Source of the DNA: Epithemia pelagica
Lineage: Eukaryota > Protista > Bacillariophyta
DNA length: 64,000 bases
Direction: 5' to 3'
Assembly (NCBI GenBank): GCA_946965045.2
Contig: OX337232.1
Coordinates: 2,356,001 to 2,420,000 of the forward strand
Shown here: piece by piece, positions 1-64,000 of the stretch
Layout of the letters: each line of letters begins with the position of its first letter
Position numbering within the stretch: position 1 is the first letter of the stretch
Position numbers and translations under genes: made by a program
Notes under the pieces: model-generated
What the model was told of the DNA's origin: nothing
The model's input: the letters and a program-made list of their open reading frames with translations, nothing else
Database searches by the model: none

Positions 1-1942
1 GAATCTCTACAGAGGGAAGAGCAGTTCCCAGACTGTACATACGGTTTGAGGTCTGAAAATAAGAGGCATAGCCTCCACCATCCACTGGCCGGAGTGACAT
101 CACTAGGACGATGCCGAGGAACCTCGTCATTTCTTGTGCCGTGACATCCTTCCATTTTTGGGAATGATAATAACCTCGGCGCCCCATCAAACGCGGACGG
201 ATTTTCTGGTGAAAGTACTGATTAGTTGCGGCAGCCATATCGGAAATCAATGAATTCGACAATCCACCAATAACACGGATACAATCTAGTGGAGTATGGA
301 ACTCATCCGCTACTCCAGCTTTCAGACCGTCTTCTCCACGAAACATTGACCTGTTATGACGTTCCTTACCAATCCACGACAACATATTGGTAGACGCATC
401 AACCTCCTTGTAATGAAAGTGCAAGTTGTCGATCAGTACTTTGAGATTTGTTGAATTGTTGGGGTCTTCGTTGTCCGAAACCGAGTCTGTTGATTCTCCA
501 TCATCTTCTTGTGTATTGTCTTGGGCAGAATCGTTGTCATCGCTTTGACAATAATCATCCAATGGATTCTGTGACCTTTGCACGGTATCGTTGAAGTCCA
601 GCTCAAAACCACCGTCGGCATCTTCATCTGAAGAAGATCCGTTGTCGTCAATGTCATCATTTGCTCTAGCGTTATTTTGCTGTTGTTCTTGTCGACGAGT
701 GGTGACAGTAGGGATGGCAGCCATTTCTATGGAGTTGTTGTTTGGTTGAAGTTGTTGAGCCGCGGTATCAGTTGTCCCTGTCGAGTCTCTTGTATTGGAA
801 GTACCAAAAAGACGTGTGGCAACTTGGTTGATTGGAGTGTGATTGTTATCTTCATCTCCAGTTGCTGCCTCAAAGTTATTCATTGCTGGAGAGGGTTCAC
901 CTCGTGGGGCAGTCATCAAAGTGGCTCGACCCTGTGCTCGCTCTTGAGTGGACGGTGGATTGGATCGTGTCCGACGATTGGAATGCCGCAAAGATGAATT
1001 GCTAGCATTCCTTAGGGCGTCTCTTCTTCGTGCTCATTCTGTTGTTGGAGGAGGTGGTGGTGGTGCTCTTGCTGTGTTGCCGCGTCGAGGCGATCGTCGT
1101 AGTGTAGGTGACTGTGTGTTGCCGCGTCGAGGCGATCGTCGTAGTGCAGGTGACTGTGTGACGTTGTTGCTGCCACCATGAGCCTCGGAAACTTGACTTT
1201 GTTGTTGTTGCTGTTGTGTTACAGATGGTTCACCATCTGGCCTGTATGCTTCAATGTACTGACGAAGCCTCTCTTTCACTGTTTTCGTTGATATGAATTG
1301 AGACTTGATCCAGTTCTGGGGGACTTGCATAGTACTAATCGTACCGTTGTCCCAGATAATGGAATAAGCATTGCCATTTTTCTTTGACGGGCACTCCATG
1401 ATTTTTCCGACTAGACAAACAGGATTGTCAGTTTCATTTGGACGAAAGCGCCGTAGAAAATCTTGGTAGAAGTTATCATGGATCCAAAATTCGTCTGGAG
1501 CAACAAGAAAGCGCTTGGCATATGAAAACCGCGATCGCTGGTGGTTGTTGCCAGGTGGACGTCAAGGACGATCGTGTGTCTGTATTGTTTCGGTAGCGAC
1601 GCCTCCCGGACGGGCAACGTTGGAACCCGATTCTGTTGCATGTTTGCGTGTTGCTGTTGTTGTAGTAGTTGTAGGTGCAACGTTGGTGGATGAATCCATT
1701 GCTTCCGAATTGCGGGGTGGAGGTGCGACAGTATTGTTGGCGATTGCTTCAAACGGTGGTGGTGGTTGGGGGGGAACACCAAAGGCTGCCTCTGTTGCTA
1801 AGGCATTGCCAACAGATTGCTCGGGAAGTTGGGCGGTATCTTCGGTGGCATGGTCAATATCTGGTTCGATGAGCGGTTGCGACAAATTCGGTTGTCCTGA
1901 CTCTTGGTCCTCGTTCTCCGCAGGTACAGCTGCAGACGACAT
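1..1942 (-). pseudogene. piggyBac-like (DDE_Tnp_1_7-type) transposase, 5' part, running off the window start; two in-frame TGA stops
   Basis: One frame from ATG at 1942 to base 1, broken only by TGA at 1562-1564 and 1034-1036 (1033 to 1 checked open by hand). Near the window edge it reads QKWKDVTAQEMTRFLGIVLVMSLRPVDGGGYASYF, the typical piggyBac N-terminal 'dvt..Em..FlGi...M.l.p' segment. Confidence 0.75.
1073..1159. repeat. 42-bp tandem duplication inside the transposase ORF (TQSP[A/T]LRRSPRRGN x2)
   Basis: tgtgttgccgcgtcgaggcgatcgtcgtagtg[t/c]aggtgactg starts at 1073 and again at 1115. Confidence 0.9.
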
Positions 1943-2236
1943 TGCCTTTGGTGGACGTCTTCTTCACTATGTTGACCGTCAAAATGGAGAATCCTGCAAC
2001 GATCGGCAAAGATGATAGGAATATAGAATCATACAAAGTTGGGCCCTAGGCACAGGATGATCGAAATGAACAGAAATGAGGAAAATCGCCAATTTTTCAA
2101 AGCAAAATATCACGCTATTGACTGTGTATTTACTGTAGACTATCATATATGAAGTTGTTCGGAATTCCAAGATCATTCGAACGATGAAGTCAGATCTGCA
2201 TGAAATTAAAGTTCAGGAAGTTATACCAAGTGAAAG

Positions 2237-2298
2237 TTAAGGGAGTAGCGTATACGCTGCTCCCATATATGGGAGTAGCGTATACGCTGCTCGCTTAC
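2237..2298. repeat. 62-bp near-perfect palindrome made of two self-palindromic 24-mers
   Basis: TTAA-GGGAGTAGCGTATACGCTGCTCCC-ATATAT-GGGAGTAGCGTATACGCTGCTCGC-TTAC. Confidence 0.85.
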
Positions 2299-2310
2299 GA
2301 TTGGCGTTAA

Positions 2311-3476
2311 CCACACCCAGTTTTTTGGCACCAGTGGTCTGCCTGTCAACTCTTTCATGGTCTGTCCCGCTTACCAAAAACTCCAACTTGTCTAGAAAAA
2401 ATTTCACATCCGTCTGGAAAGGCTTGCGTGATATGGCAGTTGGAAGTTGGCAGGCGTTCTGCTGAACAAGACTCGAAAGAATGTTGTCCGGTCCGGTCTG
2501 GAGGCCACAAAATCCACGCAGAAAACAAAATGAGGCAACGACCAAACCAACAACAACACCAAAACGGCCTCATGCTTCGTCACTGAGCACTGAGCATCTC
2601 ATCTTTGTCAGCATGGTAAGTTCCACATAGCTTAACCCCTGCATTGGAATTGGACAATGGTTTGGGATAGGTTCTCTCACTTCTTTGCCATAGTGCCATG
2701 TGTTTGTGCCATATAACATCCATTTTTGGTCCATACAATGGGCGGCAGCTAAAATCAATTGTAGGATTATTTTAGTATTCTATAGAGTTTTAAAGCTCAG
2801 TGAGATAGAATTAGTGGTGCAAACCATCCATTTCTCATCTGTTGCTCAGTTTGAGTCTTCAGTTGCTTGTGTTGTCGACTTGCTCCTCTTGTTCTTTTTT
2901 TTGCCCGGAGCATGCTTGTGTTTCTGAGCAGCATTTGAGACTCTGCATGCTCCATAACAAAAGCACGAAGAGAGTCATTCCAAATAGGGGTGTAGGGTGT
3001 ACTTTTAGGTCAAGGTCACAATTGCTTGCAAAGAGACATGCCTACGGCATAGACAAGGTGTTGTGGATGAGGGTGTGCTTTTAAACCGAGAACTACAGGA
3101 GAAAAACAACACTAGAAAAAGGAGGGATGGGGGCACAGCCAAACTCTATCTATGGTCTATTCATGTCAAAAATGTCAGTGGTATGCATGATAGAGAATGT
3201 ATGCTCATGGTGCATGTCCATTGTCCATAAGAAAGAGGGAGAAGAGAAGAAGACGAGAAAAAATTGTGTGGATTGGAACTTGGAACAGGGGAAAGTGACG
3301 CCGAACAAAGACCAACGGTCAAAGTGCACACGTCTGCTCACAAGATTTCAAAAGGGTGACGCAGAAGGCCGGCGTGATCATTTTTATTTTGACCAGAAAT
3401 TTTCATCAAAAACGCAAAAAAACGAAAATGAAAATGTTGGTCGGGAAGAGCGACCGGATTAAAAAACTGGGTGTGC
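2311..3476. mobile_element. Non-autonomous TTAA-targeting TIR element (piggyBac/Kolobok-type), 1166 bp
   Basis: TTAA|CCACACCCAGTTTTTT (2307-2326) and AAAAAACTGGGTGTGC|TTAA (3461-3480): 16-bp TIRs with one terminal mismatch and TTAA on both sides; no transposase ORF inside. Confidence 0.75.
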
Positions 3477-4628
3477 TTAATCGGGAGTTAGATGTCCTCT
3501 AACAGAACCTTCATTTTCTGGGTATGCTTCCGATTGCCCTCCATATTGCACTCTTCCACCGTTGAAGAGTCACCATTATCATTGCAATCAGATATTTTGG
3601 AATGCTCTGTGGAGCAAATGAATGACACAGGGTGAGAGAAAAGAGTCCCATGTCCCATCCCACACGGTGACCAATGTAGCGCTTACCTTACACGCAACAG
3701 AAACCGCTGCTGGAAATTCTCCAGCGCTGGATTTACTATGATCCATGATGTGTCTATTGTCTACTATCTATTAGAATCTTTTTGTCCAATGTTCATTATT
3801 ATTATCATTATGAATGAAGATGTTGTGTGTGGTATGTGGTTGTGTGATTCGTGATTCGTGATCCAAAAGTCAAGAATTATAAGCTCTTGACTCTTCTCGG
3901 TTCTTGGTTCTGACTGACCCACCTCATCAATCCTAAATGAAAAATGAAGGCGTCAACCTCAAGCTTATCCTATTTCTCCAATCTAGAAATAAAAGATACA
4001 AGATACAAGATAGCTCTTTATTCTTTATACGATCTTATCTCTCTAGAGAGGAGTAGCTAGTATAGAGAGGCACCTAGGTAGCTAGCACCTACTACCTACT
4101 AGGATTACTACAAGCTGGTTCACGTTGCGAAGTGCATGAGTTTTTCAGAGTGGGAAATTGTATACTACACTTTATCCCACAGTACCCCAGCGTTTCGAAC
4201 CAGTTACTTTTTCATGCTCCTCACATTTTGTCGCGCACATATCGTAAAATGCAAAATGCAATAACGACAAGTGACCGCTTCATGCGACAATGGCCATTCA
4301 CCAGCCGAGATGCGAAGCACCACCCAACCTAATCAATAGGATAGATATAAAAGTAGTAGGAAATCATAGGGGTGTCGCGCATCTCGACCTGTAGTTCAGT
4401 CTCCACAAGGAGTGAACGTATTTCCACTGCTGAGCATCGTGGACAATCATTCTCCATCTCCTTAGCTGTGCCCATAAAAACAAATTAAACCTACTTCGTC
4501 TATTAGTTGCAGCAGTTCTTGTGCTTGCGGCCATGAATGGCATCGTATTTGCCCAAACATCGGGACGTCCCATTGTCATTGTCATTGTCATGGGTGCTGT
4601 GCTGCAGAAAATCACTATGGAATTTTAT

Positions 4629-4864
4629 TGCCGCAATCTATCGTTATAGATGCGTCTCTTGTCGTACTCAGCGGTCAAATGATCGCTATGGTCAACAAAT
4701 GATGACGGTAGGCAGGGAACGGAAGGGAGAAGAGATGCAACAATCAAACAAAGCGGAATTATGATTCCAAACTGTGTGTGGGAGTTATTCTACTTTCTTG
4801 GCTCGACTCGCGCGCTCCAAGGCTGCTACCCCACTAGCATGCATACTTCCCCACTGTCACGACA
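4629..4864 (-). repeat. 3' LTR of copia 1
   Basis: Identical to 10769-11004 by direct comparison. Confidence 0.97.
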
Positions 4865-4873
4865 CTCCCTCTC
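4865..4873 (-). promoter_or_regulatory. Polypurine tract of copia 1
   Basis: GAGAGGGAG on the minus strand abuts the 3' LTR. Confidence 0.8.
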
Positions 4874-4913
4874 AGACGGAGGAGCGATTGCAGTTGAGCA
4901 ATTATAGTTTGGT

Positions 4914-7900
4914 TCACCATCCAGCTAGCATCTCTCTTGCTCGGACGAATAAAGTCTTATCCAACCCCTTGGTAAGACAGTCAGCAATTTGATCTTCGGA
5001 AGCGACCTTTACAAGTTGAATCTCACCCCTTGAGACATTCTCCTTGAAAAAGTGGTACTTCACAGCAATATGTTTTGATCTGGGCGTCATCTTTGGTGTT
5101 GTGGCCAAGAGCAAAGCCCCATTGTTATCCTCGAAGACTTTTGAATAGGCACGGCATGGAAGGATCTTGGCGCCAAACATTCCCTTAATTTCAGCAACCA
5201 GTCCCCGAAGTGGTAGCAAATCACGCATGGCAAGACTGAGAGCGATGTACTCAGCTTCCATTGTGGACACAGCAATCTCCGATTGAAGCTTTGATACCCA
5301 GTGAACAGGGCACCCGGCCACCATCAAGACATATCCGGTTCTTGATTTTACACACAATGGATCCTGTGGATCCTCGGCATTCCATTGTCCGGCAAAGTCC
5401 GAATCAACATAGCAATCAACGGTCAAGTGTTTGGACGGTGTCAAGATCATTCCTCGGTCTTTGGTCCCTTTCAAATATCGGCATATCCGTTTGACAGCTT
5501 GTCCATGGGAGGCTTTTGGATTATGGGTAAATCTTGCACACTGGTGCACGGCAAACGCAATCTCCGGCCTGGAGTTGGATGCCAAATAAAGTAACATGCC
5601 GACCACTGACGAGTAGCTCCATTTCTCGCAAAACTCAGCTCCATCCTTGTCTGTTCCAAGTGGAGTCTGACTCGCAGGAGTCTTATCCGGATTGCACTCT
5701 TGCAACCCTGTTGCTTTCAACACTCGTTCAATCAGTCCCAACTGTTTCAACTTAATTTGGTCGTCATCCAGTCGTTCAAAGGCGATGCCCAGATAGGCGG
5801 AGACGTCTCCCTCTACTGTCAGTTCGAGATCGTCTTTCAAAGAGTCCAAGACTTTCAGGATTCTTGCTTCATCCGGTGCCACCCAAATCACATCGTCAAT
5901 GTAGACAAGGCACAATATTTGCTTTGTTGCATCAAAGAAAAGGCATGGATCATATTTGCTCTGAGTGAAGCCACGCTGCTCCAGGTGGCCTTTCAAATGA
6001 TCATACCAGGAAAGGGGAGCTTGTCTCAGGCCATATAAGGTTTTGCGCAATCGCAAGACATAATCTTCTGTGCTATCCTGTGCGGCGAAATCCTTCGGCA
6101 GCTCCATATACACGTCTTCTTCGAGAGTCGCTTGGGCGAACGCATTCGAATAGTCCGTTTGGACTGTCACCCAATTGAACACCAGACTCAACAATAAAAC
6201 AAGGCGGATCGTTGTCCATTGCACGACAGGAGCGTAGGTTTCAAAGAAATCTACTCCTTCGATCTGTTTGTCGCCTCGCACACACAACCTTGCTTTTAGT
6301 TTCCGAATGGATCCATCTGGATACCGCTTGCGCCGGAATGCCCACGTTGAGGGCAATGCTTTGCGACCTTTTGCTTCCATGGTGGAGCGTTTCTCTAAGT
6401 CCCATGTGTGTTTTCCTTCTAATTCACGGACTTCGTTTCCCATTGCTTCGGTGAATCCCTCGCGGTCGTCCCCGGTCATTGCTTCAAAATACGAAGGCAA
6501 GTCAGGATCCTTCTTCTTGGACTTTGTTGAGGCTTGGTACACAATTGGATCACGGAATCCGTACGTGTCTGTTTCATCATCGACATCCAGATAGGCTTGA
6601 TAAGCAGCCGTTGTCGTGGCGTCTGAAACAAAGAGAGCGAAACTCTTCAGGGCTTGATATCCTGCTCCTTGGGTTCCATCATAACCCCAACGGAGAGGAG
6701 GTTTTCGTTGTCTACCGGAGCGTCGTACTCCTGGAGAAGGGGAGGAAGGCAAGTTTGGTGACGGCGGCACAGGCGGTGGTGGCGGATCAAACACTGGCTC
6801 GTCGGTTCCATCCGGTGGTGCTGGCGGCGGTTCTTCTGTCTCTCGAGGCTGTTCAGGACGTTGTTGTTGTAACGAAGGAGAATCAGGGTTAGGAGGATGT
6901 TGCCTCTCCCTCTGATCCTGCAATGCATCGTCTGTTCGAGGTGGCGGAGGCTCCCTCTGCTGCTGAGGCTGGTCTTGGCCTTGCCGAATTTGTGCAGAAC
7001 GTTCAGCGTTGTCGGCATATCGGTCCATCCACTCATCAGCCAGAACGACGGGGTCATCGTCGTCGAAAGCATAGTGGTACCTCGAATCTGCAAAGAGTTG
7101 GGTCCACTGGTTGGCATCAAATGGTTCGTCGCGGGCTGTTCCAATGACGCTGGTAAACCAGTCGTCAAAGACGACGTGAAACTGCGGCGAGATGTGACCG
7201 GTCCGAGTATTCAAGACCAATGGTACACGCGACGAATGACGACGAGAGAATCCGAGAAAAATTCCACGACGAGAACGGGGCTTCCACTTTGGCAGCTTGT
7301 GTCCGTCCTGAAGGGTCGGCTCAAGAACGTAACACGGACAGCCCCAAACATGCATGTCCTGAAAAGAGGCACGCGACACTTTCGTCCGTAAAACCAATTC
7401 CAACGGAGACATCATTCCTGCACTGGCTCTCGGCATGTGGTTGTGCTGGTGCACGACATAGTCCACGGCCATAGGCCATAAGCTCATATCAGCGGCGTCA
7501 GGCCATCGAATGGCAGCGTGAATCAAGATTGTGCGGACTTTTGTAAGGATGGTACCAATGCCGCGCTCTGCGATGCCATTCTGGTGATGCGCTCCAACTC
7601 CACTAAACTTAATATTTTGTAGACCATTCTCAATTTCTTGCACGAAAGCTTTCGAAGCAAAGATCCCATTGTCCGATTGGTAGGCTTGGACAGTCACTCC
7701 CATGTCAAACATGCGTTTCTCGTATCGTTGTTTAGCCGCGATAGTCTCTGTGGCTGTAAAATTGACGAGATGTTCGATGTGGATGTCGCCTGTTGCATGG
7801 TCGACGAAGATACAACCGCCCGAATACATACTGTCGGTGTGGGTTTTGCCTTTGGACGAGTACAGGCGACCCTTCTGCGTAACGGTGAAATGGTCCATCG

Positions 7901-9182
7901 AGACACGTTGGCCAGGGAACAGGTTTTCCTTCTTAAGGCCATACTCCCTCTCAGGCACAGAGGTTTTCGTGGTAGTGTCTGTCGGACGACGGGTGGCTTT
8001 GCCAAATTCACAGCTCGCACATTTGGGGAGATCACATTTGGAGGCGGCGCGCAACAAAGGAGAGTTGCCAAGGGCGCCGGTTTTCATCAAACGTTGGAGC
8101 GAAGCAAGGCCCTGATGGCACAAACGATAATGCCATTTCAAGAGCTCCTTCTGAGGCGATGTAAGGTTGGGGTTGTGCTCGTTGGTAACACACCCAGTTG
8201 TATTGGCTGCCGGTGCAGGCACGGAGGGTTTGGTATTCCACATGGAGCACGTTGGAAGGTTGTTGTCTTCACTGTAAGAGACAGAAGCATGTTTAGCGTG
8301 GCTTTTGTGATATTCAAATTTGGCTCCACGGATGACAAAGCTTTCTGGAGAGTCTTGACCGGCCTCGGCACCCATATGTTGAAGATAACTTTGCGGTGAA
8401 AGCAAACGACAACGAGCGGTAGGTACATGGTATGCGGGCGTGGTGATGGTCGTTGTAGTTCCATCATCAAGGGTCATTCCCCAACAGACTTTCCCGGTTC
8501 CAGCAATCGGGAGACCCTTGGCCAATCCTTGCAAGACAGAACCTTCCACTTCGGAATACTCAACAAAATCAGTTTTGGTAGGCGAGATGGTTATCGTTGC
8601 CCCTGAATCGAAGGTCACCAGGAAAGAGTCTTTTGGTTTTGAAGAGAAGAGCGATGTCCATGTGAATGGTACGTCAGCTCCCTCTGTTGACGGTGCAGCA
8701 ACATTGGCTTCCGTGTTGTTGGGTGGAAGCAGCAAGGCGAATTCTGGGATCTCAGGAGGAGGCCGTCCCGTGGTTGGTTCCACCTCGTCGGGCTCTTGCG
8801 TCGGAAGTCTAGCGCGTGGCGCATGACGATCATGCCAGCGAGGAGGACCACGGACACGGTGGTCGAATTGCCGACTTGCGACAATCAACGAAGGAAACTT
8901 GTGTAACGGTGCGCCAAGTACGTTTGTCATGGCTTGGGTGCTCATGATTATGGCAGAATAGCACACGAGCAGCTTGGGTAAGACTGCAAGTGGCGAGCGA
9001 CGATAGTAGCGACAGGCACGGCGATGCCGACGATACGGTTTGCGAGGCCAAAGGTTTTGGTGTAGTAGTCGCCCGATGGCGAGAATCAATCGCAAACAAC
9101 AATCAAAGACGAAGGATAAAATGGGCTGTGGATTCAGCAATACCAAGAAACTCCAAAGGGCAAGCAGAATCCGCCCAACCAG
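4914..9182 (-). CDS. pol: Copia 1 pol (protease, GAG-pre-integrase, integrase, RT, RNase H), in frame with gag after a single TGA
   Basis: PR motif FDSGAT, LLKWHYRLCH...CASC zinc finger, integrase DHF...SDNG...AERGI, RT CVRGDKQ/LYGLRQAP/VYIDD, RNase H VDSDFAG...KSRTGY...ADCLTK; no internal stops. Confidence 0.95.
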   Translation of the reverse strand: MVGRILLALWSFLVLLNPQPILSFVFDCCLRLILAIGRLLHQNLWPRKPYRRHRRACRYYRRSPLAVLPKLLVCYSAIIMSTQAMTNVLGAPLHKFPSLIVASRQFDHRVRGPPRWHDRHAPRARLPTQEPDEVEPTTGRPPPEIPEFALLLPPNNTEANVAAPSTEGADVPFTWTSLFSSKPKDSFLVTFDSGATITISPTKTDFVEYSEVEGSVLQGLAKGLPIAGTGKVCWGMTLDDGTTTTITTPAYHVPTARCRLLSPQSYLQHMGAEAGQDSPESFVIRGAKFEYHKSHAKHASVSYSEDNNLPTCSMWNTKPSVPAPAANTTGCVTNEHNPNLTSPQKELLKWHYRLCHQGLASLQRLMKTGALGNSPLLRAASKCDLPKCASCEFGKATRRPTDTTTKTSVPEREYGLKKENLFPGQRVSMDHFTVTQKGRLYSSKGKTHTDSMYSGGCIFVDHATGDIHIEHLVNFTATETIAAKQRYEKRMFDMGVTVQAYQSDNGIFASKAFVQEIENGLQNIKFSGVGAHHQNGIAERGIGTILTKVRTILIHAAIRWPDAADMSLWPMAVDYVVHQHNHMPRASAGMMSPLELVLRTKVSRASFQDMHVWGCPCYVLEPTLQDGHKLPKWKPRSRRGIFLGFSRRHSSRVPLVLNTRTGHISPQFHVVFDDWFTSVIGTARDEPFDANQWTQLFADSRYHYAFDDDDPVVLADEWMDRYADNAERSAQIRQGQDQPQQQREPPPPRTDDALQDQRERQHPPNPDSPSLQQQRPEQPRETEEPPPAPPDGTDEPVFDPPPPPVPPSPNLPSSPSPGVRRSGRQRKPPLRWGYDGTQGAGYQALKSFALFVSDATTTAAYQAYLDVDDETDTYGFRDPIVYQASTKSKKKDPDLPSYFEAMTGDDREGFTEAMGNEVRELEGKHTWDLEKRSTMEAKGRKALPSTWAFRRKRYPDGSIRKLKARLCVRGDKQIEGVDFFETYAPVVQWTTIRLVLLLSLVFNWVTVQTDYSNAFAQATLEEDVYMELPKDFAAQDSTEDYVLRLRKTLYGLRQAPLSWYDHLKGHLEQRGFTQSKYDPCLFFDATKQILCLVYIDDVIWVAPDEARILKVLDSLKDDLELTVEGDVSAYLGIAFERLDDDQIKLKQLGLIERVLKATGLQECNPDKTPASQTPLGTDKDGAEFCEKWSYSSVVGMLLYLASNSRPEIAFAVHQCARFTHNPKASHGQAVKRICRYLKGTKDRGMILTPSKHLTVDCYVDSDFAGQWNAEDPQDPLCVKSRTGYVLMVAGCPVHWVSKLQSEIAVSTMEAEYIALSLAMRDLLPLRGLVAEIKGMFGAKILPCRAYSKVFEDNNGALLLATTPKMTPRSKHIAVKYHFFKENVSRGEIQLVKVASEDQIADCLTKGLDKTLFVRAREMLAGW

Positions 9183-10661
9183 TCATTCTTCATCGTCATC
9201 AAGGATGGATGCAGCGCCAACAAAAGCTAGGGAGGCTGCTCCAGCAGGTTTGGCTGTTTTCTTGTCGCCAGTTTGCGAAGAAGGCAAGTCATTTCGATGT
9301 GTGGCGGTGCCATGGGACAATCGCCAGAAACCACAAACGGCACACCAGTGCCAGTCAGTGCCGTTCACATTTTTCGTTTCTGGTTCGTTTGGTCCAGGCG
9401 CAATAGATTTCCATGGTGCTTTGGGGGCTTTAGACTTTTTGTTGGTCTTGTCGCCACCGTGTTGGTTTGCAGGGTTCTTGGGACAGTCTTTCTTTAGATG
9501 GTCTTCGGAACCACAAAGATAACATTTGCGTCCATTGCCTCCGCCTTTACCATTACCATTCTTGTTCTTGAGCGCGGCAGACACTTGTTTCTGCACGAGA
9601 TTGTTTATTTCAGCTTTGGTGAAGGTCAATGCTTCCGGTGGGTTTCCCGAATCGGCCTTTCCGGATGGGCCCCAGCGGTCGGCAGTCGAAAGGAGGGTGT
9701 ACTCTGCATTGGCTTCTTCAACCAAGTCTTGCACAGAAACATAGTCAGGTTCAGCTGAGCGTGCATCAATGGTAGCTTTGGATAAGCCATGCACTTTTGT
9801 GACCCACTGGTTCACGGCAGTACTCCGTGCCATAAATTTCACTCGAAACTGTTCAACCGAAGACGTGCACAGCTGCTCGTTGAGGATGAAAGGAGCATCA
9901 CTCGGCACATTGCGACCCAACTCAACGCAAGTCTGAAGAAACTTGGTTGTAAACACCTTAACATCTTCGCCTGGTGTTTGCCGCAGCTTTAGAGACTCTA
10001 ACTGGATCTTGAGAGCCTTGATTCGTTGGAATGAGGCTGTGCGCACTTCGCGAACGACGTAAATCCAAAGGATGGGTCCGTAGCGCAAATCTCTAGGTAG
10101 GAGTGGCCGAATGCTTGTTTTCACCGTTTCATCTAACACAGCCATGATTGCTTTGTATGCGAGGTCCATATTGTTAGTGGAGTAGTCGTCATACAGTGGT
10201 GTTGTCGCTGCTTGAGCATTTCGGAAGTGTGTGACAACATAAGCGGGTGAGAACTCCGAGTCCTCATGCAGAATGTTGACCAATTGTGTCGGATTCTGGG
10301 GATCTGGAAGGTAGAATTCCGCATCCATTCCGTGAAACTCCACATGCTCTGACACCAATTCTGCAAACTGTTCAATGGTCAGTTCCTTCTCGTCTCTGGT
10401 AAACTTTCGCGAATCGGTGTCGCTTGTCAAGATCGTTGTCTTGTACTTAAGTCCTTTGTGAGCCTCTGTTGGGTCCTGCAACTGGTAGCAGTAGGGGCTA
10501 CGTGGAACAGTTCGCGTCGTTGCGGTAAACGTGTTGTCTGTTGGCCTTCCTCCAGTCCATGGATGGATGCCATTCAACCCACCTAACCGTGGTCTCGTCG
10601 GTGCTCTCGGTGGAGTCGGTCGTGGTGTTAAAGGAGGAGCCGTTGTCGCTCCTGTTGACAT
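9183..10661 (-). CDS. gag: Copia 1 gag, 492 aa
   Basis: Position directly after the PBS; CCHC knuckle CYLCGSEDHLKKDC plus a second WHWCAVCG...H motif. Confidence 0.92.
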   Translation of the reverse strand: MSTGATTAPPLTPRPTPPRAPTRPRLGGLNGIHPWTGGRPTDNTFTATTRTVPRSPYCYQLQDPTEAHKGLKYKTTILTSDTDSRKFTRDEKELTIEQFAELVSEHVEFHGMDAEFYLPDPQNPTQLVNILHEDSEFSPAYVVTHFRNAQAATTPLYDDYSTNNMDLAYKAIMAVLDETVKTSIRPLLPRDLRYGPILWIYVVREVRTASFQRIKALKIQLESLKLRQTPGEDVKVFTTKFLQTCVELGRNVPSDAPFILNEQLCTSSVEQFRVKFMARSTAVNQWVTKVHGLSKATIDARSAEPDYVSVQDLVEEANAEYTLLSTADRWGPSGKADSGNPPEALTFTKAEINNLVQKQVSAALKNKNGNGKGGGNGRKCYLCGSEDHLKKDCPKNPANQHGGDKTNKKSKAPKAPWKSIAPGPNEPETKNVNGTDWHWCAVCGFWRLSHGTATHRNDLPSSQTGDKKTAKPAGAASLAFVGAASILDDDEE

Positions 10662-10756
10662 GGTAGTCGTCGTTGTTTCTTCCTTCTTGTCGTTGCGTCG
10701 TTGTTACGATTCCAAATCTCGTCTTTTCGCTTGTATGCTCACAAACCCTTCAACTT

Positions 10757-10768
10757 GGGCTCATAACC
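10757..10768 (-). promoter_or_regulatory. Primer-binding site of copia 1, complementary to the anticodon arm of initiator tRNA-Met
   Basis: GGTTATGAGCCC immediately after the 5' LTR; complement GGG-CTCATAA-CC is an iMet anticodon stem-loop. Confidence 0.85.
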
Positions 10769-11004
10769 TGCCGCAATCTATCGTTATAGATGCGTCTCTT
10801 GTCGTACTCAGCGGTCAAATGATCGCTATGGTCAACAAATGATGACGGTAGGCAGGGAACGGAAGGGAGAAGAGATGCAACAATCAAACAAAGCGGAATT
10901 ATGATTCCAAACTGTGTGTGGGAGTTATTCTACTTTCTTGGCTCGACTCGCGCGCTCCAAGGCTGCTACCCCACTAGCATGCATACTTCCCCACTGTCAC
11001 GACA
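10769..11004 (-). repeat. 5' LTR of copia 1
   Basis: Identical to 4629-4864. Confidence 0.97.
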
Positions 11005-11316
11005 TTTATGTACGATTTTTTTCCAGTACAGTCTTCTACACTAATATACTCATGTACTGCGCAACGTGAACCAGCTTGTAGAGTATGAGACGAGTTGTAT
11101 AGATTGTAAGTTGTAATCTTAAGGTTATTACCTACTCCTATGTAGGAGACAGTACTCCTGCAACTTCCGGTAACTACCCGTGAGTCCCATATCCGCTAGC
11201 AATACCCAGAGGACAAGACCAAGAACTTCTTCGACAAAGGATCGATATTAATACAAAATACGTATTATGCAACCATAGAGTATGGTTTCCCAATCTCTAG
11301 TATGGAAGAAACGGGA

Positions 11317-11598
11317 ATGTCGTGAGGGATGTCGTTTGATGTCGTGAGGGATGTCGTTTGATGTTGTTTGATGTCGTTTGATGTCGTTTCGGGCTCGCGC
11401 GGAAACATGGTTTGAGTCAAAATCAAGCGGTGCGCATTCAGTTGATTCAGCGATGGGCCTAACGTCAATCATTGGTGTGTTTTCTGTTGAAGAATACCAA
11501 CTGCTGGAGAGTAGAGCTTCTTTTGGCGATATAAAAACAAACGACATCAAACGACATCAAACGACATCAAAAGACATCAAAAGACATCAAAAGACATC
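11317..11598. repeat. Two oppositely oriented arrays of a 10-bp unit (GATGTCGTTT / AAACGACATC)
   Basis: Array 1 at 11317-11389 with two longer GATGTCGTGAGG variants; array 2 at 11539-11598 with six units, the last three AAAAGACATC. Confidence 0.85.
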
Positions 11599-11768
11599 TA
11601 CAATGTCCCCCGACATCCGTGACTCGGGATGCATGCCTCATATCGAAAGAATCTGTGTCTAATATGATCATATCAGATATATTGGTGTGTGATAACGCTA
11701 TATGAAAACGGTTGTTTTATCGTGACGATACTCTGAGAAGTAGAAAGATTTCGTACGCTTTGAGTCTA

Positions 11769-12507
11769 CCCCCCAGCGGGGGTGTTTTTGAGGGAGTAAT
11801 TTCGTTGAAACACCCCCTTCTCTGTTCGCTGGATCTTGACGGTAGGAATATCTCATTTCCTCCACCACGATAACAACACGACAATCAAACTTTGTTGTTG
11901 CTGGTGACCTCCAATGGCCACCCCATCGCAATCCGACCATCATGTGATTCATATTAGTACCATGGTAGTGCATTGTGAGCGGCACAGTGCATGAGTGCCA
12001 CTCTAGGAAAGGATGAATACAGTGACGCGTAATACGGGCACAATAGGAGACCATGATGGCATGAAAATACATGAGAGTTGATGTTTTGCTATCAATGCAG
12101 TGCGTAACTACTACTGTTATGTGTATTGTATATCAATAGGTGTTCAAACAATGCAAGATAAGAACCATATTGTCCCTTTGAGTTGCTTCGTTCGAAATTG
12201 TGAGACGTCGCGTCCGTGCCTGTGCCACGAGGCATGGCGCCTATGAGTCTGATGCATAATAGCCTTAACCTTTAAACTTCGGTGATGCAGATGCATTCTA
12301 CACTATTGGTTTGAGGTCTATGACTGGGAAGACAGGTTTCAAGAGTCCAAATAGGTGCACAACAACCTGTGCAACACCATGGCCCGTGTTGTTATCGTGG
12401 TGGAGGAAATGAGATATGCCTACCGTCAAGAAATAGGTTATTATTTGCTCTTAGAGAAGGGGGTGGCTACACGAAATTACACCCTCAAATCCACCCCCGC
12501 TGGGTGG
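11769..12507. mobile_element. MITE with ~115-bp imperfect TIRs, TA-flanked (CTAG target)
   Basis: 11766-11880 (ctaccccccagcgggggtg...tcttgacggtaggaatatctcatttcctccaccacgataacaacacg) is the reverse complement of 12385-12510; TA at 11767-11768 and 12508-12509. Confidence 0.75.
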
Positions 12508-13727
12508 TAGTTTTGAGTCCATTACCGGAAGTTGCTGCAAAAGTGTTGCTGTGGGTATTGTTATTTGGTATTGTGAAAGATGTCCTACTCTAGTAGAGAT
12601 GTCTAATTCTACTCCAATCTAGCTAGCCGTACTAGAAAAGAACTATGTCTCTATTTAGTACTCCGCAGTGCACTTCTCATCTAATACAATAGCTCTAGTA
12701 GAGAAGAGCTACGTATTAGGCATTCCTAACGTTTGCGGATAGCGGATATGGAAATAATTACTCCTAGTGCCTACTAGGGTGTCGTGCCCATGGAGGCCTA
12801 GTTTGCGCCCAAATCGAGGGTTTGGGAATCTGGATTTACTTCACCAATATCCATGATATACCCATAAGGATCAAGCATTGTAGACTCGAAACAATGCCTA
12901 AGGTCCCTGTAATATCACTTTTCATAGAACCACCATGGATAGAGATATTAATAGCTAAGGCATGGCCATTGTCGAACTTCGTGCCATTGTGGGCATGGTG
13001 GGCAGGTAATAGAGACTGTTGCAATAAGACGCCATATAAGGGTATGGAGCACATCCAGGCCATCAAAAGCATTAGGACTGATTTGCTGACGATGTGTTAT
13101 ATGTGCATGCAGTGCAATGCTGACATACTCGGCATTCGTTGCCGTTGAACATTGTGGCCATTGTTGGCACGTGCTTTGAGGTCTTGTTTGTGCTTCGTGC
13201 CATATATTGCCTCACATCTTTCCAAAATCAAACATTGAACACTCGTTCCCTCCTCTGATCATTCAACAACAATCACATGCAATATGCATTCAACTAATTC
13301 AGAATCTTTCGTATGTGATACGAACTTTACTTTGCTATTTCGGTAGTTCTAAAGATAACAATCATTGTTTTCCATCTTTAGAATTGAAAAGTTGGCATAG
13401 GAAAATCAAAAAGAGTTCAGCAATGGCAACGACAGCAACCAAGCAACCCCAGAAGAAGAACCCTAGCCTCTCAGTGGGTACAAAGGCCATCATCAAGACA
13501 GGTAATATTCCCTGCATCATTGTGAAGGCCAGGGCAAAGATGGAGTGGACCGTGCAGATTGTGGATGAAAATGGCTCTCCAACCCAGGATATAGTTGATT
13601 GTACCTCCCAGATGTTGCGGCACATCAGGAGGCACAAAGGAGAGATCTTCCCTGGAGAACCACAACCACCAAAAAATGTAGAAGGAGGAGGCACCGATGC
13701 ACTGCAAGGAGGGGAAGTGGGAGCAGG

Positions 13728-14511
13728 TGTTAGAATTCTCACCGTCTATGGTGGTTAGATTCTACATCTCATCGATTCCCCATGTCACATAGCCTCGTGC
13801 TATCGCATCATGCCATCTAGCTTCGAGCTATGTTCCCTAGCTTCGCGCTATATCGACCTATATTTCTTCGCAAATCATGAAAAGTGAGAATAGATTGACG
13901 AACTCACTCTCAAGACTAAACTGGGTCGTGCGGTATTACAACGGACGTAAATTTGGCCGTTGCTCGGACATTATACTAACGCCCTAAGCGTACGCGCCCA
14001 AAATCATCGAGCGCGCCCAAGCGACATCCGAGCGCTATCGGCATCTATCCGACCCAACGGTCTAAGTATCCCAAGCACGACACACGATCACGCGAGACCA
14101 TATTTCCATTCCCACAATCTCCAAATTGTCAACAAGCTGCGCGCCATGAAAACAACTATGCCAATCCAAAGCAAGAGCTGTTGACCCTGTATATGTTATC
14201 CGTCCACATATACATGTCATATACATCACATGAATCGACTCCAACTATTCCAAACCTGTTGCCGCCAAGAACCTATGACACATGACCCTTGGCAGGACCG
14301 AACATTTCACGTAGACCTATCGTAGTAATCAACACACAATCTAACAATATCACCATTTATCACATCCTCTTTTGTGTCCCGACTATCCTTTTGATAGACT
14401 ACGACTTGCTTTCCTCTCTTACCCGTGGAGAGGTTTGTATCGGTTGGTGACTACCTGATTGTCTGCTCTAATGAGCATTGATGTCCCTACAATTCAGAAA
14501 GAATTGTAACA
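13728..14511 (+). repeat. 5' LTR of copia 2
   Basis: Direct repeat of 21326-22109 with 9 substitutions and no indels. Confidence 0.96.
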
Positions 14512-14522
14512 GATTAACAGTC
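14512..14522 (+). promoter_or_regulatory. Primer-binding site of copia 2, complementary to a tRNA-Asn(GTT) anticodon arm
   Basis: GATTAACAGTC abuts the LTR; complement GA-CTGTTAA-TC is an Asn anticodon loop with self-consistent stem pairs. Confidence 0.7.
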
Positions 14523-14547
14523 TCAACGCTTATTTCCTTGTGGTTTC

Positions 14548-15327
14548 ATGGATACTAACGAGCTTATCACTCCTGTACGACAGATTTATCGAGCCAACCT
14601 GCATTCCGGGCAGCCCGACACCCTGGTGCAGCAGGAACTGGTGCCGACGTTGAAGGCAGCCAACACATTGGTCAACATCTCCGTCGACAGTTCCAACAGC
14701 AACCCATTCGAGACTCCAACCCAGCCTCACGCTCCGATCCCTGCGCCGTTGCTTCGGCCCCCGAGTCCGCCTCGTCGGCTCGTCCCTTCTCGATCCCGTC
14801 GTACCACCCGGTTGATTGCTGATCATATCAAGTACTTCCGTCAACCAACTTCTTCGACCTTCGATCCCGAGATCATCCGTGGGGAGACCCAGATCGAACG
14901 CCAGTTCCAATCGGTGACCCACATCGTCGACCAAGAAGACATTGAACGTCTGAACGACCAACTTCATCGCTCTCCGAGGCGTTGCCTCATCTTGGCCGCC
15001 CTCTCGGGCAACCCCATCCGTACTGTCCACCTCCGCTTCCTAACCTTCGAGCGCCCAACTGGATACTACAATACCATCTACGTCGTGAACACGACGACTT
15101 GCCCTCTGCCTCCTAACGTTGTACGCCTAGATAACTACGTTGCCTACATCCACGAGGTCCATACCATCGAGGACCATCGTGCAACTATCTTCCCTTTGCG
15201 TGCCGAGGCCGAGAACCACTTGGCTGAAGGTGATACCCCTTCTTCTGTTGCTTGTGCTGCCCCATCTGAGCCTGGAAACGACTCTGATTATTCGGAAGAG
15301 AGTGGAGATTCGGAAACTGAAGCTTAA
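14548..15327 (+). CDS. Accessory ORF ('ORF0', 259 aa, unknown function) upstream of gag in copia 2
   Basis: ATG 36 nt after the LTR, sense orientation, uninterrupted 259 codons, Pro/Arg-rich linker and acidic tail; no family recognised. Confidence 0.6.
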   Translation: MDTNELITPVRQIYRANLHSGQPDTLVQQELVPTLKAANTLVNISVDSSNSNPFETPTQPHAPIPAPLLRPPSPPRRLVPSRSRRTTRLIADHIKYFRQPTSSTFDPEIIRGETQIERQFQSVTHIVDQEDIERLNDQLHRSPRRCLILAALSGNPIRTVHLRFLTFERPTGYYNTIYVVNTTTCPLPPNVVRLDNYVAYIHEVHTIEDHRATIFPLRAEAENHLAEGDTPSSVACAAPSEPGNDSDYSEESGDSETEA

Positions 15328-15647
15328 TTACTCATAGTTAACTCCCGTCCTCTCAAAACCTTTCCAAGACTTAAACTCAACGCACATCCGGGTACCCTTG
15401 GTCGCACAACACGCCACACATTCCCGTCAAATCGCGAAAATTCGGCGAAAATTTGTTGAAACTCGGCGAAAATTTGTCGGAATCAACGGAAATTTCCAGG
15501 AGTCGCACATCACAGCACACATCCGGGTATCACATACGTGGTACATACGTGACACACGTGGTACATCCGGGTTCACATCACATCACACATTAAATAAACC
15601 ACATCACACCGCACATTAAATAAACATCGAACCAACCAAATAACACC

Positions 15648-16883
15648 ATGGATCCTCAATCACCCAAGACACCTACGACTCCTAAGGGAGAAGATAACCA
15701 AGACAATGTCTCGAACACAGACCTATTCGACCACATCATATTTACTGTCTGCCAATTCTTTACCAAGGAAAGGGCCGACTACTTAATGAAGTGGATAAAA
15801 TACCATGGTTTTGAGAACATTACCCGTGTTATCTCGTATATGCAAACTAATACCGAGGAATCCATGAACGAACTGACACAATACAAGGTCAACAAACAGA
15901 CACGTGATCTACAAGGCCCCACAAGACAGCAGATCAAGCTCTTGGCTTATTGGGCCATATACAAGACCAATGAAATTCAAGACGAGCTATCCAATAGCGA
16001 CTGGATGAACCTAACGAGGAAAGAGTTCAACACTTGGACGATCAACACAGATTTCTCTAAGGGACCACCTAGCCAAGTTCCAGTCTCGCCAATGAAGTCA
16101 CCGTCATCTGTGAAATCTGTCAGCACAGTTACTGCCGCATCCCAATCTCAACACGACCTTACAGCATTCAGAAAGGGAACTAAGCGTGACGCAACTGCGT
16201 ATGAGGTATTCAAGGATGAACGATCCTGCGATTCATTCTGGCGTGTATTCAAGACTACAGCTAAGGCTCAAGGCCTATCCAACGTTCTGAATTTCAAATA
16301 CACACCACCGCATGATGATGAGTATGCCGAAGAACTTTTTCAAGAGCAACAAGTATTTTTTTACTCCGTTCTTGTCCGTATCATTCAGACTGACCAAGGT
16401 CGAGCCTATGTACGTGAACATGAACATGATAAAGATGCGCGTGCCGTGTTGCAGAAGTTACACTCTTTGCATACCGAATCCGACCTAGCAAAACGAGAAG
16501 TCCTCCGTTTAACCAACTACATTTCCAATCTACGTCTTGACGACACATGGCGCGGAACAACACGTCAATTTCTTCTACACTTTCAAGAGCAGCTACGTTT
16601 GCTAGACAATCTAGTGACATTGTCTGATCGCATCCCTGATCATACCAGGATGACCTTCCTCATGCAAGCTGTAGAAAAGGTACCTGATCTTTGCCGAGTC
16701 AAGATCTTGGATAATGTGGTAAACACCAAATCTGGTGCAAAGTCCCTTTGCTACCAATCATACTTCCGTCTTCTTCTAGACGCAGCCTACGAGATCAAGC
16801 AACCCAGTCATCTGTTCAAAGTCGCCGTCGACATGTCAAACAACATGAATCACTATATGGCCAAGATACAGATGCTGACATAA
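15648..16883 (+). CDS. gag: Copia 2 gag (frame shifts into pol near 16790)
   Basis: CoDi-type gag motifs (FRKGTKRDATAYEVFKDE, QQVFFYSVL, DQGRAYVREH, TWRGTTRQFLLHF); the gag-like tail continues in the -1 frame (DQATQSSVQSRRRHVKQHE). Confidence 0.85.
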   Translation: MDPQSPKTPTTPKGEDNQDNVSNTDLFDHIIFTVCQFFTKERADYLMKWIKYHGFENITRVISYMQTNTEESMNELTQYKVNKQTRDLQGPTRQQIKLLAYWAIYKTNEIQDELSNSDWMNLTRKEFNTWTINTDFSKGPPSQVPVSPMKSPSSVKSVSTVTAASQSQHDLTAFRKGTKRDATAYEVFKDERSCDSFWRVFKTTAKAQGLSNVLNFKYTPPHDDEYAEELFQEQQVFFYSVLVRIIQTDQGRAYVREHEHDKDARAVLQKLHSLHTESDLAKREVLRLTNYISNLRLDDTWRGTTRQFLLHFQEQLRLLDNLVTLSDRIPDHTRMTFLMQAVEKVPDLCRVKILDNVVNTKSGAKSLCYQSYFRLLLDAAYEIKQPSHLFKVAVDMSNNMNHYMAKIQMLT

Positions 16884-19800
16884 CCTCACAAGATGATATG
16901 GAGTATCATGTCCACAACACCAAAGCGACATCTGAATCTCCATCCTCACCGTCCAAGGTTAGTCTACCGCGTGACCTATGGTTCAAACTTTCTGAAGAAG
17001 ATCGCAAGTTGATCATTGAGTATAACAAGATGATTCAAGCACCTTCATCAACAACACCGAGGAAAGTGCAAACACATGCCCTCGACATTGATCCGGAACC
17101 TGATCCTGACCCCAACCAAGTTGCATCTGATGACGACTCACCTGGCGCAGTCCCTGAGCATCCAGATGATTCAGATCCGGTTACACAATTTATCAACCAA
17201 GCCATGACAACTGATATCAATCACCCGGCAACTGACCTGACTAGTGTTCTTTCTAACGCCAAGTCCAAGAAGAGCAAGAAGGTTACTTTCAAAGCCAACA
17301 TGCATAAACAAGCAGGACATGTTCCACGCTATTTGTTTTCCAGGAAATCTACTTTACCAGGAAATCAATTGATTGACCGTGGTGCTAATGGAGGACTTGC
17401 TGGTTCTGACATGCGCATCCTTTCTAAGACTGGCCGCCATATCACTATTGTGGGTATTGATAACCATGAACTTACTGGACTTCCTGTCGTCACATGTGCC
17501 GCAAAGTTTGAGAGCAATGATGGACCTATTGTCGGCATCTTCAATGAATATGCTTATTATGGAAAGGGCTTATCTATCCATGCTCCTGGTCAATTCGAGC
17601 ATTTCGGACTTGCTGTTGATGAACGATCTGTTAAAGTTGATGGTAAACAACGCATCACTACACTTGATGGTCATGCTATACCCCTTCACATCAAGGATGG
17701 GTTAGCCTACATCCACTCCTTGGGTATCCCCAGCGACGATGACATGAATACCTTACCTCAGATCATCTTCACGTCACCCGACACATGGGATCCTGGTGTT
17801 CTGGACCATTCGCATTCTACCACACCCTCTGACAATGATCCTGATTGGAAACACGTCAAGACTGATGGTAGTATGTCGAACCATCCATATGACAACTATG
17901 GGGAGTACACTGATCGTGTTGTTTGTAACCTCAATCTCCTTTTGGATCTCCCATACGATCATGGACCTGACGACGCACCCTTCTTTTCTATCTATGCTGA
18001 CGCAGAAGGTAATGATCCTACACTTCATGCCTCTGTCCACCGTCGTTACCAGGAAGCGTATGACTGGAAGAAGTTCCGTCCATTCTTTGGTTGGCAATCT
18101 GAAGATGTTATTGCCGATACGTTCAAGCACACTACACGTAATGGTAGCATTACTCTTGACCACGACACCCTCAAGAAACATTTCAAGGCTCGCAATCCGG
18201 TCCTTAATATACCTCGACGTCATGAACCCGTTGCTACTGACTCGGTTTTCTCCGAGACCCCTGCTGTTGATCATGGCGGTAAAGTTGCACAAATCTTTGT
18301 TGGTCGAGATACTCTGGTTACTGATATCTATGGGATCAAGTCGACCAAACAGTTTGTCAATACTCTTCAGGACAACATCCGGTTTCGTGGTGCCATGGAG
18401 ACTCTTATCAGTGATGGTGGTTCATCTCTCATCTCTCAAAAGGTCAAAGACATTCTTCGCACTTTGCTTATTGGGGAGTATCGATCCAAACCTTATCATC
18501 AACACCAGAATAAGGCTGAAAACCGTTACCAGACCGTCAAACGTATGACCAACACTCTCATGAATGCCACTGGTTGCCCTGCCAACACCTGGCTTCTTTG
18601 CCTTGAGTATGTCTGTGACTTATTGAACCATACATCATCACCCACCCATTCCGGTCGCACTCCTCTTGAGGCTCTCTCCGGACGCCCACCCGACATTACT
18701 CATCTCTTGTTCTTACCTCTCTGGGATGAGGTTTACTACCGTGTCGACCCCGCTGAACCCAATTCTGGTTCATATCCATCTTCTTCTGATGAGAAACTTG
18801 GCCACTGGGTTGGTTTTGCTCACAACGTTGGTGATTCTTTTACTTGGAAGATTCTCACCCCGGATAACCAGATAATCTACCGTTCTGCCGTTCGCCGTGT
18901 TGAATCCACTACACCTAACCTACGTGTGGATCGACCTTCAGGGGAGGATTCGTCTGAGAAGGATGACAATGATAAGCAAGCTGACACTGTCTTCATTCGC
19001 AGTGATAGTGAAGATCCATCCAAACCAATGCCCACGATTGATTTTGACGACATGATAGGACGCACATTCCTATGCGACACAGAAGAAAATGGGGAGCGAC
19101 ACCGTGGACGTGTCATCAAACGAGTCATTGATCTTAATGAAGAAGCAACGAAACAGGAAAACCGTGTCAAGTACATCTACCGAAAGACAAATTCTGATGT
19201 TGATGAGATGATATCCTATAATCAACTCATGGAGTATATCGAACAAGATAACCAAGCTCAAACCTCTGGAGATAATCTTTTCAGGTTCAGGGACGTCATT
19301 GCCCATCAAGGCCCACTGAACACAACTGATCCAGATTACAAGGGGAGCAAATATAATTTGCTTGTTGATTGGGAAACTGGGGAGACTACCTATGAACCTT
19401 TATTACTCATCGCCAATGATGATCCGATCACTGTAGCAATTTATGGAAAGAAACATGGTTTACTCAACAAACCTGGATGGAAGCATTTGAAACGTTATGT
19501 CAAAACAAGCAAACGTCTCGTTCGAGCAGCCAAACAGTCAAGGATTAAACAAGTTCACCATTCCGTCAAGTATAAGTTTGGATTCCAAGTACCACGCAAT
19601 TATGAGGAAGCTGTCGCTCTTGATAAACAACATGGCAACACAAAGTGGCAGGATGCAACAGAATTAGAATTGTCACAGATCCAGTCCTACAAGACATTCA
19701 AGGATTTTGGGAAAGCCATCTTCATTAAAGGGAAAGTATCCAATGCACCTGAAGGATATCATTAGATACGTGTACATCTTGTCTTTGACGTAAAACATGA

Positions 19801-21331
19801 TGGACGACATAAAGCAAGACTTGTCGCAGATGGACATCTCACAAAAGAACCTGTTGAGACAATCTATTCAGGTGTTGTTTCTATTCGCAACCTCCGCATT
19901 GCCTTATTCCTGGGTACTTTGAATGACTTGGAAATATGGGGAGCAGATATTGGAAACGCATATCTGGAAGCCTTGACAGGGGAGAAAATCTTCATTGTCG
20001 CAGGACCTGAATTCAAGGAATTAGAAGGTCACATCCTGATTATATACAAGGCACTTTATGGATTGAAGTCATCAGGCGCACGCTGGCATGATGTCTTATT
20101 CGATGTTTTGACAGACATGGGATTTTCACCAAGCAAAGCAGATCCGGATATCTGGATGAGGAAAGCACCTGGAGAAGACTGTTACGAATACATTGCCGTA
20201 TACGTTGATGACTTAGCCATTATTTCTACTGATCCTGGGAATATCTGCAAGATCCTGAAGGAGAAATACGACTTCAAACTCAAAGGAGATGGACCTATTG
20301 ATTTCCACTTGGGATGTTGTTACACCAAGGATCCTGATGGAACATTAGTAGCAGATCCAAGACGCTACATTGGTAAGATGGTGGACACTTTTGAATGAAT
20401 CTTCAAGGAGAAACCCAAGAAAGCCAAAACACCTCTTATTGGTGGAGACCATCCTGAATTGGATGATTCTGAGCTCCTTGATGAAGAAGGTACTAGCCAT
20501 TTCCAAACTCTGATTGGACAACTCCAATGGGTGATCACTATTGGTCGTTTCGACGTCTTCACCGCTACAATGACGCTATCACGCTTTCGTGCTGCTCCGC
20601 GGAAAGGACATCTTGATAGAGCCAAGCGTATCTATGGATACCTTGCACATCTCCCAGAAGGCGCAATCAGATTTAGGATTGGAGAGCCTGATTATTCAAG
20701 TCTTCCTACCCAAGAATTTGATTGGACTCGCACTGTCTATTCGAATGCAAGTGAACGTATTCCTGAAGACTGCCCAACACCTCTTGGCCGCTATGTTACC
20801 ACAACTCATTATGTTGATGCCAATCTCATGCATGACATAGTCACTGGTAAATCCGTCACTGCTGTTCTACATTTGTTGAACGGAACACCTATTGACTGGT
20901 ACAGCAAGAGACAGAGCACGGTGGAAACTGCTACCTATGGATCCGAGTTTGTAGCTGCAAGGACAGCAATAGATCAGATTACAGAATTACGACATTCTCT
21001 CCGCTACCTTGGAGTATCTATCCGAGAGCGAAGTTACATGTACGGAGATAACAGATCTGTTGTGCTCAATGCAACCGTTCCTCATTCCATACTATCCAAG
21101 AGACACCATCTTCTGTCATACCACCGAGTTCGTGAAGCCATCGCAGCAAAGTATGTTGCATTCTACTGGAAAGATGGAAAGACCAACCCTGCCAATATCC
21201 TTAGCAAACATTGGGATTTCGTATCTATTTGGCCCATGCTCAAGCCATTGTTGTTTTGGAAAGGAGAAGTTCAAGACCTCAACAAATCTAATGATGACAA
21301 GGCTGAAACGACGAGTTGTGGGGAGTGTTAG
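16748..21331 (+). pseudogene. pol: Copia 2 pol (PR, IN, chromodomain-like, RT, RH) with premature stops
   Basis: Track ORFs 16748-19765, 19919-20398 and 20459-21331 share one frame; stops are TAG at 19763-19765 and TGA at 20396-20398. Motifs LIDRGANGG, VATDSVF...LISDGG, ADIGNAYL, LYGLKSSG, VYVDD, YVDAN, SKRQSTVE. Confidence 0.93.
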
Positions 21332-22109
21332 AATTCTCACCGTCTATGGTGGTTAGATTCTACATCTCATCGATTCCCCATGTCACATAGCCTCGTGCTA
21401 TCGCATCATGCCATCTAGCTTCGAGCTATGTTCCCTAGCTTCGCGCGATATCGACCTATATTTCTTCGCAAATCATGAAAAGTGAGAATAGATTGACGAA
21501 CTCACTCTCAAGACTAAACTGGGTCGTGCGGTGCTACAACGGACGTAAATTTGGCCGTTGCTCGGACATTATACTAACGCCCTAAGCGTACGCGCCCAAA
21601 ATCATCGAGCGCGCCCAAGCGACATCCGAGCGCTATCGGCATCTATCCGACCCAACGGTCTAAGTATCCCAAGCACGACACACGATCACGCGAGACCATA
21701 TTTCCATTCCCACAATCTCCAAATTGTCAACAAGCTGCGCGCCATGAAAACAACTATGCCAATCCAAAGCAAGAGCTGTTGACCCTGTATATGTTATCCG
21801 TCCACATATACATGTCATATACATCACATGAATCGACTCCAACTACTCCAAGCCTGTTGCTGCCAAGAACCTATGACACATGACCCTTGGCAGGACCGAA
21901 CATTTCACGTAGACCTATCGTAGTAATCAACACACAATCTAACAATATCACCATTTATCACATCCTCTTTTGTGTCCCGACTATCCTTTTGATAGACTAC
22001 GACTTGCTTTCCTCTCTTACCCGTGGAGAGGTTTGTATCGGTTGGTGACTACCTGATTGTCTGCTCTAACGAGCATTGATGTCCCTACGATTCAGAAAGA
22101 ATTGTAGCA
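21326..22109 (+). repeat. 3' LTR of copia 2
   Basis: Direct repeat of 13728-14511. Confidence 0.96.
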
Positions 22110-23585
22110 GCAGGAGCCTGGAGGAACGTCAGTGAGGTGCAGGAATGGGAGAAACCGTGGAACAAGTGTCGGGTGGGACAGTGGCAGGTACAGGAGGGAT
22201 GCTAGGTGAAAGTGAAGGGATGACAGGTGTAGGAGTAGAAGGGATGGGTGTAGGAGCAGAAGGGACGCATAGTGTAGGAGCAGGAGAGATGGGAGGAGCA
22301 GAGGGAACCTGTCCCATGTAGGAGTAGGAGGGACAGGTGAAGGAGCATAGGGAACGGGTGCAGGTAGAGAAGGGATGGTGGGACCAGCAGAGGAGCAAGA
22401 CAACAAAGGCTATGAGTATCCCTCTCCAATGGAGGAAGAAAGCAGGAAACCAAACTTTGGACGAATCAGCAATGTGTCGAACACCACAATGTCCTCATGT
22501 GGCACTGGAGTCAACAGTAATTTGTCGTTTGACTTTGGGGAAAATCAGCCAGACCTTCATGCTGAAGCCTTTTACCACAACACTCGCTTTCCTTAAGCTG
22601 CTTACTCGAAGAACTACTAGTTACATTTACTGTTGAAACACTCACTTAGTCTATGAATAGAAATAGGAAAACACAGTGATGAAAAGAAGATACGTCCAAT
22701 CGATCAGAGAGCATACACACTGAAGAGTCCACCGTAGCCTCACCAAACTTAAAAGTTCCTTAGAACACACCACCAAGGTCTCAAAGTCGCAATTCTAGCC
22801 TGGTTCATTCGATTTCCATGAAGTGGTGCACCATTCCCAACCCTGCCCATTGGCCAAAAACGAGCCCAAATCGTGCCCACTGAAAAAATGGTCCTACTTT
22901 AGCTACTTCTATCTCTATAACCATGGCCCATGGACAAGACCACCCATCAAGGGGACCGAAGGCATTGTCTGGAGATGCTAAATATCGAACACCATGGTCT
23001 GGGAGTCAATATTCGAGAAGTTATCCCCCATTCCCAACCCTGCGATTTGGGCGCAAAACCGCGCGCCCTGGGCGCGCCACCCTAGTAGGTACTAGGAGTA
23101 GAGAGGAGTACTAGTTACTAGTTATTATGATGGACTGGACTCTCGACTCGATACTCGAGCTCCTCACGACTACGTAACTCTCAATGTACACCCAAGTTAA
23201 GATGGGACCAAGGAACATGGTCAGGCCACGTCATGAAGTCTGAGCATTGGCGTTGGAGTGTAAGTCGGGCGGTCCACCCAAAAGAAGAGCCGGCCTCGCT
23301 GTCACACAAAGAATGAGGCAGAACGGGCGTGCAACTCGGAAGAGAGAGTTCCAAAAAGAACATGTGCATCCCATCTACTGCGACAAAGCCTCTTCCATTC
23401 CATATCTCAAAGTGGACTGCCTCCAAATAGAGGATCGTCCGATTCAAGAGGCATGGGCACTCTTGAATCAAACAACAATGCGCCAACAATGGATCCCTAA
23501 TGGAGCGCGACATGCGATCCATGACAAACAAGCAAAGACGCAGCAAACAAAACAAGAGGGACACGGAGAGCTCACTCTTTGGGTT

Positions 23586-23763
23586 TTCTACGGTTCGTCG
23601 GCGAAGGTCTGATCCCCTTTGGCGCCGTTCTTGATTTCTAAAGAGTTGAAACTCCAACTTTCGTGGGTACTGATAGTAGCCATTTCTTCTACGGTTCGTT
23701 GGCGAAGGTCTGATCCCCTTTGGCGCCGTTCTTGATTTCTAAAGAGTTGAAACTCCAACTTTC
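23586..23763 (+). repeat. 77-bp direct repeat pair in the leader of the YR element
   Basis: 23586-23662 and 23687-23763 differ by one C/T and are separated by a 24-bp spacer. Confidence 0.9.
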
Positions 23764-23799
23764 TCTGCTCACTTCGCTCTCTTACTTACTCCTTCTACC

Positions 23800-26256
23800 A
23801 TGTCGGTTCCTCCTCCTCCTCCTCCTGCACAGGATGCTGATACGCTCCTCTCTGCGCTCGTCGCTTCGGCCTCCGTGGCTAACACCCCTGCGGCTGGGGC
23901 CGCCCGTCCTTCTACGGCGGCTTGGGGGGGGGACCGCGGTCAAATCTCCTTTGCTGCTGACCCTCCCACGGATGAGATGATGGTTCAAGGCACGGAAACC
24001 GCATTGTTTCCCGAGAGCACCACGGACCCTACTGTCCTTGGACGCTCTACCGGTGGTAGTAAGTTTGGTGTCGTGGCACTTCGCACAAGCGAATGTGCAG
24101 ACAAGTTGTTGTGTTTGGGTCTCAAGCGCGGCAGAGCAACCTTTTGCATCGACCCCAAGTGCGCTAAAGCCGGGGACCATGGAACTGGTCTAGCTCCCGT
24201 CGACTTGGGACCCTCAGGAGGATTGTTCATTACCAAGAACCCTGCCTCTGCCTTTTGCACTCCGGTTATCTCGTTGAGTGAGATCTCTCAGGAGACACTG
24301 GACCAAGTCCAGCATGAAAAACACACTATGGAAGAATGGACGAAGAAATTTGTTGCTATGAAACGTCTTAATCAAGTTAAGAAAGAAGGTCACCTGGATG
24401 CCAGTCTGAAGGAAACGGAGCATAAAATCTCCAAGGCTGACTCCCTCCGTACCCCGTTTACACTCAAGAAAGCTACCTCTACCTCCACCTCCTTCGTCGT
24501 TGAGAATTTCTCTCCTCACCATAAGATTTTGGACGGGGATCTGAAGGATGTGATTCGGAAGATTACTGTTGACTCCTCCTTGGTTCCGATAACTCTTCGC
24601 GAAATCGAAGACTTGGTGATGGAAGCAGGAGAAGTGATCCAGACTTTGTCCTTGGAACAACAAGCCATTTCGCGTCAAAACAGCACAGCCGTTGAAGCTC
24701 TAGGAATCAAATTTGATAAACTGTCCATGGAAATTGGACCTCGAGAGGACTTGCCGGACGAGTACCAAGCCCCGACCCTCTGGGGAATCATCTCTTCGAT
24801 GATTCGTTCCATTCAAGAATCCTCTCCCTCGACGACTGAATCTCACCAACGTGCTGTGGATAGTCGCCTTGCCGCGGTTAAGTCCTCTATTGCTACTTTC
24901 TTCTCAACCATCCAAGGCCAAGTCTCTTCGAAGTTGTCCTCGACCCAAGTTGAGACTCGTAACTCGGTAGACAAGCTTCGAAACCAATTCGTGCAAGGCT
25001 TCAAAGGAATCCTCGATCGCTTGTCGGCCCTTGAATCCAACACGACACTCACCAACCGTATCTTGACCATTGAAACTAAGATGTCGTCCCATGAAATTTT
25101 GCTTAGCCAACTGGGAACCTCCCCGCAGATGTTCGGTGCAACACAGACGACATCCAACACAGGATCACCAGCCCTTCAAAACAAAGTCACTGCTCTTGAA
25201 GGGGAAATCGCGAATTTGAGGACCCTCTTGGGAGATGCCAATTTGGAAATGCAACGTCTCAAGGGCAAGGTCGACACTTCCACCATCAAGTTCGGAAATC
25301 TCGGCTTAGCAACGGTTGATGACTGCAAAGCCTGGGTGGCCCTCAAGTTCGGGTCAAGAGCGAACGGTCTTTTGTTTGATCTCAACTTGGTGCTTGAATG
25401 GTGTGCCCCGCAGGAAAATGGGGATGTTTTATCCATGCTGACTACCATGGAAAAACGACACAAGATGCAGATCGCGACAACAAATGAAGCTCGAGCGATT
25501 TATGCGATGAAGAATGAATTTCCCCAGCTCTTGTACAAAGATTTCCCTGGCACCGGGCGGGACCCTTCGTTTCTTACTGCGATGAAAGAGTACTTGGATT
25601 GGGAGTCGCCCGAGACGGGAGTTCGTGACCGAATCCTGAATCGTCTAGGCAACATGAATTCTATGTTCGGAGAACAAATTGCCACAACGATGGCCAATGA
25701 ACCTGAAGCCCGTTCCTTAGCCTTATCTATGCTATCTGTTTCGGTGGGTTGTTGCCGTGAATTGGTAACCTATTTTGATGAAACCATGAATGAACTCACT
25801 ATCAAGTCGAAGTTTACTACCCGCAAGGCCTTCAGTTTGGTTACCCAAGTGGTCAGGCGCTTCTTCATGGACTTATACAAGGTTAGGGCTCAAGTCTACT
25901 CGTCTCTTTCGACCACTGATAGTGCTGGCCAGTGCGCATGGATCCTTTACGGCGTTCTCCGTACCCACGATGTTATGAGCGATTACGTCAAAGCTCGTTT
26001 CAAGAACCATCCGTCCGTTTCAAGCGAATACATTCGCTTCCTTTCTACCAACTCGGGCTTCGAGTCCCTCAAGACGCTAGAAGATCAAGTGGAATCCTTG
26101 AAGCGTACCTCTGCTCAGCTGGTCAAAGATGTTACCTCGGCCAAGAAAGCTTCCGACACGGCCAGCAGCACTGTGGACAGTGTCAAAAAGGATGTGACCG
26201 AATTGAAGAAACAAGCCCAGCGTCGTGGAGGATCTACCAACGGTGACAAGAAGTGA
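23800..26256 (+). CDS. ORF1 (gag-like, coiled-coil) of the YR element, 818 aa
   Basis: Long intact ORF first in the element; N-terminal CLG...FCIDPKC...H motif and heptad-rich segments. Confidence 0.8.
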   Translation: MSVPPPPPPAQDADTLLSALVASASVANTPAAGAARPSTAAWGGDRGQISFAADPPTDEMMVQGTETALFPESTTDPTVLGRSTGGSKFGVVALRTSECADKLLCLGLKRGRATFCIDPKCAKAGDHGTGLAPVDLGPSGGLFITKNPASAFCTPVISLSEISQETLDQVQHEKHTMEEWTKKFVAMKRLNQVKKEGHLDASLKETEHKISKADSLRTPFTLKKATSTSTSFVVENFSPHHKILDGDLKDVIRKITVDSSLVPITLREIEDLVMEAGEVIQTLSLEQQAISRQNSTAVEALGIKFDKLSMEIGPREDLPDEYQAPTLWGIISSMIRSIQESSPSTTESHQRAVDSRLAAVKSSIATFFSTIQGQVSSKLSSTQVETRNSVDKLRNQFVQGFKGILDRLSALESNTTLTNRILTIETKMSSHEILLSQLGTSPQMFGATQTTSNTGSPALQNKVTALEGEIANLRTLLGDANLEMQRLKGKVDTSTIKFGNLGLATVDDCKAWVALKFGSRANGLLFDLNLVLEWCAPQENGDVLSMLTTMEKRHKMQIATTNEARAIYAMKNEFPQLLYKDFPGTGRDPSFLTAMKEYLDWESPETGVRDRILNRLGNMNSMFGEQIATTMANEPEARSLALSMLSVSVGCCRELVTYFDETMNELTIKSKFTTRKAFSLVTQVVRRFFMDLYKVRAQVYSSLSTTDSAGQCAWILYGVLRTHDVMSDYVKARFKNHPSVSSEYIRFLSTNSGFESLKTLEDQVESLKRTSAQLVKDVTSAKKASDTASSTVDSVKKDVTELKKQAQRRGGSTNGDKK

Positions 26257-29200
26257 CGGTGTGCCGCGCCTAAACTAGATGAAAACGTTTCGTATGTTGA
26301 CTCTGGTTTAGACGCTGGTAGTATTGCATCATCTTTAAGCAGTCTGGGACCTGGCTCTCCTGGTGGTGTTGGCGCCAAACGTCCAGCCTCACCACTGCCT
26401 AGCATTGTCGTTTCGGTTACACGCTCCAGGCATCGTCCTACTGATCGCGGATCACGGGTCTTCCGAAGTGATTTGTCGTGTCTTATCCTTGGTCAAACAT
26501 CCCTTTCGTGGGGACTTGGTCTCAGTCTCGGGGACTGGCACGGCATTTACATGTTGGCTGCTGAGTATGAAGCACGACGAGAGAACCCCTTTTGGCGTGC
26601 CGTTTTGCTTCATTTTGGGGATAAGCTCCACTTAGTCCCAAGCATCGATGTTGTTCTGGGACGAGGGATCATTTCGGTTGTACTGTTGGAAGGCGATCCT
26701 GATTACCTCGCGTCTTCCTTGCTTTTCGTCCCTCCGAGTTGGCCTGTTTTATTGTTGCTTCCTTCGGGATGGAGTCGCCCCACCCTTCCCCAAGTCCAAT
26801 GGTTGTCGGTCACCCATCGTCAATGTGGTGGTGTCACGACCGCTCGTGTCCACGTTGGGCGTCGTGGTATACCTCCGTTGTTTTTCCATGTCACCACGCG
26901 GCGCACGCTGGGTTCGATCATCTCGCATTCAGTCCGTCCTTCCCCGTGTGGGGCGCCCACTCTGCCTGATCCTTATTACTCCTGTGACGATCAGTTGCAC
27001 ACCCGTGCTCTTTTCAAGCCTATTCGGTTGTCCACGCACTTTTCAAAGACGGGTTGGGGTTGTCGTCCGCTTACTGATGAAGAAATTGGAACGGCGTTCG
27101 ATTTGCCGCTTTGGGTCATCAATGATACGATTGCTTTTCGTTGGTGGTGCTCCCACATGATTCATCCGCGAGTTATTCCCATCAAGATCCCAGCTTTATT
27201 GTTGAATTCCGCTTTACCACACTTGGACCCTGTTCTGATTCACCACACTAGTACCGCCGGCAACAAACATGGTGGACCCTCATCCCCGTTTCGTCCCTGC
27301 AAACGCGGCCGTTGGTTGACCCCTCTTTCGGAAACTGTCCAAGATGGCGTCCTGGGTACCACCTTTTCCTTCTTGCCCGCCTTTCTCCCTCATGACGCGT
27401 GGCTCGACGATTCCAAGATTGCGGATATTGCGGTTAAGGCAGACGACGCCCTGGCCCCTTTTTGGATCTGGGATGGGCGGATTCGGGGCATCTACCCTTG
27501 GATCACAGATTCGGCGCTTTCAGGCTTCCGTTTGTTGGCTTTGCTTTGGTGGCGTCGCTCCTTGGTGCGAAGTTTCTTGGCTTATTTACGCTTGCGGTTT
27601 GGTGCGAATTGGCCAGCCTTAGTGGCCTCTTCACCACTCCAGGGGGGGGAGGAGTCTTTCAATTTCGATTCGTTTCCCGTACTGCTATCCGCCGGCCGCT
27701 GTGTCTTGTCCCAACTTCTTCGTTCCACCTGGTGGGACTGGGATGCGGGTTCTTCGTTGATTTTTTGGCGCTGGAACGGCCTCTCCCAACAAGCAGATGC
27801 CTGGTTTGGCACTCCCATCCATGTCACCGATGCTCTTCCTTCTTATCATCGGCGTCAGCGTGCTCCTCCTGCGGAAATACTCCCTCAAGTCTCCAAGAAA
27901 TTATCGACAGTGCTCGAGCGTGGTTATTTGGACGGTGTCTCTCCTCCCTCCAGCATGACCGACTACTTCGCTGTTCCAAAAGGCGACAATGACATTCGGA
28001 TGGTCTATAATGGCACAAGCTGCGGGTTGAATAAGTCTCTGTGGGCACCAAATTTTTGGTTACCAACGTCTGAGTCGGCTCTACGACTATTAACCACCGA
28101 TTCCTACTGTGGGGACATGGATTTGGGGGAAATGTTTTTGAATTTCCCCATGGACGTACACCTTCAACCCTATGCTGGTGTAGACATGAATCCTGTCCAG
28201 TCACACCTCACCCCAGAAGCTACAGCCCTCTCTCCTGAATCTGGTAGGGTGCGGTGGAATCGTTTATTTATGGGTATGCTTCCGAGTCCCTTCCACGCCG
28301 CCCGCCAATACTACCTGGCTGAGGAAATAGCAAAAGGAGCACCACAGGATCCAACCAATCCGTGTGGTTTTGATTCAATTCGCTTTAACATCCCTGGCTC
28401 CGCCGATTACACCCCAACTTTGCCTTGGGTCATGAAGTGGAGCTCTAGACTCGACAACATTACGGGAGATGTAGTTACCTACATGGACGACTTGCGAACG
28501 GTCGGTTCCTCAGCCAAACATGCTTGGCAGGTGGCACGTCAACTGGGGGCTAGATTGCAATATCTAGGAATTCAAGACGCACCTCGAAAGCGGAGACCAC
28601 CTTCCAAAACTCCCGGCGCATGGGCTGGCAGTGTACACCATATCTCAGCCACGACCATATCAAAAGCCCTCACCCAAAAGAAATGGGACAAGGGCAAGAA
28701 ACTCCTGGAAAAATACGTGGATGCATATACCAAGAGTGACTCTCCCACGTTCGATCACAAGCAAATGCAACGAGACGTGGGCTTCTTCGTTCATCAAGCG
28801 CTGACCTACAATTCGCTAATGCCCTTCTTAAAGGGATTCTATTTGACTATGAATGTTTGGAGACCCGGGCGCAATGGCGAGGGATGGAAGCTGTCAACAA
28901 GGGAGTGGCTTTCCCAGTTACAAGAAAAGTTTGGGGACGAAGAAATCAACACCATTTGTGGTTTCTTAGACACAGATGAAGATGAAGACTCGCATGCAGA
29001 ACCAACCAACAAAGAAAAGGACATTCCACCAGCACGGGTCAAGGCAGTTCCGAGGCTGCGAACCGATGTATGAGCCATTGCGGTCATGCTAGGCTCAGAG
29101 GATCCTCCCAAGGTCCAAGTCAGGTCGGACACCATCTTTGTTGCATTATTCGGATGTGGCGATGCTTCGGGATGTGGATTCGGGGCAGCCTTCCAACTCC

Positions 29201-30183
29201 CTCAAAAGAAACTGTCGTATAGAGTGGGAGCATGGGGAAAGGACATCGTGGTAGGTGAATCTTCCAACTGGAAGGAGTTTACCAACTGTGTAGAGTCGCT
29301 GGAGGAAGAAGCGTCCTTGGGCCATTTGGACAACACAGAAGTCTTCTTCTTCACAGACAACTCAACCGTCGAACGTTGTTTCTACAAGGGCTCATCATCA
29401 AGTCCAAAACTGCTAGAACTAGTGATCCGTCTACGACGACTAGAGATGCGCCATGCAATACGGCTGCATATCTCCCACGTATCAGGAAAGAGGATGATCG
29501 CTGTGGGAGTGGATGGCATTTCTAGAGGGCAATTGAACGAGGGAGTCATGGCTGGGACTCCCATGTTATCCTATATTCCTCTTCACAAGACCCCATTCCA
29601 GATGTCTGAGAATCTGTTCGAATGGGTTCGTTCTTGGTTGGGACCCAAAGCAGAAGCGCTAACCCCCATGGACTGGTTCACAACAGGCCACAACATCCGG
29701 GGATGGTCCCTCCCAACAGAACATAACAAACTGTCCCTGCCTATCCTTTGGCCAGGACATTTTGTGTGGGCTCCGCCTCCAGGAGCAGCTGATGTGGCTC
29801 TCGAGGAATTGAGAAAAGCACGTCACAAAAGACAATCTTCCATGCATGTTTTTCTTTGTCAACGCCTGCTTACTCCGAAATGGTATAAGCAGTTACACAA
29901 GGCATGCGATTTGGTTATGGAGATCCCTGCTGGAACTTCTTTTTGGCCTGAAGGAAATTATGAACCTCTCATCGTTGGTCTTGTTTTTCCTTTTATTAGG
30001 GCACAGCCGTGGCAATTGCGGGGCACCCCAAAAATGTTCTCAATGGACCGCCAATTGCGCAAATTGTGGAAAGAAGATCCAGTGGGTGGAAGGGATCTTC
30101 TGCGGAAATTTTGCGTTCAGTGTTGGAAAATGCAGTCCATGTCGAAACGCATGGTGCGCAAGTTGTTATTCTTCAAACGATGA
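26257..30183 (+). pseudogene. pol: YR element pol: putative C5-MTase-like domain, RT, RNase H, Dam-like MT relic; one internal TGA
   Basis: Same frame as ORF1 with no stop from 26257 to 29070; TGA at 29071-29073 lies between RT and RH (track ORFs 26473-29073 and 29086-30183 share a frame); YMDD at 28480-28491. Confidence 0.85.
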
Positions 30184-31570
30184 GGGTCGGTTCTTTGTGG
30201 CTTCCAGGAACTTGATGGTGGAAGAGTCGGACGCGTCCCGGATCGTAGCAGCCAATTGGAGAGCGCGCACAAAGGACCGACGAGAAGATTATAGTCATGC
30301 GTGAGCGGGTGATCACTTGATGACTCCTTTCGAGTGTGATTGGTGCATCTTTCGAAAGTTGAGAGGTGAGGAACCGGACCCGAGAAGCGTGCGAGACAAG
30401 TGCTTGATGGTGTGTGTGAGACGCATGAATCTCGATGCATTTTGGAGTCGGGCAACAAGCATAGTCGCGCAAAACACTAGAAATGCCAAAAAGATGATCG
30501 AGAAGTCAATGAAAGTGGGAATCCCTTATGGACCGTTCATGAGCCACGGCCCGTTCCCGAGTTACGATCATTGTGGGTACCAAGTGGCATATTTGATGTT
30601 GGACAGTTCGTTGGACGAGGGAAAGTATCATACGGATAGAAAGCAATTTGACACCATCCGGAAATTTCGATCGGTGTACTCCAATCACGTGAGAGCAACA
30701 CCGGCCACTTTGGTTGATAATCGACCCCTGGTTTTGACGGACAACAATGGGAAAGCCTTCTCTCGGTTGGGCCAAGACGAGAGCGGATCATTATGGTTTT
30801 CAAGATTTGTTGAAGGTTGTCGCCAACGGATGGGCCAAGACTGGCGCCCGGACCAAGCAATATCCAGCGAGTTGGTTGTTGCGTTGCTGGGTTCCTTGGA
30901 AGAAGAATTGAGGCGCGCAAACAATGTGACGGACCCATTTGTGACGGTTATGGCGGGAACCTTTTATGCTGTGTCTTTTGCTTTGTCCTTGAGAGGGCCG
31001 GAAGGGCTGCTCCTTGATTTAGGAGCCATGACTCGATACGCAGATCTTTACAAGGACCGGGATTGCGTGGTGGTTTGTCTTTGGGGCCAATTCAAAGGCG
31101 AGCATTCTGAACGGGCTCATCTCCTCCCCTGCTGCAATGTAACAGGGAGTGGAATCAAAGTTCGCCAATGGTTGAACAGAGCAATGGTCTTGTCTCGGGA
31201 CATTGGACGAACGACCGGGCCGTTGATGATGGATCGAAAGGGTGTACCCATCGCGCCACGAATGCTGGATGACATCCTGCATCGACATTTGTGCAAACTT
31301 TTCGACGACGACAAAAACCTTTTTCCTCTGACTGCCATCAAAGGGGAAGAGGACATCGTCACAAAATACTTTGTGTTCCGATCTTTCAGACGGGGTTCGA
31401 ATACAAGAGCAAAAGAGGTGGGCGTCGAGCAGCCAGACCTTGAAACTGTCAACCGATGGAGAATAAAGGAGAGAGCAGGAGCCAATAAACCAGGCGGGGC
31501 CATTGACCACATGTATGCAGACCTGTCGATGCTTGTGGGGCCGTTTCTCCGGTACAGTTCTGCAATGTGA
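29846..31570 (+). pseudogene. Tyrosine recombinase of the YR element, overlapping RH in the +1 frame; one internal TGA; start uncertain
   Basis: CSPCRNAWCASCY, SHA*AGDHLMTPFECDWC, LSLRGPEG (catalytic R), KGEH, FRSFRRG, RW, DHMY (catalytic Y); TGA at 30302-30304. Confidence 0.85.
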
Positions 31571-32300
31571 CGACCAAACCAAGATTCTCGGTGGAGGGGG
31601 TTTCTGGAACTGGCAAGTTGCGTTGAGGCTGACATGGCAAGGCCTCTTCGCTTCTTGTCCATTAGAGAGAGAGTTTGAGCCGATTGCGTCCCCTGTCCGT
31701 TTCCGCCTTTGCGATTGCATGGCGCAACCTGATCGCGTTGGTGGGCCACAAGCGGATCCAACAGGAGTCTTGATTTGGGTCTTTCTTTTTGTTCTTTTGG
31801 GCCGGTTCCCCTGTCTGAGCATTATGCCAGATCGGACCCTGAGTGGTGAAGGATTACCCTTCCCCCCACAACACAACCTAAACTAGTGTTTACGGTTGCG
31901 AGAATCTAATGAGATAAGTTTATGATTTGATTCTGCTGTTTGTCTTTGTGTTTGCGCGAGAGAAAGGGATCCTGAGGTTGGATGGCGACATGGTGGGTGC
32001 TGAGCAGGGTTTGCGAGTGCCCCTATTCGTACGAGTACACCACTGATACATTAGACTTAGAGGGGGACTGACGACTGACGGCAAGTTGACGCGTGGCATC
32101 CATGAAATGGCGAAGGCTGTCGACCTACATGGAGTGTGAAAGAACATCAGCGATCAACGAGTCGTGTCCGATCGAGCGTCTGAATGTGAATGGGAATGGT
32201 GAGACATCGTCTGTCGTCTGGGTGTCTTCGCAATATTGGGTGTTCTCATAATTTCTCAAATTCGATATATCTGTAAACGAGCAACGAAAGTCAAACAACC

Positions 32301-32903
32301 ATGAAGATCTTCTTGCCTGCCATTGCTAGCCTAGCTTTTGGACCTCAAGTGACAGCCGCTTGGAGCTGTGGACCACGATATTATGGACTCGATGTTTGGA
32401 GTCCACGAGTTTTGCAGAAACAGCATGCCTTGTTGCAAAAGCAACAGTCACTCCTTCAAAAGGCGTTCACTCACACTTCGCCTCGCTATGAAATCACGGA
32501 CACTGACGAAAAGTTTCAGCTATCAATTGATGTTCCTGGGGTGAAGCCTGAAGACATCCAGGTGAACTTCGAGGACGATGGATCGATGTTGTCCATTCGC
32601 GGAAGTCGAGCTGTTACAAGTTCCGACGAAAGCAGTTCCTTTCGGTCCAAGTTTTCTCAAAGTTTCTCCATTGACCCATCCGTCGATGTTAAAAATTTCA
32701 GTGCTAGTCTCAAGAATGGAGTCCTTGTCATCTCAGCCCCAAAGGATCTGAAAAAGATTGAAGATAACATTCGTAACATACCCATCACCGAAGCACCTGA
32801 TGAAGACGTTGCCCCTGTTGAAATGAAGGATGAGACTGTTGAGAAAACTTCTCCGAAAAGTCTTGAACATGAAAACACAGAGGACGTTGGAAAGCCTGAA
32901 TGA
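32301..32903 (+). CDS. HSP20: Small heat-shock protein (alpha-crystallin domain) with N-terminal signal peptide
   Basis: PRYEITDTDEKFQLSIDVPGVKPEDIQV...FSQSFSID...SASLKNGVLVISAPK is a canonical HSP20 domain; hydrophobic N-terminus. Confidence 0.92.
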   Translation: MKIFLPAIASLAFGPQVTAAWSCGPRYYGLDVWSPRVLQKQHALLQKQQSLLQKAFTHTSPRYEITDTDEKFQLSIDVPGVKPEDIQVNFEDDGSMLSIRGSRAVTSSDESSSFRSKFSQSFSIDPSVDVKNFSASLKNGVLVISAPKDLKKIEDNIRNIPITEAPDEDVAPVEMKDETVEKTSPKSLEHENTEDVGKPE

Positions 32904-33127
32904 GATCAACTGAAACCATCAAATTTCCCAGTTAATGAATGTTGTTTTACGTCGCCGTAAAAAGGAACCAAAGTAGTTCGATTGAATACCGTAGGCCAAA
33001 CATTCTATAAGAACTGATCAAGTCTTAATCGCGTGTTTTCATTGTGTAGTTTGCAGTATACAGTAAGGGAAAAGACCAACGCATTTATTACTCAGACACC
33101 ACTTCACGAGACCCGAGTAACTTGATT

Positions 33128-36100
33128 TCAGTCCTCGAGAGACTGTGGCTGAAGAAGCAGTTTGCATCCTGTGTTCCCCTCGTGCAACAACGAAGGACGT
33201 TGGAGTCGAAAAATAGGGGCAGCTGACAAGCTCTCTTCGTTGTCTTCACCCAGCATATAGGCAATGTCCATCAAAGACTCTCGACCAGGTGCGAAAACTA
33301 CAGTTGCGCTGCGTCCACCTTGAGTGGGCATCGACATCACGTATGAGCCATTAGTGATCGTCAGAGAGGAGATCACTGGAAATGGACAAGATGAAGTAAG
33401 AAACTTCTGCATCTTCTCTCTACGCGACCTTTCGCGATCGCTGATGTTTTTGACGTATCGCCGTTGCAGCTTTACGCGAACTCTCCCTTGGGATTTAGTT
33501 GGATTGGAATCAACGCATGACGGTGGAATATAAGGCTTTCTCTGAAGGCGGGATTGGATCATGGGTTTGTAGGACGAGGGCACACACAATGGAAGTTTGT
33601 GTTTGTACTTGTCTGGGACCTGAGACGAAAATCGGTGTAGAGCAGTAACTATCATACTTACCAGGATCCCGAAAGACGAGCGAAAGAGGTTTTTGAATGT
33701 TTGCGTTAGAGAATCCATCAACGCATCGTCTAGATTGGAGGGTATAATCCTTCCAATACCTGCGAGAACAGTGGTCGGAACGATCATAGACATACTGGTA
33801 CCATCACTACCAGCTTTCGTTACATGGAACAAAAGAGTGACAAGCTTCTTCAGTTCGGCGTTAGTCATGGGTTGTGTCGCAGCCAGGTGCTTGTGGTGGT
33901 CCGTCCACAGTGACAAGGATATGTGTTGCAAACATGTAACTACCAAGGCCTCTTCGTATTTGCCCTTCACCGATCCCATGTTTAAGTCACGAAGGTATGA
34001 AGGGATAAACGAATCACTCGAAGAGTTGCAATAAACGGCCAATGCAGCGATGCGAGGATCTCGACAACTGCTGACTTTGTATTGGCTGGTGACCTCCTGA
34101 AAGTAACTGGGAGGAATTAGAGAAAGGACTTTTCCGACGATTGATAAATCTCCTTCTCTCAGTAACTGTTCAGTATTTTTCTGAGAAGCACGTTTTCGCT
34201 TTCTTTTCACCCTTTTGTCTTTATTCTCACAGGTTTGCAAGCGGTTGACCAGATGAATGACTCTATCAGATATGCAACGGAGAACGTGTTCCTGTGAAGC
34301 AATAAGAGACTGGTTTTTTGTATGGTTTCTGGAATGGAGCAAGAATCGACGCAAAACGTTCGCCGTGGTGATTCGCAACTTTCGACAGGTCCGACCATCC
34401 ATGAACACATGTACGATCAGCTTCGCGAAGTCGATGGCATTGTACTTGGTGCTGTCTTCATGGACCATCATGTCCAGCACTATCAACTTCAATACTTCTA
34501 ACGTTATGGGGTGTCCCTTTTCATCATTGGACGCAACTCCCAGCCACGATATCAGCAGCCTGTGAAGTCGCAAAGTTTGGTGTCCCCTCGTCCTTCGTGA
34601 GAACACGAGCCTCAATGTTTCAATCAAAAGCGACAGAGACTGGTTCAGGGAACGATCGCAGAAGCGAACGCCCAAGTAGCTCGGTTTCAGATCTCTTTGA
34701 TGGGCTTTATCACTGTTTCGGTGGGCTTTACGGACTTTTCGGCGACGGTGCTTTCGAGCTAATACATGCATCTTCAAACACACAGGAAATGTGTGAAATA
34801 GCACTGCCCGAGTCATGAGTAAAAGCCGCTCTTCTGTTTCATCGATGTCATCCACTTTCTCTTTTGCCGACGCCAGAGTGGTTTGCAGAGCGTCGACCAA
34901 AAAAGAAGCCTTTCCAAGGGCAATCGTGTCAACGACCTTTCTCTTCGCACGTTCAAACTGCTCCTTATTGAGCACATTGTCGTCTTGTAGCAGCCAACTT
35001 GTCGAAGTGACCGTCTGAAGTGAAGATGAAACCATAAGTTTTGTCACAACATTCTCCCCCGCGCTTGTTTTGGAAATGGCTTTGAAACATTGTCGTGCTT
35101 TTACCCCAGCAGTACGTAGCGTGTGAGTATGGCGACTGTTCTTTAGCAGCAGAATTTCAAACAGTTTTTGGTGGCGCTTTGACGGCAAGTGCAGCTCCAA
35201 TCCATGAAACAACGCAAGCTGATCAGTGAGCTGAGAAAGCAAGCGAGTGGTTCTACGACATCTGGGAGGTGACACAGCAGATAGTCGGTGCAAGAAGAAG
35301 TGCACACGATTTGTAAAGAAAATGAGAGTCTTGAGACGAAGTTTCAGCAATGACCAAGATGAAGAGGGTTCCCTTGAAGAAGCTTCGGTTGCCATCGAAC
35401 AAACGAATTTGAGGTTTCCTTGCTGCAAAAAGTGGAGAAGGGCTTTCAGAGCTTCCAACGATAAGGTTTGCGGTATTGGTTCCATGGCAGTGGTGATTTC
35501 AGATAGCGTCTTCCAGAAGGGGGACAAAATCTTAGGAGAAGTCCGAACGTAGACATTGCCAATACGCAACAACGCCTGCCAAGCGAGGAAAGCCACAGCA
35601 CGACGACATTCTTTGTTGACTGAGGAATCCTTGTTCTCAGTGCTGAGCGAAACAATGTCCAGTTGATTGAAGAAACGTTCGTAGTACTCATCAACTCCGT
35701 CACTCTCGACTTCATGCTGATCTGTGTGCAAGTGTGTGCTCTCCTGCGAATTTTCCGAAGTGATTTGCTTTTGGTTTCTTTGTTGCTCCAAGGAATGGCA
35801 TAGAACACCTGTCAGACCTCTCAGAAGTTGACTTGTCATTTCCTCCACATCCTTGTTAGCTATGTCACTGTAAGTGCTTGCGCTTTCACTTCGGTTTCCA
35901 ATTTCACTTTCTCCTCTCTGATTTCGGGATGGTGAAGAGAGTTCCAAGAAAACCTGCAGTACATTCAAAACGAGGAGAATATCTAGGATTTGATTCCTAC
36001 CAGAGGATGACGAAGAATAAGAACGGATGCGATCCAACGGTCCAGTCAGGAGATAACCGTGGACAATTCGTAAAACACTCATGTCTATCAAAGGGCTCGA

Positions 36101-36331
36101 GGTGGGTGCGTCTTCCGTATTCTTTTCTTTCGAGAACTGCGTTTCCATGAGACGTTTCACAGGCAGTGAAGGAATGTTTTCGGTGCTTTTACGGAGACAG
36201 TCTTGAAGGGTATGGCATTCATCTAGCATCTCCTGAATCCACGATGAAAAGTCTTTGACAAAATGAGGACATACCTCCTTTCTGGATGAATCCGGCGTGG
36301 TGTTATCTGGATCTTGTTGTTGAGGTGTCAT
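33128..36331 (-). CDS. Hypothetical protein (~1067 aa from ATG 36331), Leu-rich and probably alpha-helical
   Basis: Uninterrupted ORF of over 3.2 kb; no motif recognised; first ATG at 36329-36331. Confidence 0.8.
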   Translation of the reverse strand: MTPQQQDPDNTTPDSSRKEVCPHFVKDFSSWIQEMLDECHTLQDCLRKSTENIPSLPVKRLMETQFSKEKNTEDAPTSSPLIDMSVLRIVHGYLLTGPLDRIRSYSSSSSGRNQILDILLVLNVLQVFLELSSPSRNQRGESEIGNRSESASTYSDIANKDVEEMTSQLLRGLTGVLCHSLEQQRNQKQITSENSQESTHLHTDQHEVESDGVDEYYERFFNQLDIVSLSTENKDSSVNKECRRAVAFLAWQALLRIGNVYVRTSPKILSPFWKTLSEITTAMEPIPQTLSLEALKALLHFLQQGNLKFVCSMATEASSREPSSSWSLLKLRLKTLIFFTNRVHFFLHRLSAVSPPRCRRTTRLLSQLTDQLALFHGLELHLPSKRHQKLFEILLLKNSRHTHTLRTAGVKARQCFKAISKTSAGENVVTKLMVSSSLQTVTSTSWLLQDDNVLNKEQFERAKRKVVDTIALGKASFLVDALQTTLASAKEKVDDIDETEERLLLMTRAVLFHTFPVCLKMHVLARKHRRRKVRKAHRNSDKAHQRDLKPSYLGVRFCDRSLNQSLSLLIETLRLVFSRRTRGHQTLRLHRLLISWLGVASNDEKGHPITLEVLKLIVLDMMVHEDSTKYNAIDFAKLIVHVFMDGRTCRKLRITTANVLRRFLLHSRNHTKNQSLIASQEHVLRCISDRVIHLVNRLQTCENKDKRVKRKRKRASQKNTEQLLREGDLSIVGKVLSLIPPSYFQEVTSQYKVSSCRDPRIAALAVYCNSSSDSFIPSYLRDLNMGSVKGKYEEALVVTCLQHISLSLWTDHHKHLAATQPMTNAELKKLVTLLFHVTKAGSDGTSMSMIVPTTVLAGIGRIIPSNLDDALMDSLTQTFKNLFRSSFGILVSMIVTALHRFSSQVPDKYKHKLPLCVPSSYKPMIQSRLQRKPYIPPSCVDSNPTKSQGRVRVKLQRRYVKNISDRERSRREKMQKFLTSSCPFPVISSLTITNGSYVMSMPTQGGRSATVVFAPGRESLMDIAYMLGEDNEESLSAAPIFRLQRPSLLHEGNTGCKLLLQPQSLED

Positions 36332-37001
36332 TCTGGAAGGTGTGGTAGTGTCAACTGTCACGTATTCAAGCGAGAAAAGGGTGATTGATGATCTACTGCA
36401 TCCCGTACATCCACCTGGTATGCTCAGAAAAGGCAAGTACAACAACTGTCGAATGAGTTCTTGCTACCTTATGAGAGACGGTCACAGAAAGCAAACGGCA
36501 ACAGCAACATTGATCTCTCTTGTTTTGAGGTCAAGAAAGGAACGCAATCATTGTCGTCTTTTTAGTTTTTGCGCATGCGCGCTGTTCTCTAAACTCCGGC
36601 CCGCGCAAGCGAATGCATGGGCGCGCCCGGTGGGTGACCTGTTTCTGTTTGGTGCCTGGAACGCGCACAAAGTTTGAACATGGGCATATGTCATAGGGAC
36701 TGGGAGACGCATCGTCAACAAAGGACATATTGATTTTTTTAGTGAGGCAAAGTACTCCTAAGCAATAGGTCCCAGAAAATCCCAATCTACTGTGGCAACG
36801 TTACAACCTCGCCAGTCTGTTTCCTTCCCTTCTTGCATCCCTGCAATAACTACAATTATCACTACATAGACGTGCTTATCACCACGTATCCTGTTGTGAA
36901 AGCAACCTAGATGAGCTCTTCACATGATCCTTTCGCAGAAGAATGTGAATCAACGATAATATGACCATAGCCATTCTGGACAAAAGAGACAAGCGCATAT
37001 C

Positions 37002-40000
37002 CTAACTTATCATAACATCTTCCGCTTCTAGTGCACCTTCCTCCTTCTTATTGGATGGAACATGTTCGAATTTACGTTCGTACGTAGATACCGTCAACGC
37101 ACCTACGCTACGTTCCGTATCGTCTCCAAAAAGTTCGCGAGGAACGGGATAGTCCACAAGCGAGGATGAATCTGCATCGAACCGATTACATGTGACCAGA
37201 TTCACAAAACCCTCAGAGAGGGATAAGACAGCCGACCGTGCCTTTTTCCTTTCGGATCCCTTGTCCCCGGCTCCAGCAACCCCTGGGTCCATCACCGATC
37301 TCGGCGAGTTACCGTGAGCAGAGGCTTTACGGCTCGATGGTGTAGATTCCGTGGATCTCGGCTTTGTTCGATGGGAAGTAGGACGAGTTTGTTTACGTCC
37401 CAAAGATACTTTACTGCTCTTGTCACCGTCATATGTACTCACGAAACTTGTCCCTGCATCTGTTCCTGTGAAGACTGTCGACGCGAAGTCAGTTCCAGTT
37501 CGGAGTGATCGTTCGTCCGGTTCAGCTCCTGCTTCCTTGTTGCCTTGCATGTTGTTCCGGTACTTGTTCCACATTGCTCTCAATTCTTTACCCTCTTCCA
37601 CTACGGCATCTCCAAGATCTGCCATTTGAGTTGTACCACACTGCCGCAGCAAAGCAGATCCAAATCGAAGCGGCGTCCCATTTTCACGTTGCATAGTGTT
37701 GTATGTTGATCTTGTCACGTAAGATTCATCGTCAGTGGTATTTTGCCATGAAAGATCATCGTCTTCGCCGCATCTTGCTATAGTGTCAACAGCATGTGTC
37801 ATCACTCCACAACCAGCTAATATTGAGGTGGTAGCTCTCTTTCCTCTCATAGAGTATTCTCGTCTCGTTGTCGCCACTGAAAACGAGAATGCATCGTCAT
37901 CTGTCAGTCTCGGATTTGAATATTCAGTGCTTGACATTGCTGCTCCAGATGTCGAGGGAGCTAATCGAGCCGGAGGGCTTGGTGGAGGAGAAGGCACCGC
38001 AGTGTTTGACACCTTTACTGTCGATCCTCCACGTTTTAATGATCCATCTACAGACATCATCCCATCGCGTCTGGTAGAGTTGTCCAAACTCACACTTCCA
38101 GCAACAGTAGCCGGAGAACTTCTGGACGAATAAGGATGAGTGGGGGAAAGTGTTGATTCCTTGGATTCCTCAACCCCGGATGAAATCGAGTTCTCTTCAT
38201 GACCCGTATCTCCTTTTGTCTTTTGACCTCTCTTCGGCCCTTGTCGCGAAGGCAAAACAAACATTTTCCGTTTTAGCTTATCATTTCCGACCTGTTCATT
38301 GGTTTCTGAGAATTTCTCCTCGTGCGAAGCGGAGGTATTCAAAGCTAGTCTTGCTGCTTCACTCATTGCTTGAATCGCTGCCTCATTTCCAAAGTCTGAG
38401 CGGCTGTACGTTGTCTCAGACTTGATCGTAGTGGATGGAGTGTGACTGATATCAGATTTCGACAAAACCAACTCGAGTTGTGATTCTGTTTGTTCAACAG
38501 AGGCATTCTCTATCACCGACGCCGCTTTCTGTTCTTGAGATACGACACTTGTTGGAGCCCGCGACGAAAGATCAACATAAGATTCCACATTGGTACCAAC
38601 TTCCGACACAATCTCTTCTCCTCTCAGAGATTGGGATTGAACGGAGTGTACAGAAGGAGCCACGGCAGCCATTGTATAGAGTGGCATGTGATGGAGTTCA
38701 TTCCTGCACAGAGCATCTTGTGAGGCGGATCTCGACAAGCTAAGTGATCCCAAGCCTGGCACATCGCTCGAGCTTGGCGTTTCGCTTTGATAGCTTCGAG
38801 AGCGCGACAGTCTTCTTACAAATGCTGCAGTCCGCTTTGACTTTGCGGAAGAACTTGTTGTAGACTTAGCTTGGTTCATAGAGCTGGAAGATGATACCAC
38901 AGAAGCGGACGAGCTAGGAACTTGACTTGGAGATTTCTGAGGTATCTCTTGGTCAACGACGGATGTCGGCCGAGAACTCTTTGACACCGTGCTTTCGTTG
39001 TTGTCACCCGAACCACGCCTGTTTCTCACACGGATTGGGGACGGGGCTCGTGAAACTGATTCATGCATTGAAGTGTCCGTTTTCACTTCGGATGTAGCTT
39101 GAACCTCAACACGGGACTCTTTGACGGGTGATGTTTGCCGTTCTTTGACACGAGAGGACTGAGACTTTTGCGACTTGATGCTTTTCTCCTCCCAGGAGAT
39201 AGCTTGCTTTACTGGCTTGGAGTAGTATTCTGTTTCAGAAGGCCGTTCGGAATTGCCCCCAAGTGACCGAGCGCTTCTCTCTCCCCACGACACTGCGCGT
39301 TCAATCATGGATTCTGCATTGTCCAACATGGATCTGGGCGATTTGCTTGATTTGCTTCGTATGCTGCGGTCCCAAGACAACACTCGTTCAACGGCTTCAA
39401 GTTCGTCATCGTGATTGTCACTTACGATTGTTTTTGAGTGTGGACTTGCCCGACCTACAACTTTTACCCCATCAGTGTCCATTGAGTCATTTCTCACAAC
39501 TGGTTCGTTGGGTGGAGTTGTTTTCTCTTTAGCACTGATGGTAAGAAGTCGTTCCACAACAGCCCTGAGTTCTTCTTCATCTGCGTCGTGGGTTCTACTC
39601 AGACCTTGATCCAATGCCTGTAACAGACCTGTCTCGGGCTCATCTGCCGTGCCAAAATGGATGACTTCTTCGCCAGATGCCGGAGCTGCTGGATTCGACT
39701 TTGTTTCGCTTTTCGAACCCCATTCAAACCCCCAGTTTGCCTCCCACATACCCTCAAAGTATGGCGCAGCACATCCTGGGTTCGTAACGATTTGACCTCC
39801 TCCAGAGTCGTTTTGATCGTGAACAGGCTCATGGACAGGGCCGTCAAGATCAAACTCGTCTTTCTCACCAGTCAACTCGTCCACATTCTCTTCCTCGGGA
39901 AAGAAAGTTGGCGTTGTGATCCTACTTGAAGCTGTCCTCGACCTGGGAGATCGAAGGATAGGTTTTGGTTGGTGGTTCCGGGCTTGGATGAGCCCTCTTC

Positions 40001-41057
40001 CTCTTGTGAGAGTTTTCTCCATGTTGAGTTCCATTTCAGGGTCTTTCATCTTCCAATCAAGTTCAACTCGTAAAACGGCATCGCCTGTCTCATCAATTGT
40101 GTAGATCGATGACAGATCTGTAAAAGGAGTTTCGCCCTCATCGTCCTCTTTCTTTTCCTCCTCGATACTATCCGTTGTATCCTCTTTCAGTTGTTGGCGG
40201 TGGTTACGGCGTTTGAAGAAGCCGAATTTTCGCTTTGGTTTGATTCTCTCTGGAGCTGGTTTGGGAGCTTTTGCCTTTTTCACATGGTTCGGATTGTCCA
40301 CCCGTTCGACTGGATACAAGTGGGACGACGACCCCCGCGTGTTTTCTACGGCCAGGTCGCAGACAGCACGACTTGCAGTCCCCTCCAACGTGAGTACAGA
40401 GGACCCGATCGGGACAAGGACCAATTCTTTGTCGGTTGACGTGGTATCCGCCAGTGATAGCACAACTTCGAACGACTTTTTCTGTACGGTTCCGTTCTCA
40501 TCTACTTCCATCTGGCTTTCAAAGGACAATGGCGCTCCCGGAAGTGCATTGCTTGAGTTCCAGAGAGCCAGGCATCGTGTCGTACCAGAACTTGCAGGCA
40601 CATTGGTCGATGTTTCGTCTTCCGATTGCTTGAGATGGCCAGACCATTCCGATTTGACTCGAAAATCTCTCGCCGAGTTGCCCATTTCTCGCAGGGTAAC
40701 AATGGCCTTTACATCCTGTGGAGGAGGAGCAACACCATCTGACCGCTTATCACTTCCCTTGCGCTGATCAAATGTGATACCTGCGATTCCAAGAAGGTTA
40801 ATGTTCACCTCATGGGTTACAGGGTGGGTACGAACGGACGCCTCATCCATCCTGGTGCTGACGTCTGACTCCACAGTGGGTGGCTCAAGGGATTTCAACT
40901 TCTTATCATGAGAATCTTTCCGAAAGGTGGACTGAGAAGATAGCGATGAACTGTTTCGAATGGGGGCCGTCATGGCGGCCTCTGAACACAGTTGCTTTGT
41001 GAAACTCTTCACCATCTCTTTCTTGTTTCTCTCCCAAGAGGTGCGAGCCTCATTCAT
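37002..41057 (-). CDS. C2-like-domain family gene A (long Ser-rich disordered tail)
   Basis: Intact 4-kb ORF; N-terminal domain EVNINLLGIAGIT...VKAIV...CLALWN...VPIG...DLAV shared with the genes at 53614, 57172 and 60646. Confidence 0.85.
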   Translation of the reverse strand: MNEARTSWERNKKEMVKSFTKQLCSEAAMTAPIRNSSSLSSQSTFRKDSHDKKLKSLEPPTVESDVSTRMDEASVRTHPVTHEVNINLLGIAGITFDQRKGSDKRSDGVAPPPQDVKAIVTLREMGNSARDFRVKSEWSGHLKQSEDETSTNVPASSGTTRCLALWNSSNALPGAPLSFESQMEVDENGTVQKKSFEVVLSLADTTSTDKELVLVPIGSSVLTLEGTASRAVCDLAVENTRGSSSHLYPVERVDNPNHVKKAKAPKPAPERIKPKRKFGFFKRRNHRQQLKEDTTDSIEEEKKEDDEGETPFTDLSSIYTIDETGDAVLRVELDWKMKDPEMELNMEKTLTRGRGLIQARNHQPKPILRSPRSRTASSRITTPTFFPEEENVDELTGEKDEFDLDGPVHEPVHDQNDSGGGQIVTNPGCAAPYFEGMWEANWGFEWGSKSETKSNPAAPASGEEVIHFGTADEPETGLLQALDQGLSRTHDADEEELRAVVERLLTISAKEKTTPPNEPVVRNDSMDTDGVKVVGRASPHSKTIVSDNHDDELEAVERVLSWDRSIRSKSSKSPRSMLDNAESMIERAVSWGERSARSLGGNSERPSETEYYSKPVKQAISWEEKSIKSQKSQSSRVKERQTSPVKESRVEVQATSEVKTDTSMHESVSRAPSPIRVRNRRGSGDNNESTVSKSSRPTSVVDQEIPQKSPSQVPSSSASVVSSSSSMNQAKSTTSSSAKSKRTAAFVRRLSRSRSYQSETPSSSDVPGLGSLSLSRSASQDALCRNELHHMPLYTMAAVAPSVHSVQSQSLRGEEIVSEVGTNVESYVDLSSRAPTSVVSQEQKAASVIENASVEQTESQLELVLSKSDISHTPSTTIKSETTYSRSDFGNEAAIQAMSEAARLALNTSASHEEKFSETNEQVGNDKLKRKMFVLPSRQGPKRGQKTKGDTGHEENSISSGVEESKESTLSPTHPYSSRSSPATVAGSVSLDNSTRRDGMMSVDGSLKRGGSTVKVSNTAVPSPPPSPPARLAPSTSGAAMSSTEYSNPRLTDDDAFSFSVATTRREYSMRGKRATTSILAGCGVMTHAVDTIARCGEDDDLSWQNTTDDESYVTRSTYNTMQRENGTPLRFGSALLRQCGTTQMADLGDAVVEEGKELRAMWNKYRNNMQGNKEAGAEPDERSLRTGTDFASTVFTGTDAGTSFVSTYDGDKSSKVSLGRKQTRPTSHRTKPRSTESTPSSRKASAHGNSPRSVMDPGVAGAGDKGSERKKARSAVLSLSEGFVNLVTCNRFDADSSSLVDYPVPRELFGDDTERSVGALTVSTYERKFEHVPSNKKEEGALEAEDVMIS

Positions 41058-41307
41058 GTGAAAAGAAGGCTGAGTCGATTTTTCATGTTCATCGTTCGCA
41101 CCACAAGAATAAGGAACGACCACTCACGTCGGCCACTCGTTTTCATAGCAAATTTCACCTATAGGCTTAAGTAAAGGATCAGATAGAAAAACAAATTTAT
41201 AATTAAGGATAGGATCAGCGCGCTCAGATTTTCCGGTGCTTCTCTTCCAAGTAGACTTATGAGCAATCCTGTTTGTGCTTCCGTTGAGTCTTCTCAACAG
41301 ACCTTAA

Positions 41308-41749
41308 GGCCGACCCTTAAGCCTCTACGAAACGAAAGTTGAGAGCTGACATTTCGTTTTGGCGGGATTTTGCTTCCTTACGCGTCTGCGAAACGAAAAC
41401 TAGAACCGCGCCTTTTCCCCCATTCATCCCCCATTCCCCCCCCATTTTCACTTCAATAAATTGAATACTAAAATAATTCTCATAGAATTGTGACGTACAC
41501 AGGACGCACCGACCGTTGGAGCTGAACGCCAGTCGATCAATACTCTTGAGCGCTATGAACAACTTCACATTCATACATTGTCTAAACGCTTTGCACATCT
41601 GAAACGCCTTCTACTTTCGTTGGCCTACGAAAGTTGGCGCCAACTTTCGTAGCCCCGAAAGCTGAAAAGCAAGAATACCCGGATATAAGAGGTAAAATGA
41701 TGACGTGTCAGCTCTCAACTTTCGTTTCGTAGAGGCTTAAGGGTCAGCC
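41308..41749. mobile_element. TTAA-associated MITE (Kolobok-like GG..CC ends), ~440 bp
   Basis: TTAA|GGCCGACCC-TTAA-GCCTCTACGAAACGAAAGTTGAGAGCTGACA mirrors TGTCAGCTCTCAACTTTCGTTTCGTAGAGGC-TTAA-GGGTCAGCC|TAA; the inner 31 bp are a perfect inverted repeat. Confidence 0.8.
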
Positions 41750-42218
41750 TAACAGTCTTAATCTCAGTCATTCATCAGTCACCCATAATTGCCCATCGGA
41801 CAAAGGCAATACAATGAATGTGCCTCCCTTAAATTTCTCGCATCCGCATGCATGCCGATCAAACAATGACCAAAGCAAATGACCAGGTCCACATTATTTG
41901 GGCAACGACTCAGCACGGTCTTATTTTGGCGTTCGTTTACGAACATAACTCTTATCTCGAAACTCTTTTGGTACGAGAACAGCAATCCAATGACATCTGG
42001 GCTCTAGAGCGATGTTGTGACCAGGAAGACCAAAGTGGCCTTTCGATTTACGACGGACACCAGAAATTGAAGGTTCTCTCTGTAGCTAAAGATTGAAAAA
42101 CAATAACGATGTTTCCAATCCTCCGCAGCGGTAGTGTCTCGGCTTGGCCGTCAAGCCCATTCAAGATATCATCTGTTGTGCGGTCATTTGATAAAATCTC
42201 CTCAAGGCGGCTGTCGAC

Positions 42219-45200
42219 TCACATGTGTTGACTATTTGCTTCCATCCATTGGGTGATTTCTTGTACTTCGTTCAGCCCCCTCCTTGTATTCGTTCGCCGC
42301 CATGCCTCGACCACGTACTGACATGTACGTATGGAGGGCATGTGTCCCATATAGTCGTCACCACCAGTGTTGTTCTGGACCGTGTGAACGAGTTTGTGGA
42401 GGAGAAGCACGGTATCGTGCGGGGACGAACAGCCATGGACCATGATTCGAAAAAATGCATCCCAACACCGGGAGGTTGGTTTTAAATCGGATCGTTCGTC
42501 TTTCCCGCTCAAGTGTATCATTTTGGTTAGGAGAGTTTGAGCATTCTCGGCCAACACAGGGCGATCCTCTTTTTTGCGATTCAATACAGATAACTCAATG
42601 GCACGTAGGGCCGTATAAAAGAACATTTCGTTCACCTCCACTGCAGTGGATGGAGACCGATCAAGTTCCAGAATTTTATCAAAGATTTCCAAAACTCGCC
42701 CAACAAGGGACTCAGTGCCCTTGTCTTGGTGATGGAACGTGTCTTGTGGTTGCGTTTGGCGATCTTGTCTTTGTACTTCCAGCACCCTGATGTAAGCATT
42801 CAAAGTGCCACTGAACATGTGCATCGTGGGAGGAATGGGGCATCTCAGGAGTAAATGGCGAGCTCGTTCCGATGCTTCAACGGTTCCGAGCCGGGCCAAT
42901 TTAGAAATGACAAGAGTGTACAATGTTCCTGCATGTTGTATGTTCTCCACCTTTTGTCGTTGCATACGGTCCAGTAATTGACTAGCCAAAAAGACGCGAT
43001 CCGAATGGCTCATGTTTGTCGCATCGTTGAAATCTGTCGAATCCGAGTGGGACAATGCGTTCTCACCCTTGCGACCACTGCTGCTGGTTGTATGTGTATT
43101 CAGCAATGACGACGGTGTTGCCTTTGATTCTGGGAACAACAACAATTCGTGAACAATACAGGAGTAGGCATGCATATGGGTCATACGCAATTCTTCAGCT
43201 CGTTTTAATAATTCCAAAGCATCATTGACCGCGTGCTCCTGACAACATTGTTGAATACACATGGTAAACAGGTTCGCTGTGGGAGCACAGCTCGAATCTG
43301 GTCGACAATGATGCTCTTCAAAACATTCTAGCAGTAACCAGAGCAAAGATGTCATGTCTGCAGCTCGTTTGTCACTGCCTTCCTCCTCGTGATGGACAGT
43401 GTCGTTCAGTTGTCCACTGTTGAAAGATTCTGATGGAATTTTTTCCTTGTTGGCTCGTGCACGAATACTGCTGTACCGTGTTCCTCCCTTTCGTAGCCAT
43501 GCTTGGAGGACACCACGGACCAAATGAGTAGAAGGGGGCATCGCTTTGTTTTGGTTTGTTTCCAAAGGACTGCTACTCTCTTTGTCTTGGCGGGACTGTC
43601 GTCGCTGTTCGAGATATTCATTTGCCAAATTCCGCACGATGGCATCAGCTTTTTCGACCTGTCCTTGATAGAGGTACAGATTGATGTAGCTTTCGTACGA
43701 GCGCTTGTTGGGCTGCACCACAACCCTGTAGAGAGAATTATTTGGGTTGCTATTTGATGCTAACGTGGTGGCTTGCCGAAACAAGCCTTCCACTGCCTGC
43801 TTTGCTTTCTCAAAGTGAGTCGTCGTGTTGTCCTCATCATCACCCGCTAGTTCGTCCTCTTTATGATGGTCGTTCTTCCCCTCGACCTGGCTTTCTTGGT
43901 GTTGTACTGATGAAGGTTCATTCGCCGTGGCACTGCGTTTATAGGGCCGACAACTGTTGACCCAAGCAAAAAGGGCCGCATTGAAGCAATCCGTTAGATC
44001 AATGACCACCTGTAAATCACTCTTGGATGTCGGAGAGGAAGATGACGGCTCATTGCCATCTTGTCCAGATAATGATGATGACGACGACAATGACGAAACC
44101 GAAACCGATGTCGGAAGGTCGTTTTGTTCAACTACTTCGTCCTGCTCGCTAGGCAATTTTGCATCGTTGAAATGCTGCCACGCCATGTCCCACACTTCTT
44201 GCGCCATTTCGGGTTCTCGTCGTTTGGCATGCGCCGAAATGAGAGTCCCAAAACTGGCAGGATTGGGACCCAATCCACTTTGTCCCGACGAATGCGGTTT
44301 GGAAAGAGAAGGTTCTTGCTGGGGTTGTTGTGATATGGACGACAATCCTTCGCTTCCTTGTGGATACTGCTGATTCAATTTGAGCATGAGTTGCAAAATA
44401 TCCCGTGCCCGCAAGAGTGCATGATTTTCCGGCGACTCTGCCCACGCACGCAAGACGCGATTGAAGGTCTCGGTCGTCGGTCCAGTCCATGCGGCACGAG
44501 GTTTCAGAGACAAGGACTCGGTTGGTGTGGACAATGTTGTTGCTGCCGTGGAAGTTTGAGTTGCTGCCATGTAAGACATGCGCAACAGCAAATCTTCGGC
44601 TTGCGCCGCAGCTCCATATTCTGTCGATGCTCGACTAGCCAGAACTAATATCCATTCATTGTACAAGTGTAAGGGTAACAAGAAAGAAGCCATGGATGCT
44701 TTTTCATCTTCACCATTTTGCTGCTGTTGCTGTTTCTCCGCGAGGTCTTTTTCCAATTGTTCCATGACTGCGTTTGCCCAGGCACGGGCTTGCGGATGCG
44801 ATCGACAGGAGCCGCAGGCATACAGAAAAGAACTGTACAGTGAATGTGGAATTCGAGACGAATCACCAGTGTATGCCGTTGTGGCCTCGACGCTTGCATT
44901 TGGTTTCATGTCCTCACCGCTCGGAGGTTGAGGAGGATGTCTGTGCCTCGCAAGGACTCGTTGCATCAAGGTATGAGCTTGATCCAAGGCATGGTCTGTC
45001 CCCACATTGGCCCATCCTCGCAAAACATGAATATAAGATTTCATGGGCAGAATCCGGTCGACTTCCCTGTTTCGATCTGCGTTGGAATGACCACTACTGG
45101 AGGTATCGCGGATGAACTGATCCTCTTGTCGCTCCAATCGTTCCAACAATTTCTGTGCCACTTGAAGGTATGAAACGTGTTTCTCACGGTCGTGATTGGG

Positions 45201-45611
45201 AGTGTGGTTGTTCAACATGGAAGATGACGAGTTCGCTGTTGCTTTGCAGAGATGTTTAATAACATATTGGCAATGTTGGATTTGTTCCAAAGTCAGATGT
45301 CGTTGACGTCGTTGTTGGTTTTGTTGCAAGAATTCGACACTTGTTTGATACAAATGGTCCATACGAGATAACACCGGACGATGCGGAGTGGGTACATGGT
45401 TTCTGAAATGAGAGGACGACAAGGGTCTAGGTGAACCCGTCGGTTGCTTGAGTGAGGTAAATGGACGAGCCAAGCCCATGTGGTCAAGTGTCAATCTACT
45501 AAAGGATGGGAGTACCTCATATTTCAACATTGCTCCTTGTCGATTTTGGCGGTACTGACTTCTCGTTATCCGTAAACCAACGATGGTGTGTCGACGTGCA
45601 AGGACGATCAT
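42219..45611 (-). CDS. Pentatricopeptide-repeat (PPR) protein, probably organelle-targeted, 1130 aa
   Basis: Repeated helix-pair motifs KSYIHVLRGWA, PTTETFNRVLRAWA, PNPASFGTLISAHA, DCFNAALFAW, PNKRSYESYI, PTANLFTMCI, PTMHMFSGTLNAY; Arg/Ser-rich N-terminus. Confidence 0.85.
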   Translation of the reverse strand: MIVLARRHTIVGLRITRSQYRQNRQGAMLKYEVLPSFSRLTLDHMGLARPFTSLKQPTGSPRPLSSSHFRNHVPTPHRPVLSRMDHLYQTSVEFLQQNQQRRQRHLTLEQIQHCQYVIKHLCKATANSSSSMLNNHTPNHDREKHVSYLQVAQKLLERLERQEDQFIRDTSSSGHSNADRNREVDRILPMKSYIHVLRGWANVGTDHALDQAHTLMQRVLARHRHPPQPPSGEDMKPNASVEATTAYTGDSSRIPHSLYSSFLYACGSCRSHPQARAWANAVMEQLEKDLAEKQQQQQNGEDEKASMASFLLPLHLYNEWILVLASRASTEYGAAAQAEDLLLRMSYMAATQTSTAATTLSTPTESLSLKPRAAWTGPTTETFNRVLRAWAESPENHALLRARDILQLMLKLNQQYPQGSEGLSSISQQPQQEPSLSKPHSSGQSGLGPNPASFGTLISAHAKRREPEMAQEVWDMAWQHFNDAKLPSEQDEVVEQNDLPTSVSVSSLSSSSSLSGQDGNEPSSSSPTSKSDLQVVIDLTDCFNAALFAWVNSCRPYKRSATANEPSSVQHQESQVEGKNDHHKEDELAGDDEDNTTTHFEKAKQAVEGLFRQATTLASNSNPNNSLYRVVVQPNKRSYESYINLYLYQGQVEKADAIVRNLANEYLEQRRQSRQDKESSSPLETNQNKAMPPSTHLVRGVLQAWLRKGGTRYSSIRARANKEKIPSESFNSGQLNDTVHHEEEGSDKRAADMTSLLWLLLECFEEHHCRPDSSCAPTANLFTMCIQQCCQEHAVNDALELLKRAEELRMTHMHAYSCIVHELLLFPESKATPSSLLNTHTTSSSGRKGENALSHSDSTDFNDATNMSHSDRVFLASQLLDRMQRQKVENIQHAGTLYTLVISKLARLGTVEASERARHLLLRCPIPPTMHMFSGTLNAYIRVLEVQRQDRQTQPQDTFHHQDKGTESLVGRVLEIFDKILELDRSPSTAVEVNEMFFYTALRAIELSVLNRKKEDRPVLAENAQTLLTKMIHLSGKDERSDLKPTSRCWDAFFRIMVHGCSSPHDTVLLLHKLVHTVQNNTGGDDYMGHMPSIRTCQYVVEAWRRTNTRRGLNEVQEITQWMEANSQHM

Positions 45612-45840
45612 GATTGTTTTTTCTCGGGATTCTCTTGCTATACCATAAGCAGTTTGTGGCGTTCAATGCTCCCATTCATTGGATAATACAAAGTCTTTGG
45701 GTAGTTGTTGTCTTTACCAAAACATCCATGGACTCATCTCTTTTAAGGATGAGGGAAGCAATGTTGGAATCAGCTGCACGGTCGTAAGATCTGTTGTTGC
45801 CAATCCAAATGGCGAAATGCGCCGAGTGCAGGAGCACTTT

Positions 45841-46080
45841 TGAATAAAAACTGACGGCCAGACGCAATATACGGCTTGCAACAATCAAACTATCAGAAAT
45901 TATGATGACTAAACTAGGGGTGCCCTTTGGGGGCAAATCGCTCATGTAGGGGCCAAATAGCGACCACGGTACCCACTAGCGAACACATAACTAGGGGCCG
46001 GGCGATGCCAGGCGGTGCGTAGCGAGGCATGGCGAGGCCCTTCGTAGGTTACAAAGGGGGCGCCCGTGATTATTTATTCA
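45841..46080 (-). repeat. 3' LTR of copia 3
   Basis: Identical to 52996-53235. Confidence 0.97.
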
Positions 46081-46202
46081 GTCCCCGCGAACAAAATCGG
46101 GGTGGGCAACTTCGTTTAGTTCGTCATGTCAGCAGAGGCCGGTCCAGTACGTCGGACTATTCTTCAAAAGGGGGCGATCCCATTTTGGATCTAAAAGGGG
46201 TG

Positions 46203-49200
46203 CTACCACATGATACGTTGGGCCAAGAATCGCAATCGAGGTCCGGGTAGCAGTTTGGTTAGGATATCGGCAAGATTCGTTTCACCTTCTTCCCATGCAA
46301 TGCGCACAAGTCCAGCAGCTTGCGCTTCACGAGTCCGATGATAAGCAATTGCGTTGTGCTTCTTCTTTAGGACTGATTCCGGCTGCGTCGAGTTCTTAAA
46401 CACAGATTCATTGTCGCAGAACACATTCGTCTCTCCATCCAACGGGATACCCATCATTCGTAACTTATAACGAAATGCTTCAATCATTTCAATGGCAGTC
46501 TTCATCGCCACGAACTCACTGCCAAATGTAGACGTCTCAACAGTGTTTTGTCGTTTTGAATACCACATAATCGGTGCTCGTTGCAAGAACAGTAGGACTC
46601 CTGTTTGAGAGCGCCGTGTGACACGACATCCAGCATGATCAGCATCGACAAAGCAAGTCGTGGTGACAGCGTTTCCACGCGGTGCTGGTGCGTTTGGCGG
46701 AATCGGCTCGGCAGCATCAGGATAATACTCAGACCAATCCGGTCTGGTAAAACGTGACTCGTCGAAGTCAGGGGTTGTGTCGTCGAACACAATGGCGGAT
46801 TTATCGTACTTCTTCAGATACGCGAAGATGTGCAACGTTTGCTCGAGATGTCCTTCTCGTGGATTCGCCATAAAACGGGACATATGGGAGACTGCGGTTG
46901 TAATGTCGATACGACCGAGCTCAACAATCCAACGGAGAATACCGATCAGTCCTTGGTAATAGTTTGCACGTCTTGCGTCGAGTTCAGGAGTCGCGTCCAA
47001 TTCCGGGCGATATCCATCGGCGATTGGCGTCGTCACTTTTGACTTCAGCTTTTCTCCGGATTTCTCCAGTTCCGTTTCGACTTCGGCAAGAGCACGCTTA
47101 CAATACTTGTCAGCGGACATGGCCCAACGATCACGGTTCGACGGATCTTGCGTGTCGGGTATGGTATAACGCCGAATTTCGGATCCCAAGTATTCGTCTG
47201 GTGGTTTGATACTGTCCGGCTTGATCGTATAGCGCCTCTGTAGGTCCTGCATCACGGTTTTGGGATCATGACTAACAATCAGCAGATCATCAATATAGAC
47301 CAAAACATACTCGTAATACTGGAACCCATCAGATGGTCGAGTGTTCGCTCGAAGCCATACATCCGGATCAGCTTGACACATCTTAAATCCCATATCGCGG
47401 AGCGTTGCGGCGATGTGATCACGCCACCTTGCGGCAGAACTTTTGAGACCATATAATGCGCGCACTATAAGTGCAGGTTGTCCAACCTTATCTGGTCCAA
47501 ATTCGAGTCCCGCGGTGGTATAGGTCTTCTCTTTAGTCGGTGCGTTGAGATATGCGTTTTGCACGTCCCCGACGAGAACATCAAGACCATTTAGTGCAGC
47601 GATAGTAAAAGCAATACGTACGCTATCGCGTGATACCACACTAGAATAGGTCGATTCTTTGGGTGGATCAGTTTTGTGGCCTCCGGCCACTAACCGTGCT
47701 TTTCGTCGCAGGTCTGATTTGATGTCAAAAACCATATGACAGGGAATATGCTTGTATCCAGAAGGCACTTCGCCATCAGCTGGAAATTCGAAAGCAATTC
47801 CAACGTTCTTCATTTCTTTCTCAATAGCCTTACGCCAGAAGTCAGTCCCCGTTCGGCGGTCAATCGCCAGGGCTTCTTCCACAGAGTGGGGCAACTCAAT
47901 GCCATACTTGTGCGTTCGCTTCCAATAACGTGACTTTACCTTTTTGATAATGCGGTCTCGTTTGCGAAGTGCACGTGGCACCCACCATGCGAAAGCAGGC
48001 TCTTTTGCGATGCCAGTGGATACTGCGTATTCGGCGGCTTCAATCATATTTCCATTCTTGACGTCTTTGAGCGGCAGCCAAACAGTCGATTGATCGGACA
48101 GTTCACATTGCAATTCCCAGCCTTTCGTTGTGTGGTGTGATGTGCCGTCAAGGAACGATGCGTCTGTTCGCTTAACTGCGGTCTCATCACTGCGGTGACC
48201 CACAATGGCTTTCAATGTGTTGAACGCATTGCCCTCCGGGTCAACTTGCGAATACAGATTCTCTGCGATCATATTGGTTGCATACGACTCGACCAATCCA
48301 TCCGGAAACTGTACATCGTAGTACCGGGTATCAAGGATTGGGTTTGCGTCGCGCTCACCAATAGGTCGACCATGAGCATCTTTCGTGCGTCCAATGATTT
48401 TCGCTCGAGCGCTTTCACCTCCTCGCGGCAGCATGACTTCAGCGGTGAGGTATTCGTCTAGTTCCTCCGGCGTGTACGCGTCGGATTCCAGGGCTTCGGC
48501 CTCTGGGAACAAGGGCTCTAGAAGTTCACCTTCGTCAAAGAGGTCTGGGGGTGGATCGCTCCCAGTTGTGCCATCAGATGGCGGCTCGTTCATTTGCGTT
48601 TGAATAGCGGCATCATAGTCCAACAACTGCTGATGAATCGTTGGATTCTTCAGGTCGTCTTCCGGAATGGCCCACACATCTTTCCGTGTGACATGATTGC
48701 CCTCTTGCGTTAGGATTTCATAGGCCATATCATCGGTGCAATCATCGGCTAAACCCAACCATCGGCCAATCAGTCTTTTTTCGAAGGGAAACTGTGCCAT
48801 GGGCATGCGATAATACACCGGCTGATAGAATTGGAACATGGCTAATGGAGAGATGTCTGGCGTTGAGCCAATTACATGCTCGAACGGTGTACGTCCATCT
48901 AATTCAGGGATATCGGATGCCGTGAGTTGCCGTACGTGTGAGCACCATTTAAGAGCATAGCTCCATAAACGTCGTGGTGCGCCGGTCGTTCTCATAATTT
49001 TGACAACTCCCTTCTTTAGTTCACAAATGCTCGCTTCGGCGGCGTTCTGCCATGGACTATAAGGAACCGTTTTCTCCATCTTGATGCGGTACTCGTTGCA
49101 TATTTCACGGGACTTCCCTAGGAACAATTCTCGGGCACCATCAGATACCATTGTTTGGGGAATCCCTACATTGTGAATCAAAGACATCAATCCTTCCGGA

Positions 49201-50438
49201 TGTTGCTTTTTCGACTTCCAGGGATAAACGTGGTCAAATCCTTTGCCGTCGGTAAAGATCGAGGCGCCCGTGTCCCCGTTCAGTGATACTTCCTTGGCAA
49301 ACATCTCGTCCGAGAACCAACGGCCTTTCACATTAGGGAATTTGAGCCACGGTGCCTTCTTACGGACCTTACGCTCAGATGGGATTAATACGTTTCGTAC
49401 TCCAGCCTGCGTCGTCACTTTAAGCGTATTCTTCGCTTTGGGTAAACCAATGCCCCAACGTTGTGACAGTACGGCTGCATCAAGCACTCCCTTTCCAGCA
49501 GGATCGGCTGGGGAAGACTCGTTAGCAGTCTTGATCATGTACAGCCGACGTTCACGTTTGTCCTCCGGGACTACATCAGGCTCCTCCTTCTCTGGATGAA
49601 CAGTGACCGTCGCTATCAGGCGTTCGTATAGGTCGTCGCCTTGTGCGTCGGCGTCCAGATCGGGTGATGGATTGGCAAAAGCATGCTGGTACGTTCGCAC
49701 TGCTTTGATGAGTCGTGGAATGGAGGATGCGGCAATCGAATTCGGATCGCCATTGCGAACGACAGTAGCGGCAGCTACACCCAGTTTCTCCTCCGCGTCC
49801 GCAAAGGCGGTAGAACGAGGTTGCCATGGGCTATCGGCAGTTAGCACAACGTGTGGCAAGTGTTCCAGCTCGTCAGAAGTGGGTTTGCGAGTGGCGAAGC
49901 CACTTATCACACCAGCCATGGTGAGCGGGATAGTGAGATCGGCATCCGGTACGTGGATACTATGCGTGCTGTGCGGGTCAAACTGTTTAGGTACGTCGTT
50001 GACAACGATGCCATGGGCACGCATCTGGTTCGGACAGAGTAACGAACTGCCCATACGGTCCCCTAAAAACAATGCTTGGTGGATGACAAGCAAGTAAGAC
50101 TGGTTTTCGCTGTCAGTCCAGACAGTAGCAACAGTCGCAATAGGGACATTGGTCAGCGGGTTATATTCCTCCGCGAACGGATGCACACTGATATAGCGGT
50201 GGGCTTCGGAGAGCATTACGAAGTCTCTTCCCACGGCACAGGTGTCCGCATGTGAGTCCAACTCACAGGTGAGCTCAATGGTCTCAACACCATATTTGTC
50301 GGTGTTCATAGCACATAGACGATGTGCGAAACGTTTAGAATAACTATAATGGGTGCCTACAGGTGCATTCGATTGAACAATAAGATTCGTTTTATCAAGT
50401 TTTACTGCTTCGGCAGCGGATGCACAGGGCACACTCCA
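46203..50438 (-). CDS. pol: Copia 3 pol (PR, IN, chromodomain-like, RT, RH), in frame with gag after a single TGA
   Basis: ELDSHADTC, WFSDEMF...VSDGARE...PWQNAAE, KARLVAGG, GDVQNAYL, LYGLKSS, VYIDD, FVDADHAG, SKRQNTVE, ADILTK; no internal stops. Confidence 0.95.
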   Translation of the reverse strand, partial: WSVPCASAAEAVKLDKTNLIVQSNAPVGTHYSYSKRFAHRLCAMNTDKYGVETIELTCELDSHADTCAVGRDFVMLSEAHRYISVHPFAEEYNPLTNVPIATVATVWTDSENQSYLLVIHQALFLGDRMGSSLLCPNQMRAHGIVVNDVPKQFDPHSTHSIHVPDADLTIPLTMAGVISGFATRKPTSDELEHLPHVVLTADSPWQPRSTAFADAEEKLGVAAATVVRNGDPNSIAASSIPRLIKAVRTYQHAFANPSPDLDADAQGDDLYERLIATVTVHPEKEEPDVVPEDKRERRLYMIKTANESSPADPAGKGVLDAAVLSQRWGIGLPKAKNTLKVTTQAGVRNVLIPSERKVRKKAPWLKFPNVKGRWFSDEMFAKEVSLNGDTGASIFTDGKGFDHVYPWKSKKQHPEGLMSLIHNVGIPQTMVSDGARELFLGKSREICNEYRIKMEKTVPYSPWQNAAEASICELKKGVVKIMRTTGAPRRLWSYALKWCSHVRQLTASDIPELDGRTPFEHVIGSTPDISPLAMFQFYQPVYYRMPMAQFPFEKRLIGRWLGLADDCTDDMAYEILTQEGNHVTRKDVWAIPEDDLKNPTIHQQLLDYDAAIQTQMNEPPSDGTTGSDPPPDLFDEGELLEPLFPEAEALESDAYTPEELDEYLTAEVMLPRGGESARAKIIGRTKDAHGRPIGERDANPILDTRYYDVQFPDGLVESYATNMIAENLYSQVDPEGNAFNTLKAIVGHRSDETAVKRTDASFLDGTSHHTTKGWELQCELSDQSTVWLPLKDVKNGNMIEAAEYAVSTGIAKEPAFAWWVPRALRKRDRIIKKVKSRYWKRTHKYGIELPHSVEEALAIDRRTGTDFWRKAIEKEMKNVGIAFEFPADGEVPSGYKHIPCHMVFDIKSDLRRKARLVAGGHKTDPPKESTYSSVVSRDSVRIAFTIAALNGLDVLVGDVQNAYLNAPTKEKTYTTAGLEFGPDKVGQPALIVRALYGLKSSAARWRDHIAATLRDMGFKMCQADPDVWLRANTRPSDGFQYYEYVLVYIDDLLIVSHDPKTVMQDLQRRYTIKPDSIKPPDEYLGSEIRRYTIPDTQDPSNRDRWAMSADKYCKRALAEVETELEKSGEKLKSKVTTPIADGYRPELDATPELDARRANYYQGLIGILRWIVELGRIDITTAVSHMSRFMANPREGHLEQTLHIFAYLKKYDKSAIVFDDTTPDFDESRFTRPDWSEYYPDAAEPIPPNAPAPRGNAVTTTCFVDADHAGCRVTRRSQTGVLLFLQRAPIMWYSKRQNTVETSTFGSEFVAMKTAIEMIEAFRYKLRMMGIPLDGETNVFCDNESVFKNSTQPESVLKKKHNAIAYHRTREAQAAGLVRIAWEEGETNLADILTKLLPGPRLRFLAQRIMW

Positions 50439-52514
50439 TCAGGAGGAATTAGACTTGTCGGCAGACTTGTCAGAGACATTCGGGTCACGGACATCGAATT
50501 CAAGATCGGCGGAATAACGACCGCATACATTACGCCTTCGCTCTGCGGCAGCCAATTGTCCATTGGCAAGCATAGTGTATTTCAAGGCTTCGTCAAACAC
50601 TTCCGTGTGCTCGGCTAAGCGTTTGCACACATGGTACATTTGGCGCTCTTCACGTTCATAGCCTGACATTTTAGACCAGCGCCAAGACCAAATTGGACTA
50701 TTGTGTACAATAGTGTCGATCTCTTCGCGGAAGCTTCCTTTCAGCATACTTTGGTCATGCTTGGTAAGTGAGCGGACGTTGCGAGGCCCTTCAGCATACT
50801 TGCCTTTGACCGGTAGCGGCAGCTTTACAAAGATGTCGCCGTGTTCCGGGACTGGTGGGATGGTCATATGACTCATATCGGGACGTCCGTCCTCTTCCCA
50901 TTGCCACATCGGTGGATAAGTCTCGTATTCCCCCATGGGGCGAGTACGTACGGATTTGACGGACGCAGATCCGGGTTCGTTCGGTTGTGCTTTAGCCTTA
51001 TGCGCGAAAGGTCCAAAGCTGTTGCCAGCTGAGGACTTTGTCGGCTGCGAATCATCTTCGGATGATTTTGCAGGTGAGGCGGAAGCGCGGAACTTAGAGT
51101 GCTTGTCTGGCGACGGTACGTTGTCAACAGAGGAGTCAAGCAAGTTCTCGTCGACTTCCATAATGACCGATACGTTAGTCTTAGCCTCAGGCTTAGCGTC
51201 GTCATCAATGTCTACTGAGATTGCGTCCTCAGCAGTACTCCCATGCGACGTTTTCGACCTCTTCGACGATGCGTTGGAAGAGTCGTCTGTGGTGACGGAT
51301 CCAAGCTTCCGCTTTTCTTTGCGCTCTTTGCGAAGAGCCTGGACTTGTTTGCGTTCGTCCTCCGTCAGGTCTGCCCATTCGTCGGCATCGTAGTGACCAG
51401 CATGAACGCGGTCCTTCTTTTTCTTGCTCTTTTTCTGGTTGCACCCTTTGCCCTTTCCTTTGCTTGGGGTAGTACTAGCAGCAGCGATCTTGCGAGAGTC
51501 GTCCTGCGTTTCGGTTTTGGCGGCACTGTGCACAGTCAAGAAGTATTGCTGGCACGCTTCAAAGTTCTCCAACTTCTCCTGGTCACCGTTGACGACGGTC
51601 TTTGCTTGGACGAGCGTCGGATTGGTGATCCCATTCATAAAATTGGTCACTTTTTTTGTTTCCGCGACCGTTTCGCCAAGCTCTTCCAGGGTGTTGTGCG
51701 CATGTTGGTGACGGTGAATGTAGTCATGGAAGCGGTACTTCCCTCGTCCTGTAAACTTAGCATTTGCGATCTGCGCATAAGCCTGTTTCTTGCGCAGGAT
51801 GCTTGCGGCCTGTCCAGTGGCTTGCCGCTTGACGGTTAGGTAGGCCTCACGGCCGTCCTTTGATTTTGCATGCGTTTTAGCAAACGTCCATGCCGGACCA
51901 TCGTAGATAAGAGGGTAGTACAGCTCATACACTCTGCGTCGGTCGGCTTTGTACTGGTCCCCCTCATGACGAGTGGTCGCGACTAGGTCGTCGTCAATGC
52001 AGTCGTAATCGGCGGTTAGTGCGTCGTCCGGTACGTCGGACTCCTCACGCAATACGTAGGTGAGTGGCACTCCCGTCGTCGGATTACGGTGTTGACCCAA
52101 GTACGTGCGCCACATTCCGTCGTGACGTTCCCAATCGGCAAGGTTCGTTAGCCTTTTGGGTGGTACTGGGTCATCCTGACCATCAGTGGTGGTGGCATTC
52201 GCGAGTTCCGTTACGCGTCTCATCCACTTGGTGATTACGTCACCAGTATAGGCACCAGCATCAAGGTCTTGACCACGGACAGAACGGTATTCCAACCACA
52301 TTCGAAAGCCAAGGAACTTCAGGTTGAATTGGTAGGGTAGAGTGACACCGTCGGGTAGGTTCTTGGCTAGTGTCTTCAGCATGGGCTTTACTTCGTTGAT
52401 AGGAAACTCCAGGAACTGATCCGTTGTCGTGAAGCCCTGTTGCGTTAGGTACCCAACGGTAGCATTGTCGTAGCCACAGCGGCCCAGTGCAGTACGGAAG
52501 GCATTTGCGGCCAT
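50439..52514 (-). CDS. gag: Copia 3 gag, 691 aa, with C-terminal extension
   Basis: First ORF after the PBS and leader; CoDi-type gag motifs (GVPLTYVLR, RRRVYEL, AWTF, DGREAY, KVTNFMNGI). Confidence 0.9.
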   Translation of the reverse strand: MAANAFRTALGRCGYDNATVGYLTQQGFTTTDQFLEFPINEVKPMLKTLAKNLPDGVTLPYQFNLKFLGFRMWLEYRSVRGQDLDAGAYTGDVITKWMRRVTELANATTTDGQDDPVPPKRLTNLADWERHDGMWRTYLGQHRNPTTGVPLTYVLREESDVPDDALTADYDCIDDDLVATTRHEGDQYKADRRRVYELYYPLIYDGPAWTFAKTHAKSKDGREAYLTVKRQATGQAASILRKKQAYAQIANAKFTGRGKYRFHDYIHRHQHAHNTLEELGETVAETKKVTNFMNGITNPTLVQAKTVVNGDQEKLENFEACQQYFLTVHSAAKTETQDDSRKIAAASTTPSKGKGKGCNQKKSKKKKDRVHAGHYDADEWADLTEDERKQVQALRKERKEKRKLGSVTTDDSSNASSKRSKTSHGSTAEDAISVDIDDDAKPEAKTNVSVIMEVDENLLDSSVDNVPSPDKHSKFRASASPAKSSEDDSQPTKSSAGNSFGPFAHKAKAQPNEPGSASVKSVRTRPMGEYETYPPMWQWEEDGRPDMSHMTIPPVPEHGDIFVKLPLPVKGKYAEGPRNVRSLTKHDQSMLKGSFREEIDTIVHNSPIWSWRWSKMSGYEREERQMYHVCKRLAEHTEVFDEALKYTMLANGQLAAAERRRNVCGRYSADLEFDVRDPNVSDKSADKSNSS

Positions 52515-52626
52515 GGTTCAAGGGTCGGATGAAGGGTAGGAGGGTAGTAGAAGGTCAAACGGATGGCAAGGGAAGGCTTGTTCTTGTGCAGAAATTTGCA
52601 ATTGTGATGAGAGGAGCAACAATCTG

Positions 52627-52722
52627 CGAGTGAATCGGCGAGTAGTCGTCCGGCGATTCCGCGAGCGAGCGAGCTGGCGATCGGCGAATCCGCGAGTCGG
52701 CGAACCGGCGATTCCGCGAGCA
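52627..52722. repeat. CpG-dense degenerate repeats (GGCGA[A/T]TCCGCGAG-like) in the copia 3 leader
   Basis: cggcgattccgcgag, cggcgaatccgcgag, cggcgattccgcgag plus shorter cggcga units. Confidence 0.75.
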
Positions 52723-52982
52723 AGCAGGCACGTGTCAAAAGCCAGCAGGCTTATATAGTTGAGTCGTACGGAGCGCGTGGATGGACGGTCCACGTGTACG
52801 AGCACGTGCACGGTACGTTGTGCAGTCGCAAGTCACAAATTAGCGAGTGGGTCCCACAGTGACAAAAACAAGTCACAGAGATGACGCAAGCGAGCGAGTG
52901 ACGAAGCCGCTTAGCGCGAACAACTCCCGAGCGTTGATCAGGCGCTTGCCGTCCGGCGAACAGTGGGGAAACAACAGACTTT

Positions 52983-52995
52983 GGGTCTGATAAAC
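52983..52995 (-). promoter_or_regulatory. Primer-binding site of copia 3, complementary to a tRNA-Ile anticodon arm (anticodon GAT)
   Basis: GTTTATCAGACCC abuts the 5' LTR; complement GGGT-CTGATAA-AC has self-consistent stem pairs. Confidence 0.65.
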
Positions 52996-53235
52996 TGAAT
53001 AAAAACTGACGGCCAGACGCAATATACGGCTTGCAACAATCAAACTATCAGAAATTATGATGACTAAACTAGGGGTGCCCTTTGGGGGCAAATCGCTCAT
53101 GTAGGGGCCAAATAGCGACCACGGTACCCACTAGCGAACACATAACTAGGGGCCGGGCGATGCCAGGCGGTGCGTAGCGAGGCATGGCGAGGCCCTTCGT
53201 AGGTTACAAAGGGGGCGCCCGTGATTATTTATTCA
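52996..53235 (-). repeat. 5' LTR of copia 3
   Basis: Identical to 45841-46080. Confidence 0.97.
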
Positions 53236-53613
53236 CTTTCACATGTTTTTGAGTTTTTGTGGTTTGTGGTCTGCGTCAAACACACCCTGTCGTTCCATCA
53301 ACCATGCTCGAAAACGTCGAATGCGCAAAAATGTCAAAGGGACCGACCGGGATAGTGCTTGGTGGAGGGAAAACTTGCTTCCGATCGAAATTACTACCCT
53401 TGCTTCTAATATCAGATAGCTATGATAGCTGTTCCCAATTCCAACCCTTATCCCCGATACGAGATGATTGTCATACGAAAAGGAACATGCGTTTCACAAG
53501 TCACTTATATCCAATAGAAGCTAGTTGTAAAAAGCACGAAGGACAGATCCCTTCATAAAAATGATCATTCATTTTCCACTCATGCCTTAACATTGTTTCA
53601 CGGACCACAAATA

Positions 53614-56289
53614 TTACGTTGCATCAAAGAACTGGGGTATATGACGAGGTTCATTCCACCAACCATCAAACTCTTGGTCCATTTTGTCACCCCACCACAA
53701 TGGCTTTTCTTTCTTCTTTTTGGATGCGTTTTTCTTCTTTTCCTGTTTTGCCTTTTCTTCCGCGTACGGATCGCAGTCGTTAATGAGGGCATCTTCCAAC
53801 CATCCCAAATCAGCTTCTTGATATGCACTGTCCATTCCCAAACATTCTCCGTCATTTAGGATCGTGTCGTCATTGTCCTCCAGAGTGGACGTATCATTGG
53901 TGAAATCCTTCGTTTCCAATGTGTCACCCTCCTCAAAATCGGCCCACGTATCGGGATCGCGTTGTTCCAATGCGGTTTTTTTGCGGGGAGACTGTTCCCC
54001 ATTGCACGTATTCTCGGCCGTAAGCAACACTTGATCACATGTATGCAAGCAAGTGTTTGGGTTCGTGACTGCGCCAACAACTCGAATAATCGTTTGGTGA
54101 TCACTCGGAGCAACCGGCAAAGTATCCGTACAAAACGCTGTTCTGATAATCACTTCTGGTTGCAATAAAGAGCCACTTTTAGGAGACTCGGTACTCGCCG
54201 CGGTGCTGGACGTGGACGCAGAATGGTCCGACGGCTTGATGGCGGCAACAGGTGAAGCGCAATTGCGCAATTGCTTTATTCCACTGCAGGTTGGAGCGAA
54301 AATGGGAACGGCCAGCGATTCTTCTTCATCTTCCAAAGACTTGGAACCATCGTCGTCATCGAAAAAGGAAAACGGTTCGAGTACTTTTTTGTATTTTGGT
54401 ACATTTGACTTTTGTTTCTTGGTCTTTTCCTTTTTCTGTGCTTCATGCACCACGCCTTCATCAGTCTTTGGAACATAGTTCATGTCTTGCAACTCTTTCT
54501 CTTCCCCATTCATTGATCTATCGATAATAGATTCGTCATCTGGAAGTGTGAAGCATCCACTTGTCCATTTCTTGCCACTTGATCCGCTTCCATCTCGTCC
54601 CAAATTATCGTGTCTGTTCAGCTTCTCGGGGTGACCTTGTGATCGACGGCTGTTTCCGTTGTTTAGTACACGTTCCATTTTTTGGGCATTCTCAGGGGAG
54701 GTTTCTACTTCTTCTGTAAGAGATTTTGAAAACGCCGATGCAATCTTTTCTTTAGTTGACTGCTGCCGCTGAAGCTGGGAATGGCTCGAAAATGAGGACT
54801 TTCTTGGTTGAGCGACAATGACTGGATCAAGAGCCTCGCCATCTCCTGCCACGCATTCTGTCAAGGGAATCAACTGATCAGGTGGATCACTGACATGCTG
54901 TTCCATTTGTGTTGCCTCTTGGCTCGAGGTAAACGATTTCCTTCGGGAGCTCGGTGAATACCTGAGAACTGTCGTTGCAACATCGTCATCCGCAGTATAC
55001 GTTTCTTCAGTCTCTTCGTCCCGTTCCCGTGCTGGTGGACTACTTCTTTGTTGAACTTGGTCAACAGGGTTCTCTTGGGGAGGCGGTGGCGCAACAGGCT
55101 TGGCCTTGGTCCTGCGATCGCGACTCTTACTCCGTCTTCGTAGCCTTTCCCCGCTCTTGCTTCGCCGCCGCGACGATGCGGATTGAGAGCGTCGCCGCCG
55201 AGACGATGCGGATCGAGAGCGAGTAAAAGAAAGTGCTCGCCTGAACGGCAACTCCTTTGTCACGTTTTGATCAAAGTTTGCAAATGGAAGTTCGGTATCT
55301 TCGAGAGATAATTCCACATTCACTTCCTTTCGTTTTGAGGAGATTTGTAGTCGAATCATGGCTTGTTCCAGAGCAACTGCTTTGAGATGATTCATAATAT
55401 GTTCGTCCATTTCACTGAACTGAGCTTCCTCAAACAGCATAGGTTCGTCAACCGATAACTTGTCATCAGTCAATTTTCTTCGAGAAAAGAACCGGGACAA
55501 AGTCCGAGACTTCTTCTTCTGGATCTTTGGCGACCCCTTGTAGTTAGGATTTGGCAATTCGATCACCGAAAACTGGTCATGCCCGGTGATATACTTGACT
55601 GGAACATCCAGTATGTGCAAATCGTCACCTTTTGCAGTAATAGAAACATCACACCAACCAATGGGATAGGCGGCGAAATACTCTTGTTGCTCATTGTTAT
55701 AATCGGTGCACTCGGCCATGGCAACAACTAGCTTCAGGTCGATCATAGTGTTCAAGCTGTCTTGTCGAGTTTCTGCTTCATCTTGTGTTTCAAAGGCCAC
55801 CAACGATCCAATTCCAGATCGCGGATCCCCATTCTGTTGATCCCACGTTGCCATAAATCGTTCGAGACCCATGAGATCCATAAAAACAGTTTGATGCACT
55901 TTATCTTTTGCGGATTTCTTGCTACCGCTTTTTCGTTTTCCTGTCTTCCCTTGAACAGTGGATTGAACAATCACACCACCAGAGGACCCACAAGAAACAG
56001 TATTTGAAAATCCAGTGGTCGCAAAGACATGATTCTTGTTATCATCCAACATAAATCCAACGACAATCTTCATTTGCGAAGGTTGTTCTCCTTGATCAGC
56101 AACAGAGGCATCATCGATTTGTTGGAAGCCAGCTGCCACGCGGCCTCTTCGACCTGGAGTGGAAAGTGCTGCAGCACGACCACCCATGGGACCCAAGCCA
56201 CCTAGGCTTGGCAGGTTACCGAATCCAGCACCACCACTGGAAGTTATGCCGGCAACGCCGAGAACGGACACATCAATTTCCCATACCAT
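53614..56289 (-). CDS. C2-like-domain family gene B
   Basis: Intact ORF from ATG 56289; WEIDVSVLGVAGIT...MKIVVGF...RFMATWD...YPIGWCDV...LDVPV. Confidence 0.85.
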   Translation of the reverse strand: MVWEIDVSVLGVAGITSSGGAGFGNLPSLGGLGPMGGRAAALSTPGRRGRVAAGFQQIDDASVADQGEQPSQMKIVVGFMLDDNKNHVFATTGFSNTVSCGSSGGVIVQSTVQGKTGKRKSGSKKSAKDKVHQTVFMDLMGLERFMATWDQQNGDPRSGIGSLVAFETQDEAETRQDSLNTMIDLKLVVAMAECTDYNNEQQEYFAAYPIGWCDVSITAKGDDLHILDVPVKYITGHDQFSVIELPNPNYKGSPKIQKKKSRTLSRFFSRRKLTDDKLSVDEPMLFEEAQFSEMDEHIMNHLKAVALEQAMIRLQISSKRKEVNVELSLEDTELPFANFDQNVTKELPFRRALSFTRSRSASSRRRRSQSASSRRRSKSGERLRRRSKSRDRRTKAKPVAPPPPQENPVDQVQQRSSPPARERDEETEETYTADDDVATTVLRYSPSSRRKSFTSSQEATQMEQHVSDPPDQLIPLTECVAGDGEALDPVIVAQPRKSSFSSHSQLQRQQSTKEKIASAFSKSLTEEVETSPENAQKMERVLNNGNSRRSQGHPEKLNRHDNLGRDGSGSSGKKWTSGCFTLPDDESIIDRSMNGEEKELQDMNYVPKTDEGVVHEAQKKEKTKKQKSNVPKYKKVLEPFSFFDDDDGSKSLEDEEESLAVPIFAPTCSGIKQLRNCASPVAAIKPSDHSASTSSTAASTESPKSGSLLQPEVIIRTAFCTDTLPVAPSDHQTIIRVVGAVTNPNTCLHTCDQVLLTAENTCNGEQSPRKKTALEQRDPDTWADFEEGDTLETKDFTNDTSTLEDNDDTILNDGECLGMDSAYQEADLGWLEDALINDCDPYAEEKAKQEKKKNASKKKKEKPLWWGDKMDQEFDGWWNEPRHIPQFFDAT

Positions 56290-57171
56290 GGTTTTGGGCT
56301 GTCGATACCTCGACTGGTGCAACGAATGAGACCTCCTGGTAATCTGTGTTGCCTAGGTTTTGAGTGCTTGTCTACTTTTTCCCAGAATACAGAGGGGCAG
56401 AGGCCAAGTCCTCGAACGCTTTCACTTTCAGGCTATGGCCTCACAACAATTAGTACATTGAGTGGCTCATTTGTTTGCCTCCCTCGCGTTGAATTGGGTT
56501 TGTCGGAGATGTGAGGGCTTTGTGCTCGGGTGGTCACGCCTACCTATTTTGTCCGTTGAGATCGGTTGGGGAAAGAGATTCACGTGAAAATATTATTGCC
56601 TTGTCCTTTTCGTAAATATCGATCGGGGCCAACAGCCAACTCCAACGAGAATCTATGCGCGCCAACGTCCAAGCCCGTCGACTCGGAACCATGTCCAAAA
56701 CGTTTGAAAAGAAGGGGACAATGGGATAATAATCAGAAAAAAACTGGATTCGGCTTCTCATGTTCAACAGGAATGGAACCGGCGGCAACAGAGAGGTAGC
56801 ATTCGTCACTCGAGACACTCGAGAATGCGCACAAACTCTGTTTCACAAGACCGGAGAATACTGCAACATGGGAAAGGCAGGAAGCAAAGGCAAATGGAAA
56901 TGGGGTTTTTGTTCCAATGCAAATTTCTCTCAAGCTAGTTACAATAATCACTATAAGATCTTAAGACAGTTTCCATGCAGTAACAAAGTACAATAAGAGA
57001 CCATGGCACAAATACAGATAGCACTCGGTGCGACACCAACCTTGGTTTGATGTATATATCCCTTCATTGATCCCATATCCGATCATTTTGTATGATCCGA
57101 CAACGAAAGGTTTCTCGTACAGGTATAGGCGTGCACATTTCTTATGAACTTTTTTGAGTCATCCCAAAACG

Positions 57172-59799
57172 TTATGCTTTCAAAATGAAGGGCAACTTGC
57201 AGCCAATATAGCTACCATCCTGATCCACAAGGTCAAGATTTTCAGCCGCCGCATTTGGGTGCTGACGAGATTTCGACTGGTCGTAGATACCATTTTTTAG
57301 CGTTTCTGACGCAAAGCGTCCATTGGCTCCGCGCCTGGAAGATTCGTCACTGCTTCTAGAATTTCGATACGGATCAAACATGTCGTTATCGTCTTCCTCA
57401 TCGCCGCTGCCCAAAATGGTTTCAAAACCCACGGCAAGACGTTCGAATGTAGCAGTGGGTACAAGTACATCGTCAGTGATGGCATCATTGTCACCCGATG
57501 GTCCGCACAAACTGAACCGGGATAGGAAAAGGTCACTCAGGGAGCCAAATTGTTCGAAGGGCGAAATACTATGACTATTGACTGTTCGAGTCTCCGAATC
57601 CGGGACGCCCCCATATGAGAAAGCTGGGATTATGGATTCCCTCCATGGCTGACCCTCATCTTCACGTGGTTCTTGCCGGTTCTGTTGCTTCATCTCTTCC
57701 GGTTTCCGAAGAGAAGAAACATCTGGCTCATGCTGGCGTCTGGATCGTCCTGGGGAAAGAACACTGGCTTGTTCCGACGCACTACAGCCCAGACGGCTCT
57801 TTTCAGACAAGAGACTTTCACTTTCCGTACACCAGGATAGGCTTGTCATTGTTTGAGGGGTAGTCTCACGTTGAAGGTCATCAGCTTCTACCCCGCATGT
57901 TGCCGCTTCTGTAGCTTCTTGGATGGACTCTTCCACCTTGCGTGCTAGGGGTCCTGAGAGGGAGCGATTTAGCGTACGATGCTTGACGGGAGAAGTCCTA
58001 CCACTCCTACGGTGCGGAGATGCCTTCATTCGTGTCTTTCTTGCTTTCTTGCCAAGTTCTCCCGAGAACGAAGCAGGGATCCCTATCGAGGGTGCTGCCG
58101 CCTTCACTGATTGTGCTTTCCCACCAGCTGGCAGTGACTGTACACTTTGGTCTTCTTCTTGAAGAAGCCGTTTCGAAGAAGCACTCTGAGACTTTTGCAA
58201 AAGTTTAGTTCGATCCTCCTGACGCTGCTTTGGAGAGAGAATTCTACTCCGCTGAGGAGAGAAAAATCTTTTCCGTTTTGGGGAGAGGGCTCCATTTCGT
58301 TTTGGGGAGAGAATGCTACTCTCTTTCGGAGACGGCGTTTCGCCCTCATTGTCGTTCTTCGAGGGTAGATCGGTCTCCTTTGGAGAATGAAGCGTTTTAT
58401 CGTTTTCATCTTTGGCCGGATGAGCATCAACGTCGACATCATTTGAATTTGGCCCCTGCTCTTGATCTAGGGGTTGATCATGACGAGTGGTTGAATCTGC
58501 TACAGAAGAACTTTTTTCAGACTCTCGCTTTCTGATCAGTGCTTTCCTGGGAAGTTTCTTCCTGGGTTTGGTGACATCAAAGGGACTAGCAATTCCTGCA
58601 ACTGAGGAGGAGACATTTTTTGGAACTGGACCCTGTTTGAAAGTGGAAAATGGTTTCCTTTCGTCTGAGGCCTGGCCATCAGCCGTAACGCATGACGTAA
58701 CCCTTTTCCAGCTAGAAGGGCGCTGAAGCGCAGAATTGATTGTGTCATTGTATCTGCGTGCACTGTCAGCTGGCGATTGACGAGGTTTGGGACCACCCAA
58801 TTGAAAGCTTTTCTTTTTTTCCAAGAAGTATCCAGTTTGCAGTTCCTGCTGATCTTCGGGAGTCAACACGGTGCTATTTTCCTTGTCGCACGAGTCAACG
58901 CGGAGATGTACTTTTGCTGTTCTGAAAAGGTAGCACCTTTGGATCTCTCCATCATGGGAACTATCATATGGCTGAAGCAAATTGCTGAAATGATCAATAT
59001 CACCTGTCCTTCCCGCTGTCAATGTTTCTGGAGAAATGTCATTATGCTTTGGGTTGGGAATTCGAAACAAGCGATGCTTGCCAAAGTCGCCAATGAGTTC
59101 CACATCTGCTTCTACCAACCCTCTGAAAAGTGAGCTGGTCGGAAAGTGTAGCGCAGCTCGTCCAACAGCCAGAACCGGAAATGTTGTTTCCTCCTCATCC
59201 TTGACGTTGACGACACCAATCAGGAGTTCCAGATGTCCTCCAGGCGAATCTGAGGCAGCCAACTGCCTCTCGAATGTAAAAGGACGTCTTCTTACATAGA
59301 ATTCTGCATTGTTCACAATTTCACGATTCCATAATGCTAGAAGCCGCTCCGTGGACGATGCCGAATCAAGTTCCATTTTTTCGGGGATTGACTCTCGTAC
59401 GTCTACTTGTGTTTTCAATGATTGCGACAAATCCGTCAGTCCGCATACTTTCTTGTTTTGTAGAAACGCAATGATGACGTGCATGTTTCCATTAAGCGGA
59501 CTGCGGAGAGCATCGCATACGACTTCTAGTCGCTGAACTTCCACCTGTGTTTCACAAGAAGGCAATGGAGCTGGAGGAGGCACAGGTTTTGTTTCAGATG
59601 ACTGGACCTGCGAAGGAAGACCTTTGCTACCCGAGTGGGCTGGAGAAGGAAGTTCTTTGACTGGAATGGCTTTGGATGGATTCTTCTTGTCCTTTCTCCG
59701 TCTCGCATTTTGCTGTTTCTCTAGTTGCTTTGTTTGTCGTGTAGACTTGTTTGCCTTGTCCTTGTTTTTAGGCCCGTACACTTTGAGCGGGATTCTCAT
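57172..59799 (-). CDS. C2-like-domain family gene C (most diverged)
   Basis: Intact ORF from ATG 59799; MHVIIAF...TDLSQSLK...RLLALWN...LELLIGV...LAVGRAAL...DVEL. Confidence 0.82.
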   Translation of the reverse strand: MRIPLKVYGPKNKDKANKSTRQTKQLEKQQNARRRKDKKNPSKAIPVKELPSPAHSGSKGLPSQVQSSETKPVPPPAPLPSCETQVEVQRLEVVCDALRSPLNGNMHVIIAFLQNKKVCGLTDLSQSLKTQVDVRESIPEKMELDSASSTERLLALWNREIVNNAEFYVRRRPFTFERQLAASDSPGGHLELLIGVVNVKDEEETTFPVLAVGRAALHFPTSSLFRGLVEADVELIGDFGKHRLFRIPNPKHNDISPETLTAGRTGDIDHFSNLLQPYDSSHDGEIQRCYLFRTAKVHLRVDSCDKENSTVLTPEDQQELQTGYFLEKKKSFQLGGPKPRQSPADSARRYNDTINSALQRPSSWKRVTSCVTADGQASDERKPFSTFKQGPVPKNVSSSVAGIASPFDVTKPRKKLPRKALIRKRESEKSSSVADSTTRHDQPLDQEQGPNSNDVDVDAHPAKDENDKTLHSPKETDLPSKNDNEGETPSPKESSILSPKRNGALSPKRKRFFSPQRSRILSPKQRQEDRTKLLQKSQSASSKRLLQEEDQSVQSLPAGGKAQSVKAAAPSIGIPASFSGELGKKARKTRMKASPHRRSGRTSPVKHRTLNRSLSGPLARKVEESIQEATEAATCGVEADDLQRETTPQTMTSLSWCTESESLLSEKSRLGCSASEQASVLSPGRSRRQHEPDVSSLRKPEEMKQQNRQEPREDEGQPWRESIIPAFSYGGVPDSETRTVNSHSISPFEQFGSLSDLFLSRFSLCGPSGDNDAITDDVLVPTATFERLAVGFETILGSGDEEDDNDMFDPYRNSRSSDESSRRGANGRFASETLKNGIYDQSKSRQHPNAAAENLDLVDQDGSYIGCKLPFILKA

Positions 59800-60645
59800 G
59801 GTGGATAACGCTGCAGCTGTGCTATATGAACATGAAAAGGGTCGATTGTCTCTTGTTGTCTTGTTTCTGGCTATTTGATCGGCTGTGTGTGTTGCGTACA
59901 ACAAAGTTTCCCAAATTGTGGCCACGAGACAAGGCAATTCTATAGGACCACCAATTTTGATCTTGCCTATTTATTTCCCATGGGATGTGGGACTGCTTCA
60001 TTCGTGTACTCCCATAGAATTATGTCATCTTTCCTGTACCTTTTGATTTAACCCTCTTGTTCTCTTATAATTAAGCAGTAGGTTGTGGGTTTGGATTTGG
60101 GGAGCTGGGACTGCTTCACTGACCACATATGCTCGTATTGTCGGCGAATATCCCATATCCCATTTTGTACTCGTAGTGGAACGATAAACGCGATACAATA
60201 TTGTGTATTGTAGAAGGTTTGAATTTTGAATGAGTACGAGTACCCGTACTCGTATTGAAACTTGACTCTGTTTCCTGTGTTTGGATAAATTCCGGGTACG
60301 TTCTGTGCTCGTGAATCTTGTCGCAGCCCCGCAGGAGACTCCGCGCTCATTCTTTATATTGCCCCTTTTACTTTGATACATAAGCCTTGAGATCAATTCT
60401 TCTACAGGCCTGCCCGACGAATCTTGTGGATCGCCCTACGTTCGGAATGATAGTGCTGCTTCCGAGTAATCGAAGATCGAGCTCGAACGAAGATCCAACT
60501 TAGAGTTTGGGCATCCTACTCCGCGTTTGGAACGCGTTGCCTTCCTGGAAGAAAAATGCATTGTATGTGTTGAGGATAGAAGAAAGATCTATTAGAATTA
60601 GAAGGTGTAATAGATTTCGGTTGAGATAGGCATGAACCATATATT

Positions 60646-62523
60646 TTACATGCACCCATTCGTCCCACCTGGGAGGTCGTTCCACCATCCACCACCATCC
60701 GTCCCTTGACTACTGCTCTTGGCCGTGGTCATCCTCTTGGTCAAGAATTCATGAGTGTCTCGCGCACATTGACGATCAAATATTAATCCACGGTTGTCAC
60801 CTGAAACCGAAGTCGTTTCTGCCGCATAGGCACGGACCGAATCATGCCAGGCAACAATCTGGGACGAGTTTCGTGTCTCTATTGTACTCCAGGTATGATC
60901 GTCTTCAAAATCTCGAAGAACCAACTCTCCTTCCGCATCCTTCACGAGCGTGGTGAGAGGGATGCGAAGCATGGGCCCAAAGACCCCACAATAGGGGATA
61001 CAAGACGGCATTTCCTCCTTCTTGACTGCTGTCGATACAATGGATTTGACGAGACTTTGGTCTGTGGAACCGCCTGACCGGTTGCCTCCCAAAGGACGCT
61101 TTTGTCTTGAGGCCGAGCGCTTTCCGCGAATTTGGCTCACCGTTCGTATCACCAAGGGCACCTGTTCAAACTGTTGCGGCGCTCCCGGTGCAGGTTTCTT
61201 GTCGGGATCTCCAAGCAAACTTTGTGCACCAGGTAAAAGATCTGGAAGATCGAGTGCGTCATCGTAACTTACTTCCTCGACTGCAACAGGTATCTGTTTT
61301 CCGTGTATTCTTAATGAATCACCCAGCTCTGATGGCTCTTCTTGCTTCGGGTCTAGCGTCCCCAAATCCAATGGCGAACCATTTAGAGTGGAATCAGGTG
61401 CCAGTCTGACCAATGGATATCCTGGTTGCCCCGAGACATCGGATTTGCCAATGGTTGCAGTCGAACATGTCAAGGGTGCAGTTTTGCTGGGACTAATGGC
61501 GGTGAAGGCGCTCTTGGGTCCATTTTCGAAGGGTTTGCCACTGCGACCACTCCGATCGACCGAGGGCCGTGTGGATCTCGATCCAATATCGGAAAAGTCC
61601 ATTTCTTGTGACTCATCAATTCCTCCAATATCCTCCAAAAGGAAATTGAGATCTGCCTTGTGTTTGTCCAATGTCTTGGTCGGCAATCGACTCGAAACCA
61701 CATCGCCCAGTGAATAGGCCGATTCGCTTACCAGGCTCGATGTTTCGATCGGGCGAAACATCTTAGATCCTTCATCGTCTGAAGCTTGGTCTTCATTGAG
61801 ATCGGAAAGTCGTGCTGCTCGTCGGCGATCCTTCTTGTGTTTCTTTCGTTTGCACTCTACTTTGAGTCGAAGAATGGCACCCCCATGATTTTTCAGACCA
61901 TAGACGGTTCCTACCGCAGGTGGCTCTTCGGACCGTTCCTCATTCTTTTTCTCTTCTCCGCCCGACATGGAGGAACTAACCTCGTCTCTGGATCCCAATG
62001 GAGATGCAGCTCCGTCGCCTCCCTGCTTTTGGTTGGGGGAGAGACCATCAATCGGGAGATCCAACAAGAACGGTTTGCTTTGTTCGCCATCCACTGGTAA
62101 GGTTCCCAGTCCAATGGGAAAGGACACACATGTTTTGTTTTCCCCTTTTCCATCCGTGAGTGCGATCCACATTTCGAAGATTGCTGGATCAGAGGATGAA
62201 ATGGAGTGATCCATTTGTATCGCAAACTTTATTTTGGACGTTCGCGATCGTTTGCCCCACAAGGCAATGAGGCCTTCACTACTACGACTGCTTTTGGCTT
62301 CGGCTGCTGATTTTGGTTCGGATTGTGTTTTTCGCAAGGGTTGCGAAAGACCACTGGAGGCACAAAAATGGCCTTCCGAAAAGACAGCTACCACGGCTTT
62401 CATCTTTTCGGGTGGTGCAATCCCCTGTGCGTTTCGACCACCTGATTTTTGAAGTTTGGATCGGTCCACCGTAATGCCCGTAATACCCAACACATCAATT
62501 TCCATTTCATGGAGTGTTCCCAT
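60646..62523 (-). CDS. C2-like-domain family gene D (3' end could be spliced)
   Basis: Intact ORF from ATG 62523; HEMEIDVLGITGIT...MKAVVAV...SGLSQPLR...LIALWG...FPIGLGTL...LDLPI. Confidence 0.82.
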   Translation of the reverse strand: MGTLHEMEIDVLGITGITVDRSKLQKSGGRNAQGIAPPEKMKAVVAVFSEGHFCASSGLSQPLRKTQSEPKSAAEAKSSRSSEGLIALWGKRSRTSKIKFAIQMDHSISSSDPAIFEMWIALTDGKGENKTCVSFPIGLGTLPVDGEQSKPFLLDLPIDGLSPNQKQGGDGAASPLGSRDEVSSSMSGGEEKKNEERSEEPPAVGTVYGLKNHGGAILRLKVECKRKKHKKDRRRAARLSDLNEDQASDDEGSKMFRPIETSSLVSESAYSLGDVVSSRLPTKTLDKHKADLNFLLEDIGGIDESQEMDFSDIGSRSTRPSVDRSGRSGKPFENGPKSAFTAISPSKTAPLTCSTATIGKSDVSGQPGYPLVRLAPDSTLNGSPLDLGTLDPKQEEPSELGDSLRIHGKQIPVAVEEVSYDDALDLPDLLPGAQSLLGDPDKKPAPGAPQQFEQVPLVIRTVSQIRGKRSASRQKRPLGGNRSGGSTDQSLVKSIVSTAVKKEEMPSCIPYCGVFGPMLRIPLTTLVKDAEGELVLRDFEDDHTWSTIETRNSSQIVAWHDSVRAYAAETTSVSGDNRGLIFDRQCARDTHEFLTKRMTTAKSSSQGTDGGGWWNDLPGGTNGCM

Positions 62524-63401
62524 TAAGGGATAATCATGAGACTGGCTCCGTCCTCGCCGTAATTCCAACATTTTTTACTGCTGTAGGATGTCGGCCTTTC
62601 AAGGGAGAGTTTTGCGTCGCGTGTTGTTCTGGTATTCTCGAGTTCCCCTCGCAAACGCACACACGAGTGATTCCAAAAGTCGTTGCTTCGGTAGCTTGTT
62701 GTGCTGGTGGCCCCGTCTAGGTACTTTGATAGGTCCGGATCACACCAACGAGCCTTTCTCGTCCACTTTTTGTCGGTCGATGGGAACAACTGGACAACAA
62801 GTACCCACCCAAATAAGGAGAGACTGTGATGCGCCGATCCGACGATTTTGTTCATTTAATCACAACCCGTCCTCTGGAGAGTTGAGAGAGACTCTGTGTG
62901 AGATGGAGCTTCATGTGTCTCATGGTTCTCGTATCCACGTGGGGCCCTAACTGCGCTTCTTTCTTCGCACGAATGCAGGCTGGCATTCTCGCGATAGTGC
63001 TTCCAGTAGCATTTATTTATATTCAGATAGGTAGATGATTATTACCCCTACTTCGTCCGTTGTTTGTCCATTTCGTTCGTCCAGGGCTATACTGTAAAAT
63101 TTTGGGGCATAGATATCCTTCACGGGAGCCATTTCCTGGGACGTGCTCAACTGCAGACCAAACTCACAAAACTAGTACGGGCTTGTTCGAACGCAACCAA
63201 CCGTCGTGTGGTGATTGGTGATGAGTACACGTAGAATTGGTCGGTCTCACTTTTTCGGATTTTCACGTGTCATGTTTCGATTTTCGTTTCGTAGACCTCA
63301 CCGTGGCTCGTCAACAAACACACAGAACAGCAGCAATCACCACTTGCAGCATCCATCAAGCTCATCATAATCCGTACAGGCCATGAGTGACTCTGAATCA
63401 G

Positions 63402-63975
63402 AATTCGATGGGCCGAAGTTTACATGAAGGAACGACCTATGGTCCGCAGATCCGGCCGACTCTTTTTTACGGATATTGAACAAGTCGATGAGTACGACAA
63501 ATACGAACCGCTCTTGACACAAGTTCACAACGGAGCAGCTCAATTGTTGAATACATGTCTCGGTTACAAAAACAGTATGGAAGGTCAAATGGGAATGGTA
63601 GACTTTGGGGATGGAAGTCCTCGGGCTGTCACAGCGTTGCACAATATTGTACAACACAAAGGTTCCACGCCGAAGTTCACAGTGTGCACGTTTTCTGGGA
63701 GTCGCCACAATGAGACATTCCAGGTACATTTTGAGCATTTGGGTCTTCCCTTTCAAAAGATACAGCACATGGTGTTGACTATCGGTGACGAGTCGGTCCG
63801 CTGGGACTATGGTGTGGATATTGCCTATGGGACCCTTCCGGATCCTGCACCGACGTCGAGTCTCCAAAATTATCACGTTTTCAAAGCCATTTCTCGTGGA
63901 TATGTATACACAGTGGGGACAAAAATTGCCATGGCCATTTTCACAAAACAAGCAGCAACGGTCGAGTCTGCATGA
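63402..63975 (+). CDS. Last exon of a hypothetical protein (weak Rossmann/shikimate-dehydrogenase-like pattern)
   Basis: Globular-looking 183-aa track ORF; in-frame TGA at 63394 just upstream of a candidate CAG acceptor at 63399-63401 implies upstream exons. Confidence 0.5.
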
Positions 63976-64000
63976 ATCACAGGTCCTCTGGACGTGGACC

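Follow-up and report, generated by a model that had tools for sequence, protein, structure and literature searches.

The window analysed here, a stretch of 64,000 nucleotides from the diatom Epithemia pelagica (contig OX337232.1), contains a retroelement whose Pol frame begins with some 250 residues in which a first-pass annotation recognised by eye the motifs of a degenerate cytosine-C5 methyltransferase. This locus therefore raises two questions, namely whether a resemblance read from a few short motifs reflects a true methyltransferase fold and, if so, what such a domain would do in a mobile element once its catalytic residues have gone.

Fold of the N-terminal domain of Pol

The domain spans positions 26428-27230 of the plus strand, on which all the features of the element described below are located, and corresponds approximately to residues 58-325 of ORF2. 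The region 26416-27246 was modelled with AlphaFold2 without templates from an alignment of 140 relatives, giving a mean pLDDT of 94.1 and a pTM of 0.89, with all five models above 93. In the predicted model the two-domain fold is present, with motifs I to X in order and the recognition domain lying between VIII and IX. Foldseek searches against the PDB placed M.HaeIII first (E 3.5e-6), followed by DNMT2, M.HhaI and DNMT3A, so that the two enzymes proposed for comparison in the first-pass annotation, M.HhaI and DNMT2, were among the top matches; against viral models, cytosine methyltransferases also ranked first. VIA-align comparison with 48,161 chains retrieved 19 at Z ≥ 8, all 19 of them C5 cytosine methyltransferases whose alignments extend over 230-250 residues and include the small domain, the best at Z 14.2 (rmsd 4.2, 244 aligned), while the best other fold reached Z 7.2. 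Since every chain at Z ≥ 8 is a C5 enzyme, the fold appears to be of the C5 type and not that of class I methyltransferases in general. Hence, prediction assigns to the domain the complete fold of a C5 cytosine methyltransferase, and the resemblance first noticed by eye exceeds chance.

The sequence link to C5 methyltransferases, taken alone, is not significant. The PF00145 profile returned no row for the ORF of the window, for 5 full-length Pols or for 106 of 168 homologues (E ≤ 1-10), and hhalign against 9 intact enzymes gave a probability of 2-5%, with only motif IX scoring, compared to 0.1% in the reversed control. A profile built from the 9 intact enzymes found no match among 303 proteins (best E 11), no C5 link emerged from PHROGs or from PDB searches by sequence or profile, and the top matches of an ESM Atlas search, which compares features rather than structures, were unrelated or unnamed and gave no C5 link. 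Thus, of the two kinds of similarity on which the first-pass annotation had made its assignment depend, the structural one was found and the profile one, to PF00145, was not. By its defining residues the domain is not a member of PF00145, but judged from the model it is derived from a C5 methyltransferase, and it is likely non-enzymatic. DNMT3A was the best match by Foldseek TM-score (0.55-0.58) and M.HhaI by Z, reaching 15.6 in a follow-up structural comparison (rmsd 3.9, 236 aligned) against 14.2-14.7 for the others, including DNMT3B at 14.7. As M.HhaI, M.MpeI and DNMT3A/B lie within about 1.5 Z of each other and identity to the structural matches is 8-12%, the donor subfamily cannot be named.

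Catalytic motifs and conservation across the family

We infer the motif register from the strands of the model and from a low-scoring but collinear hhalign path that agrees with them. The four peptides quoted in the first-pass annotation are all within the ORF, with that beginning WLSVTH starting at 26800 and that beginning RPLTDEE ending at 27108, and its motifs I, VIII and IX fall in register with both model and path. Motif IV had been placed at SIDVVLGRG (26641-26667), a placement that we rejected, for this segment is largely helical in the model and not conserved, the commonest residue of a column reaching 11-35%; the motif-IV position lies about 12 residues further on, at VVLLEGDP.

Motif counts were made on 175 non-redundant domains, obtained from 268 matched proteins of which 190 were long enough, after filtering at 90% identity. 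The catalytic set of C5 enzymes comprises the cysteine of motif IV, the glutamate of ENV and two arginines of QxRxR (PMC4802922). At the motif-I position (strand 1 and helix A; 26473-26523, residues 73-89), F-E-x-x-P-x-W replaces FxGxG; the FxGxG SAM loop occurred in 0 of 144 sequences, with W85 in 145/151 and P83 in 117/147. The motif-IV position (26677-26709) carries the peptide VVLLEGDPDY (26677-26706), in which strand 4, VVLLE, is followed by a G146 (167/175) that runs straight into a helix, the Pro-Cys loop being absent. No domain had the catalytic Pro-Cys at G-x-P-C spacing (0/175); a PC dipeptide appeared 10-17 residues past the position in five, and a cysteine somewhere in the unaligned segment 146-152 in fifteen. 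From G146 to V164 in strand 5 the median distance is 18 residues (13-30) as opposed to 38-47 in the 9 intact enzymes, which leaves about 20 residues of the catalytic loop missing. The strand of motif VI (26746-26799) lacks ENV in all 175 domains; the next helix is absent and a short loop with a conserved R/K174 stands instead, so that motifs VI and VIII are separated by 17 residues (14-32), against 30-40 in the same intact enzymes. At the motif-VIII position (26800-26859), H187, G191, G192 and T194 are near invariant while QxRxR is lost, RxR persisting in 2/175 and the window copy reading T-T-A-R-V. The remainder, 26860-27220, comprises a small target-recognition-like domain, motif IX with the pattern GWGxRxLxxxE...FDLP, and the motif-X position (P308), within an aligned range of 14-272 of the model.

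From these losses the domain almost certainly cannot methylate cytosine, in agreement with the first-pass annotation as to a dead enzyme without Pro-Cys. Its term 'degenerate' requires qualification: the domain is dead, but the same losses recur across the 175 homologues, none of which retained PC at motif IV or ENV, and being family-wide they indicate a conserved pseudo-enzyme rather than the decay of one copy.

A profile of 7 close homologues drew 503 cluster representatives at E ≤ 0.001, 353 weaker ones lying outside the matches listed, while scans of metagenome contigs gave 0 and 1 locus. A probe from the reverse transcriptase found 145 relatives, the best 120 of which are listed, all at least 43% identical in the probe. 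All 88 listed relatives in which 400 or more residues precede the probe carry the domain, the remaining 32 starting too late for its presence to be judged; no intact, catalytic relative occurred among the 120 listed of 145. Likewise, the most divergent members among those listed were no closer to intact enzymes. Near-invariant positions include H187 (170/175), R216 (169/174), E276 (168/170) and P308 (165/165), followed by W85, G146, G191, G192, T194, L247, R270 and L272. Median identity is 23% in the domain and 51% in the reverse transcriptase, and the pairwise identities of the two regions co-vary (rho 0.57, 97 proteins, 0/999 permutations), as expected for long co-descent. Taken together, the family-wide loss, the retention of the domain and the lack of any intermediate to intact enzymes among the members listed suggest that catalysis was lost long ago and that selection maintains the dead domain. 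According to the model, the fold would be kept without the chemistry by distinct elements that number at least in the hundreds.

The retroelement and the synthesis of its Pol protein

In contigs of two samples, position 23179 is followed immediately by 32022, with 1 ambiguous base at most, and this empty site fixes the limits of the element at 23180-32021 (8842 bp). At the joint, any target-site duplication would amount to a single base at most; tyrosine-recombinase retrotransposons insert without such duplications. Repeat searches at both ends detected neither long inverted terminal repeats nor split direct ones above the shuffled background, and an internal complementary region of the DIRS type was not found either. 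This is a young, multi-copy recombinase element devoid of detectable terminal repeats (23180-23700 and 31571-32021). The empty site is bordered by the short inverted matches TACTCG and CGAGTA (23152-23179 and 32022-32038), and with high depth over these flanks too, the insertion may have gone into another repeat. Sequencing depth is raised over both ends of the element, and one contig (X3) at depth 619 links 23690 to 31599 through 22 other bases; an abundant non-autonomous derivative with about 510 and 420 terminal bases likely lies behind it. Immediately upstream of ORF1, the 5' untranslated region contains a 77-base direct repeat (99% identical, spacing 101) at 23586-23763.

Three long plus-strand frames make up the element. 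ORF1 (23800-26256, in a frame open from 23743) is rich in coiled coils, ends in TGA and is presumed gag-like from its position. ORF2 (P0001, to which residue numbers refer) runs from stop to stop over 26257-29073 (938 aa) and continues in frame past its stop to 30183, and the third frame, tyrosine-recombinase-like, extends over 30182-31570. The stop at 29071-29073 is private to the window copy, as is that at 30302-30304 in the third frame: P0003, a database protein of 98% identity, has an arginine in place of the former, and covering contigs of three runs (X1, X2 and X3; two samples) carry another base and hence a sense codon at 29071, as well as a sense codon at 30302. The recombinase frame is also open upstream (29813-30301), overlapping the end of Pol, and contains several C-x-x-C pairs that could form a zinc finger.

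The reverse transcriptase core (28078-28575) includes YMDD at 28480-28491, and the RVT_1 profile supports it at E 0.039, below the cut-off. The region at 29130-29529, which we take to be RNase H, and the presumed tyrosine recombinase at 30182-31570 were assigned by eye from their motifs, neither having a match in the libraries tried, Pfam and PHROGs among them. This layout of a gag-like ORF, RT with a presumed RNase H and a presumed recombinase would fit the DIRS-like, tyrosine-recombinase affiliation that the element had initially been given. The N-terminal position of the methyltransferase-like domain in Pol likewise holds, but it is not adjacent to the reverse transcriptase, from whose core about 240 conserved residues separate it. 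These include a tryptophan-rich stretch (residues 390-560, 27430-27940) with K[AS]DD, WWxWxxGS and FWRW, which is family-wide and had no library match. At the other end of Pol, a Dam-like, N6-adenine methyltransferase-like domain (29530-30183; model pLDDT 92) has N6-adenine methyltransferases as its top structural matches, PCIF1 at Z 7.8 and E. coli Dam at Z 6.2, middling values with none above 7.8 and Foldseek E ≥ 0.07; motif counts show [FY]-x-W-x-P-P-P where N-P-P-Y/F is expected.

The ORF1 stop lies in the context TGA-CGG, in frame with ORF2, and is followed by a predicted stem-loop (26254-26326; z −3.60, none of 200 shuffles equally stable). UGA-CGG or UGA-CUA with a 3' stem constitutes the type II readthrough signal (PMC3159437), and these two contexts account for 58 of 4485 stops in the six frames of the window. 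A contig of run X1 across the junction (26168-27018) has 8 differences, none at the stop. Given this context, the stem-loop and a first in-frame ATG only at residue 99, downstream of the conserved motif-I region, we consider production of Gag-Pol by UGA-CGG readthrough likely, at a little better than an even chance. In the one relative with DNA (L001) the upstream frame ends in TGA-CTA, but the domain lies in another frame, with its own ATG and an internal stop; this and two close relatives with a methionine directly before motif I weigh against readthrough.

Readthrough is also possible in Copia elements of the host. In each of two minus-strand Copia-type LTR elements in the window (4629-11004 and 45841-53235), both with 100% identical LTRs, a TGA interrupts the single frame that holds gag and pol, in the contexts TGA-CTG (9183-9185) and TGA-TGG (50439-50441). 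Another Copia-type element (13727-22110), with 786-base LTRs that are 98.9% identical and with in-frame stops, ends about 1 kb before the studied element.

Possible roles of the dead fold and known elements

We give about an even chance to a role of the pseudo-enzyme as a non-catalytic nucleic-acid-binding module that would retain the RNA:DNA or cDNA intermediate of the element itself within Gag-Pol. The ancestor of the clade would have acquired a functional DNMT, in the manner of SymbioDIRS-Dnmt3 elements, and would have lost its catalytic chemistry early, while the small recognition domain, motif IX and the arginines R174, R216, R227 and R270 would have been kept for binding. Readthrough of the gag stop would yield Pol in small amounts, and with so little of it the domain would act in cis in the particle, on its own reverse-transcription product. 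This reading derives from what the family kept (the recognition domain, motifs IX and X, and the arginines) compared to what it lost, the parts serving chemistry. The recognition domain and motifs IX-X are both covered by the structural match, whereas DNMT3L (Z 6.8, 141 aligned) does not extend over them; basic residues prevail at the four arginine columns (R174 92%, R216 97%, R227 81%, R270 98%), and net charge is positive in 145/175 domains, with a median of +5 in a family whose 9 intact counterparts range from −9 to +6. The CpG observed/expected ratio is 0.84 in the element, 1.01 in the pseudo-methyltransferase domain and 0.87-1.15 in neighbouring elements and a gene, a lack of depletion that leaves no mark of self-methylation. 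On the other hand, the deleted catalytic loop contacts the minor groove of DNA in DNMT1 and DNMT3A (PMC6316889), so that the domain may bind weakly or no longer at all; the charge bias is small and the identity of the domain low next to that of the reverse transcriptase, and most of the invariant residues (G, P, W and the motif-IX R/E pair) allow a purely structural interpretation.

An anti-silencing decoy, the function envisaged together with DNA binding in the first-pass annotation, appears unlikely. The dead fold would mask CpG or 5mC sites in newly inserted copies, or pair with a host DNMT and poison it, and insertions would thereby escape methylation. Diatom transposable elements are silenced by DNMT5-dependent CG methylation (PMC9998398), and DNMT3L exemplifies a dead DNMT fold that can work through active partners (PMC6316889). 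Both private stops of the window copy are CpG-type transitions, but such changes amount to 9 of the 26 listed transitions between copies, with no clear excess (33 of 40 listed differences analysed), and a domain encoded in Pol behind a stop codon would probably be present in low amounts and confined to the particle, not free in the nucleus. The broader proposition that marine tyrosine-recombinase retroelements include a large clade, so far overlooked, in which a captured methyltransferase turned into a DNMT3L-like counter-silencing reader or decoy against host 5mC, with a second altered methyltransferase at the other end of Pol, we hold to be similarly doubtful.

Somewhat less probable is that the domain persists as a structural relic, kept since the folding, processing or packing of Pol depends on it and binding nothing specifically. 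The preponderance of G, P, W and L and the motif-IX R/E pair at invariant positions would fit, as would the disappearance of both substrate- and cofactor-facing loops and the low identity. Yet none of the long relatives listed has lost it, other DIRS elements function without such a domain (PMC3783388, PMC5890265), and the polar H187, T194, R174 and R216 are near invariant. The conservation of H187 (97%), T194 (88%), W85 (96%) and E80 (71%) could instead point to a repurposed enzyme, with new chemistry or a ligand site built from these residues, R216 and their neighbours, an option that we find improbable. A PC dipeptide at residues 230-231 in 65/175 domains might add to it, but sits in the recognition domain rather than in motif IV and is missing from most members, and the window copy has Q80. 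A metal site formed by H220, C231 and H240 was rejected: the raw association (p 2e-20) is bound to clades, and 7 close pairs differing at C231 yielded one that agreed and one that opposed at H240. That the domain is an active, very divergent cytosine methyltransferase marking its own cDNA, as proposed for SymbioDIRS-Dnmt3 and suggested by the predicted whole fold and its position in Pol as in the published elements (PMC5890265), is hardly credible in a family without nucleophile, ENV or glycine loop, with RxR in 2/175 and CpG not depleted.

The closest precedent to this putative binding module is found in the SymbioDIRS-Dnmt3 elements of Symbiodinium (de Mendoza et al. 2018), where a DNMT with conserved key residues lies in the Pol of DIRS-like elements (PMC5890265). 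They share with the window element the tyrosine-recombinase type, a C5-type DNMT domain inside the Pol ORF, a separate recombinase ORF, a reverse transcriptase poorly seen by Pfam and a domain co-evolving with it. In contrast, their DNMTs are detectable with PF00145 and some methylate CG in yeast, whereas here PF00145 misses the domain and the catalytic motifs are lost family-wide; they also have A-B-A-B split repeats (PMC5890265), while the window element has none above shuffles. In the species table of that work, two diatoms appear with 4 DNA_methylase genes apiece. The layout resembles that of DIRS and Ngaro retrotransposons in its gag-like ORF, its pol with RT and a presumed RNase H, and its overlapping, presumed recombinase ORF, the Dam-like domain being placed as in DIRS (PMC3783388). 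Neither the inverted terminal repeats of DIRS nor the split direct repeats of Ngaro were found in it, and it differs from both in its extra N-terminal C5-type domain (PMC3783388).

The combination of cytosine- and adenine-methyltransferase-type domains in one retroelement is reminiscent of EpiLTRs and DAM-DIRS (bioRxiv 10.64898/2026.05.21.726589), and the Dam-like domain follows the presumed RNase H as in DIRS, DAM-DIRS included (PMC3783388; bioRxiv 10.64898/2026.05.21.726589). EpiLTRs are LTR elements with a chromodomain, DNMT4-like DNMTs and a DAM that keeps Asn-Pro-Pro; unlike them, the window element is of the tyrosine-recombinase type, both of its methyltransferase-like domains are altered (W-x-P-P-P in the second) and no chromodomain was seen. 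The available text of that preprint makes no mention of diatoms, nor does the available text of a diatom DNMT survey contain a passage on recombinase elements (PMC9998398). With DNMT3L the domain shares an inactive C5-methyltransferase fold, which in that protein is kept for a non-enzymatic role (PMC6316889); DNMT3L is a host cofactor of DNMT3A/B, whereas this domain is part of a mobile element and retains the recognition domain and motifs IX-X.

Retrotransposon DNMTs are thus already known with their catalytic residues, the new aspect being a form that is dead across a whole family, of which we found no other case in retroelements in the full-text literature, a body with few subscription journals and with Repbase outside its scope. 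Degenerate copies might be shown in the supplementary figures of PMC5890265. Surveys of retrotransposon methyltransferases published so far take Pfam profiles as their entry point and emphasise intact active sites and, as PF00145 misses this domain, profile-based counts of DNMT-bearing elements would be too low. That the fold was kept and its chemistry discarded across the family suggests that retroelements also carry domains of this type for reasons other than methyl transfer, and these compact, predictedly well-folded 270 residues offer an object on which the function of methyltransferase domains borne by transposable elements may be addressed.
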